Shown here: positions 1 to 47,850 of the stretch, piece by piece
How positions within the stretch are numbered: position 1 is the stretch's first letter
Layout of the letters: every line of letters starts with the position of its first letter
Assembly (NCBI GenBank): GCA_026413685.1
Contig: JAOAKK010000001.1
Span: forward strand, 1 to 47,850
Length of the DNA: 47,850 nucleotides
Origin: Candidatus Micrarchaeota archaeon
Lineage (GTDB): Archaea; Micrarchaeota; Micrarchaeia; CAILAH01
Direction of reading: 5' to 3'
Made by a program: the position numbers and the translations under genes
The notes under the pieces: generated by a model
The model's database searches: none
Seen by the model: only the letters and a program-made list of their open reading frames with translations
What the model was told of the DNA's origin: nothing

Positions 1-2
1 AT

Positions 3-1166
3 TATAACCAGCCAAATTCAGGGAGGGCAGCAAGCTGGGACGACGTGCCACGTGACATAAGGAAGGTGTATGAGAAGATGGGGCTCCCGGAGGCAGAAAA
101 GAGGGCACTTTTGGGTGGCACAGTTGCCCAATACCAATCTGAGAGTGTTTATGAAAAGGTAAGGGAAGAGTGGGAAAGAAAGGGGGTAATATTCTCGAGC
201 CTTGATGAGGCAGTTAAAAAACACCCACACATCGTAAAGAAGTATTTTGCAAAGGCCGTCCCCGTAACAGACAACAAGTTTAGCATGCTTCATTACGCAG
301 TTTGGAGTGGCGGCTCGTTCCTCTACGTGCCGCGCGGTGTCACAGTCAGCGTTCCCATGCAGGCATATTTCTTTATGCGTGAGAAGCGCGAAGGGCAGTT
401 TGAGCACACAATTATTATAGCAGAGGAAGGGGCAAGCATACATTACATTGAGGGATGCTCTGCACCGATATATGACAAGAACTCTCTTCATTCAGCTGTG
501 GTTGAGGTGTATGCAAAGGATAGGAGCCATGTCAGGTACTCAACAGTGCAAAACTGGAGCAAGAACGTATACAACCTGAACACCAAGCGTGCGATTGTTG
601 GCAGGGAAGCGCTTATGGAATGGGTTAGTGGCTCGCTTGGCGCAAAGATATCAATGATATACCCATCCAGCATTCTTGCTGGTGAGGGCGGGCGCGCCAC
701 CCATCTTGCGATAACAGTTGCCGGCAATGGCACAATAAAAGAAGGAGGTGCTAAGGTTATACACGCCGCCCCAAACACACATTCAACAATACTCTCGAAG
801 GGCATCTGTATTGGGAACGGCCACGGTGTCTATCGTGGCCTTGTAAGGATTGAGAAAGGTGCGGTGCGCTCAACCTCATCCGCAAAGTGCGATTCACTTT
901 TGATTGGCAGGAGTGCAAGGTCAGACACATTCCCTTACTCAGACATAAAAGAGGCGGAGAAGACCTCTTACGTGCACGAGGCGAGTGCTGGCCGCATTTC
1001 AGAGGAGCAGCTGAGCTATCTTGAAAGCAGGGGAATTAAAAGGCAGGATGGGATGATGCTTTACGTTAGCGGCTTTATATCCCCTGTGATAGCCGAGATA
1101 CCTCTTGAATATGCGATTGAGCTGAATAGGTTCATACAGGTTGAGATGGAGGATAGCGTTTGCTGA
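3..1166 (+). CDS. sufB: Fe-S cluster assembly protein SufB (5' end cut by window edge)
   Basis: The frame is open from nt 3 (YNQPNSGRAASWDDVPRDIRKVYEKMGLPEAEK), so the listed GTG at 45 is internal. SufB-type core (FEHTIIIAEEGASIHYIEGCSAP; HEASAGRISEEQLSYLESRGI). Followed directly by sufC. Confidence 0.9.
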   Translation, partial: YNQPNSGRAASWDDVPRDIRKVYEKMGLPEAEKRALLGGTVAQYQSESVYEKVREEWERKGVIFSSLDEAVKKHPHIVKKYFAKAVPVTDNKFSMLHYAVWSGGSFLYVPRGVTVSVPMQAYFFMREKREGQFEHTIIIAEEGASIHYIEGCSAPIYDKNSLHSAVVEVYAKDRSHVRYSTVQNWSKNVYNLNTKRAIVGREALMEWVSGSLGAKISMIYPSSILAGEGGRATHLAITVAGNGTIKEGGAKVIHAAPNTHSTILSKGICIGNGHGVYRGLVRIEKGAVRSTSSAKCDSLLIGRSARSDTFPYSDIKEAEKTSYVHEASAGRISEEQLSYLESRGIKRQDGMMLYVSGFISPVIAEIPLEYAIELNRFIQVEMEDSVC

Positions 1167-1185
1167 ATGATAGTATGGTGGGAGT

Positions 1186-1965
1186 ATGGCCAGGAAGAAT
1201 ACGCGTGCTGGGCATTCAAGCGCCCTTGAGATAAGCAGCTTGAGAGCCTCTGTTGAGGGGAAGGAAATCATAAGAGGCATCTCAATGCGTGTGTGCCCAG
1301 GGGAGATACACATAGTCATGGGACCGAATGGCTCTGGCAAGAGTACGCTGGCGTGCTCATTGATAGGAATGCCAAATTACAAAACATCAGGCAAAATATT
1401 GCTATGTGGTGAGGAGATATCAGGAAAGGCAATGCACGAGCGCTCGCGTGCTGGCCTTTTTATTGCGTTCCAAAACCCTCCTGAGATTGAGAGCATCAGG
1501 AACTCCAATTTAATAAGGCAGGCAGTTCTTGCACATGGGAGCAAGGAGAGTGCATCGGAGTTCAAGGAAAAGCTGGAGGGCACACTCGGGAAGGTAGGGC
1601 TTGGCAGCAGCTTTTACGGCCGCCCAGTGAATTATGGGTTTTCTGGTGGTGAGAAGAAGAAAAATGAGCTTGCACAGCTTCTTATGCTTAAGCCAAAGTT
1701 TGCTGTGCTGGACGAGGTTGATTCCGGCCTTGACATAGATTCCGTGAAAAAGGCAGCACACATCATACGCGAATGTGCAGGGTCGGGCATGGGCATAATA
1801 CTGATAACGCACAGCCCGCAAATCCTGAAGTTTATCACACCCACACGTGTTTACCTGCTTCTTGACGGGAAGATAGCAAAAGAGGGGGGCAAGGAGCTTA
1901 TAGTGCAGCTTGAGAGAAGCGGGTTTGCAGAGCTGGGTGAGCAGCCAATACGCAAAAGGACATAG
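1186..1965 (+). CDS. sufC: Fe-S cluster assembly ATPase SufC
   Basis: Walker A GPNGSGKST, ABC signature FSGGEKKK, Walker B FAVLDEVDSGLD, H-loop ITH. 259 aa, typical SufC size and context. Confidence 0.9.
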   Translation: MARKNTRAGHSSALEISSLRASVEGKEIIRGISMRVCPGEIHIVMGPNGSGKSTLACSLIGMPNYKTSGKILLCGEEISGKAMHERSRAGLFIAFQNPPEIESIRNSNLIRQAVLAHGSKESASEFKEKLEGTLGKVGLGSSFYGRPVNYGFSGGEKKKNELAQLLMLKPKFAVLDEVDSGLDIDSVKKAAHIIRECAGSGMGIILITHSPQILKFITPTRVYLLLDGKIAKEGGKELIVQLERSGFAELGEQPIRKRT

Positions 1966-2007
1966 GCAGTTCTGGAAGATGCAGCCATTCTTTAATAAGG
2001 TGATGTA

Positions 2008-2838
2008 GTGAGGATGGGATATTTTGTTGGTGATGCCCCATACACATCGTTCAAAGGAAACAATGCAATGATAAGCATACCTAATAATAGGCAGGCTTTT
2101 ATTACGATGAGAGTGCTCTACCCCGGCTCTGTAAATATAAAGGTAGGGAAGGGCGCAAGGCTTGCATTTTCGATAATCAGCGAGCCAGTTGTGAATGAGC
2201 ATAACATTCGCATCTGTGCTGATGTTGGGAAGGAAGGGATGTGTGCAACAACCCTCAATCTTAAAGGCAGCCCGCAGCACACCAAACTTAAGGTAAGAGG
2301 AGCTGCGGGAGATAGCTCCACACTTGCGTTAAATTACATATTACAGCATAAGGGCATGCTTATAGGGAATACTTCCACGAAGGCTGGAGGGCGGGCAAAG
2401 ATTAGTGTTAATGCACTTATCATGCCATCCGGTTGTGGAGTGGCCGACACCTCAGTTTCAGTGGCTCACGCAGGCTCAAGCTCACGAACCGAGATTAATG
2501 TTGCAGGTGTCTTGCATTGTGATATGCACAGCAGTTTTAAAGGTGAGATATACATTCCTCAAAAGGCAAGAAACGCTTTGGCAAGCATGCGCGGGAAATT
2601 CATGGCAGCCCCTGGTGCGAGCGTTAGTGCAGTCCCTGTGCTTAAGGTACACAGCAAGGATGCACGGGCATCACATAGCATGGCAGTAACAAGCCTAAGC
2701 GAGCAGGAGCTAAATTATATGTGCAGCAGGGGGATAAGCAAGGAGGATGCAATCGCACTTGCCGAGGACGGGCTTGTCACAGCGATGGTTAACAGGATTG
2801 CGGATACAATAAGCAGTATAATAGAGAGTGCAAAATGA
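2008..2838 (+). CDS. sufD: SufD-like (short SufB/SufD-family) Fe-S assembly protein
   Basis: C-terminal SufB/D signature (ASHSMAVTSLSEQELNYMCSRGISKEDAIALAEDGLV) and position after sufBC. Only 276 aa. An ATG at 2014 is an alternative start. Confidence 0.65.
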   Translation: MRMGYFVGDAPYTSFKGNNAMISIPNNRQAFITMRVLYPGSVNIKVGKGARLAFSIISEPVVNEHNIRICADVGKEGMCATTLNLKGSPQHTKLKVRGAAGDSSTLALNYILQHKGMLIGNTSTKAGGRAKISVNALIMPSGCGVADTSVSVAHAGSSSRTEINVAGVLHCDMHSSFKGEIYIPQKARNALASMRGKFMAAPGASVSAVPVLKVHSKDARASHSMAVTSLSEQELNYMCSRGISKEDAIALAEDGLVTAMVNRIADTISSIIESAK

Positions 2839-2911
2839 TGTTATTATGTATTAAAGTTTAATGCAAATGTATGCTATGCAGGCGTTTGTTATAAAGGGAT
2901 GATATACTGAA

Positions 2912-4138
2912 ATGAAGGTGCTGGCGAGCAGAGGTGTTATGATGGTTGATTACAAGAAAGATTTTCCCATACTTGAGAGGTTTCACTACCTTGATAGTGC
3001 GGCAACATCACTCAAGCCAATACAGGTTATTGAGGCTGAGATGGAATATTACAAAGAGTACCCTGCAAATGTCCACAGGGGCGTTTACAAGCTGAGCGAG
3101 CGTGCAACTGAGATGTTTGAGCGCACGCGTGATAGTACCGCCAGGATGTTTGGTGCAAAGTCGCGTGAGGTAATATTTACGAGAAACACTACAGAATCGC
3201 TTAACCTGCTTGCAGCCACTTTGGGCAATTCTGTATTAAGGAAGGGGGATACAGTGCTTTTGACAGCGATGGAGCACCACAGCAATATTGTGCCGTGGCT
3301 TATGCTGAAGGAGCGGGTTGGTATTCGTGTTGAGTTTGTTGAGCTTGAAGGCCAATCGCTTGATTATGAGGATTTCAAGGCAAAAGTTGGCAAGTATAAC
3401 CCAAAAGTCGTTTCGTTCATGCACGCATCAAACGTGCTTGGCACAATAAACGATGCTGCAAAGATAATAAAGCTTGCAAAACGCAGCGGTGCAATAACAA
3501 TTATGGACTGTGCACAAAGCGCCCCTCACATTAAGGTTGATTTTTCAAGGCTTGGTGTTGATTACATTGCTTTTTCTGCGCATAAGCTGCTCGGGCCGAC
3601 AGGTGTTGGCGTCCTTATCGGAAAAGAAAGCCAGCTTGAAGAGCTCCCACCGTTTATGGGCGGAGGCAGCATGATACGAGAGGTTAGCAGGCAAGGGTTT
3701 AAGCCGGCAGAGCTGCCGCAGAAGTTTGAGGCCGGCACGCCAAACATTGCTGGTGTGATAGGGTTTGGTGCAGCTTTGGATTACATCAAGAAGGTTGGCT
3801 TTGGCAAGATAGAGAGTGTTGAGAAAGGCCTGCTTGCCTACATCCTCAAGCGGGCGCGCGAGCTCGGCTACATAAAAGTTTATTCAAGCCAGGATGTTGG
3901 CAATGCGGTTGGGATATTCGCGTTCAATGTAGATGGTGTCCACCCGCACGATGTGTCAGCGCTTCTTGACGAGGCAAACGTTTGCATACGTGCAGGGCAC
4001 CACTGTGCACAGCCATTGCATAGCCAGCTTGGGATAAATTACACCGCACGTGCAAGCTTGTATTTCTACAATACAAAAGAGGATGTTGATGCATTGTTTT
4101 GCGGCCTTGAGAATGTGAAAAAGGTATTCAATGCATAG
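2912..4138 (+). CDS. sufS: Cysteine desulfurase SufS (class V aminotransferase)
   Basis: PLP-lysine motif FSAHKLLGPTGVGVL and active-site Cys loop IRAGHHCAQPL. About 400 aa. Alternative start at ATG 2939. Confidence 0.88.
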   Translation: MKVLASRGVMMVDYKKDFPILERFHYLDSAATSLKPIQVIEAEMEYYKEYPANVHRGVYKLSERATEMFERTRDSTARMFGAKSREVIFTRNTTESLNLLAATLGNSVLRKGDTVLLTAMEHHSNIVPWLMLKERVGIRVEFVELEGQSLDYEDFKAKVGKYNPKVVSFMHASNVLGTINDAAKIIKLAKRSGAITIMDCAQSAPHIKVDFSRLGVDYIAFSAHKLLGPTGVGVLIGKESQLEELPPFMGGGSMIREVSRQGFKPAELPQKFEAGTPNIAGVIGFGAALDYIKKVGFGKIESVEKGLLAYILKRARELGYIKVYSSQDVGNAVGIFAFNVDGVHPHDVSALLDEANVCIRAGHHCAQPLHSQLGINYTARASLYFYNTKEDVDALFCGLENVKKVFNA

Positions 4139-4540
4139 GTGCTTATGATGGATGTTGATTACGAGCTCCTTGCTGAAAGGTATAAGAGGCCGAAGCATAA
4201 GAAGAAGCTGAAAGGCGCATTTACAGGGGAGGCGTCAAACTCGCCTTGTGGTGATAACATAAAGATATATATCTCTGTTGGTGCCGAAGGCAAGATAAGG
4301 GATGCTGCGCATGATGGGCACAGTTGTGCGCTTGCAACAGTTAGTGCCGATATGCTGTGTGATTACGCTATTGGGAAAAGGCTTGGCGATGTATGCAATG
4401 TAGACTTTGAAAAGATGGTGCGTATGCTTGGGTTTACACCATCCATTGGCAGGGCAGGCTGTGTGCGTGTATCGCTGGATGCGTTCCATGACGCGTGCAG
4501 GACGGCAATGCGCACAGGAAAGCGCAGGAAGACAAAATGA
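4139..4540 (+). CDS. IscU/SufU-type Fe-S scaffold or sulfur-acceptor protein
   Basis: Three conserved Cys contexts (NSPCGD, GHSCALATVSA, RAGCVRVSL) directly downstream of sufS. The likely start is ATG 4145. Confidence 0.65.
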   Translation: MLMMDVDYELLAERYKRPKHKKKLKGAFTGEASNSPCGDNIKIYISVGAEGKIRDAAHDGHSCALATVSADMLCDYAIGKRLGDVCNVDFEKMVRMLGFTPSIGRAGCVRVSLDAFHDACRTAMRTGKRRKTK

Positions 4541-4553
4541 CGGGTGGTGAGGT

Positions 4554-4862
4554 ATGGTTCTTGTTGAGCGTAAGGTTAAAGGCGGCAAGCTTGTGCGGGT
4601 AGATGTGCGCTTTGAGGATGAAAGGATTGCAGGCATACGCATAACCGGTGATTTTTTTGTGCATCCAGAGGATGCACTTTTGTGTATTGAGCAGAAGATA
4701 ATAGGGTTGCACATAAATAGTATTGAAGATGGTGTTAAAGAGGCATTCTCCTCTGCCAATGCTGAGATTGTCGGCTTCTCAGCTTTGGACATATCTGAGA
4801 TGATAGCTGAAGCATACATGCAGCAAAGTGCTGGCAATGGCAGCAGCCGCCCAAGCACATGA
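4554..4862 (+). CDS. lplB: Lipoate-protein ligase C-terminal-domain protein (LplB-like)
   Basis: 102 aa. GGKLVRVDVRFEDERIAGIRITGDFFVHPEDAL resembles the accessory C-terminal domain of LplA. Its stop overlaps the next ORF (ATGA). Gene order is the same as in the bipartite LplB/LplA of Thermoplasma. Confidence 0.65.
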   Translation: MVLVERKVKGGKLVRVDVRFEDERIAGIRITGDFFVHPEDALLCIEQKIIGLHINSIEDGVKEAFSSANAEIVGFSALDISEMIAEAYMQQSAGNGSSRPST

Positions 4863-5668
4863 AAATGACAAGGTGGTGCGGGGCACATGATGTAGATGGT
4901 GTTTTTATGCAGGAAGATAATTGGCGTGTTATAAAGGTTTCAGCACAGGATGCGGCGCTTAACATGGCCCTTGACGAGGCAGTATGCCGTGCAATATCAA
5001 AAGGGGTATCCGGCCCAACAGTGCGCTTTTATACATGGTCACCCTCGGCAGTGTCGATTGGATATTTTCAGGAGATTTGGCGCGAGGTTGATATTGATTA
5101 TTGCAGGAAGATGGGGATAAGCTTTGTTAGGAGGCGTACGGGCGGAGGCGCAGTTTATCACGACTCACAAGGTGAGATTACATACAGCGTGCTTGCACCG
5201 GAGTGCATGTTCCCAAAAGGCATAATCGAATCCTATAAGGTTATTTGTGGCTGGATTATTGATGGCCTTGCCGGAGTGGGAATAAGTGCCGAGTTTAGGC
5301 CGATAAATGACATTGTTGCTGGAGGGAAGAAAATATCCGGGAACGCCCAAACGCGAAGGGATGGCGTGCTGCAACAGCACGGCACAATTTTGTACCGCCT
5401 TGATGTAGATACAATGTTCAAGTGCCTGAAAGTTCCAGATGCCAAGATTCGTGATAAAATGATCCAATCCGCCAAGGAGAGGGTAACAAGTGCCAGTGAC
5501 CTTACACAGGGCAATGTCTCTTTTGATGGGCTTTATAAATCGCTTCTTAATGCATTTTGTGCAGGCAAGAAATTCAGTTTTGGCAGTTTCACACAGGAAG
5601 AGCTGGCGGATGCTTATTGGCTTGCACGCACAAAATACTCGTCAGATGAGTGGAATTTTTGGAGGTAA
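4859..5668 (+). CDS. lplA: Lipoate-protein ligase A catalytic subunit
   Basis: BPL/LPL catalytic motifs RRRTGGGAVYHD and GKKISGNAQTRR. The true start may be ATG 4907 (MQEDNWRVIK). Confidence 0.85.
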   Translation: MKMTRWCGAHDVDGVFMQEDNWRVIKVSAQDAALNMALDEAVCRAISKGVSGPTVRFYTWSPSAVSIGYFQEIWREVDIDYCRKMGISFVRRRTGGGAVYHDSQGEITYSVLAPECMFPKGIIESYKVICGWIIDGLAGVGISAEFRPINDIVAGGKKISGNAQTRRDGVLQQHGTILYRLDVDTMFKCLKVPDAKIRDKMIQSAKERVTSASDLTQGNVSFDGLYKSLLNAFCAGKKFSFGSFTQEELADAYWLARTKYSSDEWNFWR

Positions 5669-5690
5669 TTTCCAGTCGCATGCCGCAATC

Positions 5691-7118
5691 CTATTTTTTC
5701 TTCAGCAGGTAATGCATGGGCTTGCCGAGCGCAATCTCCATAGCCTCATGTATTGACTCATAAAACGTCGGGTGTGCGTGCACGGTTGCTGCAATATCTT
5801 CCACATAAGCGTTCATCTCAAGCGCAACCCCAGCTTCACCAGCAAGCTCTGATGCATGTTTTCCTACCATCCCGAAGCCCAGTATCCTGTTATTACTGTC
5901 ACAGATTATTTTGACAAGCCCATCTTCACGTGATTCTGCCACAGCCCTTCCAAGTGCAGAGAACGGGAATTTTATGGCCTTTACATCATAACCTCTTTTT
6001 CGTGCTTCATCCTCGCTCATGCCCACAACGGCAATTTCAGGGTTTGTGAATACAATCTCAGGGATGCTGCGCGGCTCAAACACACTCCCTTTGATGCCCG
6101 CGGCAGCCTCAGCTGCAACAAGCCCTTGCATGAATGCCTTATGTGCAAGCAATTGCCCACCAACACAATCCCCAGCAGCGTAAACATTTGGCTCGCCGGT
6201 TTGCATCCTCTCATTCACACAGATAAACCCATCCTTATCCAGTTTTATTTTTGTGTTCTCAAGCCCCAGCCCAGCGGTATTTGGAACTCTTCCGATAGCC
6301 ACCACTGCCTTGTTTGCGCGCAGCTTTTGCAGCTTCCCATTTTCACCTGCTGTAAATTCGATTACGACACCTTTTTTATCCTGCCTTAAGGATACGATTG
6401 TGCATTTTTCATATATGCTCATCCTGCTGTTTTTTGACCTGGCCACTTCTGCAACGAGCTCTTGGTCAAATCTGGAGAGGAGGCGTGAGCGCGCCAGCAG
6501 GTATACTTCAGCACCCATCTCCGCAAAAAATGTCCCAAGCTCAGCAGCAACATACCCTGCACCGATAATGGCAATCCTTTTTGGAATTTTTTCAAGGAAT
6601 AGCGCTTCGCGTGAGGTTATAACATTCCCTCTTATCTTGATTTCTTTCGGAATGTAAGGGATAGACCCTGTGGCAATTATAGCGTTCCTGAACCTTATGC
6701 TTTCCAGCCCACCACCATCTTTTTCCTTTTTTATGAGGATGTGGCCTGATGACTCAAACCGCGCCTCGCCCCTTATAATTTTGACACCGTAAGAATCCAG
6801 CAAAAACTCAACACCTTTCCTTAGTTTCTGGATTACCCGCCTGTTTTCTGCCTGTACTTTTTTCATATCGATTTTTCCAATGCTTGCGCTAATCCCTATT
6901 TTCCTTAAATATTCAGTATCACGCACAAGCCCCGCAACGTTGAGCAGCATCTTTGAAGGGATACACCCACGGTTAAGGCACTCACCTCCAATATCTTCTT
7001 TTTCAATAAGCACAGTGTCAAGGCCTAGCTGCCCTGCCCGTATTGCGGCCATATATCCTGCAGGGCCACCGCCTATTATTGCCAATGAGTATTCCCTTCC
7101 GATTTCACCCATCACCAT
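5691..7118 (-). CDS. lpd: Dihydrolipoamide dehydrogenase (E3)
   Basis: FAD motif GGGPAGY, redox-active disulfide CLNRGCIPSK, NAD motif GAGYVAAE, C-terminal HAHPT..E. Start trimmed to ATG 7118 because the 39-codon upstream extension in the ORF track is hydrophobic nonsense that runs into the divergent promoter. Confidence 0.9.
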   Translation of the reverse strand: MVMGEIGREYSLAIIGGGPAGYMAAIRAGQLGLDTVLIEKEDIGGECLNRGCIPSKMLLNVAGLVRDTEYLRKIGISASIGKIDMKKVQAENRRVIQKLRKGVEFLLDSYGVKIIRGEARFESSGHILIKKEKDGGGLESIRFRNAIIATGSIPYIPKEIKIRGNVITSREALFLEKIPKRIAIIGAGYVAAELGTFFAEMGAEVYLLARSRLLSRFDQELVAEVARSKNSRMSIYEKCTIVSLRQDKKGVVIEFTAGENGKLQKLRANKAVVAIGRVPNTAGLGLENTKIKLDKDGFICVNERMQTGEPNVYAAGDCVGGQLLAHKAFMQGLVAAEAAAGIKGSVFEPRSIPEIVFTNPEIAVVGMSEDEARKRGYDVKAIKFPFSALGRAVAESREDGLVKIICDSNNRILGFGMVGKHASELAGEAGVALEMNAYVEDIAATVHAHPTFYESIHEAMEIALGKPMHYLLKKK

Positions 7119-7169
7119 AAATCCCACTCTCATTATAAATATATAAATGATAAAGGGCATTATTGTAGC

Positions 7170-7988
7170 ATGGCTGTACGAAAGAAGGCAGGCACTATTC
7201 CAAATGGCACACAGACAGCCAATGAGGCAACACAAGCAGCAGAAAAGCAGGAGGCAAGCCAGCTAAGCAGCACGCTAGGCGAAGCAATCAATAAATACAA
7301 GCAGCTCGCCTTTAATGTGGCGTCTGCAATGCCTTACAGTTCCATGAAGCCCTGGGTTGCGTGTGCCGATGACAAGATAGAAGAAGTACTCAATGAAAAT
7401 CGCACGCTCCTCCTTAATTTAAAAGACATATACGTGCTTGCAATCATCCGCGTGATTATGGCCATAATTGCATTTTGGCCAATAAGTTTCCTTCTTTTTT
7501 CATCAATGGCAATACTCGTAGCATCTTTAGGCATGCTGGCTGCAGGAATTGGGGGCAACACACCGATGGCCTTTGCTGGTGTGATCCTGGCTGCAGCGGT
7601 TATACTTGTGCTATTGCCTTCCCTCAAGTTTCTGGCTAGCTCTGCAATCATGCACATAATTGCAAAGCTGGCAGGGGGCAAGGCAACATTTACTGGGACA
7701 TCATCGATAATCCTCTTGTCAGAAGCAGCGTTTACAGTTCTTATGGTACCAATGTGCCTTGCATATGCACTGCTGTTTGGATACCTGATTGGTTTTCTCA
7801 GCTATGCAGTATTTGCATATATGGTTTATCTGCAGTATAGGGGTGTAAAGCATATGCATGCCCTTTCACCGAAACGCGCAGCAATCGTTGTGCTTGCCTC
7901 TCTTGCAGTTGAAGCATTCTTAATACTTGCGGTTTTGGGCGTGCTGGTATTTATGCCCTATGGCTATATCATATTATCTAAGGTGTAA
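7170..7988 (+). CDS. Multi-pass membrane protein, Yip1-like (paralog 1)
   Basis: Polar N-terminus followed by about 5 TM helices. Shares AKLAGGKATFTG / AKLVGGSADFS and overall layout with the next ORF. The Yip1 assignment is from memory of the family pattern only. Confidence 0.45.
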   Translation: MAVRKKAGTIPNGTQTANEATQAAEKQEASQLSSTLGEAINKYKQLAFNVASAMPYSSMKPWVACADDKIEEVLNENRTLLLNLKDIYVLAIIRVIMAIIAFWPISFLLFSSMAILVASLGMLAAGIGGNTPMAFAGVILAAAVILVLLPSLKFLASSAIMHIIAKLAGGKATFTGTSSIILLSEAAFTVLMVPMCLAYALLFGYLIGFLSYAVFAYMVYLQYRGVKHMHALSPKRAAIVVLASLAVEAFLILAVLGVLVFMPYGYIILSKV

Positions 7989-7990
7989 TC

Positions 7991-8740
7991 ATGGGAGACT
8001 TTGATAAGGTTATGAGCGCCTATCTGGGCTATGTTGACCGTGTAAGATCCTTTATACCTTACAAGAGGGTTGCTTTGTGGAAGGATTTTTTCCTAAACCC
8101 CCTGAAGGTGATCGGTGCATCAAAGGATAGCATAATGACTATCTTGAAAGACCTTTACATGATGGGAATACTTTCGTTCATTATATGGCTAGCAAGCGCA
8201 TTCATACCCCAGGCAATAGTGCAGCTTGTGCTTAACCCAGGCATGTCCGCAATATCAATTCCATTACTGGCTTTTATGCTTATCGCCTCAATAGTGTTTC
8301 TTGCTGTTCTGCCATTGATGTCTGCAGCATACGCTTTTCTTGAGTTTATAGTTGCAAAATTGGTTGGCGGGAGTGCGGATTTCAGCAGGCACCTGTTTGC
8401 ATCTGCAATGCCACAGCTTGGAATGTTTGCATTTTTGCTGCCAATAACAATTTTGCAGGCCGTGCTGGGAATATTCTCAATAATCCCATTTTTAGGGCTT
8501 GCTTTAACGTGCCTTTTACTTCCACTGCAGATTGTCGTCCTGTGTGCATGGCTTTACACAATTTACCTTAAGTTTTTGTCATTCAAGGAAGTGCACAAAG
8601 TAAGCGGCATAAGAGCAGCAGCAATAATCATAATTCCATTGATAGTTATAGCTGTGCTGGTGGTAGCACTCGCAATGTTGTTCTACACTTCTATAATGGG
8701 TTTTCTTATAGGCACTTCACTGCCACCAAGAGTTTCTTAA
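7991..8740 (+). CDS. Multi-pass membrane protein, Yip1-like (paralog 2)
   Basis: Tandem paralog of 7170..7988, separated by a 2-nt gap, with the same topology and motif. Confidence 0.45.
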   Translation: MGDFDKVMSAYLGYVDRVRSFIPYKRVALWKDFFLNPLKVIGASKDSIMTILKDLYMMGILSFIIWLASAFIPQAIVQLVLNPGMSAISIPLLAFMLIASIVFLAVLPLMSAAYAFLEFIVAKLVGGSADFSRHLFASAMPQLGMFAFLLPITILQAVLGIFSIIPFLGLALTCLLLPLQIVVLCAWLYTIYLKFLSFKEVHKVSGIRAAAIIIIPLIVIAVLVVALAMLFYTSIMGFLIGTSLPPRVS

Positions 8741-8761
8741 TTTTTTAACTCTATCAATTTT

Positions 8762-10201
8762 TTAGACTATATCAACGAGCAATTTTCCCGGGTCTTCAAG
8801 GTGCCTTTTCACTTCTAGCAGGAACCGTGCAGCTTCAGCACCGTCAGTTATCCTATGGTCAAACGTTAATGAAAGTGGCATGACATCTCTTATTACGATG
8901 CTGTTCCCCATAACAACAGGCTTCTTTTGTATTTTTCCTATGCCAAGTATTGCGCACTCCGGATAATTAAGCACGGGCACACCGTAAGTTGCCCCAATTG
9001 AGCCCCAGTTTGTTATCGTGAACGTACCCCCACTAACCTCATCCAGCGACAGTTCCCTTTTTCTGGCCTTGTCTGAAAGCACCATAATCTCACGCGCAAT
9101 ATCAATGATGCTTTTCAAATCAACATCCTTCACAACCGGCACGATGAGCCCATCCTCAGTATCAACAGCAATCCCGATATTATAGTATTTCTTTATTACG
9201 AACTCGTTGGTATGCTCATCCACTGTGGAATTAAGCCAAGGATGCCTTTTCAGTGCAATCACAGCTGCCTTAATCACAAACGGGAGATATGTTAGATGTA
9301 TCCCATCCTTTGCAGCATTGGCTTTTTCGCGCTCGCGCAGCTCAACAAGCTGTGTCACATCAGCATCTTCTATTGCAGTTGCCTGGACTGCAATACAGTT
9401 TGATTTTCCAAGGCGTGATATGATTGATTTCCTTACACCCTTGATAGGCACACGCACCTCAATATACTTTGCAAGCTCGCCTTTTAGTGGGTGTGCAATC
9501 TTCTCACTTATAGGTTCGGCCTCCTTATCCTTCTTAAGCTTGCCAACTTCGACGATACTTTCGAGCCTCTCCGCAGCACTTTGGACATCACGCTCGAGTA
9601 TCACACCGCCAGGCCCTGTCCCAGCAACCTTAGATAGGTCAATGCCCATCTTTTTTGCAAGGTCTCTGGCTTTTGGTACCGCTTGAACCATTGGTGGGTG
9701 CTCGTGCACCTTCTCAACAACACGCATGTCTTCGCTTCGGTCAAGCTCGCGGAGAACAGGCCTCTTTTTTGCTGCGGCTGCACGCACATCATCCTCGCTT
9801 ATTTCACCGTGCTTGCCAGTGCCTTTTACCATCTTAATATCCACACCAAGCTCACGCGCAAGTGCCCTTACACGCGGTGTTGCGAGCACATCACGCGGTG
9901 CTTCAGCACCTCGCGCAGGCACTTCACCAGCACCTATATTACTTACTACATCAACCTTTGCCGTTGCAGGGCCTATGGTGAGCAGCACACTCCCAACACG
10001 CGCAGTCTCACCTTCCTTGAACCTGAGCTCTATCACTTTCCCTTCCACAGGGGATGGGATCTCAACAACAGCCTTATCAGTCTCAACCTCAGCAATCTTC
10101 TGGTCTTTTTTAATTATGTCTCCTGGCCTGACAAGCCACTTGATGATTGTGGCCTCCTCCATCCCTTCTCCAAGGTCCGGAAGCTTAAATTCAAACACCA
10201 T
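8762..10201 (-). CDS. Dihydrolipoamide acyltransferase (E2) of a 2-oxoacid dehydrogenase complex
   Basis: Lipoyl domain (VETDKAVVEIPSP), two peripheral-subunit-binding-like segments, and catalytic motif TFDHRITDGAEAARF. Start set at MVFEFKLPDLGEG (ATG 10201). Confidence 0.9.
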   Translation of the reverse strand: MVFEFKLPDLGEGMEEATIIKWLVRPGDIIKKDQKIAEVETDKAVVEIPSPVEGKVIELRFKEGETARVGSVLLTIGPATAKVDVVSNIGAGEVPARGAEAPRDVLATPRVRALARELGVDIKMVKGTGKHGEISEDDVRAAAAKKRPVLRELDRSEDMRVVEKVHEHPPMVQAVPKARDLAKKMGIDLSKVAGTGPGGVILERDVQSAAERLESIVEVGKLKKDKEAEPISEKIAHPLKGELAKYIEVRVPIKGVRKSIISRLGKSNCIAVQATAIEDADVTQLVELREREKANAAKDGIHLTYLPFVIKAAVIALKRHPWLNSTVDEHTNEFVIKKYYNIGIAVDTEDGLIVPVVKDVDLKSIIDIAREIMVLSDKARKRELSLDEVSGGTFTITNWGSIGATYGVPVLNYPECAILGIGKIQKKPVVMGNSIVIRDVMPLSLTFDHRITDGAEAARFLLEVKRHLEDPGKLLVDIV

Positions 10202-10214
10202 CCATACGCACCCC

Positions 10215-10766
10215 TTAAGCCGCATTAACGAGCGGGCTAACGATATACGTGCCCACCAAGTAAGTTACCAATAATACCATTATTGCAATGCCCCAGTGCT
10301 CAATTAGCACATGGCTGACTTTTTCGTTCTTGATTTTTGCAATGTATATGCTGAGTGCGCCCAACAGGAGCATTCCCCATATGATTGATGCCAAGACTGC
10401 CAATTGCAACGGCAGCAAAAGTACAGGCACTGCAAACGTTAGTGCAATCACGAGCTTTGTCATAAAAGTTGCAATTGTTGATTCCCATACGCTTCTTTCT
10501 GTTGTCTCGCGGCTTGACTCCTCAGATATGTGTATGCCAAGCGCATCCGAGAGCGCATCTGCAATTGCAATTGTTATAATCCCACCGAGCACTGCTGCTG
10601 TTGAATGCGTGCCCGCGTTAAGGCCCATTACAAGCCCAAGCGTTGTTATCACGCCTGATACAGTGCCAAACCCAAACCCTGTCCTGTAAGACTGCTTAAT
10701 AGCCCCATCCTTGCCGCGCAACCCAAGCCCGCCTTTCCTATCACTCTTGTTTTTTGCAGTGTGCAT
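10215..10766 (-). CDS. VIT1/CCC1-family (iron/manganese transporter-like) membrane protein
   Basis: 183 aa. GFGFGTVSGVITTLGLVMGL and IADALSDALGIHISEES followed by 2-3 TM helices, the pattern of short prokaryotic VIT-family proteins. Sits between the E1beta and E2 genes. Confidence 0.55.
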   Translation of the reverse strand: MHTAKNKSDRKGGLGLRGKDGAIKQSYRTGFGFGTVSGVITTLGLVMGLNAGTHSTAAVLGGIITIAIADALSDALGIHISEESSRETTERSVWESTIATFMTKLVIALTFAVPVLLLPLQLAVLASIIWGMLLLGALSIYIAKIKNEKVSHVLIEHWGIAIMVLLVTYLVGTYIVSPLVNAA

Positions 10767-10777
10767 TCCTTCACCTT

Positions 10778-11755
10778 TTAGTACCTCATCACATCTAGCA
10801 CGGCGCTTTTTACTTTCCTTTCGTTTGGTATGAAGTATTCTTCGAGCTTTGGCAGCGGCACGGGGACATCATACCCCGTGACACGGAGAATAGGCGCACG
10901 CAGGCTTGTAAGCGCCTTCTCAGCTATGCGCGCAGCAATCTCCGAAGATGCGCTAAACCCTCTCATTGCCTCCTGCACAATCACCAGCCGCCCAGTCTTT
11001 CTTACAGAATCAGCAATCGCCTTGTCATCGAGAGGCTTAATCGCCCTCACATCGATTATTTCACAGCTGATGCCATCATTCCTGAGCTCGTTTGCAGCGT
11101 TTTCTGCAACTCTTACCATTGCGCCCCACGCAACAATAGTAACATCCGCACCTTCACGGGCAATCCTGCATTTGCCTATAGGCAGTGTATACCTGTTCTC
11201 CGGAACATTTTCCTTGAATGCCCTGTAAAGCCTCTTATGCTCAAGGAAAAGGACAGGGTCATCCCACTCAGCGGCAGCTGCAAGAAGCCCTTTTGCTTCA
11301 TAAGGCCCTGAAGGCACAAGTATGGTTATGCCAGGTATGTTTGCAAACATCCCCTCAATGGGCTCGGCGTGAAGCTCAAGCGCGCGCACACCACCGCCAT
11401 AAGGCATCCTGATAATTATGGGCATGCTATACCTGCCACGTGTCCTGTTCCTTATCCTTGCAGCGTGCGCATTAATTTGGTTGTATGCAAGGAAAGAAAA
11501 CCCATCAAATTGTATTTCGGGGATTGGGCGCAACCCGGCGTATGCCATCCCAACAGCAGTCCCTATGATCCCAGACTCTGCAAGCGGCGTGTCAAATACT
11601 CTCTCCTGCCCAAATTTATCCTGAAGGCCATCCGTTACCCTGAATACACCACCATTTTTGCCCACATCCTCCCCGAAAATTACAATTCTCTTATCCCTTT
11701 CCATCTCTTGCGCCAGTGCCATGTTGATTGCCTGAATCATATTAACCTCAGCCAT
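10778..11755 (-). CDS. 2-oxoacid dehydrogenase E1 component, beta subunit
   Basis: Transketolase-like pyrimidine-binding region (VFDTPLAESGIIGTAVGMAYAGLRPI) plus C-terminal domain. Start set at MAEVNMIQAIN. Confidence 0.9.
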   Translation of the reverse strand: MAEVNMIQAINMALAQEMERDKRIVIFGEDVGKNGGVFRVTDGLQDKFGQERVFDTPLAESGIIGTAVGMAYAGLRPIPEIQFDGFSFLAYNQINAHAARIRNRTRGRYSMPIIIRMPYGGGVRALELHAEPIEGMFANIPGITILVPSGPYEAKGLLAAAAEWDDPVLFLEHKRLYRAFKENVPENRYTLPIGKCRIAREGADVTIVAWGAMVRVAENAANELRNDGISCEIIDVRAIKPLDDKAIADSVRKTGRLVIVQEAMRGFSASSEIAARIAEKALTSLRAPILRVTGYDVPVPLPKLEEYFIPNERKVKSAVLDVMRY

Positions 11756-11824
11756 AAAACCACCTACCTGCACATACATAGCCTGCCCTCAGCAGCCATG
11801 CCATAAAGCAAGATACCCATCATA

Positions 11825-12907
11825 TCACCTCGCAAACCTGCCAGCATCCTCAAGCTGCTCTTCAAGCTCAGCAGGCATCCTCGCATATACATTCTTGAAC
11901 ATGTGCGTATAATCACTCCTGAACGCCTCAGCCTCCTCAACAGCATGCTCAACCTCAACAGCCGCCTGCTTTATGATTTTCTTTTCCAGCACCTCGTTCC
12001 ATATCCTTTTTGCTTTTAGGTATTTCCTGAACCTTTCAATTGGGTCTTTCTTTTTCCACATCTCAATCTCATCCTCAGGCATGTACCTTTTTGGGTCATC
12101 AGCAGTTGTATGCATCCCCATCCTGTATGATACTGCTTCTATAAGCGTGGGGCCTTCACCTTTTCTTGCAGCGTCTACTGCTATTTTGGCAGTGTAATAC
12201 ATTGCAAGCACATCGTTGCCATCTGCTTGCACGCACCTGATTCCAGCAGCAATGCCTTTCTGTGCGATTGTTTTTGCAGCAGTCTGCTTTTTGCGCGGGA
12301 CTGAGATTGCCCATTGGTTATTTCTCACAACAAATACCACAGGAGCGCCATAAACACCCGCAAAGTTTAGTGCCTCATAAAAATCCCCCTCAGAACTGCC
12401 CCCATCACCAGTATATGTCATTACAACCTTATTCTCACCTTTATGCTTCATAGCCATCCCTATCCCGGCCGCATGCAGGAAATGTGTCGCTACAGGCACA
12501 CAGACAGGCGTAATGTTAAATTCGCGTGGAAGATGGTTGCCCTCTTCAAATCCCATAAAATACATAAGGAAATACTTGAGGGGCACACCCATAACGATGT
12601 ACATCCCCTGCTCCCTATACGCAGGCACTACCCAGTCATCCTTCCTGAGTGCAAACGATGTCCCTACAGTGATTGCCTCCTCACCCCTGCATGGCGCATA
12701 TGTCAGCATCCTTCCCTGCCTTTGCAAGTTTATGGCTTTCTCATCAAGCACCCTTGCAGTCACCATGCACCTGTAAAGCCCTATGAGCTGTTCCCTGCCA
12801 AGGCCGCCCCGCAAAAGTTCCTTCTCGAGCGCCTTATCAACAGCACCATTCTCGTCAAGCACCTGTATATAATCAACACTGCCAGAGAATACCTTTTTCA
12901 CAGCCAT
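11825..12907 (-). CDS. 2-oxoacid dehydrogenase E1 component, alpha subunit (TPP-dependent)
   Basis: TPP-binding motif GDGGSSEGDFYEALNFA...VVRNNQWAIS. Has its own SD-like GGAGAGGTG and an upstream TATA. Confidence 0.9.
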   Translation of the reverse strand: MAVKKVFSGSVDYIQVLDENGAVDKALEKELLRGGLGREQLIGLYRCMVTARVLDEKAINLQRQGRMLTYAPCRGEEAITVGTSFALRKDDWVVPAYREQGMYIVMGVPLKYFLMYFMGFEEGNHLPREFNITPVCVPVATHFLHAAGIGMAMKHKGENKVVMTYTGDGGSSEGDFYEALNFAGVYGAPVVFVVRNNQWAISVPRKKQTAAKTIAQKGIAAGIRCVQADGNDVLAMYYTAKIAVDAARKGEGPTLIEAVSYRMGMHTTADDPKRYMPEDEIEMWKKKDPIERFRKYLKAKRIWNEVLEKKIIKQAAVEVEHAVEEAEAFRSDYTHMFKNVYARMPAELEEQLEDAGRFAR

Positions 12908-12980
12908 GCTTACACCTCTCCCGCAAACTATATATTATTGCCAAATGCTGTGTGCTACCATCATTATGCCGCAGCCGTAA

Positions 12981-14063
12981 TCATTTCGTGCTTATCTGGC
13001 TCACAGGCCTTCTCAGCTCTGCAGGGTCAATACCCTCTTTCATCGCAGCGAGTATGCCCCCAACCTCCCAGTAATTTTGGGCAGCTATGACGCCTTTAAG
13101 CCCAACCTTTTCAGGAGTTGCTTTCATCACAGTTGTGTTTTCCTTGACTGCAATTATTGGTATTTTCCATTTCTGTGCAGCAAGCGCCGGGATGCCACCC
13201 ATGCAGGTATATGGCATTACGACAGCATCAACATCCCATACACTTATGCCACCCTCCGCACCCGCCCGATGCAAGCTTATGTCATCCCTGCTTAGAGGGA
13301 TAAGCCTGGGCGCCCTGTCCAACCCCTGCAGCACGCATCCCAGGTAAGCAGGCCCAATCGCCTCTGCAGCGGCGCGTGGGTCAACCCTGCCGCTATGCGT
13401 TTCCTTATATATCTCATATTTGCTGAGCAACGGTGCGTGTGCAGCAGGCACACCAAACTTTGCAGATATGAGGTGGGATATTATGGCCTCAGTGCCACCG
13501 TAAGGGTTTGCACCCTTCCCTTGGAAATATGCTTTCAAGTCTTTCATATTAATCTTGATTGAAAGCGAGATTGCAAGCGCCTGCGCACCTTTCGATATTG
13601 CGAGCTGGCACGCCTCTAAAAGCGGCTCTTCATTTGTTATCTCTCCCACAAACGACCCGCTGCGTGTCTTGACAGCACGCGCCTCAACAGCCTCCTTCGT
13701 CTTGAATACGCCTGCAATCTCAACACCCGCAACTGTCCTCATCGCATTGATAGTATTTATTGCAAGGTCATAGCTCTCCTTTTCCATTCCTTTATCAAGG
13801 ACCACGCCTATCCTGTTTCTCTCCACTTCACGCAGGGCAACCTCTCCCTTAAAGAACTTATCCAAGGAGTACCCCTCAACATAGAGGACATTTCTTTTTG
13901 CTACGTTAAGCGCAACACCGTTTACTACATTCGGGTGTGAAATCACCCTATCTGCAATCGATGCCATCATATTGGTTGCTGGTGTTGCATCCCCAACATA
14001 ACCGCCTATATCTGCTTTCACACCTGTTGGGACGATGTGTGCAACAATGAACTGGTTTGCCAT
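12981..14063 (-). CDS. Conserved uncharacterised protein (DUF3326-like by recollection)
   Basis: About 360 aa. N-terminal IVPTGVKADIGGYVGDATPA, PYGGTEAIISH, MPYTCMGGIPALAAQ. Start set at ATG 14063, preceded by a GGGTGG SD-like element. No catalytic family recognised. Confidence 0.5.
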   Translation of the reverse strand: MANQFIVAHIVPTGVKADIGGYVGDATPATNMMASIADRVISHPNVVNGVALNVAKRNVLYVEGYSLDKFFKGEVALREVERNRIGVVLDKGMEKESYDLAINTINAMRTVAGVEIAGVFKTKEAVEARAVKTRSGSFVGEITNEEPLLEACQLAISKGAQALAISLSIKINMKDLKAYFQGKGANPYGGTEAIISHLISAKFGVPAAHAPLLSKYEIYKETHSGRVDPRAAAEAIGPAYLGCVLQGLDRAPRLIPLSRDDISLHRAGAEGGISVWDVDAVVMPYTCMGGIPALAAQKWKIPIIAVKENTTVMKATPEKVGLKGVIAAQNYWEVGGILAAMKEGIDPAELRRPVSQISTK

Positions 14064-14079
14064 AATGCCACCCAAACTC

Positions 14080-14286
14080 CTAGCCATTGCCTTTTCGGCT
14101 TTTTGTGGATTGGCCTTCAACACGCATGGATGCATCCACAACAAGGCTCCTGCCTTTTACATCCACGATAGCAAACCTTAGCACTTTTCCATTAACGTTG
14201 GCCCTCAAATACTCTTGTATATAATCCAACAATTGCTCTCCACCTACGTTTTTTCGTGGTATTTCAATCCTGCGTGAGATTATCAT
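14080..14286 (-). CDS. Small hypothetical protein (68 aa)
   Basis: ATG preceded by GAGGGGGGAG (SD-like) and an AT-rich TATA-like stretch. The stop lies 16 nt before the next gene's ATG, an operon-like arrangement. No recognisable family. Confidence 0.4.
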   Translation of the reverse strand: MIISRRIEIPRKNVGGEQLLDYIQEYLRANVNGKVLRFAIVDVKGRSLVVDASMRVEGQSTKSRKGNG

Positions 14287-14348
14287 ACTCCCCCCTCAAA
14301 CTATCAGCAGCAATTATAATATTTTTGAACCTGCAGATGCCGGCAATA

Positions 14349-15212
14349 TCATACTCGGTTGCAGTTTTCTGGAAATATCCTGCCTGCCATGTAAGAGCTC
14401 CTCACGAAAGGGCCGGACGCAACATAATAAAACCCCATCTCCCTTGCAGCATCGCCATATCTCCTGAACTGCTCCGGCGTTACATATTCCTTCACCGGAT
14501 AATGCATCTTGGTTGGCTGCAAGTATTGCCCGATTGCAACGGCTTTTACACCGGCGCTGCGTAAGTCTCTTAATGTGCTTAGCACCTCTTCTTCACTTTC
14601 GCCCATCCCCACCATCAGTGCGGATTTTGTAACTATATGGCTATATTTTGTTGCCACATGTCTCAGCACATCAAGCGATACCTTATAGCTTGCCCTCGGG
14701 TCCCTTACAGCTTTTTGCAGCCTCTCAACCACTTCAACATTATGCCCAAACACATCGGGTGAGGAATTGCAGACAATATCAACAAAATCCAAATTTCCCT
14801 GGAAATCAGGAGCGAGTATTTCTATTTTTATGTTTGGGCATTCTTTCCTTACAGCAGAAATGCATTTCGCAAAATGCAGCGCACCAAAATCTTCCAGGTC
14901 ATCCCTGTCCACGCTTGTGATGACAATGTAGCGCAGGCCAAGCAGTCTGGCTGCCCGCGCAACCCTTTCAGGCTCTGTCCCATCAACCTTTCTACCCTCC
15001 GCTGCAGTTTTCGTGTTGCAGAATTTGCATCCTCTTGTGCACACATCACCAAGAATCATTATAGTTGCGGTCCCGTTCCCCCAGCACTCATTCACATTCG
15101 GGCACTTTGCCTCCCTGCACACCGTCGTAACACCTAACTTATCAAGTATTTCCTTTGTGCAATTGTATTTTCCTGTGGGCAGCCCTATCTTAAGCCACGG
15201 CGGCTTTGCCAT
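14349..15212 (-). CDS. lipA: Lipoyl synthase
   Basis: Auxiliary cluster motif CREAKCPNVNEC and radical-SAM motif CTRGCKFC. 287 aa. Confidence 0.92.
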   Translation of the reverse strand: MAKPPWLKIGLPTGKYNCTKEILDKLGVTTVCREAKCPNVNECWGNGTATIMILGDVCTRGCKFCNTKTAAEGRKVDGTEPERVARAARLLGLRYIVITSVDRDDLEDFGALHFAKCISAVRKECPNIKIEILAPDFQGNLDFVDIVCNSSPDVFGHNVEVVERLQKAVRDPRASYKVSLDVLRHVATKYSHIVTKSALMVGMGESEEEVLSTLRDLRSAGVKAVAIGQYLQPTKMHYPVKEYVTPEQFRRYGDAAREMGFYYVASGPFVRSSYMAGRIFPENCNRV

Positions 15213-15296
15213 AATACTAACTTTTGCTTAATGCTTTTTAAGTTTGGCAGCCAATCCACATATGTGGTTACTCCTCAAAGGCCAAACAGGAAACAT

Positions 15297-15752
15297 ATGC
15301 TATTAGCAATAAAATCTGCGCGTGAAGGCATCAAGAAAGGGCACGGCGGCCCATTTGGTGCGGTAATAGCCAATGAAAATGGCGAGGTTGTTGCAGTAGC
15401 ACATAACACAGTATGGAAATCCTGCAACCCGTCAGCGCATGCAGAGGTTAATGCAATTTCAAAAGCGTGCAGGAAGCTCAGGTCAATAAGCCTCTCAGGG
15501 TGCACAATATACTCTACGGCCGAGCCGTGCCCCATGTGCTTCTCGGCAATACACTGGGCTAGGATAGGAAGGGTTGTTTACGGTGCGTCCATAGGCGATG
15601 CCGCGAAATATGGCTTCAATGAAATGCGGGTGGGCAATTTAAGGCTGAAGCGCCTCGGCCGCCTTCGCATCCTGATCACAAGGGGATTTATGAGAAAGGA
15701 ATGCGCTCGCTTGTTTGAAGAGTGGAAAAAGTCAGGCGGAAAACCATACTGA
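15297..15752 (+). CDS. CDA-fold deaminase (guanine deaminase / TadA-like)
   Basis: HAEVNAI...PCPMCFSAIHWARIGRVVYG zinc motifs. The N-terminus GHGGPFGAVIA resembles the Bacillus GuaD type. Start trimmed to ATG 15297. Confidence 0.65.
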   Translation: MLLAIKSAREGIKKGHGGPFGAVIANENGEVVAVAHNTVWKSCNPSAHAEVNAISKACRKLRSISLSGCTIYSTAEPCPMCFSAIHWARIGRVVYGASIGDAAKYGFNEMRVGNLRLKRLGRLRILITRGFMRKECARLFEEWKKSGGKPY

Positions 15753-15764
15753 ACAGCCAATGCC

Positions 15765-16088
15765 CTATCTTTTTGCTTTCGATAGTGCGTAGTCTATAGC
15801 CTGCCTGTCAAACCCAACGATTACAGCCCCGTTGATATCTATTACGGGGACTCCCATCTGGCCGCTTTTCCTTACCATTTCCAAAGCAGCCATTTGGTCA
15901 ATGCTGACATCAACTTCCTTGAATTCCACACCCTTCCCTCTCAGGTAGTCTGCAGCCATATAGCAGTAGGGGCACGTCGGTGTCTTGTATAGTATAATGC
16001 CACTTTTTTTATGTCCTGCCCGGCCTGCCTCAGGCTTGCTGAGGCCTTCAAGATCCCTATCACTTATGTCAACTCTCATGTTTTCCAC
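15765..16088 (-). CDS. Glutaredoxin-like protein
   Basis: CPYC active site (YKTPTCPYCYMA) and GVPVIDINGAVIVGFD. Overlaps the arsR-family stop, so an operon is likely. Confidence 0.8.
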   Translation of the reverse strand: MENMRVDISDRDLEGLSKPEAGRAGHKKSGIILYKTPTCPYCYMAADYLRGKGVEFKEVDVSIDQMAALEMVRKSGQMGVPVIDINGAVIVGFDRQAIDYALSKAKR

Positions 16089-16347
16089 CTATTTCTTTTG
16101 CAAGGCTTAGGACCTTCCTAACAATATGCGGTTTCCTGGCCTTACAGCAGCATGCCTTGCCTTTGCGCCGCACTTCTATTATTCCAGCCTTCCTGAGCAC
16201 TGCCAGGTGCTGTGATATATTAGGCTGGGATGTCCCAACCTTGCTGCAAATATCATTAACGCACGATTTCTTTGATAGCACGTGCTCAACGATTTTCAGG
16301 CGTGTACTGTCGGAAAGCGCCTTGAAAACATCAACAGCCTTGCCCAT
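16069..16347 (-). CDS. ArsR/SmtB-family winged-helix transcriptional regulator
   Basis: FKALSDSTRLKIVEHV...ICSKVGTSQPNISQHLAVLRKAGII. Unusual CCC triplet in the wing (RKGKACCCKA). Confidence 0.85.
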   Translation of the reverse strand: MGKAVDVFKALSDSTRLKIVEHVLSKKSCVNDICSKVGTSQPNISQHLAVLRKAGIIEVRRKGKACCCKARKPHIVRKVLSLAKEIGGKHES

Positions 16348-16350
16348 ACG

Positions 16351-16368
16351 TATAAGTATATACTTATA
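16351..16368. promoter_or_regulatory. 18-bp perfect palindrome (candidate operator) between TATA and the arsR start
   Basis: TATAAGTATATACTTATA equals its own reverse complement. It lies between a TATA-like TTATAAAC (16371-16378, minus sense) and the arsR ATG (16347). Confidence 0.5.
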
Positions 16369-16444
16369 TGTTTATAACCTTTGCGGTTTTTTTTGCATAA
16401 GGCGCACGGCATAGGTATTTATTATTACATACCTATTTCCTCTT

Positions 16445-17176
16445 ATGGCACACGTGCTTGGCAGGTGCAAAGCGCACAGCCAAAACTGCAGTGTTATCCA
16501 GAGAGTTCGCACAAGGCAAGGGCAGGCATCCATCGAGCTCATCTCAATACTCGCAGTTGCACTCCTTGTCCTTGGGATTTTGATGGCAACGTCACGGTCT
16601 GCATTCGAGGATATGCAGGCATCGCTCGACTCGCAGCTTACAGAGCGCAGCCTGCGCGAGCTGGCCGGGCTTGCAAAGCTTGCTTATGATGGAGGGCCTG
16701 GCTCTACCCAAAAATCTGTCTTGCACGTCCCATCAACAGTTGTGCAGAATGAATCCTACATATCAGGCAGGATAATCAACATCCGGCTTGAGCAAAAGTA
16801 TGGCGTGAAAGACGTCCCACAAGTTTTTCAGTTCCCTATAAGTGGTGACCTCTCATTTGCACCAGGTGATTATGAGGTGTATGCCGTTTCGCATACAGGC
16901 TATGTGTTCATAACAGAGAACCCATCGCTTGCTGTCTCACGCACGCTCATATACGCACGGCCGGGCGAGGAAGTATCCGTTAAAGTGAGGAATCCTGGAA
17001 GTAAGAGTACTGTCATAACTACAAAACCAACCGGCGGTATTGGGCTTAGCTGGCAATCACAGGAAATCGCCGCGGGTGCCGAAGCCGAGCTAAAGATTAT
17101 TCCTTTATCTTCAGGGAAGGTACAGCTCACAAGCTCAAGCGGTGAGCGCGAGACGATATCAGTAGAGGTGCGCTGA
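16445..17176 (+). CDS. Secreted protein with class III (type IV pilin-like) signal peptide
   Basis: RQGQASIELISILAVALLVLGIL matches the archaeal prepilin pattern [KR]GQ-S-x-E followed by a hydrophobic helix. The rest is beta-rich. Confidence 0.6.
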   Translation: MAHVLGRCKAHSQNCSVIQRVRTRQGQASIELISILAVALLVLGILMATSRSAFEDMQASLDSQLTERSLRELAGLAKLAYDGGPGSTQKSVLHVPSTVVQNESYISGRIINIRLEQKYGVKDVPQVFQFPISGDLSFAPGDYEVYAVSHTGYVFITENPSLAVSRTLIYARPGEEVSVKVRNPGSKSTVITTKPTGGIGLSWQSQEIAAGAEAELKIIPLSSGKVQLTSSSGERETISVEVR

Positions 17177-17177
17177 A

Positions 17178-17558
17178 ATGTGCCGCGGCCAGGTTGTATT
17201 TGATTTTCTTGTTGCACTAAGCGCATTGGGAATCCTTTTTGCGGCGCTTGTTGCAGTTGCGCATACGCAAGGGCAGCAGTCTGCATTGCACGCATCAAGA
17301 CTTGTGATGGAGCGCACCTGTGAGGACATATCGCAGAAGCTCATTTCAGCAAAATTGGAGGGTGAAGGCTCTGTAAGGGCTTTCTATTCCAAGTTTCCTG
17401 TCACGCTTAAGGGCGGCTCGCGCGAAATACAGATTGCCGATTCATACATCTGCATAACACCGGAGCAATATGACTCAAAAGAAAGCAACAGTACAGATGG
17501 CGAGTTCTGGATAGAAAATAGGGGAGGTAGGCTCACAATAGTGCGCCCAGCCCAATAA
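17178..17558 (+). CDS. Small pilin-like protein with class III signal peptide
   Basis: MCRGQVVFDFLVALSALGILFAALVAV. Starts 1 nt after the preceding stop. Confidence 0.55.
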   Translation: MCRGQVVFDFLVALSALGILFAALVAVAHTQGQQSALHASRLVMERTCEDISQKLISAKLEGEGSVRAFYSKFPVTLKGGSREIQIADSYICITPEQYDSKESNSTDGEFWIENRGGRLTIVRPAQ

Positions 17559-17569
17559 TGAAAAATGAA

Positions 17570-17953
17570 CTATTTTTCCAATGCTTTCACAGCCCTCTGG
17601 TAATCCTCAGGGTCGATTGCAACAACTGTCCTGTCATTTTCCTTTCCGATTATATAAACTGCCCTCAGGTTCAGCCCTTCTTTTGAGAGCTTCTTTGTTA
17701 TTTTGTAGAGCTCACCCGGCTTGTCAGGAAGCTTAAGGACGATTATGTCGTTTACCATTGCATTAAACCCAGCTTTGCTCAAGTCATGGAGTGCAGTATT
17801 CATGTCAGTAGTGAGCACCCTGATAACACCATTATTTTCAAACCCCTGCGCGGAAATTGAGATTATGTTAATCCCGCTCCTGCTCAACACCTCAGTCACA
17901 TCTGCAAGCGCGCCTACCCTGTTTTGCACAACCACAGTAATTTGCTTCATCAT
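17570..17953 (-). CDS. ACT-domain protein (two ACT repeats)
   Basis: ITVVVQNRVGALADVTEVLSRSGINI and LKLPDKPGELYKITKKLSKEGLNL. Start trimmed to MMKQ. Confidence 0.6.
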   Translation of the reverse strand: MMKQITVVVQNRVGALADVTEVLSRSGINIISISAQGFENNGVIRVLTTDMNTALHDLSKAGFNAMVNDIIVLKLPDKPGELYKITKKLSKEGLNLRAVYIIGKENDRTVVAIDPEDYQRAVKALEK

Positions 17954-18059
17954 GCACAACACCACTCTATTTAGCACCTCTACCATTTTTAAAAGTTTGT
18001 GAAGCAAAAACGCAAAAAAAGTATTTAAGCAACGTTCTCATTTCACCTTTATGGATAAG

Positions 18060-18143
18060 CGCTAGGGGGGAGATTTGAACTCCCGCGGCCTTGCGACCAC
18101 TGGATTAGCAATCCAGCGCCCTACCGGACTAGGCGACCCCAGC
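18060..18143 (-). tRNA. tRNA-Ser (GCU), no intron, no encoded CCA
   Basis: Folded by hand. Acceptor GCUGGGG/CCCUAGC, anticodon arm CUGGA-UUGCUAA-UCCAG, long variable arm UGGUCGCAAGGCCGC, T arm GGGAG-UUCAAAU-CUCCC, discriminator G. Confidence 0.9.
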
Positions 18144-18193
18144 ATGGAAGATGGATGGCCATACAGCAGCTATGATCCTGCCAAAATATCTAT

Positions 18194-18487
18194 GCAGATA
18201 GCTCTGTTTTCTTCCGCTGCACGTGGATTCACCGGGATGGACTGTGCACCAATGTTAAGGCACCCCGCACACCAACTCCCTCCTGTTGGCTTACGGCACG
18301 GCACACAGTGCTTAGGGCTGCTCCTTCCGGCCTAACCCGGTTCACACAATGAGCCGCCGCGTAAGGCAGGAGATCTACGCGGGACGTGCGGACCCGCTCA
18401 CCAGCACACAGCCTCTCCCGGCTTTTCGGCCCCGCCTAAAGGGGATCTGCGGTGACAAGGGACCCCTGGCCCCCCAGCCTATCCGGC
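18194..18487 (-). ncRNA. Signal recognition particle RNA (7S / SRP RNA)
   Basis: Minus-strand AGGCCGGAAGGAGCAGCCCUAAGC matches the conserved helix-8 motif with its GGAA tetraloop. Long helix-5 pairing (GGCUGUGUGCUGGUG with CAUUGGUGCACAGUC). The 5' GCCGGAUAGGCU pairs with the 3' AGCUAUCUGC. TATA about 20 nt upstream and a U-run just downstream. Ends are accurate to about +/-5 nt. Confidence 0.8.
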
Positions 18488-18502
18488 TTACTTTAAACAT
18501 TT

Positions 18503-18520
18503 GAATGTATTTAAACGTTC
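18503..18520. promoter_or_regulatory. Quasi-palindromic TATA/BRE-like promoter motif (SRP RNA promoter)
   Basis: GAATGTATTTAAACGTTC. The TATA core at 18508-18515 lies 20 nt from the inferred SRP RNA 5' end. The same motif recurs at 18820 and 40297. Confidence 0.5.
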
Positions 18521-18544
18521 CCAGCACGCAGCAAGAAGGAGCAG

Positions 18545-18710
18545 TGCAGGGAGCAGGATTTTCAGGATTTCCTGGCAGAGCCCTTTAGGTATACCAAAAG
18601 GGAGTTTGAACCTGCGAAGGCGCTAGGCCACCAGATCTCCCATCACACTTTTGTGATGAAAGCACGGTGCATCTTGAGTCTGGCGCGTTTGACCACTCCG
18701 CCATCCCTGC
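18545..18710 (-). tRNA. tRNA-Leu (CAA) with two introns (canonical 37/38 and T-loop)
   Basis: Hand fold. Acceptor GCAGGGA/UCCCUGC with discriminator A. Anticodon arm CCAGA-CUCAAG|intron 18637-18672 (36 nt)|A-UCUGG. T arm GCAGG-UUCAAA|intron about 18559-18604 (about 46 nt)|U-CCUGC. Mature length about 84 nt with a long variable arm. Confidence 0.8.
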
Positions 18711-18819
18711 ACTTTTTGGATTAAGCGCTTTAAAACTATTTAATGCTATTTGCATGTATTTTGCAGTGTCCCCACGAAGAGATTTTCCGGTATAGCATTT
18801 ATTGGATAGGTCAAATGTA

Positions 18820-18837
18820 GAATATATTTAAACATTC
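18820..18837 (+). promoter_or_regulatory. TATA/BRE-like promoter motif of the 1,218-aa gene
   Basis: GAATATATTTAAACATTC. The TATA core ends 22 nt before ATG 18855, a leaderless-type spacing. Confidence 0.5.
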
Positions 18838-18854
18838 ACACAGATTTATCCCTT

Positions 18855-21800
18855 ATGAATTATCGTGGGGCAGGTCTGCTCTTTTTGCTGTTGCTCTTTA
18901 TGCTAAGTATGGGCTGCCTTGAAAGCTCAGTCCCACTTGCACAGAAGAAAGCGGTGATTGAGAAGGCCCAGCAGTCGGATACAGATGGGGATGGCATACC
19001 TAACATATGGAAGTATACATTCATGCCACAGGGTGATGGCAGGCTCCAGATATCAAAAGAGATAATAATTGTGGGGATGCAGAAAAACCCGGAGTTTGAA
19101 ATTCAGCCAGCATACAAGAGAGATGAGCAGGCATCATCAACTTATTATGACCTGCTTACAAACCTCGCAACAATAACGCTGAACTGCAACTACGCGCTTG
19201 AAGATGTCATAACAGTATGTGGCACTGAGGCTGAATGCCAGAGCCTCTGCACCTCAAACGTGCGCTGCAACAACGGGTTGAACAAATATCCTGCCCTGAA
19301 CGGCACGCTCTACCAGACAGCAGTTGATTTTTCAAACGTAAAAAGAAAGGCCACGGCGTTGCGTGCTGCCATAGCATCAAAAAGCCAGCTGAGCCAGGCG
19401 GATGTTGATAACATACTGCTCCAGCGTGATGAGCTCACAAAGGCGATAAACCGCCTCCTGTCAGACAAGGCGTTTGACCTTGGCATATGCTCGCAGAATG
19501 AGCTCGTTGTTGCACGCGAGCAGCTTGTACAGCTACAGGGCATATATGTTGAGGATGAGAGTGCAACCAAGGCACAGTATTACACGGCATATTCGAAGTT
19601 TGAGATAACGTCACGCACATCATACCTTTATGATGAGAATGCAATTATAGATGCAGATGAGATAATCCCGGAATCATTTGCCGCCAGGAAGTCTGATATT
19701 ACTTTCTTGACAGTGCCCCCGATATATGTGTCTGACTCAATCCCGCTCACCGCACGGTACCGCGTGAGCTTCAAGAAGCCTTCAGATACCCGCACAGATT
19801 TTGGATATAAGGTTATTGCACCGCCCGCAAACTGGGATTTGGAGATGCAGAAAATAACCTACCCATCCGGCACAATACGTGTGCTTGCCCTTGAAAATAT
19901 AGGTGTGTATGTTGAGGGAAGGGCACTGTTCAATTCTGCGCTTGCAGTGCTTCGCACATACGTTGGCTTTGGGTTTGGCCTTGCATTTGTCTCTTTCATT
20001 GTGCTGCTCATAATATACCTGGTGTATACGCTTCTCCGCCTTGTTTATAATGTGTTTATAAGTGCGAGCAGGCACGAGCCCATAATGGAGGCAGTATACA
20101 GGGTTGCAGGGTATGGTGGCCGTGGAAGGAAAGAGTTCATAATAGCAGCAGCGCTTGCGATTATTGCAGGCTCTTACCTGCTCGCTTCTGCGGGCGAGCC
20201 GAAGACTGATGATGTGGTTGTTGCCCTGGCAACAAGCACGGGCTTGCTTTTAGGTGTCTCGGCTTTTGTGGTAGGCCTTGTGCTATTAGGGTTTGTAATT
20301 GAAGACCTGGTAAAGGCGCGGCTGCTTGGTGAGCGGTATGTCCGTGCCCCTGTTGAGCACGGCATCCGCAAGGTCGTGGTTGAGAAAGAGATGCGTGATG
20401 AGCTTCAGAAGATGCGCAAGGACATAATGTCGCTTAAGGAAAGTGCAGCAGTTGCAGGTGTTATTTTTGATGCACAGCGCATAGACAGGTTTTTTGCAGG
20501 GATTTCAGCAGCTGAAACCAATATGTCCCGTGGCAAGCTTGAGGAAGCAGAGCTTATGCTTGAAAAGGAGCTGCGCAAGGAGTATACGGCCCTGCACGAA
20601 ATGCTCTCAGTGAGCATGGACCAGGAGAAGGTCCTTGAGAAGATGCGTGCCGACGTTGAGGATGAGATTGACCAGCTTGAGCAGTTATACAGGAAGGTTG
20701 CAGGGTATAGCATACGGGTTGAGAAGAAGGACTGGCGTGTAGAGGCTAACAGGTACGCAATAATATATTCAGGGCAGGGATTTGTTGCTGCAAAGAAATA
20801 CCTCGATTCGCTGATGGATACAATACGCCAGGAGCGCAGCTCAATCCAGGCAAGGATGTCCGAGCTTGAGCGCCTTATGCTTACAAAATTCCCGTGCCCG
20901 GTATGCAGCCGCACAACAACCCTTGCTTCTGATAGGTGTGAGAGCTGCGGTGTGCCGCTTGAGGAGGGATTTGCCACGAAGGAAAATGAGCTCAGGCAGG
21001 AGCTTAACGGCCTCTCGGTTGAGCTCAAGGCAAAGAAGATTGCGCGTGGCGACCGGCTCGTGGCATCTGTTGAGACGCTGCTCTCACATATGCGTGAGAA
21101 TGTCAATGCAAAGCAGTATAACAAGGCATACGAGCTGGTAACTACGATTGATGAGAAGATGAAATACCTGCGTGAGATTCTTGGAAAGACGATTGCGCAG
21201 GAGGAAGAGCTGAAACAGCATATTGCAGCAATCGGGAAATACCTTGATTCAATCCCAGCCCTGCTTGCGCAGGCTAAGGAGAACAGCATTGACGTATCGG
21301 CTTATGAGAAGAGGTTTGCCGCTTTTAGCAGCAAGGAAGCGCTTGCACAGCTGCAGCAAATGCCTGTTGAGGAAGCTGTCACGAGGAGCAAAGAGCTTTT
21401 GGATGGCTATGCGCTCATTGAGTCAGAGCTTAAGAATACACTTGCAAAGTTTATGATGTCGGTAAGCGCGTTTGAGCGCGTAAACGAGCTTTTCACGGAA
21501 GTATCGACACTCATCACACGCGGCAAGGGGTATGGGATGAGTGTTGAGGAGTATTCAAAAAGGCTCGGTGCGCTCAATGTTGATTCACTGATAAGCTCTA
21601 TCGAAAGGAATGAGGTGAATGAGAAAGAGCTTGCAAACACAGTCAGCATATTATCTGATATGTCAGCCGAGCTTGGCAAGAAAGTTTCAGCAGCCAGGCA
21701 GTTTTCGGAGCAGCTTGATGCGATAGATGCAAAGCTGCACGAGGCGGGCACGCTTGTTGAGGTATGCAAGAAGAACAATCTTGTGCCTTTTGAGGAAATG

Positions 21801-22511
21801 GAGCGGCTTTATGCCACCAGCACCGAGCCGATAAGAAGCAGGCTTGAAAGGTTCGGTATTGATGAGATTGAGCACATAAAGAATGACATAATAAGCCTGA
21901 ATACAAGGGTTGATTCGATCCTCCTTACCCTGCGCAGGAAAAGTGAGGTGCTATCCGCATGGCCCGGGTGGAAGTCTGCGATTGAGGGCTTGCTCCGCAA
22001 GCAGGAGCGTGTTGATCCTGCAATGCTGAGCACAATACCTCCTGAATGGAGGCCTTGGGTGGTTGAGAGGTTTATAGCTGAGACTGACTTGCCGGTTGCG
22101 CTTGAAGGCAACACGATTGTCAAGCTGAAGCCGATAAAAGGAATTTCAAAATCTGACCTTGACAGCATACTCAAGGAGATGATAGATACACAGCGCATAA
22201 TCGGCGGCATGATTTTGCGCAAGGACGGCCTTGTCATCAGCTCAAACCTGCCAAAAGGAGGGGACCCTGAATCCGTTGCAGCGATGAGCGCAAAGGCTAT
22301 GCAGAAGGCAGAAACTGCCTCGAAAGCGCTCAATAAGGGAGATGTGAATTATGTTGCTTTCAACGCAGCGCTTGGCAAGCAGGTGATTGTGCGTGCAGGC
22401 GAGCAGTCACTTATTCTTGCAATCATAAGGCCGGATGAGGACCTAGGGTTTGTGCTATTGGCAATGAAGAAAGCTGCCGATAGGGTAAAGGAAGTTATTG
22501 ATAAGCTATGA
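18855..22511 (+). CDS. Large membrane protein: signal/lipobox-like N-terminus, ecto-domain, about 3 TM helices, helical-repeat coiled coil with zinc ribbon, C-terminal Roadblock/LC7-like domain
   Basis: N-terminus LLFLLLLFMLSMGC. DTDGDGIPN Ca-binding-like motif. TM helices at about aa 370-500. Heptad-rich region of about 600 aa. CPVC..x12..CESC ribbon (nt 20895-20948). The last ~115 aa (ILRKDGLVISS...AAMSAKA...LILAIIRPDEDLGFVLLAMKKAADRV) read as Roadblock/LC7. Confidence 0.8.
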   Translation: MNYRGAGLLFLLLLFMLSMGCLESSVPLAQKKAVIEKAQQSDTDGDGIPNIWKYTFMPQGDGRLQISKEIIIVGMQKNPEFEIQPAYKRDEQASSTYYDLLTNLATITLNCNYALEDVITVCGTEAECQSLCTSNVRCNNGLNKYPALNGTLYQTAVDFSNVKRKATALRAAIASKSQLSQADVDNILLQRDELTKAINRLLSDKAFDLGICSQNELVVAREQLVQLQGIYVEDESATKAQYYTAYSKFEITSRTSYLYDENAIIDADEIIPESFAARKSDITFLTVPPIYVSDSIPLTARYRVSFKKPSDTRTDFGYKVIAPPANWDLEMQKITYPSGTIRVLALENIGVYVEGRALFNSALAVLRTYVGFGFGLAFVSFIVLLIIYLVYTLLRLVYNVFISASRHEPIMEAVYRVAGYGGRGRKEFIIAAALAIIAGSYLLASAGEPKTDDVVVALATSTGLLLGVSAFVVGLVLLGFVIEDLVKARLLGERYVRAPVEHGIRKVVVEKEMRDELQKMRKDIMSLKESAAVAGVIFDAQRIDRFFAGISAAETNMSRGKLEEAELMLEKELRKEYTALHEMLSVSMDQEKVLEKMRADVEDEIDQLEQLYRKVAGYSIRVEKKDWRVEANRYAIIYSGQGFVAAKKYLDSLMDTIRQERSSIQARMSELERLMLTKFPCPVCSRTTTLASDRCESCGVPLEEGFATKENELRQELNGLSVELKAKKIARGDRLVASVETLLSHMRENVNAKQYNKAYELVTTIDEKMKYLREILGKTIAQEEELKQHIAAIGKYLDSIPALLAQAKENSIDVSAYEKRFAAFSSKEALAQLQQMPVEEAVTRSKELLDGYALIESELKNTLAKFMMSVSAFERVNELFTEVSTLITRGKGYGMSVEEYSKRLGALNVDSLISSIERNEVNEKELANTVSILSDMSAELGKKVSAARQFSEQLDAIDAKLHEAGTLVEVCKKNNLVPFEEMERLYATSTEPIRSRLERFGIDEIEHIKNDIISLNTRVDSILLTLRRKSEVLSAWPGWKSAIEGLLRKQERVDPAMLSTIPPEWRPWVVERFIAETDLPVALEGNTIVKLKPIKGISKSDLDSILKEMIDTQRIIGGMILRKDGLVISSNLPKGGDPESVAAMSAKAMQKAETASKALNKGDVNYVAFNAALGKQVIVRAGEQSLILAIIRPDEDLGFVLLAMKKAADRVKEVIDKL

Positions 22512-22554
22512 TGTGAGCATGCCCATGCGTATGGCATTTGCAACGGCTTTGCAC

Positions 22555-23277
22555 TTATCCAAGCAGCTTTTTAGTGTTTGATGAGGTTTTCTTTTCAACT
22601 TCTTCAAAGCCGATGCCTTTTGCATCAGCAATCATCTGTATTGATTTTTTCACATCCAGCGGCGTCTTCCCAACGTATGGCGCATCAGTCTCAGCTGCAA
22701 GGAAATCCAATTCTATGGCCTTTGCAACGCCCATCTTCCCGCCCCTCAAGGGAGGAAGTGATATGAGCCATCCCCTATCTGCAATTTCCATTGCCTCTTG
22801 CAGGCTGCCAGAAAAAAAGTGGAACATTACACCATACCCAAACTTCGTCTCATCGAGCATGCGGATGCATTCAGCAGTTGCCTGGCGTGAGTGTATAACA
22901 ACCGGCTTTTGCAGCTCTTTTGCAAGTGCAATAAGCGCACTGAACGCAGCCCGTTGCATCCTGCGCTTCTCCTCAGTATCACCCCAATGGTAATCAAGCC
23001 CAATCTCACCTATTGCATCAGCCTCCTGCACGTTTTCCTCACAGATGGATGTGATTTCATCAACTATTTGCAATGCGCTTGGCCCCATACACTTTTGCGG
23101 GCCTGCGCCAACAGTGGAGTACAGCTTCACATTGCCGGCGGCTTTTCCCTTTTTCATTTCGATGGCTTTTCTGCTTGAGTATGCATCATAACCGGAATTA
23201 ACAGCCGCTTCTAACGGTGACAGCACGCCAAAACCAGCATTTTCCATGTCCATCAGGTGGCAGTGTGCATCTATCAA
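22555..23277 (-). CDS. tatD: TatD-family metal-dependent hydrolase/DNase
   Basis: MIDAHCHL, IGEIGLDYHW, VVIHSR, FHFFSGS, ETDAPY motifs. Confidence 0.85.
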   Translation of the reverse strand: MIDAHCHLMDMENAGFGVLSPLEAAVNSGYDAYSSRKAIEMKKGKAAGNVKLYSTVGAGPQKCMGPSALQIVDEITSICEENVQEADAIGEIGLDYHWGDTEEKRRMQRAAFSALIALAKELQKPVVIHSRQATAECIRMLDETKFGYGVMFHFFSGSLQEAMEIADRGWLISLPPLRGGKMGVAKAIELDFLAAETDAPYVGKTPLDVKKSIQMIADAKGIGFEEVEKKTSSNTKKLLG

Positions 23278-23374
23278 GGTTTAGCCTCCAGCGGCAATCC
23301 AGTTGCCGTATTGCCCTGCTTTTTTTATATGCATTGAATACCATTTATATATTTTATTAAGCTCAAATCAGCTT

Positions 23375-23770
23375 ATGAGCACAACGTTTGTCAATACAAG
23401 GGATATAAAGCCAGGCAAGTTTGTAATGATTGATGGTTTTCCGTGCAGGGTAGTGGACATAAGCTCCTCCAAGCCCGGAAAGCACGGTGCTGCAAAGGTC
23501 CAGATAACCGGGATAGGCATTTTTGATGGACAGAAGAGGATGCTTTTCACGCATTCTGGTGATGACATAGAAGCACCCATAATTGAGAGGAAGCGCGGGC
23601 AGATAATATCTGTCAGTGGCGATAGCATGGTTGTAATGGACCTTACAACATTTGAAAATTTTGACATTGCAGTGCCCAGTGACATGGCAGAGGAAGCTGT
23701 TGCCGGAAAAGAAATCGAATACATAGAAACAATGGGCAAGAAGATGGTTGTGAGAGTTGGCAAAGAGTAG
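23375..23770 (+). CDS. Translation initiation factor 5A (aIF5A)
   Basis: Hypusination loop SSSKPGKHGAAKV. 131 aa after trimming the 24-codon hydrophobic extension in the ORF track. Confidence 0.9.
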   Translation: MSTTFVNTRDIKPGKFVMIDGFPCRVVDISSSKPGKHGAAKVQITGIGIFDGQKRMLFTHSGDDIEAPIIERKRGQIISVSGDSMVVMDLTTFENFDIAVPSDMAEEAVAGKEIEYIETMGKKMVVRVGKE

Positions 23771-23798
23771 CCGTTTAATGTTATTCTGAGGTGTTGTT

Positions 23799-24131
23799 AT
23801 GAAGCTTGAGATTACGAATAAGAGCACAAACCCATTTTTCAACAGGATGGAAGTGTCATTTGAGGTAAGGCACGAGGCTGAAACGCCATCACGCGCATCA
23901 GTCATAAAAGAAATTGCAAGCGCGCTTAAGGCCGATGAGAGCCTTGTGGTTGTTGAGTATATAAGGCAGCCGTTTGGCAAGAAGATGTGCTACGGGAAGG
24001 CGCGTGTCTACAAGTCCGAGCAGGATATGAAGATAGAGCCAAAGCACTTGCTTGCACGTGCAGCCAAATCGCTTGGCAAAGGGAAGGAAAGTGGCGCAGG
24101 CGAAGGCAGCGAGGCTGCTGCAAAGAAGTAA
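23799..24131 (+). CDS. rps24e: Ribosomal protein S24e
   Basis: NPFFNRMEVSFEVRHEAETPSRASVIKEIA...GKARVYKSEQ. Typical size and typical neighbour (S27ae). Confidence 0.88.
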   Translation: MKLEITNKSTNPFFNRMEVSFEVRHEAETPSRASVIKEIASALKADESLVVVEYIRQPFGKKMCYGKARVYKSEQDMKIEPKHLLARAAKSLGKGKESGAGEGSEAAAKK

Positions 24132-24163
24132 GCAGGGCAGGCAGTATTTTGTGAGAGGTGTGG

Positions 24164-24313
24164 ATGATGGCAGACAAAAAGAAAGACAAGAAGCCACGTG
24201 TATACAAGAAGGGCCGCGGTTGCCCGCGTTGTGGGTCCGGAACAAAGCTTGCAGAGCACAAGGACAGGTTTTCGTGTGGCAAATGCGGTTATTATGAGAA
24301 AAAGCAGGGTTAA
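24164..24313 (+). CDS. rps27ae: Ribosomal protein S27ae (zinc ribbon)
   Basis: Hand-translated 49 codons: [49 protein letters not shown]. Below the ORF-track size cutoff. The listed ORF 24052..24297 is in another frame. Confidence 0.85.
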
Positions 24314-25040
24314 CAAATCCATCCTTGCACTGCTCGCCGCAGCGTGTATTGTGGTGGTTGCGGCGGCATTATCGTATTTTACAGGGGTTGGCGGGTATTA
24401 CATAGCAGCGGCGCTCACAGTACCAACAGCAATGCTGCTACGGAAAGATGCAGATGCCTTTTTGCTTGTGCTTTTCACAGCACTGCTTGCCATCTGCATG
24501 AGTACTATTGGATATTTTACACCAATGCTATTTTCACTAGTGATGCTTCTCACCCCATTATATTTTCATATGCGCAGTGGCTGCACATTTCCTGAGGCAT
24601 TATCGGCGCTGGGGCTCAAGGGCACGCCCGTGCGTGCATTCATTTTTGCTGTTTTATCAATGATACCAGCAATACTGCTCATATTCCTGCTTTCACAGGC
24701 AGCATACTATTTTGGGTTTAACGATTCAAAAAATGTTGACAGGAAAATAACAGAGCTCCCATTATATGTTCTGCTTTATGCGGTTACAATAGGGCCGATT
24801 GCAGAAGAGGTTTTTTTCCGCTCTTTCTTAACCAAGCATATGGGCCCGCTACTTGCAAACGTATTGTTTGCATTTGCGCATTTTTCATATGGCTCGGTAT
24901 ATGAAATAATCGGTGCGTTTGGCCTTGGCATATTCCTTTACGCATTATTCAGGGTTTCAGGGGACCTTAAAGCCCCCATATTTGCGCACATTTTTATAAA
25001 CGCAGGCTCGCTCTATATCATCAGGTTTATGCAGGTGTGA
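24294..25040 (+). CDS. CPBP-family (CAAX/Abi) intramembrane metalloprotease
   Basis: Motifs [30 protein letters not shown]. Multi-TM. Start trimmed to MRKSRVNK and overlaps the rps27ae end by 20 nt. Confidence 0.8.
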
Positions 25041-25056
25041 TTTAGTTGTGGTTGCT

Positions 25057-26022
25057 ATGATATCCATTGGCTTTGAGAGCACCGCACATACCCTCGGAAT
25101 AGGGATATATGACGGAAGGTCAGTGCGTGCAAACGAGTATGCAACGTATTCCCAGCCATTCGGCGGGATAAAGCCAGGTGATGCAGCAGACTCGCACTCA
25201 GTAAACTTTGAGAGCGTCCTTACTACAGCGCTTAACAGGGCCGGGATAAAGCTCTCCGATGTTGGATTGGTTGGGTACTCAAAAGGCCCCGGAATGGCAC
25301 CGTGCCTGCGCATTTCACGGGCAGCAGCTGTGTTCCTTGCAGAGCGGTATAAAATCCCAATAATCCCCGTGCACCACAGCGTAGCACATATTGAGATTGG
25401 GATGCACGAGTGCGGGTTTACGGACCCTTTGGTAGTGTATGTAAGCGGTGGCAACACACAGCTCCTTGTGAAAAGAAACGGGAGGTATGCAGTGCTCGGT
25501 GAGACGCTGGACATCGGCCTTGGCAATGCCATAGATACGCTTGCACGCGAGATGAGGCTTGAGAGAGCACACGGCGGTGAAGTTGAGCGCATCGCAAAAA
25601 CTGGAAAGTACATTGAGCTTCCCTACACCGTGAAAGGGATGGATTTTGCGTTTTCAGGCCTTGTAACAAGGTGCTCACAGCTGTTACGTGAGCATAGCGC
25701 GGGCGATATTGCATTCTCTTTTCAGGAAACGGCGTTTGCAATGCTGTGTGAAGCTGCAGAGCGCGCGCTTATGCTCGCCAAGAAAAAGGAAATCCTGCTT
25801 TGCGGTGGTGTTGCACAGAACCAGCGGCTCCAAGAGATGCTGCGCGGGATGTCAGAAGAAAATAACGCCAAGTTTGGTGTTGCCGCACCTGAGTATAACC
25901 GTGATAACGGTGCAATGATAGCATACACGGCACACTATTTGTATGCAAAGTATAACGGGAATTACCCAGACAAGGATATTGTAATAAGCCCAAAATACAG
26001 GATAGAAGACGCGCCGGCATGA
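25057..26022 (+). CDS. kae1: Kae1 (tRNA t6A threonylcarbamoyltransferase, OSGEP/Kae1 family)
   Basis: GFESTAHTLGIGI, VHHSVAHIE, VSGGNTQLL, CGGVAQNQRL. No Bud32 kinase domain is fused or adjacent. Confidence 0.88.
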   Translation: MISIGFESTAHTLGIGIYDGRSVRANEYATYSQPFGGIKPGDAADSHSVNFESVLTTALNRAGIKLSDVGLVGYSKGPGMAPCLRISRAAAVFLAERYKIPIIPVHHSVAHIEIGMHECGFTDPLVVYVSGGNTQLLVKRNGRYAVLGETLDIGLGNAIDTLAREMRLERAHGGEVERIAKTGKYIELPYTVKGMDFAFSGLVTRCSQLLREHSAGDIAFSFQETAFAMLCEAAERALMLAKKKEILLCGGVAQNQRLQEMLRGMSEENNAKFGVAAPEYNRDNGAMIAYTAHYLYAKYNGNYPDKDIVISPKYRIEDAPA

Positions 26023-26090
26023 ATTAGTTTGCCTTGATGCCCAGGTAGCGGTTCTCCCTGCTATTTATTTGTTTTGTGTGAAATCAGATT

Positions 26091-26711
26091 ATGGGCATAA
26101 AGCAACACATACAGACCAGGCATTTTGAAAGGCTCGCAGCACTCATCCCCCTCTCGCCTAACACAATCACACTCTTGTCAGTTATATCAGCGCTCATAGC
26201 CGCATACATGATTTTTATGAATGAAGTTGCGTATGGTCTTGCATTTGTGCTTATCGCATTTGTATTTGATAGTATTGATGGGATTGTGGCACGTGCGAAA
26301 AGGCAGGAAACGCGTTTCGGTGCATACCTGGATGGTGTTTCAGACCGCATAGTTGAGTTTTTCATCCTTGCATCAATGATCGGCCTAGGCTGGCCGAATA
26401 CCGCATTGGCCATAAGCTCACTCCTTATAATAATGGGTTTTGGCACATTCCTGACTTCCTTTGCGAAGGCGTATGCTGACCATAAAGGTGTTATTAGGAA
26501 GAACCAGGTGCAGAAGCTAAGCTGTGTGTTTGAGCGGGCTGAGAGGTCGATATTCATTTTTGCATCGCTCCTCATATACCTTGCCAACCCCACTTATTCA
26601 ATGTACCTGCTTTCCTTCACAGCACTCCTTTCAGTTATAGGGTTTTTGCAGAGGTTCATTGCCGTTGCGCATCTGTCAGGCTTCCTTTGGCATCGCCCAC
26701 GCAGGAAATAA
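26091..26711 (+). CDS. CDP-alcohol phosphatidyltransferase family protein
   Basis: Complete motif DG(x2)AR(x8)G(x3)D(x3)D in DSIDGIVARAKRQETRFGAYLDGVSDRIVE. Multi-TM. Confidence 0.85.
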   Translation: MGIKQHIQTRHFERLAALIPLSPNTITLLSVISALIAAYMIFMNEVAYGLAFVLIAFVFDSIDGIVARAKRQETRFGAYLDGVSDRIVEFFILASMIGLGWPNTALAISSLLIIMGFGTFLTSFAKAYADHKGVIRKNQVQKLSCVFERAERSIFIFASLLIYLANPTYSMYLLSFTALLSVIGFLQRFIAVAHLSGFLWHRPRRK

Positions 26712-26743
26712 CATTTTATTTATTGCCATTTTAGTAAAATGCA

Positions 26744-27010
26744 ATGAGATACAGGATGAGCTCGCCATGCCGCGGGAGCAACACGTTTGATGCAGTGCCT
26801 GAAGGCGAGGTTGAGCTTTCACCAGAAAAGATGTGCTCAATACTCCAAAAATCAGGATTTGCGATAAAGATGAAAAGTGATATCCTTGTTATTGGCATAA
26901 AGGGCGAGATTGAGGTTGCGCTTTACCGCCGTGGAAAGGCCATAATAAAGAAAGCAAAGGAAAAGGCGGATGCCGAGAAAATTGCAGAATCTATTTTTTC
27001 GCAGGTATAA
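26744..27010 (+). CDS. Small hypothetical protein (88 aa)
   Basis: ORF only. The segment EVALYRRGKAIIKKAK is vaguely reminiscent of C-terminal domains of ThiF/E1-like proteins. Not supported further. Confidence 0.3.
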   Translation: MRYRMSSPCRGSNTFDAVPEGEVELSPEKMCSILQKSGFAIKMKSDILVIGIKGEIEVALYRRGKAIIKKAKEKADAEKIAESIFSQV

Positions 27011-27019
27011 TAATTCGAG

Positions 27020-27176
27020 CGCCCCGGCCGGGATTTTCAGGAAGGGCACCGCCGCGTTCCGAGGTTTGTTTTGCGAAGCAAAACCCCCTGGGAGCGCGAG
27101 GGGCGGATGCGCCTTCACTTCGAACCCGGGTCGCAGCCGTGACAGGGCTGAATGCTATCCGCTACACTACCGGAGC
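27020..27176 (-). tRNA. tRNA-Asp (GUC) with an 85-nt intron in the T-loop
   Basis: Hand fold. Acceptor GCUCCGG/CCGGGGC (U3-G70 wobble), discriminator G. Anticodon arm CAGCC-CUGUCAC-GGCUG. T arm CCGGG-UUCGAA|intron 27034-27118|U-CCCGG. Mature length about 72 nt. Confidence 0.8.
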
Positions 27177-27230
27177 ACATCTCTTTTTAGGCAAAGCAAT
27201 ATTTATTAGCATTATTACGTGCAATATTCC

Positions 27231-28244
27231 ATGCTAGTGATTGGGTTTACAGGTGAAAACTGCGCAGGCAAGACGACCGCAATAGATTATCTTTCAAAGA
27301 AGGGGTTCTATCCGCTTTCTCTCTCTGATATGATACGTGAGGCGCTTAAGGAAGAGGGCAAGCCTATCACGCGGGAAACCTTAATCCTGAAAGGCAACGA
27401 GTTGCGGGAGAAGTTTGGGGCAGCTGTTCTTGCAGTTCGTGCCAAGGAAAAGATTGGCAAAGACAAGAATTATGTTATTGATTCCATACGGAACCCCGCA
27501 GAGGTCGAGGAGCTCAGGCGCCTTGGGAATTTTTTCCTTGTTTATGTAACTGCAGATGCGCGCGTAAGGTTTGAGAGGCAGCGCCAGCGCGGCCGCGAAG
27601 AGGACCCGAAGACATTTGAGGTATTCAGGGAGATGGAAGAGCTTGAGATGGAAAACGCAAAGAAGACAATGCAGAATCTCAGGGAGACGTTTGCGCTTGC
27701 AGACAAGAAGATAGAAAATAATGGGTCGCCCGAGCAGTTCTATGAGCAGATTGATGCTATGCTCGGTGAAATATCAAAGGAATTCAAGCACGAGCGGCCG
27801 TCGTGGGATGCATATTTTATGGGGATAGCAAAGCAAGTTGCAACAAGAAGCAATTGCGTAAAGCGGAAGGTTGCAGCCGTCCTTGTGCGTGATAAGCAGA
27901 TAATATCAACAGGGTATAATGGGACACCGCGTGGGACAAGGAACTGCAGCGAGGGCGGGTGCCCGCGCTGCAACTCATTCTCAGAATCTGGCAAGAACTT
28001 GGATGAGTGCTTTTGCTCGCACGGCGAGGAGAATGCCATTGTGCAGGCAGCTTATAATGGCGTTAGCACTAAGGGCTGCACGGTTTACACGACGTTCTCA
28101 CCGTGCCTTCTATGCACGAAGATGATTATCAATGCGGGCATTGTTGAGGTTGTGTTTAATGAGAAGTACCCTCTCGCTGGGAATGCGCGTGCCCTGCTTG
28201 AGGAAGCAGGCATTAAAGTGAGGCAATACAGGGTTGATGAGTAA
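27231..28244 (+). CDS. Fusion protein: P-loop nucleotide kinase-like domain (UPF0200-like) + dCMP deaminase domain
   Basis: N-terminal half: GFTGENCAGKTT Walker A, VIDSIRNP, RFERQRQRGREEDP. C-terminal half: CDA zinc motifs HGEENAI and SPCLLCTKMIINAGI, plus the extra Cys cluster CSEGGCPRC typical of ComEB-type dCMP deaminases. Confidence 0.75.
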   Translation: MLVIGFTGENCAGKTTAIDYLSKKGFYPLSLSDMIREALKEEGKPITRETLILKGNELREKFGAAVLAVRAKEKIGKDKNYVIDSIRNPAEVEELRRLGNFFLVYVTADARVRFERQRQRGREEDPKTFEVFREMEELEMENAKKTMQNLRETFALADKKIENNGSPEQFYEQIDAMLGEISKEFKHERPSWDAYFMGIAKQVATRSNCVKRKVAAVLVRDKQIISTGYNGTPRGTRNCSEGGCPRCNSFSESGKNLDECFCSHGEENAIVQAAYNGVSTKGCTVYTTFSPCLLCTKMIINAGIVEVVFNEKYPLAGNARALLEEAGIKVRQYRVDE

Positions 28245-28308
28245 AAAATGCTTCAATGAATGTGAAAAAGGGGATGAAATCCCGAAAGCTTATTTTTATG
28301 TGCAGGCA

Positions 28309-29610
28309 TCAGATTTCCCCAGTATATTTCTTATAGAGGATAATCAGCACAATGAGCACAACAACTATCCCGGCTGCAAGCGTTGCCATATCAAGCCCGC
28401 CGCCTTTGACTTCGCCCGTGCCGGGCTGTTGCGTGCCGCCATTTCCACTACTGGAGCCATCCTCTTTTGTTATTTTAATGCTGTCTGTAATTGTCCTCAT
28501 ATTCCCCTGTGAATCATAAGCACTGATCTCAAGCAGGATCTGCTTATCGTATACCAGCGGAATCGTTGCCTGGTATGTGCCCTTGCCGGTCTGGTACATC
28601 GTGATGGATTTCCAGCCATCACCGGCGTTATACTTGAGTATCACAGGCTCAGCCGCGCGCAGCCCGCTTGATTTTGGGTTAGGGTCTGATGCAACTACGG
28701 AGATGAATATGGCATTGCTCTTTTCATCCGCAGTTTTTGATGATATGGATACTGCTGGCTCACCCTCATCAATTATGAGCTCGCTGTCAAGGTTTCCTGT
28801 AAGTGCAAAGTTATATGTCCTAAACCCCTTATCATACCTCACGAAGACCTCAATGTTGTCGCTTAGTATATCTGTGAATTTTACATAGCCGAGCTCGTCT
28901 GTGCGCACGGTTTTGCCATCAAGAAGGACATCTGCAGGCACAACCTCGCCTTTATCGTTGAGCACCCTGAACCTTAAGTCGTACCTGTTGAAAACCACCG
29001 TCTTAAAATCATCAGCATCGTTTATTTTTCCCGTTATGGTCCTTTTCTTGCCGCCGTATTCAATAACAATTGTGTAGGTTGCCCCGTTTGGCACTGTTAC
29101 CCATATCTTACCATCCTTTCCTGTTGTATACTCGTTCCCGCTTGAGTAGACTTTTGCACCCTCGATAGGCTTGCCGTTCTGGTCCTGCACCACAATGTTT
29201 GTGCGGTATGCGTCAAAAGTGAACGTCTTCAGGTAAGGCAGCTTGTCATGGCACGTTGCACCCATGCTGCTGCACAGGATTTTCTCGCTCTGCTGGCGCA
29301 GTGTGCTGTAGTTTGCCTTTATGATGTAAAACCTCACTTCGCTTTCTGGTGTTGTAACCATGTTTGCAAATTGGATAATAAGCTTGCCACTCTCGTTCGT
29401 CTTTAATATAATCCTGCCATCAAGTGATGACTCATCGCTTGTTACCGGAAAAGAGCTCTTCTGGTAAAGCAAGGTTACAGTGGCGCCGCTAATCGGCCTG
29501 TCCATCTTATCAACGACATGGACCTCTATTTTCTCAGTCCACGACGCAAAAAGCACGGGTGCTGCAAAAAGCAGCACAAGCAATGCAGCAAGTATGAATG
29601 TCTTTCTCAT
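28309..29610 (-). CDS. Surface protein: signal peptide, repeated CarboxypepD_reg/Ig-like beta domains, Gly/Ser/Thr linker, C-terminal TM anchor
   Basis: MRKTFILAALLVLLFAAPVLFASW. Repeated xVxDxxGxPIxGAxV modules. GSSSGNGGTQQPGTGEVKGGG followed by LAAGIVVVLIVLIILYKK. Confidence 0.65.
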   Translation of the reverse strand: MRKTFILAALLVLLFAAPVLFASWTEKIEVHVVDKMDRPISGATVTLLYQKSSFPVTSDESSLDGRIILKTNESGKLIIQFANMVTTPESEVRFYIIKANYSTLRQQSEKILCSSMGATCHDKLPYLKTFTFDAYRTNIVVQDQNGKPIEGAKVYSSGNEYTTGKDGKIWVTVPNGATYTIVIEYGGKKRTITGKINDADDFKTVVFNRYDLRFRVLNDKGEVVPADVLLDGKTVRTDELGYVKFTDILSDNIEVFVRYDKGFRTYNFALTGNLDSELIIDEGEPAVSISSKTADEKSNAIFISVVASDPNPKSSGLRAAEPVILKYNAGDGWKSITMYQTGKGTYQATIPLVYDKQILLEISAYDSQGNMRTITDSIKITKEDGSSSGNGGTQQPGTGEVKGGGLDMATLAAGIVVVLIVLIILYKKYTGEI

Positions 29611-29717
29611 AATAGGATTTGAGGTTTAAACTCTTATATTCTTTCCCAGCATGTGCAGGCCTCCCGTGCATTACATATGTGCAAGCGCCAGGTGGCGCGC
29701 CGTGTTTTTAGGTATCC

Positions 29718-30449
29718 TTATATTTTCCCCGTCTGCCAATCGTGTATGACACGCTTCGCTGCCCTGTCTGTATCAAGCTCGCCGCCTTTGAGAAGCATCC
29801 CATTGCGTATGGCAATCTTCTCAAGTATTTCGTATGTATCCTCACCTTCACCAATCTCAATATCATAGTGTGCTGCAACGTGTCCTCTCCCACGAGACTT
29901 GATGATGTGCGCAAGAAGCCTTGCTGCTGCACTCTCCGGGTCTTTCATCTTTTCAGCGGCAACGGTTGATGCGTGGGCAAGTGCCTCCTCACCCGTATCC
30001 CTCACAAACACACCTGGCGAGTCGTAAAGCAGTATGTCCTTGTTGAGCTTTAGCCATTGTATACCCCTCGTTTCACCGGGTGTAGGGCTTGTCCTGGCGC
30101 TTCTCTTGCCTCTCAGAAGGTTTATTATGGAAGATTTGCCGACGTTAGGGACACCTACCACACCAACCCTTATGAGGTGCCCTTTCTCTTTTGCAATCCT
30201 GATTAGCGTGTGTAAAAGATGCCCCTTGCCTTTTCTTGTGCGGGCAGACATAAATATTGCCCCACGGTATCTTCCCCTGAGCGCACTTATTTCCTCATCT
30301 GTGCACAGGTCAATCTTATTAAGGATTAATATTGCCTTCTGGCCGCTGCTCGGATGGAAAGGAAAAACAGTGCTTGGGCTGCGTGCGTCCGCAACCACGA
30401 GCACAACGTCGCATTCACGCCTTATCTTGCTTATCAGGCTGCGTGTCAT
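29718..30449 (-). CDS. Circularly permuted GTPase (YlqF/RbgA-type ribosome biogenesis GTPase)
   Basis: Motif order is G4 (LNKIDL), then G1 (GVPNVGKSS), then G3 (DSPG). Confidence 0.8.
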   Translation of the reverse strand: MTRSLISKIRRECDVVLVVADARSPSTVFPFHPSSGQKAILILNKIDLCTDEEISALRGRYRGAIFMSARTRKGKGHLLHTLIRIAKEKGHLIRVGVVGVPNVGKSSIINLLRGKRSARTSPTPGETRGIQWLKLNKDILLYDSPGVFVRDTGEEALAHASTVAAEKMKDPESAAARLLAHIIKSRGRGHVAAHYDIEIGEGEDTYEILEKIAIRNGMLLKGGELDTDRAAKRVIHDWQTGKI

Positions 30450-30454
30450 CGTGA

Positions 30455-31381
30455 TTATGCAAACTGCCCCTCAATCTCCGGCAGGTCTAAGTCGAGCGTA
30501 TCCTTGAGCTCCTTAAACCTGTTTCTTATTGTAACCTCAGTTATTCCAGCGGCCTCAGCAACTTCCTTCTGTGTCCTGTGCTCTGCGTGGTGGAGGCACG
30601 ATGCGTAAACTGCCGCTGCCGCCAGGCCTGTCGGGCCCCTGCCTGAAATCAGTTTCCTGTCAATCGCATCCTTGAGGATGCTCATTGCGGTCTCCTGCAC
30701 CCTGCCGCTAAGCCCAAGTGCAGTTACAAACCTTGGGACATAGTGAAGTGGGTTTGCGAGAGGCACACCTACACTGAGCTCCTGCACCAGGATCCTGTAT
30801 GTCCTTCCAATGTCCTTCCTCTTTACTCCTGAGACCTGTGCGATCTCGGCAAGTGTCCTTGGCATGTTTCTCTGCCTGCATACTGCATAAATCACAGCCG
30901 CCACGAGCGCTTCAATATTCTTGCCGCGCACGCCTTTCTCAATGCATCTCCTGTACATCAATGCTGCCTCTTCCCTGATTGATTCGTGCAGCCCAAGGTA
31001 GGATGCAATCTTATCAAGCTCGGTCAGCGCAATTGCCAAATTCCTCTCGACAGAGCTCTGGATGCTGCTCCTCTTATGCCATTTTCTCATCCTGTAAAGC
31101 TGTGCCTGCTTCTTTGTGTTAATCTTGACACCGCGAATGTCCCTGTTATACTGGTCTATTTCAGTTGACAGGCCCTTGTTCGGCCTCATAAGCTTTATAG
31201 GTGCACCCGTTCTTGCCCTCTTATCCCTTTGGTCGCTATCGAAAGCCCTCCACTCGGGGCCCTCATCGACCATACTGTCGCTTATGACAAGGCCGCAGGT
31301 AGCGCAGATAAGCTCGCCGCGCTCATAATCCTGTATTATTTTAGAGCCCTTACACTCGGGACATTCTTTTACGGTAGTCAT
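30455..31381 (-). CDS. tfb: Transcription initiation factor B (TFB)
   Basis: N-terminal zinc ribbon CPECKGSKIIQDYERGELICATCG plus two cyclin-like repeats. Start trimmed to MTTVKE. Confidence 0.92.
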   Translation of the reverse strand: MTTVKECPECKGSKIIQDYERGELICATCGLVISDSMVDEGPEWRAFDSDQRDKRARTGAPIKLMRPNKGLSTEIDQYNRDIRGVKINTKKQAQLYRMRKWHKRSSIQSSVERNLAIALTELDKIASYLGLHESIREEAALMYRRCIEKGVRGKNIEALVAAVIYAVCRQRNMPRTLAEIAQVSGVKRKDIGRTYRILVQELSVGVPLANPLHYVPRFVTALGLSGRVQETAMSILKDAIDRKLISGRGPTGLAAAAVYASCLHHAEHRTQKEVAEAAGITEVTIRNRFKELKDTLDLDLPEIEGQFA

Positions 31382-31510
31382 TTTTACACCCTCAACTCCA
31401 ATACAAATATAAAAGTATCTTGCGGGTAATACTCTCTTTAACAAGGTTTATAAATGTTTCTATAACCACACTTCTAGTATTGAAAAAAAGAATAGCAGTT
31501 CCTATTTTTT

Positions 31511-31981
31511 CTACCTTTTTTTTACTTCTCCACTTTCATCAATATAATATCCCCTCAATTTTCCCTGTGTGCCTATATATTGCTTTTCCCCCTTAACAAC
31601 TTCCTTAACAACTTCAGCTGATTTTTGAGGTGTAGCCTTCATTATTTCCCCCTTTTCTCTCTTTTCGTTTTCTTTAGCTATCTTCAATGCAAGCTGAAGA
31701 AGTGGGTCTTTTTTTAACGCTTCTTCGACCCTTTCCGGCGAGTATGATCTAACTGCTTTAATCTGTATTGCAAGTAATCTAGCAGTTTCATCGAGCCGTT
31801 TTGAGGCCTCTTTTAGCTCAAAGTATTTAGATATCTTTTTTAAGAAATTTGCGTCAGTAAATTCCTTTGCAGCCATATTAAATTCATTTAAGGCGTTTTG
31901 AAATTCACCTCTTTTTGGAAAAAGATCTCTTTTTGGAAAATGAACTTCATCTTTTTTTTCTACCAATGTCATAAGTATCAC
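31511..31981 (-). CDS. Hypothetical Lys/Glu-rich helical protein
   Basis: ORF only. Charged, helical composition in an AT-rich segment. Confidence 0.35.
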   Translation of the reverse strand: MILMTLVEKKDEVHFPKRDLFPKRGEFQNALNEFNMAAKEFTDANFLKKISKYFELKEASKRLDETARLLAIQIKAVRSYSPERVEEALKKDPLLQLALKIAKENEKREKGEIMKATPQKSAEVVKEVVKGEKQYIGTQGKLRGYYIDESGEVKKR

Positions 31982-32008
31982 CCATATCTACCTTTTCTAC
32001 AATCATAT

Positions 32009-32860
32009 TTAAAACATATCCTTTGTATGTGGGTTTGCCAATTGGTTGATTATGCTCCCGTCCAAGTACCTCTCATATATCTTCTTGACTGGCTCGGCAA
32101 TCCCAAACTCCTTTAAATCAACGACGGATGAAAACAGCTCGCCAGCAACATAGCTGGTAAATTCTTCTTCTGAGAGTATGTATTTTTTTGAGTCTACCCT
32201 CAATATAATCTCGTATGCTGCGTCGTAATATCTTGCAAGCTGCGGGGTAAGCTTGCCATGGAGCACGTCAAACTGCTCTTTTCTCCCTTTTGTTGCGATC
32301 GAGTATACCTTTTTTGCAAATGCGTTGAACTCCGCCCTCTCCTCATCAGTAAGTACCTCATCATAAATATGGTGCAGGAGCTCGTGCAGCAATACTCCGT
32401 TTCTTGTCTCCGGGTAAACGTGGATTATCTTTTTCTTGTTTTCGTAGTTGCCGCCTATCCCAAGCTCGTGGTCCTTAGTATGGAAGAGGATGCGTAACCC
32501 ATTGAGTTTTTCAAGCAACCTCTCATTATTAGTATTCAGCCCACCAGGCAAAAGGGCAAGGAATTCCTGGATGTTCCGCACATTTCCCTTGTCCCATACT
32601 TTTTTTGCAGTGCCATTCGAATCAATCTTGTATATGCTCGCTTTCCATACAGGATAATTCGTTTCTAAGCATTTATACGCTTGCCAGCTTCCTATGATTG
32701 CAGGAATGCTCATAACCAGCGCAGCCACAGTTTTCATTTTGCTGAATGATTTTTTTCTTTCCTCACGGGTCTCACGAAGCGCCGTTGTAGGCCCTTTGCT
32801 AAAATGAGAACTGGCCTGCATGTATTCCTTTTGTGCTAAGTAGTATATATACCTATCCAT
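32009..32860 (-). CDS. Putative zinc metalloprotease-like protein (HExxHH motif), N-terminal TM/signal anchor
   Basis: LLHELLHHIYDEV (nt about 32357-32386). Hydrophobic MKTVAALVMSIPAIIGSW near the N-terminus. The motif is paralogous to HEYCHHIQDE in 35194..37869. Confidence 0.5.
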   Translation of the reverse strand: MDRYIYYLAQKEYMQASSHFSKGPTTALRETREERKKSFSKMKTVAALVMSIPAIIGSWQAYKCLETNYPVWKASIYKIDSNGTAKKVWDKGNVRNIQEFLALLPGGLNTNNERLLEKLNGLRILFHTKDHELGIGGNYENKKKIIHVYPETRNGVLLHELLHHIYDEVLTDEERAEFNAFAKKVYSIATKGRKEQFDVLHGKLTPQLARYYDAAYEIILRVDSKKYILSEEEFTSYVAGELFSSVVDLKEFGIAEPVKKIYERYLDGSIINQLANPHTKDMF

Positions 32861-32895
32861 AACCGCATTCTATTTTTCCAAAAAGAAAGAAGTAG

Positions 32896-33081
32896 AGCCG
32901 AGGAAGGGATTTGAACCCCTCTCTGCCGGTCACTGATGGGGCACCAAAGGTTCCCCCTCGTGTTTTTCTGGCACCGCTCTTTTGGCAGTTGTGTGCGAGA
33001 GCACACAATTCGCAACCAAAGGTTATGACTCCCAAAAGAACGGCTCTGCAGCCGGCCGCATAGCCACTCTGCCACCTCGGC
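32896..33081 (-). tRNA. tRNA-Cys (GCA) with a 115-nt intron at the canonical 37/38 position
   Basis: Hand fold. Acceptor GCCGAGG/CCUCGGC, discriminator U73 (the tRNA-Cys identity base). Anticodon arm GCCGG-CUGCAG|intron 32931-33045|A-CCGGC. T arm AGGGG-UUCAAAU-CCCUU. Mature length about 71 nt. Confidence 0.8.
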
Positions 33082-33180
33082 GCAGGGAGCCAGCGCCCCC
33101 GCAACCCAGGCAACCATAAAGTTGCCGATTGATTTTTATGGCCGCACAGGCTTTTATTCTTTTATGGGCATCTGAAATAT

Positions 33181-33492
33181 ATGGTCACGATTATATACTC
33201 CCCTTTCCCAAGCTTCAAGTCGGCGAAGGTTGCTGCACGTAGGCTGCTCACGGCCCGTGTAATTGCATGCGCAAACATTGTGAAATCACGCAGCATTTAC
33301 AAATGGAAAGGGACACTTCAAGATACGGTTGAGTTTATCCTCATTGCAAAAACAACATCAAAAAAGAAAAATGAATCAATATCCATAATTAAAAAATCCC
33401 ACCCATACGAGCTTCCGGCAATTCTTACATGGAGCTCTAAGGCAACACCTTCTTTTGAGAAATGGGTTATTGATGAGACCAAGAAGGGCTGA
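33181..33492 (+). CDS. cutA: CutA1 divalent-cation tolerance protein
   Basis: ARRLLTARVIACANIV...SIYKWKGTLQDTVEFILIAKT...HPYELPAILTW. Confidence 0.8.
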   Translation: MVTIIYSPFPSFKSAKVAARRLLTARVIACANIVKSRSIYKWKGTLQDTVEFILIAKTTSKKKNESISIIKKSHPYELPAILTWSSKATPSFEKWVIDETKKG

Positions 33493-33583
33493 TTGGTTTT
33501 TAAGCGTGGCAATTGTAAAAAAGTATAAATATAAGAACAAGGGAAAATGATGTAAAGGCAGAAGCACACGATGTGCGTTAAGG

Positions 33584-34219
33584 ATGATGACAATGGTTAA
33601 TGGGAAAGGAGCAACGACTTATATGCAAGGCAAGATGCAGCAGCCAGACAACAAAAACGGGTTCTCGGCCAAAAAGCCATTGGAAGAGCAGCTTTCATAT
33701 GAGTTTGTTTCAGCGATAGATTCTGCAATAAACAAGTACTATAAAGCCACAGGAAATGGAAGCAATACCAAAAAGGAAAATCCCCAAAATTCCAGCTCCA
33801 GCTATGATATGGAAGCGCTTTTGGATGCAACATTGAAAGCACTCAAAAGCCACCCGCTGCGTGCTGCTGATACATGCACAGCATCGCACAAAGCTACCCA
33901 TTCTTCGGTGGCAAATCCTGAAGTGAGGTCCATCCCTGAAAATGCTCGCGCAAGCATAAAGAGCAGGATTAGTGCGATACGCGTTGAAGTTAATTGGATG
34001 GTTATAAGCTCTTTCAAGTACCGTATTCTTGTCAGGTTTGGCATACCCAACGCTATGAGCTCGATGGTTAAAGTGCTCGATGCAATCGAGGCCGGTGACA
34101 AGAGTGCAGTATCAGAATCAGACTTGGAACGGGTAAAATCAAAAGAGGCATTGTATAGCTTCCTGGAAGAGCTCGCTGATATTGGCGACCCAACCGCATC
34201 ATATTTTATTAAGGGCTGA
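33584..34219 (+). CDS. Hypothetical protein
   Basis: ORF only. Low-complexity polar N-terminal half. No motif recognised. Confidence 0.3.
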   Translation: MMTMVNGKGATTYMQGKMQQPDNKNGFSAKKPLEEQLSYEFVSAIDSAINKYYKATGNGSNTKKENPQNSSSSYDMEALLDATLKALKSHPLRAADTCTASHKATHSSVANPEVRSIPENARASIKSRISAIRVEVNWMVISSFKYRILVRFGIPNAMSSMVKVLDAIEAGDKSAVSESDLERVKSKEALYSFLEELADIGDPTASYFIKG

Positions 34220-34220
34220 G

Positions 34221-35162
34221 TTACTCAGGAGGCGCACCACCCAGCCTTTTCTTTTCAGCCTCAAGCTGCCCATATGCTCTCTTTACTTTCTGCCTATACT
34301 CAAGTGATAGCTTTCCTATACCTTTGTTTTTCTCTTTTGTGCTAATCACTTTGGCAGGCCCTGAATTATACGCTGCGGCAAGCTCATCAATATCCTGTGT
34401 GTTGAGCTGCTTTTGGAGGTATGCAACATATCTTGCAGCATACCTGATTGATAGTGCATAATCAGCCACCGTTTCCTCGTATGGCTTTGCATTTTTGCCA
34501 AGCCCGAGCAATTTGGTTATAGTTTCATAAGTTGGTTTTGTTATCTGCATCAGCCCCCTGGACTCTTTGTTTATGTCTCCTTTCCCAGAGATGGCATTAT
34601 TGTAGAAGTTTGGGTTTTTCTTAAGCCGTTTTCCAACTATATCCAGGGCATTAGTATCGGCCCTTCCGGAATGCTCTGCAACAATCAGTGATGCAATGAA
34701 CAGCGGGTCAACCTTATACATATTTGACCAGTGCATTATCTGTGTCGAGAGGGCATCACCAAACTTCTCAGATAGTGCATTATAATCTATGCTTGTCTTA
34801 TCAACCTGCAATGCGGGCGTAGGTATGGCTTTTTTCCCGGCCACTTTAGGCTTTTCAACAACCGGCACAGTTTTGCCCCCGATGCGTTTTGCAATGGTGA
34901 TTACATAATATTCACGCCCATCAGCATCCTTAGATTTCTTGTTTTTTATGGAAAACTCATTTTCCGGCAAGATTTCCTTAAGCTGTGCAAGTGCATTATT
35001 CATAGAAGCAGGTGTGCCATACCACAATTCAGCATATCTCGTCTTCCCATTGAGTATTTCACGTATGGGCTTTTTTGCAGCTTCAGCCAGCTTTGCCTCT
35101 TCTAGCCGCTGAATTTTGTTTTCTGAGAGTTGCTGTGCCATAGTATACCTATTCAAACCCAT
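34221..35162 (-). CDS. SLT-domain (lytic transglycosylase / goose-lysozyme fold)-like protein, no signal peptide
   Basis: C-terminal half carries the three SLT landmarks in order: catalytic-Glu region LIVAEHSG, SRGLMQITKPTY, and AAAYNSGPAKV. An alternative start is ATG 35141. Confidence 0.65.
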   Translation of the reverse strand: MGLNRYTMAQQLSENKIQRLEEAKLAEAAKKPIREILNGKTRYAELWYGTPASMNNALAQLKEILPENEFSIKNKKSKDADGREYYVITIAKRIGGKTVPVVEKPKVAGKKAIPTPALQVDKTSIDYNALSEKFGDALSTQIMHWSNMYKVDPLFIASLIVAEHSGRADTNALDIVGKRLKKNPNFYNNAISGKGDINKESRGLMQITKPTYETITKLLGLGKNAKPYEETVADYALSIRYAARYVAYLQKQLNTQDIDELAAAYNSGPAKVISTKEKNKGIGKLSLEYRQKVKRAYGQLEAEKKRLGGAPPE

Positions 35163-35164
35163 TG

Positions 35165-35186
35165 CTTATATAGTTTCCTATATAAG
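35165..35186. promoter_or_regulatory. Twin inverted TATA elements in a 31-bp divergent intergenic region
   Basis: CTTATATAG-tttc-CTATATAAG, a perfect 9-bp inverted repeat. It lies between the divergent start codons at 35162 (-) and 35194 (+). Confidence 0.45.
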
Positions 35187-35193
35187 TTATAGT

Positions 35194-37869
35194 ATGAGAT
35201 TCTACTTAGTACTGCTTCTTGTTTTTGCTGGTATCACAGTTGTATATCCGGAAATGGATTATATGGAATGTGCAAGGAATTGTGAGACCATGACAGGCAT
35301 CTGGGCGTGCGACTATGCCTACTGTGCGCTCTATGACATGGCCTCCTACAACGCAATGACGCCGCAGCAGCAGTGCGCATTTGACTGCATATGGGAGTAT
35401 AGGCGGTGCAAGAGCGGGGTGCAGCCAACCGGCAGCGGCTCACAATATTACGAAAATCCAGGTGCTGCCTATCGTGCTGAAAAGGAGGCAACATGCGATA
35501 ATACATACAGGAGCTGTATGGAAGCAAACGAGATAGGTGCGGATTTCTCTGAGCTTGATGATTACTGCGTTAAGAAAGAATCTGACTGCTACACAGCCCT
35601 TCTTGATAAATACTGTAAGCCGGTGCAGGCCTCCTGCGTCACAAAATGCGGCGAGGCAAAGCCGCCCGAGCAGCCTGCCGAGGAGAAAAAGCCGTGCTAT
35701 GGCACAACAACACCACGCGAGTATTGCAATTCTTACTGCAAGTCAAAGCGTGGGAATGATTGCGCGTTCATTGCATATGTGCAGTGGGAGGGCACGGTAA
35801 TTGACTGCTCATGCAACTGCCCAGCTGGCGGTGAGACATATTATAAGATAGACTGCACAAAGCCCCTTCCCCTGGCGCAGCAGGCAACGGACAAGTGCAG
35901 GGGTGTTGAATGCCCCGACAAGTGCGAAGGAGGCATAATGCATACGAAAGGCTCGTGCAATCCAGGCACAGGGGCGTGCACATACAGGGAAGAGCAGTGC
36001 CCGCAAGGATGTGAAGGCAGCACAAAATGCAAGCCTGTGTCAATGCAGGGGGAAGTTTTTTACTATGATTCTTCTGGCAAGAAAGTGCCCTTGAGATTTG
36101 TGAAGATTGAGGCGATCGCAGTAAAAGATTCGCACATCTATGCATATGGCCACCTTTCGACTGATGAGAATGGCAAGTTTGTGTGGGATGACCCGAAAGC
36201 GTTCCAGCCTGGCTATGAGATATCAGTGGAGGTCCTGTTTGATGAGTCAAAAGGCAGGCTATTCCTTGTTGACAACGACCCCACCTTCCCGCTCAGGATT
36301 TTGTATGAAGACAGCATACCTGTTGAAGATAAGCGGCTTTCAAATTACCAGATGGACCTAACAAGCCATAAAGTGCAGGCACTTTCGGATGCAGCAAAGG
36401 TTTTCGTGACGGCACAGAAGGCAGTTGAGTTCAAGGAAAAAGTGTTCAAAAAATCCCAAACCGTTAAAGAGCGGGTTTTCGTGCATAACCCAGGCGGCAA
36501 TTCACACATCTCAGAAGTTTGGAAAGATGAGGACCCAAGCGCACCAGGGATGCGCCTGCTTGAGATGAGCTCTTCCTTTACCTCCTCATACATCGAAGAT
36601 ACAATATACCACGAGTACTGTCACCACATACAAGATGAGCTGTTCAACACAAAGGAGAGCCATCGCGGTAAGGATCACGGTGGCTATTACACAAACCCGG
36701 ATTCTGGCTGGGGCCTTGTTGAGGGATGGGCAGAATATTGTGCGTGGGAGATGAAGAATTACTACAAGGATAACCCAGATTACGACCTCTACCGCATACG
36801 TGGTGTTGCGTTTAACCTTGAGCTGAATTACCAGATGCGCGAGAAAGTATTCCGCGAGAAGAATATCTATAGCACACCCAGCGTGATGGAAGAGATGGCA
36901 ATTGCATCATTACTGGTAGACCTGCGTGATTCGCCACAGTCGCGTGGTGGCATGGATGACGATTTCGTATCCATCCCAATATCAACACTGATGGATGCAT
37001 ACTCACAAAAGCGCGATTTTGGTGATGGGGAAGGCGCAAGGCACGTGAAAACGCTGCGGGACCTTTATGTTGCACTCAAGGAGTCCGGCTACAAGCCGTT
37101 GCTTGAGTATTATGATAAGGACAAGAAGATAACACAGCTTGACAAGATATTCATAATGCACGGCGCATACCAGGACCTAAACAAGAACGGCAGGTGGGAT
37201 GATGGTGAGCCGCCCGGATATTCAGGAAACGGCGCTGCAGCTTCTGAATACAGGAGCGATCTTGAAGCGCTCAACGGCAGTGAAGTGGTTCTTGCGCTTG
37301 TTGACCAGGATGGCAGCCCAATAAAGGAAGGTGTAATGGTGCACGTTGATGTTAAGTTCAGTGGTGATAATGCATACTTATCATATTCCTATGATGTTCC
37401 GGTTTCTGAGGGTGCACTTTATATCCCATACCCGCCACGCGAGTATGATGCAACGATAACGATGTATGCATACCAGCCAGGCACAGGCAGCAGGGCGGCA
37501 GAGCAGCTTGTATTAACAACACAGGAATTCTATGATAAGGTGGACGGCAGCAAGCCGATAGGCACATACTCCGCTAAAGTTACTGTGCAGAAGAACGTCC
37601 CGTGCAAAGAAGACTATGAGTGTGTTTACAAAGGGCAGGGATTATCCTGCAGGAGCGGCTTGTGCACTGCCCAGCCGGCCAAAGCCTCATCGGGCTTGCC
37701 TCAAGGGACAGGCATGTGCAACGCAAACAGCGATTGCGGCCAGGGCTATGTGTGTGAAGCCCATAAATGTGCCAGCAAGGAGGAGCCATCAGGGTTGTGC
37801 CTGGTCCTTCCAGCGCTAGTTGGTCTGGCTGCTGCTGGCAGCGTTGCACTGCGGCGCACAACCAGGTAA
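35194..37869 (+). CDS. Large Cys-rich secreted/surface protein with HExxHH metalloprotease-like motif and C-terminal hydrophobic anchor
   Basis: Signal peptide MRFYLVLLLVFAGITVVYP. About 290-aa Cys-rich N-terminal region. IYHEYCHHIQDEL (nt 36610-36639). Two small Cys-knot-like modules, then GLCLVLPALVGLAAAGSVALRRTTR, which resembles archaeosortase-type C-terminal sorting signals. Start trimmed from 35116. Confidence 0.7.
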   Translation: MRFYLVLLLVFAGITVVYPEMDYMECARNCETMTGIWACDYAYCALYDMASYNAMTPQQQCAFDCIWEYRRCKSGVQPTGSGSQYYENPGAAYRAEKEATCDNTYRSCMEANEIGADFSELDDYCVKKESDCYTALLDKYCKPVQASCVTKCGEAKPPEQPAEEKKPCYGTTTPREYCNSYCKSKRGNDCAFIAYVQWEGTVIDCSCNCPAGGETYYKIDCTKPLPLAQQATDKCRGVECPDKCEGGIMHTKGSCNPGTGACTYREEQCPQGCEGSTKCKPVSMQGEVFYYDSSGKKVPLRFVKIEAIAVKDSHIYAYGHLSTDENGKFVWDDPKAFQPGYEISVEVLFDESKGRLFLVDNDPTFPLRILYEDSIPVEDKRLSNYQMDLTSHKVQALSDAAKVFVTAQKAVEFKEKVFKKSQTVKERVFVHNPGGNSHISEVWKDEDPSAPGMRLLEMSSSFTSSYIEDTIYHEYCHHIQDELFNTKESHRGKDHGGYYTNPDSGWGLVEGWAEYCAWEMKNYYKDNPDYDLYRIRGVAFNLELNYQMREKVFREKNIYSTPSVMEEMAIASLLVDLRDSPQSRGGMDDDFVSIPISTLMDAYSQKRDFGDGEGARHVKTLRDLYVALKESGYKPLLEYYDKDKKITQLDKIFIMHGAYQDLNKNGRWDDGEPPGYSGNGAAASEYRSDLEALNGSEVVLALVDQDGSPIKEGVMVHVDVKFSGDNAYLSYSYDVPVSEGALYIPYPPREYDATITMYAYQPGTGSRAAEQLVLTTQEFYDKVDGSKPIGTYSAKVTVQKNVPCKEDYECVYKGQGLSCRSGLCTAQPAKASSGLPQGTGMCNANSDCGQGYVCEAHKCASKEEPSGLCLVLPALVGLAAAGSVALRRTTR

Positions 37870-37883
37870 TTTTTCTTTTTACA

Positions 37884-37996
37884 TTGCGAAAGCCCGCGCT
37901 GGGGCAACAAGGTTCAAAAAAGAATTAGGCCAGTCCATCGGGACTGGCGGTGGCGTTTTGGCGACCTGCTATGGCCGCAACTCGGAGTGGAGCTAC
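37884..37996 (-). ncRNA. Candidate structured small RNA of uncertain identity (5S-rRNA-like 5' motif)
   Basis: Sits in a 200-bp gap between convergent genes. The minus strand reads UUGCGGCCAUAGCAGG (as at a 5S rRNA 5' end) and ...GAACCUUGUUGCCCCAGCG (like 5S GAAC...AAGCCC..CAGCG). Contains a perfect 8-bp hairpin GCCAGUCC-CGAU-GGACUGGC. A TATA (TTATAAAT, 38015-38022) lies about 20-25 nt upstream. It lacks a convincing 5S gamma arm and contains a U6 run. Confidence 0.25.
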
Positions 37997-38071
37997 GGAA
38001 TAATTTCCCAAGCAACATTTATAAGCTTTTTTGTGTAAATATTGGGTTTCATTCGGAACACTCTCGTGAAA

Positions 38072-39061
38072 TTATCCCCTGAAAGGCCTGGAGTTTCTTC
38101 TAAGTGCCCGCGCATCCTTCAGGAACGGTGCAATTTCAATCTCCTTGTATATCCTCTCAACATTCCGTGGGTCAATGAGCGCCCTCAAGTCAGCATCTAT
38201 AAGCACGGATGGGTATGAATAGTTGTCATTTATGTCACACAGCGCGTACACCTTGCTTAGTACCCCGCTCCCATCCCCGAACATCTCAATCCTTACAGGC
38301 CTATCATTTTTTCCTGGCTTGATGTAAACGCAATTCAGCCTTTCAGAGTAAGGGAGCAAGTCTTTCAGCACGCCGTTGCTTTTTGGGTCTTTTGAATAAG
38401 GGAGCACTTTGCTCATCTCGCCTTTTTCAAGCACAAGGTCAAGCAGCGTGGTATCCGTTGAGTTGCACAGGACAACACTATCCAAATGCGCAGCATACTC
38501 TTCCAGGAACCTCTTGCTTCGCGAATCCTTGATTATGCCCACAACCTTGTTTTCGTATTTTGAGAACAGCTCCCTGTAGAGCGCAAGCAACGCATCATAC
38601 TCTTTTCTTAGCTCTTTCGATGACGGCTTGTCACCTGGTAGTGGGACGAGTGAGCCGTCAACGAGGAGGAGGTCACACCTTTCAGCAACCTGGAGTGCAA
38701 GCGAGATTTCCTCTTTGAGCCTTATGATATTTTTGTAGCTGCCAAGCTCCATCAGGTCCATCGAGCCGTGCACATGCAGTTTTTCCTTTGGTAATGGTGA
38801 GGGCAGGTACTCGTGCCTCTTTAGCTTTCCATTCTCGTATTCAAAGATTACACCCACAGCTTTCGTTATTATCAAGTCGAACGCATGGAATTCTTGCAGC
38901 ACAATGCCCGCATCAACCGCCCCAACACGCACGCTTATACCACTGCCGGCCCCCTCACATCTCTTTTTTATATTCCCTATGCCGAGCAGTGCTTTTGCGG
39001 CGTTTGCCCTTGCCATCTCGGCCTTTTGAAGCTCTTGCACAAGCCCTTTTAACCCATCCAT
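38072..39061 (-). CDS. nurA: NurA-like 5'-3' nuclease
   Basis: VGAVDAG near the N-terminus and CDLLLVDGSLVP, in the NurA-domain arrangement. 329 aa. No herA/mre11/rad50 adjacent. Confidence 0.55.
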   Translation of the reverse strand: MDGLKGLVQELQKAEMARANAAKALLGIGNIKKRCEGAGSGISVRVGAVDAGIVLQEFHAFDLIITKAVGVIFEYENGKLKRHEYLPSPLPKEKLHVHGSMDLMELGSYKNIIRLKEEISLALQVAERCDLLLVDGSLVPLPGDKPSSKELRKEYDALLALYRELFSKYENKVVGIIKDSRSKRFLEEYAAHLDSVVLCNSTDTTLLDLVLEKGEMSKVLPYSKDPKSNGVLKDLLPYSERLNCVYIKPGKNDRPVRIEMFGDGSGVLSKVYALCDINDNYSYPSVLIDADLRALIDPRNVERIYKEIEIAPFLKDARALRRNSRPFRG

Positions 39062-39127
39062 TTTAGCACTCCTTCAGTATGTTGCTCCCTAAAACGTATT
39101 TAACACTTAGTGCAGAATGGTTCCTGT

Positions 39128-39484
39128 ATGCTTGATGAGATTAAGCAGGTGATAATTGTCCGTAGCGACCTTCAGATGGGGAAAGGCAAGGCGGTTGCAC
39201 AGGCGTGCCATGCGGCAATCCGTGCGTTTGAGGCAGCCTGTGAATTAACACCGCGCATTGTTTCCGGCTGGAAAATGCAGGGTGAAAAGAAGATAGTTGT
39301 GAAAGCGCCGCTTGCTGAGATGCAGGGTATTTTTTCAAGGGCGAAGAGAGCGGGGCTTCCCTGCGCGCTCATACAGGATGCAGGGCTTACACAGCTCGAG
39401 CCAGGCACGGTTACAGCCATGGCAATCGGCCCTGCAAAATCATCCGAGGTTGACGCACTCACGAAACACCTGAAGCTATTATAG
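39128..39484 (+). CDS. pth2: Peptidyl-tRNA hydrolase, archaeal type (Pth2)
   Basis: KQVIIVRSDLQMGKGKAVAQACHAA...IQDAGLTQLEPGTVTAMAIGP. About 118 aa. Confidence 0.88.
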   Translation: MLDEIKQVIIVRSDLQMGKGKAVAQACHAAIRAFEAACELTPRIVSGWKMQGEKKIVVKAPLAEMQGIFSRAKRAGLPCALIQDAGLTQLEPGTVTAMAIGPAKSSEVDALTKHLKLL

Positions 39485-39492
39485 GTGGTAAT

Positions 39493-39963
39493 ATGGTGGA
39501 CACATTTAAGAAAAAGACAGATTTCAAGAAGGCCGAGCCTAAAGAGGCACGCCCGCGGATAGCAGGCAAGTTTCTTGAAGATGAGAAAAACAAGCTTAGG
39601 CATGATACAGGTGAAAGCGAGATGGTGGTCCCAGCAGAGATATCAAAAGGGCCTGCTGAAGACCTCAAGAAGCCGGATGAAGGGAAGGAAGCTTCAAGTG
39701 CAAGGTGGGACTTATTCCTGGCATATTTCTTTGCACCGCTGGGATCGCTTATCCTCTACCTGCTCAACAAGGAGGAAAGGGCAGTGCTCCACTCAAAGCA
39801 ATCTGCAGTTCTCTGGGTTATAAGCGTGTTTTTCTGGATGTTTCTGCTAGGATGGGCTGTATGGCTTTATGGCATATTTGTTGGGTACAAGGCTGCTGTG
39901 GGTGAGGATGTTGACATTCCTGTAATATCCCAAGCGCTTCGTGCAAGCAAGGACAAGCCATAA
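39493..39963 (+). CDS. Small membrane protein (DUF4870-like)
   Basis: Charged N-terminus followed by two or three TM helices, with LYLLNKEERAVLHSKQSAVLW resembling the DUF4870 pattern. Confidence 0.4.
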   Translation: MVDTFKKKTDFKKAEPKEARPRIAGKFLEDEKNKLRHDTGESEMVVPAEISKGPAEDLKKPDEGKEASSARWDLFLAYFFAPLGSLILYLLNKEERAVLHSKQSAVLWVISVFFWMFLLGWAVWLYGIFVGYKAAVGEDVDIPVISQALRASKDKP

Positions 39964-39994
39964 CTCAGGGAAGCAATAGCTTCAGGTGCAGGTA

Positions 39995-40279
39995 TCACTT
40001 GATTTTGTATACCTGGAGCACCGGCACGCCACAGATATATTTGATATCTTCTTTTTTTGCAATCCCCTTCCTGATGAGGAAAGATGTGCTCTCCTCACCA
40101 ACCGCGTTTATTGATTCAAACACGCCATCAAACAGTGCGGCGTCATCCCCGATATAAAAACTCCTATACGTGTCAAGGTCAAGCATAACATTGCCGTCTT
40201 GGAGCTTCTTGCCAATAAGCGACTTGTCGCAGAGTGCAAACACAACTTTTCCTTTGCTTTCGTGCCGCTTACAGTACAC
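39995..40279 (-). CDS. DUF424-family conserved archaeal protein
   Basis: GTG start. KVVFALCDKSLIGKKL...FYIGD matches my recollection of the DUF424 N-terminus. A TATA lies 22 nt upstream. Confidence 0.5.
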   Translation of the reverse strand: MYCKRHESKGKVVFALCDKSLIGKKLQDGNVMLDLDTYRSFYIGDDAALFDGVFESINAVGEESTSFLIRKGIAKKEDIKYICGVPVLQVYKIK

Positions 40280-40296
40280 AATACCGCTTTGTTATC

Positions 40297-40314
40297 GAAT
40301 GTATTTAAACATTC
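40297..40314. promoter_or_regulatory. Bidirectional quasi-palindromic TATA motif
   Basis: GAATGTATTTAAACATTC. The TATA core at 40302-40309 lies 22 nt from GTG 40279 (-) and 21 nt from ATG 40331 (+). Confidence 0.55.
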
Positions 40315-40330
40315 CCGCAGAATTAGGATT

Positions 40331-40906
40331 ATGGCCTCTCAAGCCACCGGCAATGATGCGGGTGCAGTTGACAATGCATACGAGCAAATAATTGCACACT
40401 CAAACGAGATGTATGACCGCGGCGAGTACAAGGAAGCGCTTGATAAGTATGAGGATGCAAGCAGGCTTGACCCAAAACAAGGCCTAGCATGGTATATGAA
40501 AGGCATGACACTGTTCAAGATGGAAAAATACGAAGAGGCGCTGCAGGCATTTGATATGGCAACGAAGCTTGACATAAACCTCGTAGAGCCGATTATAGGC
40601 AAGGCATACGTGTTCATGAAGCTGTTTAATTTCAATGACGCAATCAAAGTGCTTAATGAGGCGTTTTTGAAGAGCATGGACTACCACATTGCCTGTATGA
40701 TAGGCCTGTGCTATGTGATGCTTGAGAATGAGGATGAGGCCGTAGCGTGGTTTAAGAGGGCGTTTGAGAAGGATAAGGAATCAACACTCAGCTTTTTTGA
40801 TGAGATGTATGCAGAGCTTGTGCTGAAGGATGAAAACATCACAGTGGACGAGAAAGTAGCTGTAAAAGCCGCCATAGACAAGCTCAAGAAAAAATTCACA
40901 TCGTAG
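40331..40906 (+). CDS. TPR-repeat protein
   Basis: Repeated 34-aa units (YKEALDKYEDASRLDPKQGLAWYMKGMTLFKMEKYEEALQAFDMATKLD...). Start trimmed to ATG 40331. Confidence 0.7.
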   Translation: MASQATGNDAGAVDNAYEQIIAHSNEMYDRGEYKEALDKYEDASRLDPKQGLAWYMKGMTLFKMEKYEEALQAFDMATKLDINLVEPIIGKAYVFMKLFNFNDAIKVLNEAFLKSMDYHIACMIGLCYVMLENEDEAVAWFKRAFEKDKESTLSFFDEMYAELVLKDENITVDEKVAVKAAIDKLKKKFTS

Positions 40907-40914
40907 TTATTATT

Positions 40915-41136
40915 TTATCCGAGCAGCTTTTTTAGGGCGCCGAGCAGCCCTTTCACCCATTTTTTCTTAAACCCGGAGAGCATTGAGAATATTTCCTTGT
41001 TTGACAATTGCCTTGCATGGGCCTTATACGCGTGCTCTTTTTTTGACTCGCTGATTATTTCTCTTTCCTTGAAAGCTTCACTTTTCTTTTTTTCTTCCTT
41101 TGGTGCCTCTTTGTAAACGCCGCTTTCACTTGACAT
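40915..41136 (-). CDS. Small Lys/Glu-rich protein with C-terminal amphipathic helix
   Basis: 73 aa, ending in GFKKKWVKGLLGALKKLLG. Confidence 0.35.
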   Translation of the reverse strand: MSSESGVYKEAPKEEKKKSEAFKEREIISESKKEHAYKAHARQLSNKEIFSMLSGFKKKWVKGLLGALKKLLG

Positions 41137-41187
41137 GATCTCAATTTGGGTTCAAATATTTATAAATTCGGAGTGAGATATACACTC

Positions 41188-41742
41188 ATGGGAGATGTGG
41201 GGCTTGAGCCAGAAAAAAAACCCAGGAAATCAATAGCAACACGAGGTATCCCAAGCAAAGAGTCTTTTTATCTCCCCCCGCATTACTCACCCGACCTCAG
41301 GAAGTTCCAGGATGATAACGAGCTCCCGCTCAGGAATTATTGGACGCTTGATGAGCTGATTAATTTTGTATTCCCCAAGAAATACCAGCCAACATATCAC
41401 GAGATATCTATTATTTTTATGAAAGAGCTTGTCCAGGTGCACAAGATGGAAGGGAAGGAGATATCCAATTTCATCAGGGCAAATTCAATTTCAAAGGCGA
41501 CGTTCTACAACCGTGTCTTGCCGCGGCTCAAGCGATTAGGGCTTGTTAAGGTTGAGCGCCAGACGATTATTGCAGAGCACAGCAAGCAGAAATACCGCCC
41601 AATGGCCATCTCCCTTAGCAAGACGTTCGGCAACTACCTCAACAAGATAGGGGAATCCTGGCTTGCAATAATAGATGACGCAAGGAGCAGGCAGCCAACA
41701 CAAAATAAAAGGAATGAAATCTCTCCCGGCAATATGCCGTAG
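41188..41742 (+). CDS. Putative winged-helix DNA-binding protein
   Basis: ISNFIRANSISKATFYNRVLPRLKRLGLVKVERQ reads as an HTH plus wing. ATG 41188 lies 20 nt after the TATA ATATTTATAAAT. Confidence 0.45.
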   Translation: MGDVGLEPEKKPRKSIATRGIPSKESFYLPPHYSPDLRKFQDDNELPLRNYWTLDELINFVFPKKYQPTYHEISIIFMKELVQVHKMEGKEISNFIRANSISKATFYNRVLPRLKRLGLVKVERQTIIAEHSKQKYRPMAISLSKTFGNYLNKIGESWLAIIDDARSRQPTQNKRNEISPGNMP

Positions 41743-41983
41743 TAATCCATTTAATATGCAATTCTTTAAGCAAAGTTACGTGGCAAACTTGGCCTTTTTA
41801 TACTTTCAGGGAAGTGGCACCTTGCAGTGGCATGCAACCTTACTGCCCTGAGAGGAGGCGAGCGCAAGCCGTTGGGCAACAGCTCTGGCAGGGCAATCAC
41901 ACTGCAGGGTCTCATGGGCGTGGTAATTCACTTTAAAAACTTTCACTTTTCAATATTCATGTCTCCTTTTATTGGTGAGATTG

Positions 41984-42613
41984 ATGGAGCAGAATTTTGA
42001 CCCTAAGAAAGGCACAACCACTGTAGGGTTGGTTGGAAAGGATGGAGTGGTGCTTGCAGCAGACATGCGCGCCAGTATGGGCTATTTTATTGCGAACAGG
42101 GAAGTTGAGAAAATCCACAAGCTTGATGAGCATGTTGGAATGACAATAGCAGGTAGCGTGGGTGATGCGCAGGCGCTTGTGCGCTATATGCAGGCAGAGC
42201 TTAAGCTATTCAGGCTTCAGAACGGCCAGCCAATGCCGGTTAAGGGTGTTTCAACACTGCTTTCAAACATCCTGTTCCAGCAGAAGTTTTTCCCGTTCCT
42301 TGTACAGCTGCTTGTTGCCGGCTATGATGAGAAGGGCGGCTCGATATACAACCTTGACCCGGTTGGTGGTGTCACCACGGAGAAGTGCACATCCACGGGG
42401 AGCGGGTCGCCGACAGCGCTCGGTTACCTTGAGAGTGTTTACAAGGAGGACATGAAGGTTGACGAGCTGCTTCCAATAGCAGCAAGGGCGATTGCAATCG
42501 CAATGAAGCGCGATATTGCAACAGGTGACGGCATAGCCCTTGTCTCTATAACCTCTAAGGGGTACAGGTCGTATTCTAAAGAGGAAGTACAATCTTTACT
42601 TTCTTCCCACTAA
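41984..42613 (+). CDS. psmB: Proteasome beta subunit
   Basis: Short propeptide then the catalytic Thr: KKG|TTTVGLVGKDGVVLAADMRAS. GSGS motif. Confidence 0.92.
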   Translation: MEQNFDPKKGTTTVGLVGKDGVVLAADMRASMGYFIANREVEKIHKLDEHVGMTIAGSVGDAQALVRYMQAELKLFRLQNGQPMPVKGVSTLLSNILFQQKFFPFLVQLLVAGYDEKGGSIYNLDPVGGVTTEKCTSTGSGSPTALGYLESVYKEDMKVDELLPIAARAIAIAMKRDIATGDGIALVSITSKGYRSYSKEEVQSLLSSH

Positions 42614-42659
42614 CTTTTTTGGGACAGTATACTAATTCAATCACTGAGGTGCATTTTAG

Positions 42660-44564
42660 ATGGATAAGGCAGAACTTAAGAAGAAGGCAGAAGAGCTGCT
42701 GCCGCCCGCATGCGGCCTTGTAAAGATAGAGCTTGAGGGGCCGGATGTGGCGATATACCTTACAGACCCAGCGCCGTTCTATGAGAGCGAGGAGGCGATG
42801 AAGAACCTCTCCCGTGGGTTGCGCAAGAAAATCCTGGTTCGCTGCGATGCGCCCGTGCGCAAGCCGCCCGAGGAAACGCTAGCGCTTGTGCGCAGCCTGA
42901 TTCCTGAAGAGGCAGGGGTGGGCGAGAATGACATCACGTTTATCCCTGAATTTGGGGAGATTGTCATAAACGCGCTCAAGCCGGGCCTTGTGATAGGCAA
43001 AGGTGGTGCCAACCTGAAGGAGATAATGATAAAGACTGGGTGGAGCGCGCGTGTCCAGCGCTCGCCGACCATTCCATCAAACATTATACGCGGCATTCGC
43101 GGCTCTGAAGCGCAGACGGCAAGCGAGCGCAAGCGATTTCTGGGCAACTTTGGCAAGAAGGTTAACGTTTCGCAGGCCGAAGGTGATATTGAATGGGTCA
43201 AGGCAGTAGCTTTAGGGGCGTTCAAAGAGATAGGCCGCTCCTGCCTTCTTGTGCAGACGAACAAGGAGAACGTCATTATAGATGTTGGGATGAACAATGA
43301 TACCACAGACCCAAACCGCGCATACCCTTACCTGAGCAGTATGGGGCTGACCATAGAGGACATAGATGCAGTCATCATCTCACACGCGCATACAGACCAC
43401 AGCGGCTTCCTGCCATACCTGTTCAAGCTTGGGTATGATGGCCCTGTATTCTGCACGCCGCCCACGCGCGACCTGATGACATTATTGCAGTTTGACATAA
43501 TAAAAGTTCTCAACATGACAGGAAAAGAGCCACCATACTCAGATTCAGATGTGCGCAAGACAGTGGCACACACAATAACACGAAATTACAATGAGGTTAC
43601 TGACATTACGCCCCATATGAAGCTCACGTTCAGGAATGCTGGCCACATCCTCGGCAGTGCAACCGTGCACTTGCACATTGGGAACGGCAAGCACAACCTG
43701 GTGTATTCTGGTGACATACGTTATACCCCCTCCACGCTGTTTGAGCCTGCAGACACGCTGTTCCCCCGTGTCGAGACACTCTTCATCGAGAGCACATACG
43801 GTGCAAAGAACGACGTGATGCCACGCTCATATGAGAGGGACCAGAACTTATGGGATTCCGCAATGGCCACACTGAAGAATGGCGGCAAGGTGCTCATTCC
43901 CGTGTTTTCGGTCGGCCGTTCGCAGGAGGTAATGCTCACGCTTGAGAAATTTGTGCGTGGCAAGGAGGCGGACTTCCCCTATAAGGTATACCTTGACGGC
44001 ATGATTCTTGAGACGACGGCATTCCACACAGCGTACCCAGAGTACCTCAAGAAAGGCATCCAGCGCAGGATACTTTCAGATGAATCGCCGTTTGAGTCGC
44101 CCATATTCGAGCCCGTGAAAAAGAACAGGCAGGAGATAGTTGATGGTGAGCCGTGCATAATACTTGCACCGTCCGGCATGCTTACAGGGGGCCCATCATT
44201 TGAGTACTTGAAGATGCTTGCGGAGAATCCTAAGAACGCGCTGTTCTTTGTAGGCTACCAGTCACCAACGTCAATCGGCAGGAGGATACAGAACGGTGAG
44301 AAAGAGCTCCAGGTGTCAGATGAGCACGGCAGGATAAGAAACCTCCAGCTTAATATGCAGCACAAGACGATAGAAGGGTTCTCAGGCCACTCAGACCGCA
44401 GGCAGCTTATCGCATTTGTGAGGGATATGAGGCAGAATTACAGGAACATATTCACGATGCACGGTGAGCAGGGCAAATGCGAGGATATGGCGCATACGCT
44501 CAGTTACATCTTCAAGACAGAGGCACGTGCGCCGATGAACTTAGATGGGTTTAGGGTAGCTTAA
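42660..44564 (+). CDS. aCPSF1 (KH-domain beta-CASP metallo-beta-lactamase ribonuclease)
   Basis: N-terminal KH (GKGGANLKEI), MBL motif ISHAHTDHSGFLP, beta-CASP region. 634 aa. Confidence 0.9.
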   Translation: MDKAELKKKAEELLPPACGLVKIELEGPDVAIYLTDPAPFYESEEAMKNLSRGLRKKILVRCDAPVRKPPEETLALVRSLIPEEAGVGENDITFIPEFGEIVINALKPGLVIGKGGANLKEIMIKTGWSARVQRSPTIPSNIIRGIRGSEAQTASERKRFLGNFGKKVNVSQAEGDIEWVKAVALGAFKEIGRSCLLVQTNKENVIIDVGMNNDTTDPNRAYPYLSSMGLTIEDIDAVIISHAHTDHSGFLPYLFKLGYDGPVFCTPPTRDLMTLLQFDIIKVLNMTGKEPPYSDSDVRKTVAHTITRNYNEVTDITPHMKLTFRNAGHILGSATVHLHIGNGKHNLVYSGDIRYTPSTLFEPADTLFPRVETLFIESTYGAKNDVMPRSYERDQNLWDSAMATLKNGGKVLIPVFSVGRSQEVMLTLEKFVRGKEADFPYKVYLDGMILETTAFHTAYPEYLKKGIQRRILSDESPFESPIFEPVKKNRQEIVDGEPCIILAPSGMLTGGPSFEYLKMLAENPKNALFFVGYQSPTSIGRRIQNGEKELQVSDEHGRIRNLQLNMQHKTIEGFSGHSDRRQLIAFVRDMRQNYRNIFTMHGEQGKCEDMAHTLSYIFKTEARAPMNLDGFRVA

Positions 44565-44710
44565 AGTTTCGTCTGAGCGTAAAAATATGTAAAATTTTAC
44601 CTTTTTTTAAAAATTATTACGTATTTTTTTGCATTTTTGATGTAGATACCAAATAATATACCCCTAACACAGTAGCATTTATAAAAATAGACTTCTTTAA
44701 TTCAAATGCA

Positions 44711-45238
44711 ATGCAAATATTGTCTATTGAGAAGAAGCACTTGAAGCAGTTCAGCCCAGCAGTTATGAGGGAGCTTAAGAAAAAAGGGCTTTCATTATAC
44801 TTTAACCCTAAAGACTTAACAGTTGAGTTTGAGTCAGAGGATCCGTTTATTGAGCTTAAGGGCAAGGATGTCCTTATTGCGCTTGGCACTGGAGGTGTCC
44901 CTTATAGGGATGCGCTGCGGCTGTTCTCTGATGAGCTCATACTTAAAGTTGTTGATATATCTGAAATCAGCGGTGATAACGAGCGTGATGTGCATAGGAT
45001 AATGGCGCGCATCATAGGCACTGACGGCAAGACAAAGAAGATAATAGAGCAGATTACCGAGGTAAGCATGACTGTCCAGGAGAGCAGGATATACCTGATA
45101 GGCACGCTTGAAGGAGTCAGCCTGGCTTCCGATGCGATTGATGCAATCGTAAGGGGCGCACCGCACAAGAAGGTGTACCGCCTGCTCGAGAGCGGCAGGA
45201 GAAAAATCCGGGAAGAGAAGATGAAGCTTTGGAAATAG
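44711..45238 (+). CDS. Double-KH-domain protein (archaeal Dim2/Pno1-like)
   Basis: ARIIGTDGKTKKIIEQITEV (GxxG KH motif). About 175 aa. Confidence 0.65.
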   Translation: MQILSIEKKHLKQFSPAVMRELKKKGLSLYFNPKDLTVEFESEDPFIELKGKDVLIALGTGGVPYRDALRLFSDELILKVVDISEISGDNERDVHRIMARIIGTDGKTKKIIEQITEVSMTVQESRIYLIGTLEGVSLASDAIDAIVRGAPHKKVYRLLESGRRKIREEKMKLWK

Positions 45239-45248
45239 GTGAGTGGAG

Positions 45249-46952
45249 ATGGCTACAAACGAAACACCCCCAACAAAAAACGGGAATAACGGCTTGAAAT
45301 CCGCAGAGGAGATTTTTGAGGAGTTCAAGGAGCATTCTGTTGCGGAGTTCTTTACCAAGAACAAGCAGATGCTCGGGTTCTCCGGGAAGATTCGCTCCCT
45401 GACCACTGTAATACACGAGTATGTGACAAACAGCCTTGACGCATGTGAAGAGGCCGGCATACTCCCTGACATTACTGTCAAGATAACGGCAGTGCAGGAT
45501 GAGCATTACCTTGTTAGGGTAACTGATAACGGCCCAGGCATCCCGCTTGACCATATAGGGCGCGCGCTCGGTATGATGCTTTCAGGGACGAAGTTCCACA
45601 GGTATATGCAGCAGAGGGGGCAGCAGGGGATTGGTGCAACCGGCTGCACGATGTTTGCACAGCTCACTTCAGGCAAGCCCATACACATCCGCTCATCGAC
45701 CGGCAACGGCAAAGTGTACGAGTGCAATGTCTCGGTCAACATCAAGACCAATGCACCGCACGTTACTGATGTGCAGGAGTATGAGGGTGACTTTAGGGGC
45801 CTGGAGATAATGGCAGAGTTCGCTGATGTGAAATATGACCGCAGTGAATACAGCCCGCTTGAGTATCTTAAGAGGACAGCGATTGCAAACCCACACGCTG
45901 AGATAATGTTCACCGACCCTGAAGGCAGGAAGATCCGTTTCCCGCGTGTTTCTGAGGTTCTTCCCCAGAGGCCTGTTGAGGTGCAGCCACACCCGCTTGG
46001 CATTGAGGCGCATACCCTTTATGAGATGCTGCGTGCAACACCTGCCCGCAAGGTCAGCTCTTTCCTTACAACAGAGCTCGCGCGGGTCACGCCGTCAAAG
46101 GTTGAAGAGCTGCGTGCCGTGCTGCCGCAGTTTGATTTTGATATGGCACCAAAGGACGTTACGTGGGAGGATGCGCGCCGGCTCGTGGCCGCATTCAAAA
46201 AGGTTAAGTGGGTAGCGCCATCCGCAGATGGGCTGCGCCCAATCGGCAACGAGCAGATTGAGATTTCACTGCGTAGCCTGCTCAACCCTGAATTTTTATC
46301 AGTGCGCTCACGCCCGCCGAAGGTATACCGTGGAGGTGTGCCTTTCATAATAGAGGTTGCAATCTGCTACGGTGGCAAGTCGGGGACGCGCACAGAATCC
46401 GGCACGGTAAGCGGTGAGATTATGAGGTTCGCAAACCGCTCACCGCTGCTGTTTGATGCGGGCGGATGTGCAATCACCAAGGCTGTGAAAAGTGTGGATT
46501 GGAGGAGGTATGAGCTGCAAGACTTTGACAGCACACCTGTGACGGTTTTTGTGAACATAGTATCAGCGTTCGTGCCGTATACAGGTGCAGGCAAGCAGTC
46601 AATAGCCGCTGAGCCGGAGGTCCTTGATGAGATTAAGTTTGCAGTAATGGATGTTGCGCGTGACTTGCAGCGCTACCTGGCTGGCAAGGTCCGTGAGGAG
46701 ACAAAGGCAACAAAAAGGAAAGCGATTATGCGGTATATCCAGCTCCTTGCAGAGAACCTGCCGCTGCTTGCAAACACAGGGCAGAAGGAGGAGCTTGAGA
46801 AGAAGCTTACTTTCCTTGTGTTTGAGAAGTTCAAGGCGGATGAAGCTGAGGAGGAGAAGAAGGAAAAGAAGACGCGCGTGATTATGGAAGAGGAGGGAGG
46901 CCAGCCAGCGGCTGATGATGGCAAGATTGAGTTTGATGAGGAGGATATGTGA
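45249..46952 (+). CDS. top6B: DNA topoisomerase VI subunit B
   Basis: Bergerat-fold boxes HEYVTNSLDACEEAG, DNGPGI, GQQGIGATG. Acidic C-terminal tail. Confidence 0.92.
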   Translation: MATNETPPTKNGNNGLKSAEEIFEEFKEHSVAEFFTKNKQMLGFSGKIRSLTTVIHEYVTNSLDACEEAGILPDITVKITAVQDEHYLVRVTDNGPGIPLDHIGRALGMMLSGTKFHRYMQQRGQQGIGATGCTMFAQLTSGKPIHIRSSTGNGKVYECNVSVNIKTNAPHVTDVQEYEGDFRGLEIMAEFADVKYDRSEYSPLEYLKRTAIANPHAEIMFTDPEGRKIRFPRVSEVLPQRPVEVQPHPLGIEAHTLYEMLRATPARKVSSFLTTELARVTPSKVEELRAVLPQFDFDMAPKDVTWEDARRLVAAFKKVKWVAPSADGLRPIGNEQIEISLRSLLNPEFLSVRSRPPKVYRGGVPFIIEVAICYGGKSGTRTESGTVSGEIMRFANRSPLLFDAGGCAITKAVKSVDWRRYELQDFDSTPVTVFVNIVSAFVPYTGAGKQSIAAEPEVLDEIKFAVMDVARDLQRYLAGKVREETKATKRKAIMRYIQLLAENLPLLANTGQKEELEKKLTFLVFEKFKADEAEEEKKEKKTRVIMEEEGGQPAADDGKIEFDEEDM

Positions 46953-46966
46953 ATTAGGTGATATTT

Positions 46967-47850
46967 ATGGCAAAAGAAAAGAACACAGATGAGAGGACAA
47001 CACTTGCGTATAACAAGCTCGTATCGCTTGGCAGGGAGATGGTAAGTGAGATAAGCTCAAATGAGTCACCATCATTCCTGACGCCTGTGCGCTCCCGCTC
47101 GAATGTAAAGTCGGACCCTGAGACAGGTGCACTTTACCTTGGGGATGCAAAGGAGAGGCGCACGTTCGTGCACGTGTCGCAGGCAAAGAAGTTCATGCAG
47201 ACGGTGGCAATCGCCGCAAAGCTGAAATCTTTCCTCGAGCAGGGGCTGCACACTTCAATCAGGGGCCTTTATTACCAGCTCAAGTTTACGATTGGTGAGG
47301 ATGTTGATGAGGAGCTGTTCAGTGAGCAGTCAGAGTCAAACCCGCTCATAGAAGATTTGGAGGCTGCGCTTGACCTGAAGCGTGAGGATTTCAACCTGTC
47401 AACTGACAGGAAAGGCGTAGTTGCAGGAAACATGATAATCAAGGACAAGTTTGGCGGTGAGGAAAACATAATCGATGCGTCAAAGCAGGGCCGTTCAGGC
47501 TGGATGATACCGAGTGATGTTGATAACGGCATGGAATTTGTGGATATAGATGCGGATTACGTGCTTGTTGTTGAAAAAGATGCGCTTTGGCAGAGGCTTA
47601 ATGAGGATAAGTTCTGGAAGAAGAACAACTGTATCCTCATCACACCTAAAGGGCAGGCGTCACGCGGCACACGCCGCCTAATCCGCAAGCTTGCTGACCG
47701 CAACCTCCCAATATACGTGTTTACAGATTGCGATGCGTGGGGATGGTATATTTACTGGGCGATTAAGACCGGCTCAATGAACCTTGCATACCTTTCAAAG
47801 AGCCTTGCAACACCTGAGGCCAAGTTCATAGGTGTGACGATGAGTGATAT
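46967..47850 (+). CDS. top6A: DNA topoisomerase VI subunit A (Spo11 family), 3' end cut by window edge
   Basis: Hand-translated from ATG 46967. Catalytic Tyr region SIRGLYYQLK, Toprim Glu (LVVEKDA) and DxD (VFTDCDAWG). There is no stop before the window end, which explains its absence from the ORF track. Confidence 0.9.
   Translation, partial: MAKEKNTDERTTLAYNKLVSLGREMVSEISSNESPSFLTPVRSRSNVKSDPETGALYLGDAKERRTFVHVSQAKKFMQTVAIAAKLKSFLEQGLHTSIRGLYYQLKFTIGEDVDEELFSEQSESNPLIEDLEAALDLKREDFNLSTDRKGVVAGNMIIKDKFGGEENIIDASKQGRSGWMIPSDVDNGMEFVDIDADYVLVVEKDALWQRLNEDKFWKKNNCILITPKGQASRGTRRLIRKLADRNLPIYVFTDCDAWGWYIYWAIKTGSMNLAYLSKSLATPEAKFIGVTMSD

Follow-up and report, generated by a model that had tools for sequence, protein, structure and literature searches.

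A two-part DUF3326 protein, a putative enzyme, encoded within a Suf/Lpl/2-oxoacid dehydrogenase/LipA gene island of a Micrarchaeota archaeon

PavB, encoded in the pavABC pavettamine cluster of Burkholderia sensu lato, carries a DUF3326 domain and is, together with PavA, a Rieske/PLP-decarboxylase fusion, genetically required for N-(5-aminopentyl)pentane-1,5-diamine; this genetic evidence places the two proteins in polyamine biosynthesis, in an amine condensation from lysine and cadaverine (bioRxiv 10.64898/2026.06.12.731819). PavB is the sole DUF3326 member with genetic evidence of a biosynthetic role. In cyanobacteria, a conserved gene cluster fed3-DUF650-DUF3326 has been reported (PMC4284462). 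Here we analyze a DUF3326 gene and the 68-aa open reading frame preceding it in a 47,850-nucleotide stretch of DNA from Candidatus Micrarchaeota archaeon (the window). The likeness to PavB lies in the DUF3326 domain, by description only, and the neighborhoods differ: PavB is partnered by the Rieske/PLP-decarboxylase fusion and a JmjC hydroxylase, whereas the window pair lies among lipoate and 2-oxoacid dehydrogenase (OADH) genes. The cyanobacterial protein belongs to the same Pfam family as the window protein but has ferredoxin and DUF650 neighbors (PMC4284462). NRPS-linked fused proteins contain the same core and an N-terminal domain with the invariant LR motif found in the window pair; these are single chains of ∼420–460 aa in a secondary-metabolite context, 38–44% identical to the window protein. 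The Pfam model PF11805 covers only the ∼337-aa core, whereas the window system adds a separate 68-aa N-terminal gene. The PurS/large PurL system may serve as a purely evolutionary analogy: depending on the lineage, its small subunit, a domain of ∼70–80 aa, has its own gene or is fused to the N terminus.

The pair is located in a gene island that also encodes lipoyl synthase, the OADH subunits and a split lipoate ligase, the latter composed of LplB-like and LplA proteins (Table 1). A preliminary description had placed lipA, the 68-aa ORF, DUF3326, E1alpha, E1beta, a VIT-like gene and E2 in this order on the minus strand, and our coordinates agree with it throughout. Its estimate of 16–75 nt for the intergenic gaps holds for the first four junctions from lipA to E1beta (62, 16, 73, and 45 nt) but not for the E1beta-VIT gap (11 nt) nor for the VIT and E2 genes, which overlap. 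The Suf/Lpl/OADH/LipA island is more coherent than had been noticed, as it includes the Suf, Lpl and E3 genes. The LipA translation contains the CX4CX5C, CX3CX2C and RSSY motifs, and E3 probably starts further downstream than the TTG listed for it.

Table 1. Features of the island and of the DUF3326 pair (positions in the window)
Feature	Position	Strand	Basis or remark
SufB, SufC, SufD, SufS, NifU-like, LplB-like, LplA catalytic subunit	45..5668	+	Pfam matches
E3 dihydrolipoamide dehydrogenase	5691..7235	-	PF07992 and PF02852
E2 acyltransferase, one lipoyl domain	8762..10225	-	PF00364, PF02817, PF00198
VIT1-like small membrane protein	10215..10766	-	PF01988 E=2e-6, exactly at cut-off
E1beta, 2-oxoacid dehydrogenase	10778..11779	-	PF02779 and PF02780
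E1alpha, 2-oxoacid dehydrogenase	11825..12907	-	PF00676 E=3e-88
DUF3326 core, 360 aa	12981..14063	-	PF11805 E=6.1e-100; alpha/beta domains
68-aa ORF, DUF3326 small subunit / N-terminal domain	14080..14286	-	Fused-N-terminus profile E=4.7e-10
Shine-Dalgarno-like GAGGGGGGAG	14288..14297	-	Read from sequence; ends 1 nt before the 68-aa ORF ATG
AT-rich, TATA-box-like AAAAATATTATAATT	14312..14326	-	Read from sequence; in the lipA-to-small-ORF gap
lipA, canonical lipoyl synthase LipA	14349..15212	-	TIGR00510 381 bits vs cut-off 310

The DUF3326 label of the preliminary description is correct: the PF11805 profile matches with 334.9 bits (cut-off 25) and profile positions 5–336 of 337 are covered. The listed ORF comprises 387 aa with a TTG start. 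Because the homologs P0007 and P0010 begin with MANQFVVAHI, we favor the ATG at 14063 (MANQFIV...) as the likely start, which would yield a 360-aa protein and a 16-nt gap behind the 68-aa ORF; another possible start, the ATG at 14087, lies across the stop codon of the 68-aa ORF. An alignment of 54 homologs, with identities down to 38%, contains 24 invariant and 38 near-invariant positions. Among the invariant ones are P12-T13-G14, G20-G21, D25, N45, N48, Y61, E63, N83, E192, and E234, and the window protein has all family motifs (PTG...GG..GDA.P; HPN..N; Y.EG; NP.GG.EA..SH; AHAP; GG.P; AV.EN.T). A Gly-rich loop follows strand 1. No NCBIfam model matches the core or the 68-aa ORF.

The 68-aa and 360-aa ORFs correspond to the two halves of a single conserved DUF3326 protein. 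We built a profile solely from the N-terminal extensions of fused long-form homologs, so that the comparison is non-circular, and searched a six-frame translation of the whole window. The 68-aa ORF is recovered with E=4.7e-10, the next best match having E=0.63; in BLASTP it aligns with the N terminus of the fused homolog P0047 (E=8e-7). In 76 of 90 loci among the matches listed, DUF3326 is directly preceded on its own strand by the N-terminal domain, as a separate ORF in 39 and fused in 37. In DPANN archaea and anammox bacteria the domain has its own gene just ahead of DUF3326, and in many bacteria it is fused. The arginine of its LR motif (VLRFAIV in the 68-aa ORF) reaches the ≥90% conservation level in a set of 70 non-redundant loci. 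The profile match, the recurrent position and the conserved arginine rule out a chance ORF, and the pairing proposed in the preliminary description is borne out. An exhaustive phmmer search with the 68-aa ORF returned eight standalone small homologs (55–108 aa) and two probably spurious long proteins; the ORF itself has no match in Pfam or NCBIfam. DUF3326 is a family of two-part proteins whose small domain is not covered by any Pfam or NCBIfam model.

The strong Shine-Dalgarno-like sequence noted earlier in front of the 68-aa ORF is confirmed. The TATA-like element upstream of it may represent the pair's own promoter. AT-rich stretches are also present upstream of the small ORF in Micrarchaeia loci, and an alignment of these upstream regions contains no conserved alignable motif. 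Read-through from lipA into the pair is also possible, because five or more consecutive T occur neither between lipA and the 68-aa ORF nor between DUF3326 and E1alpha.

DUF3326 members are found in cyanobacteria, Melainabacteria, many DPANN archaea, anammox bacteria and NRPS clusters, and the Pfam description of the family also lists eukaryotes. The window pair is a further member with close relatives already deposited: its core is 74–80% identical to "DUF3326 domain-containing protein" entries from Micrarchaeota MAGs, and Kuenenia MAGs have contributed entries of this name as well. The pair is 72–77% identical in anammox Brocadiaceae/Kuenenia, where it resides on 240–360 kb bacterial contigs with unrelated neighbors, and only 58–65% identical in other Micrarchaeota. 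Its two parts have moved together across domains of life, and lipoate or OADH genes are not required as neighbors. Fused DUF3326 genes lie beside NRPS C-A-T modules in 17–20 loci among the matches listed, from Gamma-, Alpha-, and Deltaproteobacteria, Acidobacteria, Chloroflexi, and Acidimicrobiia, and at one locus (L007) proline-racemase gene fragments follow DUF3326. A VIT1-like gene is again located directly behind a small-DUF3326 pair on an Aenigmatarchaeota contig (L027, 1688–2206; 36% identity, E=5e-31). Melainabacteria (Gastranaerophilales) and some cyanobacterial loci have tilS-hpt upstream of DUF3326, most of them with no detectable N-terminal domain. Among 114 neighboring proteins at 26 loci from anammox bacteria and archaea outside Micrarchaeia, no family is enriched (CBS 4, radical SAM 4, ATP-grasp 3). 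The Kuenenia neighbors include a 776-aa protein with no Pfam match, an ADP-forming acyl-CoA synthetase and a DRTGG protein, which recur in only two to three loci.

We compared 80 genome loci, the best-scoring of at least 485 matches, a selection that under-samples the contexts of more distant DUF3326 members. Among the matches listed, just five loci, all of Micrarchaeia type (L004, L013, L016, L019, and L021), have lipA, E1, E2, or E3 genes adjoining DUF3326. Their collinearity with the window extends over the entire region, down to the clearly unrelated deaminase and glutaredoxin genes, and the synteny therefore amounts to one evolutionary observation. None of the 78 other non-redundant archaeal and bacterial loci listed has a LipA, E1, E2, or E3 match near DUF3326, even at E≤1e-3; 50 of the 78 have at least 5 kb of flanking sequence on both sides. 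L020 and L022, both labeled Micrarchaeota, also have no lipA/OADH linkage, the downstream flank of L020 being only ∼0.6 kb. Within Micrarchaeia, lipA, once upstream of the pair, has moved to its downstream side and is still next to it; the overlap of lipA with the DUF3326 stop is 4 nt in L004, and in L021 2 kb of opposite-strand genes lie between lipA and the pair. That the pair stays beside lipA or E1alpha despite rearrangement, together with the 4-nt overlap, argues for some local coupling. The preliminary description had proposed a lipoyl or OADH role by association, and regarded a lack of recurrent linkage in other genomes as evidence against it. Such a lack is largely what we find: the linkage is retained through rearrangement within Micrarchaeia but does not recur in independent lineages among the loci listed. 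Being confined to one small archaeal group, the location beside lipoate and OADH genes says little about the role of DUF3326. A general DUF3326 role in lipoyl-cofactor metabolism is not supported, and it is still conceivable that in this clade alone the pair is connected with the dehydrogenase or with the compound it oxidizes.

An AlphaFold2 model of the DUF3326 core has a pLDDT of 91.6 and a pTM of 0.90. When the fused form is modeled (pTM 0.89), the N-terminal domain (residues 1–59) has a pLDDT >90, and its predicted fold is beta-alpha-beta-beta. Searches of the PDB with Foldseek returned only generic flavodoxin-like alpha/beta matches for both models, at the domain level flavodoxin-like lumazine synthase, and the sole match in a PDB sequence-profile search is a spurious antifreeze protein (E=0.23). 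An assignment as Asp/Glu/hydantoin racemase was rejected: PF01177 matches weakly in only 2 of 54 members (E=0.02), an hhalign comparison of the family profile with Escherichia coli MurI gives a probability of 0.4%, and the candidate cysteine in P..C.GG.P is not conserved (P0104, for example, has APASTLGG).

The explanation we favor, if by a small measure, is that the pair forms a portable, soluble two-part putative enzyme that acts on a small metabolite, and that the surrounding island reflects inherited gene order. We speak of an enzyme on the basis of the conservation pattern and the gene context, because the Foldseek and PDB profile searches provide no informative relative. The small beta-alpha-beta-beta subunit would probably dock on the alpha/beta core, as the gene fusion suggests, and its invariant arginine may join the many invariant polar residues that line a site in the core. 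The substrate would be a small amine- or carboxylate-bearing metabolite, for example an amino acid, a 2-oxoacid, or a polyamine precursor. The pair would owe its place in the Suf/Lpl/OADH/LipA island to a gene order passed down within Micrarchaeia. Any local functional link would more likely concern the substrate of the dehydrogenase than lipoate synthesis or attachment.

A dedicated enzyme that supplies or drains the dehydrogenase's substrate, producing the 2-oxoacid for E1 from an amine or amino acid, seems rather unlikely to us. The leucine dehydrogenase gene has such a role in the Bacillus subtilis bkd operon. The pair is located directly before E1alpha in five of six Micrarchaeia arrangements, with no T-run terminator in between in the window, and other contexts of the family (NRPS modules, PavB, proline-racemase fragments) relate to amino-acid or amine chemistry. 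However, the pair has no dehydrogenase or aminotransferase signature, and neither classical short-/medium-chain NAD(P) Rossmann dehydrogenases nor PLP enzymes are among the top 50 Foldseek matches listed for either model. Only one clade has the linkage among the matches listed, and E1alpha may be transcribed separately because a TATA-like box precedes it. We consider it quite unlikely that the split pair in Micrarchaeia is a hitherto unnoticed component of lipoyl-dependent 2-oxoacid oxidation that makes the octanoyl/lipoyl precursor for Lpl(AB)/LipA in an archaeon lacking fatty-acid synthesis, or else the 2-oxoacid substrate, and is for this reason inherited and expressed along with lipA and E1.

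The DUF3326 pair is probably not a component of the lipoate pathway. In the form of an accessory to lipoyl-cofactor metabolism or E2 maturation in Micrarchaeia, which would provide reductant, sulfur, Fe-S, or an octanoyl/lipoyl precursor for Lpl(AB)/LipA, we regard this role as highly unlikely. It would fit a pair that is surrounded by Suf, LplA/LplB, E3, E2, E1, and LipA genes and whose adjacency to lipA outlasts rearrangement, up to the overlap in L004. Archaea that lack fatty-acid synthesis have no established source of octanoate or lipoate. Lpl/LipA combinations need one of these compounds in free form (PMC10332631), and the cyanobacterial cluster with fed3 (PMC4284462) also agrees with an accessory role. 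Against it are the missing linkage in the 78 listed loci outside the clade, the anammox pairs with no lipoate or OADH neighbors, the separation of lipA from the pair in L021, and a synteny that spans unrelated genes and counts as a single observation. In addition, neither ORF resembles any lipoate-pathway family (LipA, LipS1/S2, LplA/LipB/LipM) in Pfam or NCBIfam, and neither matches the radical-SAM or BPL_LplA_LipB profiles there. A non-catalytic ligand-binding or regulatory protein, in which DUF3326 would sense a metabolite as a periplasmic-binding-protein-type-I/LacI-like clamshell, is very improbable: the best whole-chain Foldseek matches are sugar-binding proteins and LacI-family repressors (E ∼4e-4 to 1e-2), but with a TM of ∼0.2 and an rmsd >20 Å they reflect generic alpha/beta domains only, the many invariant polar residues are more typical of an active site, DUF3326 has no DNA-binding domain or signal peptide, and the phenotype of the pavB deletion is biosynthetic.

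For lipoate biology the locus is a cautionary case, as the position of the pair in the island is a single clade-specific arrangement and provides no independent evidence for a new lipoylation factor. For the widespread DUF3326 family, its two-part make-up, with a small domain absent from the databases, the movement of the pair as a unit between domains of life and the recurrent NRPS partner in bacteria offer handles on function.

The long ORF encodes a full-length DUF3326 protein (PF11805, E = 6.1e-100 in a Pfam profile search, profile positions 5-336 of 337), the label that the preliminary description had given, and adds a new member to a family that is catalogued but uncharacterised. Its closest homologs among the matches listed come from Micrarchaeota/Micrarchaeia MAGs (74-80% identity), which makes a Micrarchaeon the most likely source of the window. 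Because close homologs begin with MANQFVVAHI, translation likely starts at ATG 14063, 16 nt after the stop of the small ORF. The gene coordinates and the Pfam and NCBIfam profile matches bear out the minus-strand gene order described previously, and the island extends further, to E3, Yip1-like, Suf and Lpl genes. These ∼15 kb combine Fe-S assembly, lipoate ligation, lipoyl synthesis and the dehydrogenase, and the homologous Micrarchaeia-type locus L004 has the same layout. Neither the lipA/small-ORF gap nor the DUF3326/E1alpha gap contains T-runs of ≥5, and both hold TATA-like AT-rich boxes. The starts of lipA and of a divergent cytidine/deoxycytidylate deaminase-family gene (best NCBIfam match TadA, below cut-off) are only 18 nt apart (15212-15231), so that the lipA promoter must sit within the adjacent gene unless transcripts here are leaderless.

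Features of the island and its surroundings in the window
Feature	Position	Strand	Match or remark
SufB, SufC, SufD, SufS, NifU-like, LplB-like, LplA catalytic subunit	45-5668	+	adjoin E3
E3	7235-5691	-	
Two tandem Yip1-like multi-pass membrane proteins	7170-8740	+	between E2 and E3, opposite strand; one homolog also in related Micrarchaeia loci
E2, one lipoyl domain	10225-8762	-	PF00364, PF02817, PF00198
VIT1-like membrane gene	10766-10215	-	PF01988, at cut-off
E1beta	11779-10778	-	PF02779, PF02780
E1alpha	12907-11825	-	PF00676
Long ORF, DUF3326	end at 12981	-	PF11805
68-aa ORF	14286-14080	-	GAGGGGGGAG upstream at 14297-14288
lipA	15212-14349	-	TIGR00510, 381 bits; both Cys motifs and RSSY in translation
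Two adjacent ORFs (243 and 126 aa)	16445-17558	+	without Pfam match; N-termini resemble archaeal pilin-type signal peptides (by inspection only)
tRNA-Ser (GCT)	18059-18143	-	sole tRNA of the window
1218-aa largely helical protein	18855-22511	+	C-terminal Roadblock/LC7; kept beside the region in L004

About one-third of the 120 best DUF3326 homologs carry an N-terminal extension of 60-130 residues, which aligns with the 68-aa ORF (M-I-x-x-R...LLD...LR[FYW]AIV...vE/D). A profile of the fused extensions, built with the window sequence left out, retrieves the 68-aa ORF with E = 4.7e-10 when the whole window is translated in six frames (next best match E = 0.63), and BLASTP aligns it with the fused homolog P0047 (E = 8e-7). 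Using a scan profile that included the window's own small ORF, we find the domain directly upstream of the core, in the same orientation, in 76 of 90 loci: 39 carry it as its own ORF (for the most part DPANN archaea, Brocadiaceae and Sericytochromatia) and 37 as an in-frame fusion (mostly other bacteria). It is not detected in the remaining 14, mostly Melainabacteria (Gastranaerophilales) and cyanobacteria, with one Micrarchaeota and one Brocadiaceae locus among them. Across 70 non-redundant loci, conservation of the LR-motif arginine reaches the ≥90% level, and neither Pfam nor NCBIfam holds a model for the domain. In an AlphaFold model of a fused homolog (overall pTM 0.89), residues 1-59 form a beta-alpha-beta-beta unit (pLDDT >90), joined to the core by a disordered linker. 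The 68-aa ORF is thus a real gene encoding the N-terminal domain of DUF3326, and the two ORFs together make up one conserved protein in its split form.

The predicted core (pLDDT 91.6, pTM 0.90) alternates beta-strands and helices in alpha/beta domains. The family alignment contains 24 invariant and 38 near-invariant core positions, rich in Asp, Asn, Glu, His and Thr and in Gly-rich loops after beta-strands, which would suit an active site for an anionic or polar small molecule. A Foldseek search of the PDB returned generic matches only: E is ∼4e-4 but TM ∼0.2 for sugar-binding proteins and LacI repressors, and lumazine synthase matches one flavodoxin-like domain (TM ∼0.5 on target). No classical short- or medium-chain NAD(P) Rossmann dehydrogenase is among the top 50 matches, and a family-profile search of PDB sequences found no relative. 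A weak racemase lead was rejected because hhalign against MurI gives a probability of 0.4% and the family does not conserve the candidate Cys. DUF3326 stands without a characterised structural relative.

The preliminary description had connected the pair with lipoyl-cofactor metabolism, E1/E2 maturation or 2-oxoacid supply. We searched 89 DUF3326-homolog loci, including flanks of up to 10 kb either side, using LipA, E1alpha, E1beta, E2 and E3 from the window. Among the loci listed, all five match only in Micrarchaeia-type loci (L004, with near-duplicates L005 and L015, L013, L016, L019 and L021). LipA, E1, E2 or E3 match in none of the 78 other non-redundant loci listed, even at E ≤1e-3; 50 of these have ≥5 kb of flank on both sides. 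They span Brocadiaceae/Kuenenia, Iainarchaeum/Diapherotrites, Aenigmat- and Woesearchaeota, Methanoperedens, cyanobacteria, Melainabacteria, Proteobacteria and Acidobacteria, and include two Micrarchaeota-labelled loci (L022 and L020, the latter with a downstream flank of only ∼0.6 kb). The linked loci match the gene order of the window throughout the region, and since this collinearity takes in lipoate-unrelated genes (deaminase, glutaredoxin, ACT protein, 1200-aa Roadblock protein), they amount to roughly one evolutionary observation. Outside one clade, DUF3326 thus shows no tie to lipoate genes; the pairing, label and gene order described earlier hold, and the connection proposed there is partly supported. 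Some local coupling is still favoured by L004, where lipA has moved across to the opposite flank of the pair, with a 4-nt overlap at the DUF3326 stop, and by the position of the pair directly 5' of E1alpha in five of six Micrarchaeia arrangements; in L021, ∼2 kb of opposite-strand genes separate lipA from the pair. A lipoate-accessory role confined to Micrarchaeia appears quite improbable.

Micrarchaeia and anammox Brocadiaceae/Kuenenia (L001/L014, L010-L012, L017, L018) share 72-77% identity in the pair, which in the latter sits on bacterial contigs of 240-360 kb; between Micrarchaeia and other Micrarchaeota the identity is only 58-65%. This difference points to archaeal-bacterial transfer of both genes together and, judged from sequence, indicates that the pair moved across domains as a self-sufficient unit.

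The 114 neighbouring proteins examined from 26 archaeal and anammox loci show no enriched family (CBS 4, radical SAM 4). The clear recurrent neighbour in other bacteria is an NRPS: a ∼1100-aa C-A-T module lies directly downstream or nearby in 17-20 of the loci listed, from Gamma-, Alpha- and Deltaproteobacteria, Acidobacteria, Chloroflexi and Acidimicrobiia. Fused DUF3326 genes beside NRPS (L039, L041, L043-L046, L050, L052, L054, L057, L058, L061, L063, L067, L070, L071, L081) are often followed directly by a single module; L057 has a lantibiotic-dehydratase-like gene instead. PavB, a DUF3326 protein, and PavA, a Rieske and PLP-decarboxylase fusion, are genetically required for N-(5-aminopentyl)pentane-1,5-diamine in the pavettamine cluster (bioRxiv 10.64898/2026.06.12.731819), and a cyanobacterial fed3-DUF650-DUF3326 cluster has been reported (PMC4284462).

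Further contexts were seen in L048, L068, L069, L075, L078, L083 and L085. DUF3326 without a detectable N-terminal domain follows hpt in Melainabacteria (Gastranaerophilales) and some cyanobacteria, mostly with tilS preceding hpt; in Trichodesmium, Hormoscilla, Symploca and one gammaproteobacterium, the genes flanking DUF3326 are a sulfotransferase-like one and one of 280 aa with unknown function. Directly 3' of the fused gene in L007, two short ORFs (79 and 90 aa, 10326-10856) with proline-racemase similarity are probably a disrupted gene. The VIT1-like gene lies between E1beta and E2 in Micrarchaeia, and, independently, a homolog (L027, 1688-2206; 36% identity, E = 5e-31) follows the small-DUF3326 pair by 4 nt on one Aenigmatarchaeota contig where no OADH genes were seen; with this one extra instance, the membrane protein may be a second partner of DUF3326.

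We propose that the small subunit docks on the DUF3326 core, to which it may lend its invariant Arg, and that the two-part complex is a putative enzyme whose substrate would be a small molecule with an amine or carboxylate group. The position of the pair within the island would reflect inherited gene order, and any local role would concern the dehydrogenase substrate rather than lipoate assembly. For the family, the N-terminal domain in split or fused form is one useful addition to what is known of DUF3326, the apparent cross-domain mobility of the pair a second, and the NRPS association a third.

Follow-up and report, generated by a model that had tools for sequence, protein, structure and literature searches.

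A Micrarchaeota tRNA-Leu(CAA) gene with introns at the canonical 37/38 site and at T-loop position 59/60

In the bulge-helix-bulge (BHB) splice motif, each strand consists of an outer helix, a 4-bp central helix, a 3-nt bulge and a further outer helix, with the cut falling after the second base of the bulge. The strict 3-4-3 form, hBHBh', whose h' helix forms within the intron and adjoins both bulges, is the substrate of the alpha4 and alpha'2 enzymes. The closest described systems for the gene considered here are those of ARMAN-2 (Candidatus Micrarchaeum acidiphilum), in which 56% of the tRNA genes are disrupted and whose epsilon2 enzyme cuts strict as well as relaxed motifs (PMC3239211). The tRNA-Cys(GCA) gene of this organism carries a T-loop intron with an hBH motif at position 59/60 (Fujishima 2011, PMC3239211 Fig. 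1B), and its pre-tRNA-Pro(GGG) contains two T-loop introns, located at 53/54 and 59/60 (PMC3239211 Fig. 1C). Cleavage of the T-loop intron of pre-tRNA-Cys(GCA) was assayed by Hirata 2012 (PMC3488258 Fig. 7E). The ARMAN-2 enzyme, which is represented by PDB 4fz2, cuts the relaxed T-loop 59/60 intron in vitro in a lysine-dependent manner (PMC3239211, PMC3488258), and it is the specificity loop with its lysine that allows cleavage of this relaxed intron of pre-tRNA-Cys (Hirata 2012, PMC3488258). Multi-intron tRNAs and transposed introns are furthermore reported for the Thermoproteales, which possess an (alpha-beta)2 endonuclease (Sugahara 2008 and Fujishima 2010, as cited in PMC3239211).

The tRNA-Leu(CAA) gene described here comes from a genome of the Micrarchaeota, tiny archaea of the DPANN group, and is located well within a 47.8-kb contig (the window, i.e., the whole stretch of 47,850 nucleotides that was analyzed), and it is of the same kind as the published ARMAN-2 genes, in a different tRNA and a different genus. 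With tRNA-Cys(GCA) of ARMAN-2, a member of the same phylum, it shares the 59/60 position and a relaxed hBH motif built on the T-stem; it differs in the identity of the tRNA, in an unrelated intron sequence and in its additional 37/38 intron, whereas the published figure of tRNA-Cys(GCA) depicts a single non-canonical intron. The ARMAN-2 tRNA-Pro(GGG) gene is, like tRNA-Leu(CAA), a multi-intron Micrarchaeota tRNA gene with an intron at 59/60, but both of its introns are situated in the T arm and have strict hBHBh' motifs, whereas tRNA-Leu(CAA) has one canonical intron and two candidate motifs that are both relaxed. The host enzymes are alike in being of the epsilon2 type with a specificity-loop lysine, although EndA of the present genome is only 50% identical to that of ARMAN-2. 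As far as they are summarized in PMC3239211, the Thermoproteales resemble the present genome in having many non-canonical or multiple introns, relaxed BHB motifs and homologous introns across tRNA genes; they differ from it in phylum, in enzyme architecture and in the positions of their introns, which are scattered rather than concentrated at 59/60. The layout with a 37/38 and a T-loop intron is already documented for the lineage, and it is routine in this genome.

The gene comprises the following elements, given by position in the window (the arrow ↓ marks a cut):

18737-18743, minus strand: TTAAATA, resembling a TATA box and lying 27-33 nt ahead of the mature 5' end, a putative archaeal promoter element judged from sequence
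18545-18710, minus strand: tRNA-Leu(CAA) gene, precursor region of 166 nt, no encoded CCA
18673-18710, minus strand: exon 1, 38 nt, GCAGGGAUGGCGGAGUGGUCAAACGCGCCAGACUCAAG; acceptor 5' strand, D arm, anticodon-stem 5' strand and loop to G37 (anticodon CAA)
18675-18678, minus strand: exon strand CUCA (32-35: C32-U33-C34-A35) of the proposed 4-bp central helix at 37/38
18637-18672, minus strand: intron 1, 36 nt, canonical 37/38 position, AUGCACCGUGCUUUCAUCACAAAAGUGUGAUGGGAG; hairpin UCAUCACA/UGUGAUGG, extendable to about 10 bp
18639-18642, minus strand: intron strand UGGG of the proposed 37/38 central helix, followed by the 3-nt bulge AG↓A38; alternatively paired in the intron hairpin
18605-18636, minus strand: exon 2, 32 nt, AUCUGGUGGCCUAGCGCCUUCGCAGGUUCAAA; A38, anticodon-stem 3' strand, long variable arm, T-stem 5' strand and T-loop UUCAAA
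18607-18610, minus strand: exon strand UUCA (54-57: U54-U55-C56-A57) of the T-loop central helix
18559-18604, minus strand: intron 2, 46 nt, T-loop position 59/60, predicted relaxed hBH, CUCCCUUUUGGUAUACCUAAAGGGCUCUGCCAGGAAAUCCUGAAAA; internal hairpin CCCUUUUGG/CCUAAAGGG, 3' part repeating T-arm AAAUCCUG
18561-18564, minus strand: intron strand UGAA of the T-loop central helix, followed by the bulge AA↓U60
18545-18558, minus strand: exon 3, 14 nt, UCCUGCUCCCUGCA; U60, T-stem 3' strand, acceptor 3' strand and discriminator A73

Joining the three exons in silico yields an 84-nt RNA that is called as tRNA-Leu(caa) by ARAGORN, with all stems closed (acceptor 7 bp, D 3 bp, anticodon 5 bp and T 5 bp), a long variable arm, the T-loop UUCAAAU and discriminator A73. 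The spliced product is a canonical class-II tRNA-Leu. All three exons are colinear inside 166 nt, which is not the arrangement of a split or permuted tRNA gene.

As had been foreseen in a preliminary description of this DNA, standard finders miss the gene: the unspliced locus receives no ARAGORN call, with or without the intron option, and scores 16.2 bits with the Rfam tRNA model RF00005, below the threshold of 29. In a genome-wide scan, 79,674 segments bounded by a 4-bp central helix and a 4-bp outer helix were each excised and ARAGORN was re-run, which returned tRNA-Leu(CAA) with exactly the introns 18637-18672 and 18559-18604. A second, motif-free scan, which required only closure of the T-stem and a restored 7-nt loop and ignored the central helix, led to the same solution, its single competitor being an excision of 68 nt. 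The latter was rejected, as it has none of the four central-helix pairs, introduces G.U and mismatched positions into the T and acceptor stems and conflicts with the orthologues. The preliminary description, which had proposed a tRNA-Leu(CAA) with these same two introns, the second at about 18559-18604, proved exact with regard to the spliced 84-mer, the scans and the orthologues. A second Leu(CAA) gene was not found in the assembly (64% complete), and the only one present is missed by routine tRNA finders; because such genes escape these programs, Micrarchaeota MAGs look tRNA-poor unless intron-aware methods are applied.

On sequence comparison, the exon borders are fixed by uninterrupted orthologues independently of any splicing motif. 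The Leu(CAA) genes of two genomes (G013 and G017) lack both inserts and are colinear with the three exons, the inserts falling at 37/38 and in the T-loop. Since these orthologues are colinear with the exons and independent MAGs share the interrupted architecture, the two-intron structure is not due to chance. By sequence alone, the T-loop junction could be placed at four equivalent positions (56/57 to 59/60) within a run of A residues, all giving the same product; the BHB register picks 59/60.

In the same-genus genome G002, the exons are identical to those of the present gene at 84 of 84 positions and intron 1 at 31 of 36 (86%), whereas the T-loop intron is only 35 nt long and unrelated (25/46 identical). 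Both introns are also present in G006, a member of the same family, where the T-loop intron measures 86 nt and the exons are 79/84 identical, with a compensated change in the anticodon stem from CCAGA/UCUGG to UUAGA/UCUAA (CC/GG to UU/AA). Compensated stem changes are likewise found in G008, which, together with G005 of the same family, has the 37/38 intron and no T-loop intron. The G008 orthologue (L008, G008:C3, about 11698-11860) additionally contains a GC-rich insert of 31 nt between positions 31 and 32. No paralogous copies of either Leu(CAA) intron were found elsewhere in the genome, and there is consequently no direct sign that these introns themselves transposed.

Orthologues in a Micrarchaeum-type family, i.e., those of the cultured Candidatus Micrarchaeum sp. 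A_DKE (L117, NZ_CP060530.1, about 635723-635830) and of G012, G022 and G027 (L009, L013 and L011, respectively), are also interrupted in the T-loop, but they have no 37/38 intron and their mini-intron of 11-18 nt (18 nt in A_DKE) is located at 58/59 and ends in GRAY-AAA↓. This type of mini-intron appears to fit a strict 3-4-3 BHB whose register is slipped by two bases versus the mature T-stem; read by hand, it would consist of a helix 49-52/60-63 and a central helix formed by 53-56 with GRAY. The 58/59 register was also tried by hand for intron 2 of the present gene and rejected, as GUUC cannot pair with CUGA.

Both Leu(CAA) junctions can, as modelled, form a relaxed hBH motif. At the T-loop site the outer helix (h) is the T-stem GCAGG/CCUGC, which would be extended by the UUCA/UGAA central helix; the 3' bulge AA↓U60 has 3 nt and the 5' cut (A58-A59↓C) lies in a multiloop. 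At 37/38 the outer helix is the anticodon stem CCAGA/UCUGG and the candidate central helix is CUCA/UGGG, with a 3-nt 3' bulge (AG↓A38) and the 5' cut (A36-G37↓A) in a larger loop. At neither junction was a contiguous h' helix found (scan flag 'h' only), and for this reason both motifs are classed as relaxed hBH and not as strict hBHBh'. The prediction for the T-loop agrees with the preliminary description, which had suggested there a relaxed BHB formed with exon sequence, here the T-stem. In its 59/60 position, its T-stem outer helix and the participation of 54-57 in the central helix, intron 2 is of the Micrarchaeota/ARMAN-2 type. The BHB-constrained fold at the T-loop site lies 3.1 kcal/mol above the free minimum, and in the minimum-energy folds of both introns an intron hairpin partly sequesters the intron strand of the central helix.

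Comparison across tRNA genes gives strong support to the T-loop central helix. In the motif-free scan, which constitutes the unbiased test, it is paired 4/4 at a fixed offset in all ten credible T-loop-interrupted tRNAs. Among 15 T-loop junctions from six genomes, a set that was preselected for pairing and is circular in this respect, every position pairs in every junction and two of the four helix pairs are changed on both sides. Compensated variants comprise UUCG/CGAA in His and UCCA/UGGA in Leu(UAA) of G007. The Leu(UAA) genes L105 (G007:C16) and L110 (G008:C2) have the T-loop UCCAAAU, with a C at the normally invariant U55, and their intron strands have co-varied to UGGA/UGGG. The 3' end of intron 2 contains the tandem AAAUCCUG(A)AAAUCCUG, as the preliminary description had reported; this duplication of the T-arm is, however, dispensable for the motif, the same-genus orthologue and the other T-loop 59/60 introns being devoid of such a repeat.

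The genome (609 kb in 49 contigs, 64% complete) encodes on contig C7 an EndA of 392 aa, with the Pfam domain tRNA_int_endo_N and two matches to the catalytic domain. EndA aligns without gaps to PDB 4fz2 over 377 residues (16-392; E = 1.8e-124, 49.9% identity) and has the epsilon2 layout, in which alphaN, alpha and betaC units are combined in one chain of about 390 aa. The specificity loop GTYKVSEH of ARMAN-2 (G158-H165) reads GTYKADKH in EndA, and the ARMAN-2 residues K161, Y236, H251 and K282 correspond to K166, Y241, H256 and K287, so that the catalytic triad and the specificity-loop (ASL) lysine are kept. Judged by these features, the host encodes a three-unit epsilon2 splicing endonuclease, in line with the ARMAN-type host and broad-specificity endonuclease that had been put forward from the DNA of the window. 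The closest relatives of EndA in public genomes (114 relatives found, the best 86% identical) are all labelled Micrarchaeota/Micrarchaeia, which identifies the source as a Micrarchaeota MAG. An RtcB ligase is also encoded in the genome. A second, EndA-like protein of 150 aa was noted (G000 C44:15212-15661, minus strand, = L003:1474-1926), which scores 23.8 bits with Pfam, below the cut-off of 27, matches PDB 1a79 with E = 4e-8 and in the alignment apparently has a Glu at the position of the catalytic His. It occurs in seven of the eight genomes of the family and, more weakly, in a few others, and may represent a structural subunit or a splicing regulator.

For intron 1, the CAUCACA/UGUGAUG hairpin that was announced in the preliminary description is present, yet the BHB motif is less clean than was implied there, as a hairpin of about 10 bp competes with the central helix, the two being mutually exclusive. 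When RNAalifold was applied to five orthologues, the 10-bp hairpin CUUUCAUCAC/GUGAUGGGAG, which uses the same 3' bases as the BHB helix, was preferred; its outer part contains two pairs that are changed on both sides, and the BHB-constrained fold lies 6.6 kcal/mol above the free minimum, which contains the hairpin. The five orthologues thus support the BHB helix no better than the long hairpin. It is conceivable on this basis, albeit improbable, that both inserts of a functional gene are removed without intron 1 being presented as a classical BHB, the conserved hairpin being its native fold, in which case the endonuclease would need a conformational switch or would recognize a more degenerate helix-bulge arrangement. 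Both compensated hairpin pairs, however, derive from a single genome, G005, and the BHB helix is 95% paired by pair counts among the orthologues; as its exon side is invariant and cannot vary, the missing covariation says nothing against it. Furthermore, the hairpin fold places the 3' cut beside a 1-nt bulge, a geometry that is not among the substrates reported in PMC3239211 and PMC3488258, and the hairpin could merely be the stable form of the excised intron. A C/D-box guide RNA within the introns was considered and dismissed by eye, with only a partial C-box-like GUGAUGG and no D box in intron 1.

From the computed exon/intron structure, conservation, splice motif and enzyme genes, the locus is best explained (probability roughly 0.88) as a functional, single-copy Micrarchaeota tRNA-Leu(CAA) gene whose precursor of about 166 nt contains two BHB-type introns that are cut by the epsilon2 EndA, the exons being joined by RtcB. 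We infer transcription, cleavage and ligation, and the choice of fold for intron 1, as follows. The gene would be transcribed as a precursor of about 166 nt with two protein-spliced introns; at each site the exon stem (anticodon stem or T-stem) would be extended by a 4-bp helix between exon bases located 3-6 nt before the 5' cut and intron bases located 3-6 nt before the 3' cut, which would then fall in a 3-nt bulge, with the 5' cut in a larger loop, giving a relaxed hBH. Both sites would be cut by the three-unit epsilon2 endonuclease, after which RtcB would join the exons and CCA would be added. That standard finders miss the locus might instead be taken to indicate a pseudogene in decay, or the remnant of a disrupted tRNA gene, whose inserts are not spliced. 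This is very unlikely, given that the exons are perfectly conserved in the same-genus genome, in contrast to the diverged flanks and intron 2, that the stem changes of G006 and G008 are compensated, and that this is the sole Leu(CAA) gene found in the assembly, itself 64% complete; the same architecture moreover occurs in about a dozen other isoacceptors of the genome, not all of which can be dead. In a MAG that is fragmented into 49 contigs, chimeric joins inside the tRNA gene, arising in assembly or binning, could in principle have produced the inserts; such an artefact is scarcely credible, however, as the independent MAGs G002 and G006 have inserts at the same two sites, the locus lies well inside its contig and the ends of both inserts fit the splice motif.

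The twice-interrupted Leu(CAA) gene is typical of its genome and no oddity. With default settings, ARAGORN returns a single tRNA for the whole assembly, Ser(GCU) at 18059-18143; intron-aware searches identify about 28 tRNA loci, of which about 27 are interrupted and 12 carry a 59/60 intron, these counts being approximate in that some ARAGORN anticodon calls are unreliable. The 59/60 introns have the signature GUUC(A/G)A(A/U)↓...(U/C)G(A/G)AAA↓UC..., and most of the genes concerned also have a 37/38 intron. The carriers are:

Glu(CUC), His(GUG), Ala(GGC), Arg(CCU), Leu(CAA) and Asp(GUC), the last at window 27019-27176
an Ile-like gene on contig C12 and a gene without isoacceptor call on contig C13
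Gly(UCC), Ile(GAU), Arg(UCG) and Ala(UGC)

Between tRNA-Ser(GCU) and tRNA-Leu(CAA), an SRP RNA is located at 18232-18489 (minus strand); it passed the bacterial large-SRP model with 79 bits in a search of the whole window, and with its 3' end truncated in the query it matched the archaeal model.

A common module, GCAGGGGCCCAGCGGCCCCCGCACCCCUUGCAACC..., opens the T-loop introns of Glu(CUC), Ala(GGC; two tandem copies) and Ile(GAU); it is 100% identical over 36-55 nt and is found at the following loci:

G000 C3:16628-16736
G000 C7:12022-12168
G000 C42:126-161

Copies related to this module are confined to the same family, where six of the eight genomes have up to ten copies each. An identical intron module in different tRNAs suggests intron spread or gene conversion. 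Position 59/60 of the T-loop might, in the Micrarchaeota family to which this genome belongs, be a hotspot at which introns continue to spread or to be exchanged. This tentative reading, which we consider possible and somewhat less than probable, is prompted by the interruption of about 27 of 28 tRNA genes (12 at 59/60), by the fully identical module in three tRNAs and by the complete replacement of the Leu(CAA) T-loop intron between two same-genus genomes with identical exons. If it were true, the Leu gene would be a snapshot of intron turnover and the lineage could serve to test how protein-spliced introns move.

The Leu(CAA) gene itself leaves the picture of 2011-2012 unchanged, adding one substrate and a genome-wide context to what is known of how broad-specificity endonucleases and disrupted tRNA genes co-evolve. 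More interesting than the gene is the wider pattern of near-total interruption, concentration at 59/60, identical modules and turnover of the Leu T-loop intron.

Several further tRNA genes of this genome deserve mention. The tRNA-Asp(GUC) gene (window 27019-27176, minus strand) has a 59/60 intron of 85 nt and no anticodon-loop intron, and its 3' junction, CCUGAAAA↓UCC, is identical to that of Leu(CAA). For tRNA-Cys(GCA) (window 32895-33081, minus strand), an insert of 115-118 nt in the anticodon loop was found, an alternative scan solution consisting of two introns, of 25 nt and of 86 nt after about nt 45. A Lys(UUU) gene (G000 C47:~9180-9290) has its T-loop insert in another register, at about 56/57, and a Ser gene on the same contig (G000 C47:23082-23333) combines a D-loop insert with a canonical intron. 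Finally, the genome has two tRNA-His(GUG) genes with nearly identical exons (G000 C7:436-673, minus strand, and C40:476-585, plus strand), one of which contains 37/38 and 59/60 introns and the other only a canonical intron of 37 nt.

Follow-up and report, generated by a model that had tools for sequence, protein, structure and literature searches.

The regulation of small GTPases by Roadblock/LC7 domains is ancient, but to our knowledge the positioning of these domains within cells is little understood outside Myxococcus, Streptomyces and the eukaryotic Ragulator. A 48-kb window (the whole stretch of 47,850 nucleotides analysed here) from a Micrarchaeota (DPANN) archaeon contains a gene in which such a domain forms the end of a very long membrane protein. 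The locus raises two questions, whether this is a single genuine gene and what a protein of this construction might do. The features on which the answers rest are collected in Table 1.

Table 1. Features of the gene and of its predicted product
Feature	Residues (aa)	Position in window	Strand	Basis
TATA-like promoter element TATATTTAAAC		18823..18833	+	read from sequence; putative function
Complete ORF, 1218 aa	1-1218	18855..22511	+	translation; start M1
Signal peptide with lipobox-like end (...LSMG-C21)	1-21	18855..18917	+	hydropathy; invariant G20, C21
Ecto-domain, about 340 aa	22-360	18918..19934	+	AF2 model, mean pLDDT 73
DxDxDG calcium-binding-type motif DTDGDGIPN	42-50	18978..19004	+	D42, D44, D46, P49 invariant
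Cys cluster	111-139	19185..19271	+	invariant Cys; family consensus retains C...C...C...C pattern
Membrane block: three TM helices, TM1-TM2 loop, post-TM3 motif	361-500	19935..20354	+	hydropathy, positive-inside charge, AF2 helices
Cytoplasmic helical shaft, six 82-aa modules	501-1029	20355..21941	+	AF2, hhalign, core spacing, heptad pattern
Zinc ribbon CPVC-x10-CESC, between modules 2 and 3	681-698	20895..20948	+	invariant Cys, AF2
preR element	1030-1098	21942..22148	+	WPGW...IPPEWRPWVVERF helix and beta hairpin; conservation, AF2
Roadblock/LC7 domain with C-terminal helix	1099-1218	22149..22508	+	Pfam PF03259, PDB matches

An earlier note on this DNA had described the gene as one uninterrupted ORF and had named misassembly as the danger to its reading. 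The ORF is complete, ends in a stop codon and has no interruptions. A single gene of the same architecture, with identical flanking genes and with all regions of the protein conserved in sequence, was found in at least nine independent assemblies (NCBI, ENA, JGI, Logan); an artefact, be it a chimeric ORF created by misassembly or a fusion of separate genes, is therefore refuted and practically inconceivable. Comparison of loci showed that the gene is inherited vertically and lies in core housekeeping neighbourhoods. The database record of the protein begins at M19 (1200 aa). Judging from the homologues, the true start is M1, because all of them keep the hydrophobic N-terminal segment ahead of M19; the M19 start is a matter of start-site calling, not of fusion. 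The centre of the TATA-like element is approximately 27 nt before the ATG, and since this distance leaves no room for a leader, a leaderless transcript starting from the ATG at 18855 is plausible. Of the leaderless-type promoter proposed earlier, the element at a fitting distance was thus found, and the leaderless start itself is kept as plausible only. The neighbouring SRP RNA gene is likewise preceded by a similar TTTAAA motif.

The N-terminal hydrophobic segment is closed by LSMGC at aa 17-21. Taking a lipobox as a signal peptide followed by [LVI][ASTVI][GAS]-Cys, the residues S-M-G-C21 after L17 conform to it, a match of motif that makes C21 a candidate site of lipidation. G20 and C21 are invariant among eight close homologues, and an early Cys is present in 93 of the 98 family members that have an N-terminal hydrophobic region, with Gly at position -1 in 87 of these 93. 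The family-wide pattern is [LFSI][FSAL]G-C, position -3 being mostly L, F, I or S. In the AF2 model the ecto-domain begins and ends with a beta part, between which lies a helical part rich in Cys; the domain gave no Pfam match and no significant fold match in PDB or BFVD. The residues D42-T-D44-G-D46-G47 follow the D-x-D-x-D-G pattern and form a putative Ca2+ site read from the sequence, and a D-x-[DN]-x-[DN]-G motif was found not farther than 60 aa from the lipobox Cys in 68 of the 93 members. Six Cys of the ecto-domain (C111, C122, C128, C132, C138 and C212) are invariant. Together, the invariant lipobox Gly-Cys, the DxDxDG motif and the six Cys are consistent with an extracytoplasmic, stably folded domain.

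Hydropathy placed the TM segments at approximately aa 370-396, 428-446 and 462-484, where helices are present in the AF2 model too. The loops following TM1 and TM3 are rich in K/R and the loop between TM2 and TM3 is acidic, hence the C-terminus is predicted to be cytoplasmic. The cytoplasmic TM1-TM2 loop contains the conserved stretch EAVYRVAGYGGRGR (aa 412-425) with invariant residues, and the motif LGERYVRAP (aa 491-499) follows TM3. The membrane block was found family-wide with the family's own HMM.

The shaft was modelled as helical (AF2 pLDDT 80-94), and in the best register 69-88% of the heptad a/d positions are hydrophobic versus 36-47% overall. The module cores begin at aa 534, 616, 727, 810, 892 and 974, with a period of 82 aa, and the only longer gap, between cores 2 and 3, is occupied by the zinc ribbon. 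AF2 models each module as a helix of about 50 residues capped by two short helices, and the core of the cap is A/G-x-x-G-h-D/x-V. Homology between modules was significant in hhalign for modules 4-6 only (S4-S5, E=4e-8; S5-S6, E=3e-4), all in register, and longer homologues, including P0005 and P0007, have extra module copies in tandem. The repeats sharing a short core that had been noticed before are present, but they are six in number and 82 aa long, not at least five of about 100 aa. Similarly, the long coiled coil proposed there agrees with the helicity and the heptad pattern, whereas the modelled architecture is that of helical-bundle repeats. The zinc ribbon was correctly placed between modules 2 and 3, with a spacing that on counting is x10 instead of x12. 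Its four Cys (C681, C684, C695 and C698), arranged as two CxxC knuckles, are all invariant, AF2 models short beta strands at the site, and metal binding is predicted from sequence. The ribbon is triplicated in P0005, where matches to the DZR family were only faint.

The element located ahead of the Roadblock domain, here called preR, is characterised by the family motif WPxW…IPxxWRxW plus a β-hairpin; AF2 places its helix at 1063-1076 and its strands at 1081-1090. The element is specific to the family, has no Pfam or PDB sequence match, and was detected in family members more widely than any other part. Mean pairwise identity is 66% in preR and 67% in Roadblock, compared with 48-52% in the other regions. 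Because one member, P0013, consists of six [module+preR] units and lacks the terminal Roadblock, preR may be the functional core rather than the Roadblock domain. The Roadblock assignment itself is firm: Pfam PF03259 matched aa 1104-1188 with 37.8 bits (gathering score, 23 bits) and E=1.6e-9 for the whole protein, over profile positions 4-88 of 91, and with E=6.5e-11 when the C-terminal domain was used in isolation. The Asgard Roadblock chains 7f8m_A and 9jue_D matched aa 1103-1216 at E~1e-9, and CvnB5 (3leq) matched the domain at E=1e-3. The AF2 model of this part shows the secondary-structure elements in the order expected for the alpha-beta-beta-alpha-beta-beta-beta Roadblock fold, but with pLDDT below 50. 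Identity with the MglB-type GAP (NCBIfam equivalog NF052242) was rejected, since the score of 14.8 bits (E=0.022) falls short of the cutoff of 200. The earlier note had derived the same overall architecture, with ecto-domain, TM helices, helical shaft, zinc ribbon and C-terminal Roadblock, and its details for the lipobox-like leader, the DTDGDGIPN motif with the Cys cluster, the approximately three TM helices with cytoplasmic C-terminus and the Roadblock-like last ~115 aa, for which it had suggested the PF03259 search, all proved sound.

An exhaustive profile search yielded 117 family representatives; all named ones but one belong to Micrarchaeota, and preR and Roadblock are retained in nearly all 117. 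In the short forms the C-terminal tail has diverged, yet hhalign shows it to be a Roadblock homologue (93.7%, E=1.9e-7). Spacer lengths fall in steps of ~85, 530 or 900-1080 aa, corresponding to 1, 6-7 or 11-13 modules, with both ends kept, and the commonest form has a single module (39/55). By these comparisons the window protein is no one-off but represents the long form within a family that spans the phylum. The stepped spacer, the conserved ends and the module duplication in P0005 and P0007 would suit a role of the rod as spacer or ruler. The statement that this architecture is not a described family holds for the literature searched, in which no description was found, but many members already carry the database label 'roadblock/LC7 domain-containing protein'.

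In the MglB-MglA, Ragulator-Rag and CvnB-CvnD systems, small GTPases are bound by Roadblock dimers and come under their control (PMC4316618, PMC10933270). Our preferred reading, which we put forward tentatively and as a good possibility at best, is that the protein serves Micrarchaeota, and them alone, as a membrane-tethered Roadblock platform for an NTPase partner. The chain is predicted to expose its ecto-domain outside, cross the membrane three times, continue as a cytoplasmic rod and end in the preR-Roadblock head. By analogy with Roadblock domains elsewhere, the heads of two chains would pair, and the paired heads would offer a surface for docking and regulating the NTPase, for which a small GTPase from another place in the genome is the most likely choice, with the rod keeping this surface a set distance off the membrane. 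The ecto-domain would link the platform to the cell envelope, i.e. the space under the S-layer, and changes outside (Ca2+, an envelope or contact ligand) might reach the head through the TM block and the conserved cytoplasmic loop. We infer the GTPase link of this family solely from what Roadblock domains do in other systems. The earlier note had advised a genome search for MglA/Arf-like GTPases; as run on the 48-kb window and on the regions up to 10 kb from family members in three neighbourhood types, the search found no GTPase of the Ras/Arf/MglA/Rag type. No second Roadblock or longin gene was seen in the window or in the flanking regions examined.

MglB of Myxococcus and Thermus, the GAP of MglA, resembles the C-terminal 120 aa in fold family, in the C-terminal helix and in the expected dimeric platform, but it is small and soluble and its gene lies beside mglA, whereas the domain described here is the terminus of a membrane protein of 1218 aa with no mglA-like gene nearby. 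Sequence similarity is greatest, with E~1e-9 across the full domain, to stand-alone archaeal Roadblocks (Asgard; PDB 7F8M, 9JUE, 7YH1), single domains of ~120 aa without preR, rod, TM or ecto-domain; the Asgard proteins form homodimers (PMC10933270). Ragulator/LAMTOR shares the proposed logic of membrane-held Roadblock dimers that dock GTPases (Rag), but it is anchored by a separate lipidated subunit, LAMTOR1, and has no ecto-domain or rod; homology to it ends at the Roadblock fold, and the GTPase partner is here only proposed. In the Streptomyces conservon a membrane sensor and a Roadblock protein also cooperate at the membrane. The conservon is an operon of four genes (CvnA sensor kinase, CvnB Roadblock, CvnC DUF742, CvnD GTPase), whereas the family has one gene in which sensor and Roadblock would be fused in one chain, without kinase, DUF742 or GTPase neighbour. 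No conservon kinase, DUF742 or GTPase domains were found in the protein or its neighbours, and identity with a Streptomyces-type conservon was rejected for want of the four-gene operon.

The same rod can be read differently, as part of a membrane skeleton or as a spacer analogous to EzrA or spectrin, which would organise the membrane on its cytoplasmic side or the site of division and in which the Roadblock domain would only dimerise, free of any GTPase. We regard this as somewhat unlikely. A membrane anchor followed by tandem modules of ~80-110 aa built from long helices is common to the family and to EzrA/spectrin-type proteins, the module number varies stepwise, and the core housekeeping position with vertical inheritance would suit a structural component, as would the lack of a GTPase near the gene in every neighbourhood type. 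The only fold neighbours of the rod, none of them significant, also point this way: vinculin, EzrA (4uy3, TMt 0.43), plakin spectrin repeats and the N-terminal domain of BB0323 (6rjx, TMt 0.62). However, the shaft gave no significant family or fold match, all Foldseek matches having E>0.2 (EzrA, E=5), and Pfam Spectrin and EzrA did not match the window protein and gave isolated sub-threshold matches only in relatives. The family differs from EzrA and spectrin in its 82-aa period of long helix and two-short-helix cap, in the inserted zinc ribbon and in its terminal domain. Moreover, the single-module form that predominates is too short for a skeleton, and the preR-Roadblock head is more conserved than the rod.

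The earlier note had suggested an outside-in signalling or cytoskeleton/membrane-remodelling device that could relate to cell-cell contact. As a host-contact receptor, the protein would bind the host surface with its ecto-domain, and the rod and Roadblock head would relay the contact into the symbiont to remodel the contact site. Micrarchaeota belong to the DPANN archaea and attach to Thermoplasmatales hosts, with surface remodelling at the contact sites (PMC8975820), the family is limited to this symbiotic phylum, and the ecto-domain shares with many adhesion domains a Ca2+-type motif and disulfide-type Cys. This proposal is weakened, and we consider it improbable, since the ecto-domain is not hypervariable: its mean pairwise identity of 52% equals that of the rod and compares with 51% for the remainder of the protein, and its motifs are conserved phylum-wide although hosts differ. 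Nor does its fold resemble that of known adhesins, fusogens or proteins of viral attachment. Micrarchaeota have an S-layer (PMC8975820), and the ecto-domain (~345 aa) probably sits under it; a membrane-proximal domain of ~340 aa is unlikely to pass through such a layer.

MglA and MglB control type IV pili, and in an echo of this the protein could be a platform that positions or regulates a pilus-like apparatus. In two of the three neighbourhood types, pilin-like ORFs were found at a distance of 1-3 kb from the gene, recognised by an N-terminus resembling a class-III signal peptide ([KR][GA] followed by a hydrophobic helix that is acidic at +5) (window positions 16445-17176 and 17178-17558; loci L001, L003 and L005; L013 and L014), compared with 0 in shuffled controls, and the Roadblock arCOG02603 has been reported from many archaeal T4P loci (Makarova et al. 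2016, PMC4858521). We nevertheless hold this explanation to be very improbable. Genes for the pilus ATPase (PilB/FlaI) and platform (PilC/FlaJ) are missing from all locus tables, an opposite-strand ACT gene, a tRNA and the SRP RNA intervene between the pilin-like genes and the family gene, and the Anstonellales loci and L006 have no pilin-like genes. As there are just three independent contexts, the association is not statistically secure.

Returning to the membrane-tethered platform, a bolder version of it, which we consider unlikely as a whole, would make the protein a single-chain envelope-to-cytoplasm signalling device that defines Micrarchaeota. It would combine a lipid-anchored, Ca2+-dependent ecto-domain, three TM helices, a stepwise-adjustable ruler and a dimeric preR-Roadblock head switching a small GTPase, with preR as a new partner-binding domain; it would be a covalently fused prokaryotic counterpart of Ragulator and control division, polarity or the host-contact site of these ultra-small symbionts. 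Genome-reduced symbiotic archaea keep few non-essential genes. A family in which a Roadblock domain is permanently joined to the membrane and to an extracytoplasmic domain, and which is retained phylum-wide in such archaea, is therefore a concrete candidate for part of the machinery by which Micrarchaeota organise their envelope, divide or make contact with the host. Three of its parts, the ecto-domain, the 82-aa module and preR, represent new sequence families without structural or functional precedent, and the stepped spacer amounts to a natural experiment that asks if the distance to the membrane is important.

The ORF at 18855-22511 (+ strand) is uninterrupted and codes for a single protein of 1218 amino acids, in which all elements listed in an earlier note made from the sequence were found. 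A word-indexed search detected eight clusters of full-length relatives (44-100% identity), all from Micrarchaeota or Micrarchaeia MAGs, which could be aligned end to end with the protein. The contigs of the relatives originated from NCBI, ENA, JGI and Logan assemblies and had a common gene order: ACT-domain gene, (tRNA-Ser, SRP RNA), family gene, TatD, aIF5A, S24e, S27ae, CPBP protease and Kae1. Because the same full-length architecture and gene order occur in independent assemblies, a chimeric misassembly, the concern raised in the earlier note, is ruled out, and the ORF is one real gene. We regard the architecture of the protein as established with high confidence. In the public record (P0001, 1200 amino acids) translation starts at M19 (window position 18909), which cuts off the conserved signal peptide. 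Conservation of the hydrophobic segment ahead of M19 in the homologues, together with the position of the promoter, argues for M1 (18855) as the true start. The leaderless-type promoter proposed earlier stood in part: a TATA-like element (TATATTTAAAC) is centred 27 nt ahead of the ATG, a position that would be compatible with a leaderless mRNA.

The Roadblock/LC7 domain suspected at the C-terminus was borne out by the Pfam Robl_LC7 profile (E=1.6e-9, 37.8 bits, gathering score 23) and by the solved Roadblock proteins 7F8M and 9JUE, with which residues 1103-1216 were aligned at E about 1e-9; Streptomyces CvnB5 (3LEQ) matched the domain with E=1e-3. NCBIfam gave nothing better than E=0.04 for the whole protein, and assignment to the MglB equivalog was rejected (14.8 bits vs a cutoff of 200). 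Database labels of family members are 'roadblock/LC7 domain-containing protein', 'predicted regulator of Ras-like GTPase activity' or 'hypothetical protein'. Full-text literature searches on Roadblock/LC7 in Micrarchaeota/DPANN and on transmembrane/domain architecture found no description of the family, just as the earlier note had recognized none. The systems closest in working logic are Ragulator, in which membrane-anchored Roadblock dimers dock Rag GTPases, and the Streptomyces conservon, which consists of a membrane sensor, a Roadblock protein and a GTPase. In contrast to both, the membrane part and the Roadblock domain are here in one chain; the locus itself was rejected as a conservon. 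What we consider new is the tethering of a known regulatory domain to the membrane in this architecture, together with three sequence modules that could not be assigned.

The hydrophobic N-terminus ends at LSMG-C21, of which G20-C21 is invariant among close homologues. An early cysteine was present in 93 of the 98 family members having an N-terminal hydrophobic region; 87 of these 93 had Gly at position -1, and in 68 a DxDxDG-type motif was not more than 60 amino acids from the Cys. In the window protein this motif is DTDGDGIPN (aa 42-50), and a Cys cluster occupies aa 111-139; the ecto-domain has six invariant cysteines among close homologues. These features would be consistent with an extracytoplasmic domain that is anchored by a lipid, stabilized by disulfide bonds and able to bind Ca2+. 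Three hydrophobic segments were located at approximately aa 370-396, 428-446 and 462-484. The loops after the first and the third are basic (5 K/R vs 3 D/E and 12 K/R vs 8 D/E, respectively), and that between the second and the third is short and acidic. Taking these charges together with the signal-type N-terminus, aa 22-360 are predicted to be outside and aa 486-1218 inside. Compared with the PDB, the model of the ecto-domain and TM block had its best match in topoisomerase VI B (E=1.4e-3 at a TM-score of about 0.1), which gives no fold assignment, and local beta-sandwich matches to mu2-adaptin only at E about 0.1; there was no meaningful match to viral structures. An archaeal fusexin-like ecto-domain, considered for the combination of signal peptide, ecto-domain and three TM helices, found no such match in the fold searches. 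Pfam, PDB and viral fold searches thus left the ecto-domain, the TM block and the preR element (aa 1030-1098) without family or fold assignment.

The cytoplasmic part (aa 486-1218) was modelled with AlphaFold2 from a six-sequence alignment. pLDDT values were 80-94 in the shaft and below 50 in the Roadblock part, and the overall pTM of 0.37 is low for judging whether the rod is extended or bundled. The shaft is a regular series of long helices (aa 562-617, 755-809, 838-892, 923-973 and 1002-1049), with 69-88% hydrophobic residues in heptad positions a/d, each followed by two short helices; shorter helices surround the zinc ribbon. These two-helix caps, starting at aa 534, 616, 727, 810, 892 and 974, are the short cores of the earlier note, whose degenerate modules are present, but as six with an 82-aa period rather than five of about 100 aa. 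Likewise, the zinc ribbon is there (CxxC...CxxC at aa 681-698, within the helical region), with a spacing of x10 and not x12. Profile-profile comparison showed homology in matching register among modules 4, 5 and 6 (S4-S5 E=4e-8, S5-S6 E=3e-4, S4-S6 E=3e-3), and the in-register alignment of modules 1-3 was weak. The modular build is shown independently by two longer family proteins, P0005 (1763 aa) and P0007 (1644 aa), which hold tandem extra copies of the block consisting of modules 1 and 2, the ribbon and module 3. A fold search of the PDB with the shaft model yielded nothing below E=0.26, and spectrin or EzrA repeats were not demonstrable in fold and profile searches.

Between the last module and the Roadblock domain lies preR (WPGWKSAIEGLL...IPPEWRPWVVERF...PVALEGNTIVKLK), modelled by AlphaFold2 as a helix and a beta hairpin. 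Mean pairwise identity was 66% in preR, 67% in the Roadblock domain, 52% in the ecto-domain, 51% in the shaft and 48% in the TM block; the head formed by preR and the Roadblock domain is the best conserved region, and the ecto-domain is about equal to the rod. A profile of the last module and preR, built from 29 diverse members, returned coiled-coil noise only from Pfam and PDB sequences. The Ca. Gugararchaeum adminiculabundum member (P0013, 1720 aa) has six tandem units of helical module and preR, no terminal Roadblock domain, and a long Ala/Pro/Lys/Glu-rich low-complexity stretch; its layout suggests that preR may be able to act without Roadblock.

HMMER was run exhaustively against 1.84 billion representatives with a profile of aa 1-1098, from which the Roadblock domain was omitted. 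This defined a family of 117 proteins at E≤1e-3, including 63 at E≤1e-10. Mapping with family sub-HMMs showed a common layout of ecto-domain, TM block, helical modules, preR and C-terminal domain. Sixty-four members, mostly short forms of about 750 aa, had no Roadblock domain by Pfam or the narrow family HMM; their C-terminal tails are still Roadblock-homologous (hhalign 93.7%, E=1.9e-7). Of 55 members, 39 had 82-97 aa between TM block and preR, 12 had 465-553 aa and four had 904-1077 aa: the distance is quantised, corresponding to 1, 6-7 or 11-13 modules. The source names recovered were Micrarchaeota, Micrarchaeia, Anstonellales and Bilamarchaeaceae; Ca. ainarchaeum sp., the label of one partial protein, was the single exception. 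Among the matches listed in a GTDB genome scan for further loci were two loci, both already known.

Pfam annotation, which covered nearly all of the larger ORFs in the window, showed housekeeping genes, including those for SUF, the pyruvate dehydrogenase complex, lipoate enzymes, translation factors, TFB, a proteasome subunit and FttA. It showed a single GTPase, a ribosome-type MMR_HSR1/RsgA protein encoded 7 kb from the gene. In the Anstonellales short forms the gene is located between the CCA-adding enzyme and gyrB/gyrA, and in the forms of about 600 aa it is flanked by an MJ0043_C-like gene on one side and a PAP2 phosphatase on the other. Neither a Ras/Arf/MglA/Rag-type GTPase nor a second Roadblock gene or a longin gene was found in the window or in the examined loci of the three neighbourhood types, family HMMs run on all ORFs of these loci revealed no paralogue or stand-alone Roadblock gene, and no signalling gene recurred across the three lineage-specific neighbourhoods. 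Roadblock domains are tied to GTPase regulation elsewhere (PMC4316618; PMC10933270). Since there was no partner gene in any neighbourhood examined, such a link for the window protein would be drawn solely from established knowledge of the domain.

Taking into account that the head is the best conserved part, that the ends are fixed and the spacer varies stepwise, and that Roadblock domains elsewhere are dimeric GTPase-docking surfaces, we tentatively favour a membrane-tethered Roadblock platform with a putative NTPase partner. A purely structural role in a membrane skeleton appears less probable. The host-contact receptor proposed in the earlier note is weakened and is kept as a rather improbable rival: the ecto-domain is not variable (52% identity vs 51% in the shaft), and Micrarchaeota have an S-layer (PMC8975820). 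Least probable is a pilus-linked role, for which speak class-III (pilin-like) signal-peptide ORFs at a distance of 1-3 kb in two of three contexts, too few for statistics, and the reported presence of archaeal Roadblock genes within type IV pilus loci (PMC4858521), and against which stands the lack of a pilus ATPase or platform gene near the family gene.

The prepilin-like pair of the window, without Pfam match, is conserved upstream of the gene in three loci (L001, L003 and L005), and a different pilin-like cluster is near the ~600-aa members in loci L013 and L014. In the latter two, an ORF of about 1390 aa that is conserved and has no Pfam match (L013 4017-8189 (-), L014 3886-8070 (-)) lies 2 kb upstream of the family member and adjoins a PRC-barrel protein and an MJ0043_C-like gene. 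The gyrB neighbouring a short form (locus L010, 12586-16179) has an intein carrying a LAGLIDADG endonuclease, and on the contig of family protein P0003 the family gene is separated from TatD by an insertion comprising a reverse-transcriptase (RVT_1) gene and two unknown ORFs.

RNA genes and prepilin-like ORFs of the window
Feature	Position	Strand	Remarks
tRNA-Ser	18060-18143	-	upstream spacer
SRP RNA gene	18232-18486	-	spacer upstream of the ORF; Rfam
tRNA-Cys (GCA)	32895-33081	-	115-nt intron (ARAGORN with introns); Rfam tRNA 39.3 bits
Prepilin-like ORF pair	16445-17176 and 17178-17558	+	class-III signal-peptide-like N-termini (...RQGQASIELISILAVALLVLG, MCRGQVVFDFLVALSALGILF); adjacent, small

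The tRNA-Ser and SRP RNA genes fill much of the ~850-nt spacer between the ACT gene (end at 18007) and the ORF. Within the SRP clan the best model for this archaeal SRP RNA was the Rfam bacterial large SRP (RF01854, 79 bits). A stretch at about 18560-18720 (-), by eye similar to the 5' half of a class-II tRNA (GCAGGGATGGCGGAGTGGTCAAACGCGCCAGACTCAAGA...), was called neither by ARAGORN (with introns) nor by Rfam and may be a remnant, or nothing. Two tandem membrane proteins at 7170-7988 (+) and 7991-8740 (+) matched the Yip1 domain below threshold (26.8 and 22.7 bits, cutoff 28.6); eukaryotic Yip1 proteins are membrane proteins interacting with Rab GTPases. A 917-aa ORF without Pfam match (35116-37869 (+)) adjoins a protein at 34221-35162 (-) with a lytic transglycosylase (SLT) domain, which is unexpected in an archaeon.

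Follow-up and report, generated by a model that had tools for sequence, protein, structure and literature searches.

Two questions are raised by an archaeal tRNA gene that a tRNA finder recognizes only once a segment has been taken out of its T-loop: whether it is a working gene, and whether the sequence at its splice junction says anything about the origin of its intron. The tRNA-Asp(GUC) gene considered here (27020-27176, minus strand) lies in a window of 47,850 nucleotides, the whole stretch of DNA analyzed, which is contig C11 of a Candidatus Micrarchaeota assembly (G000; 609 kb in 49 contigs, 64% complete). The original prediction gave this gene an 85-nt T-loop intron and pointed to an identical 11-nt 3' junction in a tRNA-Leu gene of the same window, for which two explanations were offered: spread of an intron between tRNA genes, or a strict requirement imposed by the splicing system. 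It also proposed a genome-wide census of tRNA introns, a search by folding for bulge-helix-bulge (BHB) motifs, and a comparison with orthologous genes in related genomes, and these form the basis of the analysis that follows.

Structure of the tRNA-Asp Gene

Flanked by two plus-strand ORFs that stand 208 nt apart, the gene runs along the minus strand from G1 at 27176 to the discriminator base G73 at 27020, with no encoded CCA. Exon 1 (27119-27176, minus strand; 58 nt, GCUCCGG...GGGUUCGAA), recognized from its sequence and by the Rfam tRNA model, comprises the 5' strand of the acceptor stem, the D arm with G10-U25, the anticodon arm with CUGUCAC, a 4-nt variable loop, the 5' strand of the T-stem (CCGGG, 27129-27125) and the T-loop bases U54-A59 (27124-27119). 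Read 5' to 3', it is GCUCCGG UA GUGU AGCGGAUA GCAU U CAGCC CUGUCAC GGCUG CGAC CCGGG UUCGAA. Exon 2 (27020-27033, minus strand; 14 nt, UCCCGGCCGGGGCG), delimited from the sequence, consists of U60, the 3' strand of the T-stem (CCCGG), the 3' strand of the acceptor stem (CCGGGGC) and G73. Between them lies the 85-nt, G+C-rich intron (27034-27118, minus strand). The exon strings and coordinates of the original prediction were correct and are the RNA sense of the minus strand. An A+T-rich, TATA-like stretch (CTAATAAATATT) is located about 30 nt upstream of the gene.

Removal of exactly these 85 nt in silico yields a standard cloverleaf with a 7-bp acceptor stem, in which GUC, C38, G73 and G10-U25 agree with the classical identity elements of tRNA-Asp. 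ARAGORN calls the gene as tRNA-Asp(GTC) only when 27118-27034 has been removed, in agreement with the predicted extent of the intron; in default mode it missed the gene, finding one of the four tRNA genes of the window. The gene was likewise missed by Rfam at the gathering threshold, where the window returned an SRP RNA and two tRNA genes and nothing else, while the 5' exon side (27116-27176) scored 20.4 bits against the Rfam tRNA model. Exon 1 and the intron both end in AA, such that the mature sequence alone cannot separate insertion at 57/58, 58/59 or 59/60; the position is set at 59/60 because this is the one selected by the geometry of the BHB motif. A search in which no motif was demanded arrived at the same intron boundaries.

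A Bulge-Helix-Bulge Motif in the T-Arm

When the BHB geometry of canonical introns at position 37/38 is laid onto the T-arm of the tRNA-Asp precursor, the outer helix is supplied by the 5-bp T-stem CCGGG/CCCGG and the central helix by four pairs between U54-U55-C56-G57 (27124-27121) and the intron bases UGAA (27036-27039, minus strand), one of them a G-U pair. The central helix is flanked by two 3-nt bulges, A58-A59|G on the 5' side (27120-27118) and A-A|U60 on the 3' side (27033-27035, minus strand), the latter placing the 3' splice site between 27034 and 27033. An inner helix is formed by GAAGG (27116-27112) and CCUUC (27041-27045, minus strand), separated from the bulge and central helix by a U-C mismatch (27117/27040). 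As modeled, the motif falls slightly short of the strict form, given the G-U pair and the mismatch. The minimum-free-energy fold of the precursor is not the BHB; it contains two elements that had been noticed in the intron at the outset, GAAGG paired with CCUUC and the hairpin UUUUGC-UUC-GCAAAA. The fold of T-arm and intron constrained to the BHB lies 2.8 kcal/mol above the local minimum.

The likeness to canonical 37/38 introns is close: in both, the 5-bp stem of the arm serves as outer helix, four loop bases pair with the 3' end of the intron, and two 3-nt bulges are cut after their second base. The two differ in location, the T-arm here in place of the anticodon arm; in the T-arm the central helix uses the nearly invariant loop sequence UUCR and the 3' end of the intron is thereby forced to YGRA.

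Genome-Wide Census of T-Loop Introns

For the census, all site pairs able to form a central and an outer helix were spliced in silico and the products run through ARAGORN. Since this procedure demanded the central helix, a finding that all introns end in YGRA was possibly circular, and the census was repeated with T-stem complementarity as the only requirement besides ARAGORN. Both runs gave the same 12 tRNA genes with an intron at exactly 59/60, counted in the 64%-complete assembly: Glu-CTC, Arg-CCT, His-GTG, Ala-GGC, Leu-CAA, Asp-GTC, Ile-GAT (two copies), Gly-TCC, Pro-CGG, Arg-TCG and Val-TAC. The repeat added no new gene, its extra candidates being false alternatives with non-complementary acceptor arms. 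The two Ile-GAT copies are on contigs C12 and C42. Long 37/38 introns are misplaced by ARAGORN and several labels were corrected by eye, namely "Ser-GGA" on C12 (Ile-GAT), "Ala-TGC" on C46 (Val-TAC), "Phe-AAA" on C13 (Pro-CGG) and, in the same-genus genome G001, "Stop-TTA" (Gln-TTG).

The T-loop introns range from 29 to 187 nt and all 12 end in YGRA-AA|U, including when no motif was demanded; their BHB-constrained folds lie 0 to 4.3 kcal/mol above the minimum. The 3' bulge is AA in every one of them, whereas the canonical 37/38 introns of the genome, which have the same layout, carry a more varied bulge (AA, AG, AC, TA or CA). A 37/38 intron is also present in 11 of the 12 genes, tRNA-Asp being the exception. 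Nearly all of the approximately two dozen recognizable tRNA genes in the genome are interrupted, and about half become recognizable only after a T-loop intron has been removed. Where this step is omitted, the tRNA complements of Micrarchaeota genome bins would look falsely incomplete.

The Junction Shared With tRNA-Leu

The comparison gene, tRNA-Leu(CAA) (18545-18710, minus strand), contains a 36-nt intron at 37/38 and a 46-nt intron at 59/60 (18604-18559). The window contains just two occurrences of the 11-mer CCTGAAAATCC (27031-27041 and 18556-18566); each is on the minus strand and forms the 3' junction of a T-loop intron, so the identity that had been reported is real. The 11-mer can be decomposed into CC of the inner helix, UGAA, the AA bulge, U60, C61 and C62. 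UGAA is forced by the conserved T-loop bases U54-R57, C61 is a conserved base of the T-stem, and the 9-mer TGAAAATCC (TGAAAAUCC) is carried by seven of the 12 T-loop introns of the genome. Two positions of the 11-mer are left free, which corresponds to a probability of 1/16 per pair and about 1.3 pairs expected by chance among 21. Because the 9-mer is common to seven introns and a chance pair is to be expected among the 21, identity over 11 nt between Asp and Leu is uninformative on descent. The shared junction CCUGAAAAUCC is dictated by BHB geometry for any intron at 59/60 and is silent on common ancestry, and identical junctions at non-canonical sites are in general a poor marker of intron kinship since the BHB dictates them.

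Derivation of the two T-loop introns from a single transposed intron, with the 11-nt junction as its remnant, would account for the common insertion site and the exact 11-mer, and it has a precedent of sorts in the same genome, where stretches of 36-103 nt recur at 99-100% identity among the T-loop introns of Glu-CTC, Ala-GGC and Ile-GAT. However, once the junction (the last 6 nt) is set aside, an alignment of the Asp and Leu intron bodies scores no higher than chance (z = -0.5, with an equal or better score in 362 of 500 shuffles), the Asp intron finds only itself when searched by BLAST against its own genome, nine of the 11 junction bases are those common to seven of the 12 T-loop introns, and the two introns belong to different families of shared modules described below (A for Asp, C for Leu). 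A common origin of this pair is thus highly improbable. The two explanations first offered for the junction consequently fare differently: a requirement of the splicing system explains the 11-mer, whereas spread between this Asp and this Leu gene is not borne out. Spread of introns between tRNA genes is nevertheless real in this lineage, as sequence comparisons other than the shared junction show.

Splicing Machinery and Relation to Known Introns

Contig C7 encodes a 392-aa protein with one N-terminal and two C-terminal tRNA-intron-endonuclease domains, which matches over its full length (E 1.8e-124) PDB 4FZ2, the epsilon2 three-unit splicing endonuclease of ARMAN-2 (Candidatus Micrarchaeum acidiphilum) (Hirata et al., 2012; PMC3488258). 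A gene for the RNA ligase RtcB is located on contig C22 (570 bits). In ARMAN-2, 59/60 is among the positions at which tRNA introns are inserted, and its enzyme cleaves a 13-nt 59/60 intron of pre-tRNA-Cys in vitro (Fujishima et al., 2011; PMC3239211); BHB and BHL substrates were confirmed in a 2025 crystal structure paper (PMC12397907). Because the ARMAN-2 epsilon2 enzyme has been published to cut an intron of this type, the type is already known, and the tRNA-Asp intron belongs to it as a non-canonical archaeal BHB tRNA intron. The sequence features that define such introns are present at the locus, where removal restores the cloverleaf, a 4-bp central helix lies between two 3-nt bulges with outer and inner helices on either side, and the genome encodes an RNA ligase together with a predicted endonuclease of non-canonical range, its substrate range being taken from PMC3239211.

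The resemblance to ARMAN-2 extends to the insertion position, the type of enzyme (a full-length ortholog), the taxonomic neighborhood (Candidatus Micrarchaeum/Micrarchaeia) and the interruption of most tRNA genes, several by two introns. It differs in that the ARMAN-2 test substrate was a 13-nt intron of hBH type in tRNA-Cys, while here an 85-nt intron in tRNA-Asp has nearly strict hBHBh' form, and at least 12 genes of the present genome have 59/60 introns, of 29 to 187 nt. The literature examined contained no report of shared modules, tandem amplification or congeneric replacement for the Micrarchaeum lineage. What is new here is the turnover at 59/60 within a genus and the sharing of modules, not the junction.

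Other identities for the interrupting segment were considered and rejected. It contains no C box (RUGAUGA) and has no Rfam match, CUGA occurring only as part of the BHB helix, which discounts a C/D box sRNA like those encoded in euryarchaeal tRNA-Trp introns; no H/ACA features were found in it; and no Rfam group I or group II intron family matched. The 85 nt leave no room for a homing-endonuclease or other ORF, the ORFs that overlap the gene being spurious frames across it.

Turnover at 59/60 and Function of the tRNA-Asp Gene

The 12 interrupted genes were concatenated and searched against the same-genus genomes G001 and G002 (the latter 93% complete in seven contigs), and the loci retrieved were assembled into an ortholog comparison. 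Alignments repeatedly stop at the 5' splice site of the T-loop. At tRNA-Asp, G002 has a 49-nt 59/60 intron unrelated to the 85-nt intron, between identical exons, while G001 and most other relatives have none; a different intron of about 52 nt occupies the site in G024, which belongs to another family. A 63-nt "intron" in the tRNA-Asp of G008 has no BHB and was read as a duplicated 3' exon. Intron lengths at 59/60 in G000, G002 and G001, respectively, were 85, 49 and 0 nt for Asp; 76, 39 and 100 nt for Arg-TCG; 82, 230 and 0 nt for His; 187, 0 and 0 nt for Ala-GGC; 31 or 59, 186 and 102 nt for Ile; 136, 52 and 129 nt for Glu-CTC; 53, 44 and 0 nt for Val-TAC; and 66, 49 and 0 nt for Pro-CGG. 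For Leu-CAA and Gly-TCC the comparison covered G000 and G002, with 46 and 35 nt and 29 and 96 nt, respectively. The Asp pattern is repeated in 10 other tRNAs. Between orthologs, identity is at chance level in the T-loop introns (12-57%) but reaches 55-95% in the 5' parts, 37/38 introns included.

These comparisons show gain, loss or re-occupation of the 59/60 site among congeneric species. Three congeneric genomes with identical or near-identical exons, in which 59/60 introns are present, absent or swapped, provide, together with a 27-nt intron core found in seven tRNA types (see below), a compact natural system for the study of archaeal tRNA intron gain, a process for which positive examples have so far come mainly from the Thermoproteales. 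For Asgard archaea, how tRNA introns are gained is described as unresolved in a 2026 preprint (bioRxiv 10.64898/2026.10.13.758758).

Such turnover bears directly on whether the gene works. Alongside the original prediction it had been envisaged that the interruption might be a recent pseudogenising insertion, with tRNA-Asp supplied by a separate gene, and a T-loop hit by a small palindromic mobile element, with the functional copy outside the incomplete assembly, would fit several observations: the insertion is evolutionarily young, as intronless tRNA-Asp genes in G001 and several genomes of the same family indicate; the module found within it also occurs outside introns and in antisense (see below); and 64% completeness leaves room for a copy elsewhere. 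Against this, G002 has a syntenic locus that aligns over 3.1 kb at about 72% identity, but within it the tRNA-Asp exons are 100% identical. The only detectable tRNA-Asp of G002 also has an intron at 59/60, and splicing at this position must work in the genus because that sole detectable gene is interrupted there. The insertion position and 3' end are exactly as a BHB needs them, as in 11 other tRNA genes; the genome has genes for both the endonuclease and the ligase; and interruption is the normal state in a genome in which nearly all tRNA genes have an intron. No second tRNA-Asp was found in the 64%-complete assembly. A dead gene is very unlikely. The locus is in all probability a working gene for tRNA-Asp(GUC) in an archaeon of the Micrarchaeum family (DPANN), with an 85-nt BHB intron at 59/60 whose junction is set by geometry and whose body is exchangeable.

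Intron Modules Shared Between tRNA Types

The first 32 nt of the tRNA-Asp intron include a 27-nt core, GGCGCAUCCGCCCCUCGCGCUCCCAGG (27087-27113, minus strand), made up of most of a first hairpin and an invariant linker, CUCCCAGG. It is followed by the second hairpin, UUUUGC-UUC-GCAAAA (27069-27083, minus strand), the stem of which is kept in relatives through changes on both sides. Alignment of seven copies of this unit, termed module A, gives two hairpins joined by the invariant linker, in which four pairs are maintained although both partners have changed. In a search of 201 genomes of the class the core was found within this family only, and it had no exact match in a viral contig collection. 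Exact core copies are present in the T-loop introns of Val-GAC (G002), Gln-UUG (G001) and Gly-CCC (two metagenome contigs), and variants with two changes in Arg-UCG, Tyr-GUA and Met-CAU (37/38) of G005, each as two or three tandem units. Together with Asp, module A is thus hosted by seven tRNA types. A variant with two changes also occurs in G006 in antisense, outside any intron, adjoining tRNA-Ala in the rRNA spacer, and 17 nt of hairpin 1 are repeated exactly on the sense strand 3 nt upstream of tRNA-Leu(CAG) in the present genome.

Two further modules are shared between tRNA types. The 36-103 nt shared by the Glu-CTC, Ala-GGC and Ile-GAT introns constitute module B, which also fills the His intron of G002 as 3.5 tandem copies. 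Module C relates the Asp intron of G002 to the Leu-CAA intron of G000 (z = 6.1) and is found in addition in the Arg-TCG intron, the 37/38 introns of Gly-TCC and Arg-CCT, and the Ala-UGC intron of G006. Canonical introns of G000 also share several blocks of 15-31 nt. Although the Asp intron has no relative in another tRNA type of its own genome, related introns do occur across tRNA types in related genomes, the orthologs having unrelated introns or none. The body of the Asp intron is made from a conserved two-hairpin module. Because the module sits in different tRNA types of sister genomes and the 59/60 site turns over, T-loop introns can be said to behave as exchangeable cassettes.

In addition to being spliced, module A could be retained because it acts as an RNA in its own right or binds a protein; it might persist as a stable circular intron RNA, or act as a processing or recognition hairpin that is also used in tRNA leaders. 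Several features are consistent with this. Three species of the genus and one further metagenome organism have the same 27-nt core without a change, against about 72% identity in syntenic DNA, hairpin 2 changes in sequence yet retains its pairing through compensatory changes, and hairpin 1 and the whole module recur just upstream of tRNA-Leu(CAG) and beside tRNA-Ala of G006, respectively. However, recent horizontal spread would also account for the identity of the core, and the distribution of copies is what one would sooner expect of a selfish element, or one that spread recently, than of an essential RNA: genomes of the genus (g1) carry a single copy, and its host tRNA differs from one genome to the next, and G003, G004, G007 and G008 (61-89% complete) have none. 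Nor does the module have an Rfam match or C/D or H/ACA boxes, and a search of the G000 genome found no antisense match to the core of 12 nt or more. A role as guide RNA was rejected on the latter ground, the sole long match being the sense 17-mer beside tRNA-Leu(CAG). A retained function of this kind is accordingly rather doubtful.

Proposed Mechanism and Parallels in Thermoproteales

Returning to the intron as an exchangeable cassette, its life cycle can be outlined as follows. The precursor T-arm would fold as a BHB that copies the 37/38 geometry of the anticodon arm, both bulges would be cut by the epsilon2-type endonuclease, as suggested by the in vitro cleavage of a 59/60 intron by its ARMAN-2 ortholog, and the exons would presumably be joined by RtcB. 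The distribution of modules suggests that they move at the DNA level, since reverse splicing alone would not readily account for antisense copies outside introns or for tandem arrays; neither a recombinase or reverse transcriptase nor a target-site duplication was found to go with this movement. Insertions would persist only where host sequence completes the BHB, and the near-identical flanks enforced by splicing, GGUUCRAA and YGRAAAUCC, may favor exchange between T-loop sites. Modules A, B and C can tentatively be regarded as small mobile two-hairpin units of DNA or RNA, hopping between T-loops and sometimes anticodon loops, amplifying in tandem, landing in antisense in tRNA leaders and surviving where a BHB is completed, with the splicing flanks as the landing or exchange site; this is a possibility to which we give less than an even chance. 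On this view, the core may be invariant across species because a trans-acting factor recognizes it.

If true, it would represent a second, independent case of tRNA intron transposition of the kind known from Thermoproteales, in a DPANN lineage and with a different endonuclease. In the Thermoproteales case (Fujishima et al., 2010, Mol Biol Evol 27:2233), as far as it is summarized in PMC4033280 and bioRxiv 10.64898/2026.10.13.758758, related introns likewise recur in different tRNA types at canonical and non-canonical positions, and insertion is likewise limited to sites able to form a BHB. The present system differs in its host, a DPANN micrarchaeote rather than a member of the Thermoproteota, in its endonuclease, epsilon2 rather than (alpha-beta)2, and in the lack of a paralog of the Asp intron in its own genome. 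It differs further in the antisense copies outside introns and in that sharing is by short hairpin modules, often in tandem, with units of approximately 44-66 nt built around the 27-nt invariant core.

Intron variation among the tRNA genes

Of the window's four tRNA genes, three contain introns. Besides tRNA-Asp(GUC), these are tRNA-Leu(CAA) (positions 18545-18710, minus strand), which carries two introns, and tRNA-Cys(GCA) (32896-33081, minus strand), which carries an intron of approximately 115 nt at the canonical anticodon-loop site (37/38); the sole gene without an intron is tRNA-Ser(GCT) (18059-18143). Elsewhere in the assembly (G000), two tRNA-Ile(GAT) genes, on contigs C12 (approximately 12470-12640) and C42 (approximately 90-270), have exons that are near-identical, with a single base difference in the variable loop, but introns that differ at both positions. 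Their 37/38 introns are 64 and 48 nt long in C12 and C42, respectively, while those at the T-loop site (59/60) are 31 and 59 nt long, the 59-nt intron bearing module B, the family also present in the tRNA-Glu(CTC) and tRNA-Ala(GGC) T-loop introns. Because contig C42 is only 617 nt long, the pair may represent strain-level intron polymorphism in the sampled population rather than paralogs.

The 37/38 intron of tRNA-Gly(TCC) (contig C13, approximately 12190-12420) consists of a 42-nt unit (AGCTTCTTTCGGGATGCCTAAAGAAGCTCGCAAGAAAATGTT) repeated three times in tandem, and the T-loop intron of tRNA-Ala(GGC) contains two tandem copies of a 44-nt unit. Tandem amplification was also found in several introns of the same-genus relative G002 and of G005, another relative.

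Intron modules and tRNA segments outside introns

An exact 17-nt copy of hairpin 1 (AGGGCGCATCCGCCCCT) of module A, the two-hairpin module of the tRNA-Asp intron, occurs outside the window in antisense orientation (contig C22, 36201-36217), within the spacer that follows an adjacent tRNA gene; it lies upstream of tRNA-Leu(CAG), whose 5' end is 3 nt away. In the 16S-23S spacer of the relative G006 (locus L032), the whole of module A likewise lies in antisense orientation, 3 nt upstream of tRNA-Ala. The module A hairpin may have a leader role, or the element may be able to insert in both orientations.

Apparent duplications of parts of tRNA genes occur in two relatives. In G008, which belongs to the same family as G000 and to another genus, the T-loop of tRNA-Asp (contig C45, locus L008) is short by one base (UUCGAU) and is followed immediately by the 3' exon (TCCCGGCCGAGGCG), which is exactly repeated 63 nt downstream. 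A bulge-helix-bulge splicing motif cannot be drawn for this gene, and the arrangement looks like a 3'-exon duplication, for example as a scar of integration or an artefact of the assembly. In G005, approximately 30 nt of the 3' end of tRNA-Met(CAT) and approximately 60 nt of its trailer recur approximately 150 nt downstream, close to the contig end (contig C8, about 41900-42318; locus L033). This could be a repeat produced in assembly, or an integrated element could have duplicated its attachment site.

A second endonuclease-like protein

In addition to its epsilon2 splicing endonuclease, G000 encodes a second, small endonuclease-like protein of 150 aa on contig C44 (15223-15675, minus strand; locus L003, 1474-1926). 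It can be aligned from end to end with the EndA of M. jannaschii (1A79; E 3.9e-8), an alpha4-type enzyme, but its score lies below the Pfam cut-off (23.8 vs 27 bits). The protein could be a relic or an additional subunit.

Follow-up and report, generated by a model that had tools for sequence, protein, structure and literature searches.

The lack of a signal peptide in GH23 enzymes is typical of the endolysins and virion proteins of phages. Woesearchaeota and Pacearchaeota encode giant SLT-domain proteins of up to about 3,000 aa that are predicted to be extracellular and have been read as a tool for bacterial interaction (Castelle et al. 2021, PMC8204110; Vigneron et al. 2022, PMC9723730); in the literature we found no report of such an SLT protein in Micrarchaeota. 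In the zinc peptidase families M4, M13 and M36 the third zinc ligand is the Glu of an ExxxD motif (PMC6117016). Cys-containing tripartite signals are proposed substrates of CPBP proteases, whose genes average about three per genome having any (Haft 2023, bioRxiv 10.1101/2023.06.07.544157).

Here we describe a neighbourhood on a 47,850-nt contig (the window) of a small hot-spring-type Micrarchaeon, across which 48 ORFs (14,351 aa) were scanned (Table 1). An earlier note on this DNA had proposed that the genes around tRNA-Cys are a horizontally acquired toolkit. The reading that we prefer, and to which we would give about an even chance, is of a vertically inherited, lineage-specific Micrarchaeal cell-envelope neighbourhood that combines a surface gluzincin with an SLT protein and contains no recent island.

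Table 1. Features of the neighbourhood, numbered from the first nucleotide of the window.
Feature	Position	Strand	Basis or remark
CPBP/Rce1-like intramembrane protease	24198..25040	+	Pfam PF02517 E=1.4e-12
156-aa Lys/Glu-rich conserved hypothetical protein	31511..31981	-	GC 0.35, GC3 0.27
283-aa protein, conserved HExxH (residues 159-163; 32372-32386)	32009..32860	-	orthologue alignment
tRNA-Cys(GCA), 118-nt intron	32896-33081	-	Rfam RF00005 39.3 bits
CutA1 homologue, conserved anchor of the neighbourhood	33181..33492	+	Pfam PF03091 E=5.6e-24
211-aa clade-specific hypothetical protein, C-terminal half conserved	33584..34219	+	orthologues in L001, L002
SLT/GH23-fold protein (predicted), 306 aa	34221..35141	-	ATG 35141; longest ORF to 35162
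Perfect 9-bp inverted repeat CTTATATAG-TTTC-CTATATAAG	35165..35187	.	pair of back-to-back TATA-like boxes; lies between the divergent SLT and protease genes
891-aa Cys-rich protein, predicted secreted and C-terminally anchored, putative gluzincin domain	35194..37869	+	public record: hypothetical protein N3G76_00240
Cys-rich N-terminal region (30 Cys, most of them invariant), residues 24-285	35263..36048	+	Cys positions, homologue alignment
Beta-sandwich domain, transthyretin/prealbumin-like, residues about 286-400	36049..36393	+	AF2, Foldseek
Predicted gluzincin catalytic domain, residues 380-700	36331..37293	+	HExxH at 36610-36624, EGWAE at 36721-36735
Pair of small 4-Cys modules at residues 804-824 and 842-859	37603..37770	+	Cys positions, homologue alignment
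Tripartite C-terminal tail CLVLPALVGLAAAGSVALRRTTR	37798..37869	+	invariant Cys abutting hydrophobic segment, then basic cluster

A putative surface gluzincin

The large protein starts at ATG 35194, in agreement with the public record, which shortens the 917 aa of the earlier note to 891 aa; TTG 35116 was rejected as the start. The protein contains 41 Cys and has a hydrophobic, signal-like segment at the N-terminus and a second hydrophobic segment near the C-terminus that is followed by RRTTR. The architecture outlined in the earlier note, with a signal-like N-terminus, a Cys-rich N-terminal part, two Cys modules and a hydrophobic segment with an RR tail, was recovered, except that the Cys-rich part (residues 1-285 of the 891-aa form) has exactly 30 Cys rather than more than 30. 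Nine close homologues were found and aligned, and searches of the protein against Pfam, NCBIfam and PHROG gave no match. The AF2 model of the Cys-rich region is of low confidence and largely helical. The beta-sandwich block is modelled with pLDDT 83-92, and Foldseek pairs it with the folds of transthyretin, HIU hydrolase and Ole e 1 (probability 0.9-1.0). The 4-Cys modules resemble scorpion toxin only weakly (E=0.09), and modules of this type are also present in a 477-aa neighbour of the SLT gene in relative L003.

An exhaustive HMM search with the gluzincin domain recovered 496 cluster representatives at E<=1e-3, of which 208 reached E<=1e-10; few are from named organisms, and these are all archaeal (Micrarchaeota, Altiarchaeota). 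In an alignment of 28 diverse members H94, E95, H98, H116, N122, E131, E164, E187, D197 and D200 are invariant, so that HExxH, H116 and E131-G-W-A-E are unchanged throughout. The profile built from these members matches the M36 fungalysin 7qp3_A, marginally (E=6e-4, 22 bits), and the alignment places HEYTH and EGWGDF opposite the HExxH and EGWAEF of the family, in agreement with the zincin assignment first made by eye. Weak SprT-like and DUF885 matches fall on the same stretch, and among 54 members scanned no Pfam peptidase family covers the domain, the only peptidase-family match being to M23 in one member. AF2 models the catalytic domain poorly (pLDDT 30-60), so that the case for the gluzincin fold is made by sequence profiles. 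In the 891-aa protein the second zinc motif has Glu, not Asp, as its fifth residue, which counts against a gluzincin. Taken together, the profiles hold up the prediction of a thermolysin/fungalysin-like gluzincin of an undescribed, Pfam-less family. The signal-like N-terminus, the C-terminal anchor and the accessory domains found in family members, which are of extracellular types (CarboxypepD_reg, Big, PKD, dockerin, cohesin and LRR), point to an extracellular location.

The C-terminal tail and a candidate processing enzyme

The tail had been described as an archaeosortase-type sorting signal. A sorting-type tail is clearly present, and its Cys (C869) is invariant in the homologue alignment, but it has no PGF motif, and the label is better changed to a Cys-containing CTERM type. 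Read by eye, about 39 of the 41 tails in the family's close half carry a Cys, often as CC, CCG or CGP, at a distance of 14-19 residues (in most cases 16-19) ahead of the basic cluster; a count by script gave 36 of 66 tailed proteins. No NCBIfam CTERM model reaches its own cut-off on the family of the 891-aa protein: CGP_CTERM scores 19.0 bits against a cut-off of 21 in one member, and PGF_CTERM at best 13.6 against 24.5 in one orthologue. No archaeosortase gene was seen among the scanned genes of the contig. In class the tail is nearer to CGP/MYXO-CTERM than to PGF/archaeosortase signals. The CPBP gene of the window is syntenic in relatives L001, L003 and L005 and matches the NCBIfam MrtS and MrtJ models far below their cut-offs (E about 2e-3); its product is a candidate enzyme for processing the Cys-containing tail.

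The two HExxH proteins

The only HExxH motifs among the ORFs of the contig are those of the large protein (HEYCHHIQDE, 36610-36639, plus strand) and of the 283-aa protein (HELLHHIYDE, 32357-32386, minus strand), and on the strength of these extended motifs the two had been taken for paralogues. Although the shared 10-mer has seven of ten identities, this was equalled or beaten in 13 of 300 shuffles; BLASTP aligns only an 18-aa stretch (E=0.021), and profile-profile comparison with hhalign gives a homology probability of 2-5%. Moreover, 283-aa orthologues read HESLHFIYKN at this site and keep only HExxH-IY, H159, E160, H163, I165 and Y166 being invariant down to 40% identity. Paralogy is accordingly not supported. 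The 283-aa family is limited to its own clade, without a match in Pfam, PDB, PHROG or PADLOC, and probably carries an N-terminal membrane anchor at residues about 45-60.

A signal-less SLT protein

The landmarks AEHSG, GLMQIT and AYNSG reported for the divergent neighbour all lie within 34221-35162 on the minus strand, and the SLT domain scores well above threshold (Pfam PF01464, E=1.1e-10, 41.6 bits against a cut-off of 21.3). Homologues are confined to seven clusters among 5.8 billion proteins. A-E-x-S, L-x-Q and A-Y-N-x-G do not vary among seven orthologues, with identity down to 36%, an argument that enzymatic function has been kept. The AF2 model (pLDDT 80.9) matches Slt and MltF in Foldseek with probability 1.0. 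Its catalytic-type Glu156 (codon 34674-34676) is aligned with the RES-motif Glu of goose lysozyme, which we take to be the catalytic Glu73. The predicted SLT/GH23 identity therefore holds in profile, invariant motifs and model. As the earlier note had observed, the protein has no signal peptide; no hydrophobic or transmembrane segment was found either, and the same is true of all seven orthologues, so that an extracellular role is only a candidate one.

In the window the SLT and protease genes have a common 52-nt divergent control region containing the perfect inverted repeat, which may be their promoter pair; relative L001 has a looser A/T-rich pair at the corresponding site. In each of the three architectures observed, the SLT gene lies beside a gene for a Cys-rich secreted protein. 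These observations, together with the invariant GH23 motif set, speak against the most serious alternative, which we consider rather unlikely: that these neighbouring genes are unrelated, encoding an ordinary peptidase with a surface or nutritional task, a cytoplasmic SLT-fold protein with a non-murein or non-catalytic role and an unrelated 283-aa protein, brought together in a slot permissive for lineage-specific genes. On its side are the missing export signal, weak matches of the SLT N-terminal domain to a small DNA-binding protein, the separate TATA-like box of the SLT gene in L003, and the occurrence of each gene alone, the protease without SLT in L012 and L013 and SLT without the protease in L003, L005 and L010.

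Gene order and composition

The relatives compared keep the order NurA, slot, CutA1, tRNA-Cys, 283-aa, 156-aa, TFB, GTPase and surface protein, and variation between lineages is confined to the slot between NurA and CutA1. CutA1 was found in L001, L003 and L012. The 211-aa protein, without a family match in Pfam, PHROG, NCBIfam or PADLOC, is 40-43% identical to its orthologues in L001 and L002 and absent from L003 and L012. The intron-containing tRNA-Cys was called by the Rfam model and not by ARAGORN, confirming its place in the patch; its exons are conserved in L001 (intron about 172 nt), and in L003 the gene is inverted (intron about 65 nt).

Such a neighbourhood could in principle be an island acquired horizontally, whether its source was bacterial, viral or a conjugative element, and inserted beside the tRNA-Cys gene as one attack toolkit. 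The tRNA gene in mid-patch, the typically bacterial and phage distribution of SLT domains and the lineage-variable slot are all compatible with this, as is composition: the region 31.0-35.2 kb is the most deviant of the contig, with a mean 1-kb GC of 0.430 against 0.479 (z -2.2; minimum 0.377) and the contig maximum of tetranucleotide distance (z +3.0 to +3.3). The AT-richness that had been noticed is thus real here and ends here, the 891-aa gene having a typical GC of 0.497 and the smallest codon-usage distance of the contig. The chief source of the low-GC signal is the 156-aa gene, whose orthologues are as AT-rich (GC3 z -2.0 and -2.8), and the other genes of the region are AT-rich in relatives too. 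Conserved synteny in relatives thus stands beside a compositional deviation that does exist. The order, tRNA included, is common to relatives whose SLT proteins are only 36-70% identical, and persists at 36-40% identity. No integrase or transposase was detected in the Pfam scan of the contig, no att-like repeat flanks tRNA-Cys, no SLT relatives were found in phage, plasmid or viral-contig collections, and the flanks are core chromosomal genes. A recently imported island or mobile-element remnant is therefore not supported, recent acquisition is largely refuted and the island as a whole is improbable, while the SLT domain itself may have been transferred anciently into the ancestor of the clade.

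More improbable still is the reading of the SLT gene as endolysin-like and domesticated, its product being a muralytic enzyme that lacks a signal and leaves through a small membrane protein in the manner of phage lysis cassettes. Although the model matches phage LT_GEWL proteins with Foldseek probability 1.0 and a 60-aa ORF with one transmembrane segment lies directly upstream of SLT in L010 and L011, that small ORF is absent from the window, L001 and L003, there are no further viral genes nearby, and the PHROG matches are marginal (E=1.4e-3 to 7.7e-3).

A model for the neighbourhood

Returning to the vertically inherited cell-envelope neighbourhood, we suggest that the 891-aa protein would be exported by Sec through its N-terminal signal, would carry a disulfide-rich N-terminal region and transthyretin-like beta-sandwich and would display the gluzincin domain outside the cell, with both HEYCH histidines and the leading Glu of EGWAE as zinc ligands. 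The Cys, transmembrane segment and Arg tail would anchor it at the surface, the tail probably undergoing modification of its Cys and trimming by a protease of the CPBP/Rce1 type, for instance the one in Table 1. The likely role of the 891-aa protein would be proteolysis on the cell surface or where partner cells touch, for peptide supply or surface remodelling. The SLT gene, divergently transcribed from the back-to-back TATA boxes and possibly co-regulated, would encode a GH23/SLT-fold enzyme with its catalytic Glu intact that most likely cuts murein-type glycan strands of beta-1,4-linked amino sugars. Since it has no export signal, it would have to be released non-classically or transferred before acting, or else work on a substrate entering the cell. 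The 283-aa protein would be a separate small zincin candidate. Acting jointly or not, the surface protease and SLT protein are plausible tools for dealing with neighbouring cells.

Comparison with known systems

Among clan MA(E) thermolysin-like gluzincins the predicted domain is nearest to M36 fungalysin (PDB 7qp3, 4k90). Both have HExxH followed about 30 residues on by E-G-W, the N-terminal subdomain also aligns (profile positions 13-156), and the 891-aa protein is predicted to be secreted, as M36 proteins are. However, the domain has no Pfam M36 or M4 match, reads ExxxE instead of ExxxD and adds an invariant motif, DHGGY/NHGGY, between its zinc motifs; unlike M36 proteins, the 891-aa protein lacks an FTP or PepSY propeptide and is predicted to be C-terminally anchored, and named members of its family are archaeal.

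The tail has the tripartite layout and short terminal Arg/Lys cluster of CGP-CTERM (Thermococcales) and MYXO-CTERM, which go with CPBP 'myxosortases', and the genome contains a CPBP/Rce1-like gene. It differs in that, instead of C-G-P, the close clade reads (P/S)-x-C-L-V/I-L-P and the wider family CC-G, and in falling below the cut-off of every curated model, with a CPBP gene outside MrtA, MrtS and MrtJ. With PGF-CTERM/archaeosortase A it has in common an archaeal surface protein ending in a hydrophobic segment and basic tail, but not the motif or the enzyme.

The SLT protein resembles family-1 lytic transglycosylases and goose-type lysozymes (GH23; Slt70, P. aeruginosa Slt, MltF) in profile, fold and landmarks, namely a helix ending in the catalytic-type Glu (VDPLFIASLIVAEHSG), GLMQ, AYNxG and a late Tyr, all invariant here. 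In contrast to them it has neither signal peptide nor lipobox, has E-x-S instead of E-S, belongs to an archaeal host, adds a novel 85-residue N-terminal alpha/beta domain and has an insertion of about 20 residues between Glu and GLMQ, so that the Pfam SLT model aligns at positions 27-109 only. Like the giant proteins of Woesearchaeota and Pacearchaeota, it is a murein-type lytic transglycosylase domain encoded by DPANN archaea, but in a signal-less protein of 306 aa and in Micrarchaeia.

A gluzincin-like domain in the large secreted protein

The 891-residue protein (coordinates of all features are collected in the table) starts at ATG 35194, which yields a hydrophobic, signal-like N-terminus. 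The earlier note described an N-terminal domain with more than 30 Cys residues and two small Cys modules; the N-terminal part is Cys-rich and two four-Cys modules lie at residues 804–824 and 842–859, although residues 1–285 hold 30 Cys rather than more. No family match to the protein was found in the Pfam, NCBIfam and PHROG libraries. An exhaustive HMM search with residues 380–700 recovered 496 cluster representatives at E≤1e-3, 208 of them at E≤1e-10, and of 20 sampled family members the four with taxon names comprised two Micrarchaeota and two Altiarchaeota. Among 54 diverse members no Pfam peptidase family covered the catalytic domain, the only peptidase match being to M23 in a single protein, and the accessory domains are of extracellular types.

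In nine close homologues the motifs HEYCHHIQ-E, DHGGY and EGWAE(Y/F)CA are invariant. Alignment of 28 diverse members left H94, E95, H98, H116, N122, E131, E164, E187, D197 and D200 invariant (columns of that alignment), and H473, E474, H477 and E510-G-W-A-E514 of the 891-residue protein are invariant in close and diverse members alike. Against PDB sequences, the narrow alignment of the protein and its nine close homologues gave nothing useful, and the diverse alignment was required. Its profile matched the M36 peptidase fungalysin (7qp3_A, E=6e-4, 22 bits; 4k90_A, E=0.039), with HExxH opposite HEYTH, EGWAEF opposite EGWGDF and the upstream subdomain aligned too. The AF2 model (pLDDT 59, and 30–60 in the catalytic domain) is unreliable for this domain; since it is good only for a transthyretin-like β-sandwich at residues of about 286–400, Foldseek was uninformative on the catalytic part.

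In the M4, M13 and M36 families the third zinc ligand is the Glu of an ExxxD motif (PMC6117016). The 891-residue protein has ExxxE where the M4/M36 gluzincins have ExxxD; its HExxH and downstream Glu are conserved, and by analogy this Glu would supply the third ligand. On the basis of the profile match, in which both motifs align, and of this ligand assignment, we read the catalytic domain as a probable thermolysin-like gluzincin of an undescribed family. It does not belong to the M36 fungalysins proper, since the domain has no Pfam match to them at E≤10 and no FTP/PepSY propeptide domains were found in the protein. The protease is part of a sizeable uncharacterised domain family, of about 500 clusters at 50% identity, that has no Pfam model.

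A putative Cys-containing C-terminal sorting signal

The protein ends in CLVLPALVGLAAAGSVALRRTTR, in which Cys869, invariant among the close homologues, directly precedes the hydrophobic segment. An invariant Cys abutting a transmembrane segment that is followed by a terminal basic cluster is the tripartite arrangement of the CGP-CTERM / MYXO-CTERM class. Read by eye, the close half of the family showed a Cys 14–19 residues (mostly 16–19) before the basic cluster in about 39 of its 41 tailed members, often as CC, CCG or CGP; a scripted count put such a Cys in 36 of 66 tailed proteins. In distant members the tail is a plain transmembrane segment lacking Cys. With the window protein and its orthologues every curated CTERM model fell short of its cut-off, PTPA-CTERM (at 9.6 and 12.1 bits) and PGF_CTERM (at 13.6 bits) scoring best, and a distant family member, P0042, whose tail is ICGPAFVLAGVLLVGIFIRK, scored 19.0 bits with CGP_CTERM against a cut-off of 21. 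The tail of Cys, CC or CCG, transmembrane segment and Arg/Lys found in the close half of the family (proteins P0008–P0051) is covered by no curated CTERM model. The tail had been likened to archaeosortase-type signals; its tripartite form is borne out, but it has no PGF motif, PGF_CTERM gave one orthologue only 13.6 of the 24.5 bits needed and the contig genes scanned included no archaeosortase, so we do not assign it to the PGF-CTERM / archaeosortase class.

Cys-containing tripartite signals (MYXO-, JDVT-, Synerg- and CGP-CTERM) have been proposed as substrates of CPBP/Rce1-like proteases (Haft, bioRxiv 10.1101/2023.06.07.544157), and the contig encodes a CPBP/Rce1-like intramembrane protease. 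Its best NCBIfam matches were the myxosortase-type MrtS and MrtJ, at only 18 bits each against cut-offs of 130 and 75. Since the gene matches no defined myxosortase family, it is by inference that we link it to processing of the tail. The protease family and the Cys-containing tail common to its close members offer a defined protein group and a defined sorting signal for tests of DPANN cell-surface biology.

A predicted lytic transglycosylase with no export signal

The protein encoded divergently from the protease matches the SLT profile PF01464 at 41.6 bits (cut-off 21.3, E=1.1e-10) over profile positions 27–109 only, and the same match is precomputed for all seven orthologues. This upholds the assignment first made from the landmarks AEHSG, GLMQIT and AYNSG, all of which lie in the reading frame. 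The family comprises just seven clusters among 5.8 billion proteins; two are named as Micrarchaeota/Micrarchaeia MAGs and the others are metagenome proteins. In their alignment A155-E156-x-S158, L197/Q199, A257-Y258-N259-x-G261 and late Tyr residues do not vary, even at 36% identity. The catalytic-type motif is E-x-S, where SLT / GH23 lytic transglycosylases have E-S. In a PDB profile search the helix VDPLFIASLIVAE aligned with the goose lysozyme helix that ends in the RES motif, placing Glu156 on the Glu of that motif, which is catalytic in the lysozyme. The AF2 model (pLDDT 80.9) has an α/β N-terminal domain (1–85), a disordered linker (88–109) and a helical domain (118–301). At probability 1.0 Foldseek matched it to P. 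aeruginosa Slt, MltF and LT_GEWL proteins of phages, though with E-values of only about 1e-2; for 5ohu, 6fbt and MltF (probability 1.00) TM was 0.41 over the whole query, with about 190 aligned columns. The profile score, the set of catalytic motifs and the predicted lysozyme-like α-helical fold all point to an SLT / GH23 enzyme.

None of the seven orthologues has a signal peptide, hydrophobic N-terminus or membrane segment, in agreement with the earlier reading, and the longest ORF is bounded upstream by an in-frame stop. GH23 enzymes reach the compartment of their glycan by a signal peptide, a lipobox or a dedicated secretion system; this protein has no signal peptide or lipobox. Cultivated Micrarchaeota are known as partners of wall-less Thermoplasmatales, and the presence in a Micrarchaeal clade of a conserved, apparently functional cleaver of murein-type glycans raises the question of its substrate and partner. 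Within DPANN, SLT domains have already been described, in giant extracellular proteins from Woese- and Pacearchaeota (PMC8204110, PMC9723730); our literature search found no report of one from Micrarchaeota.

No demonstrable paralogy between the two HExxH proteins

HELLHHIYDE in the 283-residue protein and HEYCHHIQDE in the large protein are the sole HExxH motifs in 14,351 contig residues, and the two proteins had been called paralogues. We reject this, as no such relationship is demonstrable. BLASTP aligned only 18 residues (E=0.021), shuffled versions of the 283-residue protein reached at least 7/10 identities in 13 of 300 trials, and hhalign gave it a probability of 2% against the close-homologue alignment and 5% against the diverse catalytic-domain alignment. 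The extended motif is also not conserved in syntenic orthologues at 40% identity, which have HESLHFIYKN, so that only H-E-x-x-H-x-I-Y is invariant. The 283-residue protein has no match in Pfam, NCBIfam, PHROGs, PADLOC or PDB, and a metagenome scan recovered only three additional loci. The zincin assignment proposed for both proteins is supported for the large one by its invariant HExxH...EGWAE and its marginal fungalysin match; the small one is a zincin candidate.

A variable slot in a conserved neighbourhood

Relatives with SLT proteins at 70%, 41%, 40% and 36% identity show a recurring gene order: NurA, a variable slot, CutA1, tRNA-Cys, the 283-residue homologue, the 156-residue homologue, TFB, a GTPase and a CarboxypepD_reg surface protein. 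In the most distant, L010 (36%), the order is partly kept: the SLT gene lies upstream of the TFB, GTPase and surface-protein block and no CutA1 was called. In each relative examined the surface-protein gene is again downstream of the TFB and GTPase genes; its 433-residue product in the window combines a signal peptide and CarboxypepD_reg-like domains with a plain membrane anchor at the C-terminus that lacks Cys. The intron of tRNA-Cys(GCA) varies in length among relatives, and Rfam fails to detect this tRNA in L001 and L006.

Features of the window and of loci from relatives (L numbers; loci carrying SLT and/or protease genes).
Feature	Position	Strand	Remarks
891-residue protease gene	35194-37869	+	
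HEYCHHIQDE	36610-36639	+	
Inverted pair CTTATATAG-TTTC-CTATATAAG	35165-35187		perfect, 9 bp; between SLT and protease starts
SLT gene	34221-35162	-	annotated start 35141
211-residue gene	33584-34219	+	
CutA1 gene	33181-33492	+	
tRNA-Cys(GCA)	32896-33081	-	Rfam; 118-nt intron; overlooked by ARAGORN
tRNA-Cys(GCA), L001	7992-8232	+	intron about 172 nt
tRNA-Cys(GCA), L003	about 11130-11264	-	intron about 65 nt; inverted relative to neighbouring genes
283-residue gene	32009-32860	-	
HELLHHIYDE	32357-32386	-	
156-residue gene	31511-31981	-	
433-residue surface-protein gene	28309-29610	-	
CPBP/Rce1-like protease gene	24198-25040	+	PF02517, Pfam E=1.4e-12; syntenic in relatives
1218-residue ORF	18855-22511	+	
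SRP RNA	18232-18486	-	Rfam
tRNA-Ser(GCU)	18060-18143	-	
DUF3326 gene	12981-14144	-	Pfam E=6e-100
SLT region, L010	177-6079		
SLT region, L011	1934-6690		
Slot, window, L001, L002, L006			protease, SLT, 211-residue gene
Slot, L003-L005			65-residue ORF, 477-residue secreted Cys-module protein, SLT
Slot, L012			protease, unrelated 268-residue gene; no SLT
Slot, L010			623-residue secreted protein of repeated Cys modules (upstream of SLT), 60-residue membrane ORF, SLT, ABC-2 exporter

Slot content differs between lineages, and in a further relative, L013, the protease gene lies elsewhere in the genome, without SLT. SLT and protease are therefore no obligatory pair, and in the loci examined SLT always adjoins a secreted Cys-rich protein. 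The 477-residue (L003) and 268-residue (L012) slot proteins showed no homology to the protease domain, SLT or the 211-residue protein, and the small ORFs that precede SLT in L003 and L010 showed no relation to each other. The most distant lineage (L010 and L011) has a one-transmembrane ORF of 60–61 residues before SLT and an ABC-2 type exporter (ATPase and permease) after it. That SLT and protease are simply independent neighbours is favoured by their occurrence without each other in some loci; we regard this as possible, and as the strongest competitor to a joint function.

In the window the two genes diverge from starts 52 nt apart, and the inverted pair between them may be read as two back-to-back TATA boxes from which divergent, nearly leaderless transcripts would arise. 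L001 has a looser version of the pair, and SLT of L003 has a TATA-like box of its own.

Composition and inheritance

The earlier note suggested that this stretch, AT-richer in parts, may have been horizontally acquired. The sequence features it listed (both motifs, the SLT landmarks, tRNA-Cys, the Cys modules and the tail) are all present, and composition does deviate: 1-kb windows at about 31.0–35.5 kb average a GC of 0.430, compared with a contig value of 0.479 (z -2.2), with the contig minimum of 0.377 at 31251, and tetranucleotide distance at 31.0–34.5 kb is the contig maximum (z +3.0 to +3.3). The 891-residue gene, however, is typical (GC 0.497, the lowest codon-usage distance of all genes). 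Most of the low-GC signal comes from the 156-residue ORF, which is Lys/Glu-rich, matches no family and is the most deviant gene on the contig (GC 0.35, GC3 0.27), and a smaller share from SLT (GC3 0.42). The AT bias of both genes recurs in L001 and L003; since the 156-residue orthologues there are equally AT-rich, the bias is a conserved property of that gene.

Neither an integrase nor a repeat of the tRNA was found in the window, and searches of phage, plasmid and viral-contig collections found no SLT relatives. Together with the conserved bias these results argue against recent transfer, and with the conserved synteny they lead us to reject a recent island or prophage. An acquired island or integrated mobile element would account for the atypical composition, yet against synteny, bias and these searches we judge it improbable; that the ancestor of the clade acquired the SLT domain long ago is possible. 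That SLT is an endolysin-like relic we hold to be more improbable still. The neighbourhood is real and was rightly noticed; it was over-interpreted.

The window is one whole contig of 47,850 bp from a Micrarchaeota MAG. It is chromosomal, encoding SufBD, cysteine desulfurase, 2-oxoacid dehydrogenase E1/E2/E3 components, FttA, topoisomerase VI-B, a proteasome subunit, Kae1, PTH2, NurA and TFB. PADLOC gave no defence-system match. A DUF3326 gene adjoins the 2-oxoacid dehydrogenase genes. The SRP RNA of this archaeon directly adjoins tRNA-Ser(GCU), and Rfam scored it under a bacterial model, Bacteria_large_SRP (79 bits). The sole Pfam match of the 1218-residue ORF is a C-terminal Roadblock/LC7 domain, and the second-largest tetranucleotide deviation of the contig (z about 2, 19.5–23.5 kb) overlaps its 3' half.

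A proposed lineage-specific set for envelope or partner interaction

The explanation to which we give about an even chance is that the three proteins form a lineage-specific set for envelope or partner interaction: the large protein would be a Sec-exported surface gluzincin anchored at its C-terminus, SLT a predicted active GH23-type glycan cleaver, and the small HExxH protein the third component. Its weak points are that SLT has no export route and that SLT and protease co-occur only loosely.

A more specific proposal, which we think unlikely, is that the clade's signal-less lytic transglycosylase breaches bacterial murein by non-classical delivery, either alongside the secreted Cys-rich surface proteins encoded next to it or under their guidance. 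If so, these Micrarchaeia would interact with or feed on bacteria and not wall-less archaea. Their surface proteins would, in addition, be sorted by an undescribed DPANN-type Cys-CTERM/CPBP system.

Two elements merit experimental follow-up, the SLT protein that lacks a signal and the Cys-tailed protease family that has no Pfam model. The GH23 enzyme, the MA(E) zincin and the Cys-CTERM signal are each a variant of a type already known, and none of them amounts to a new principle.
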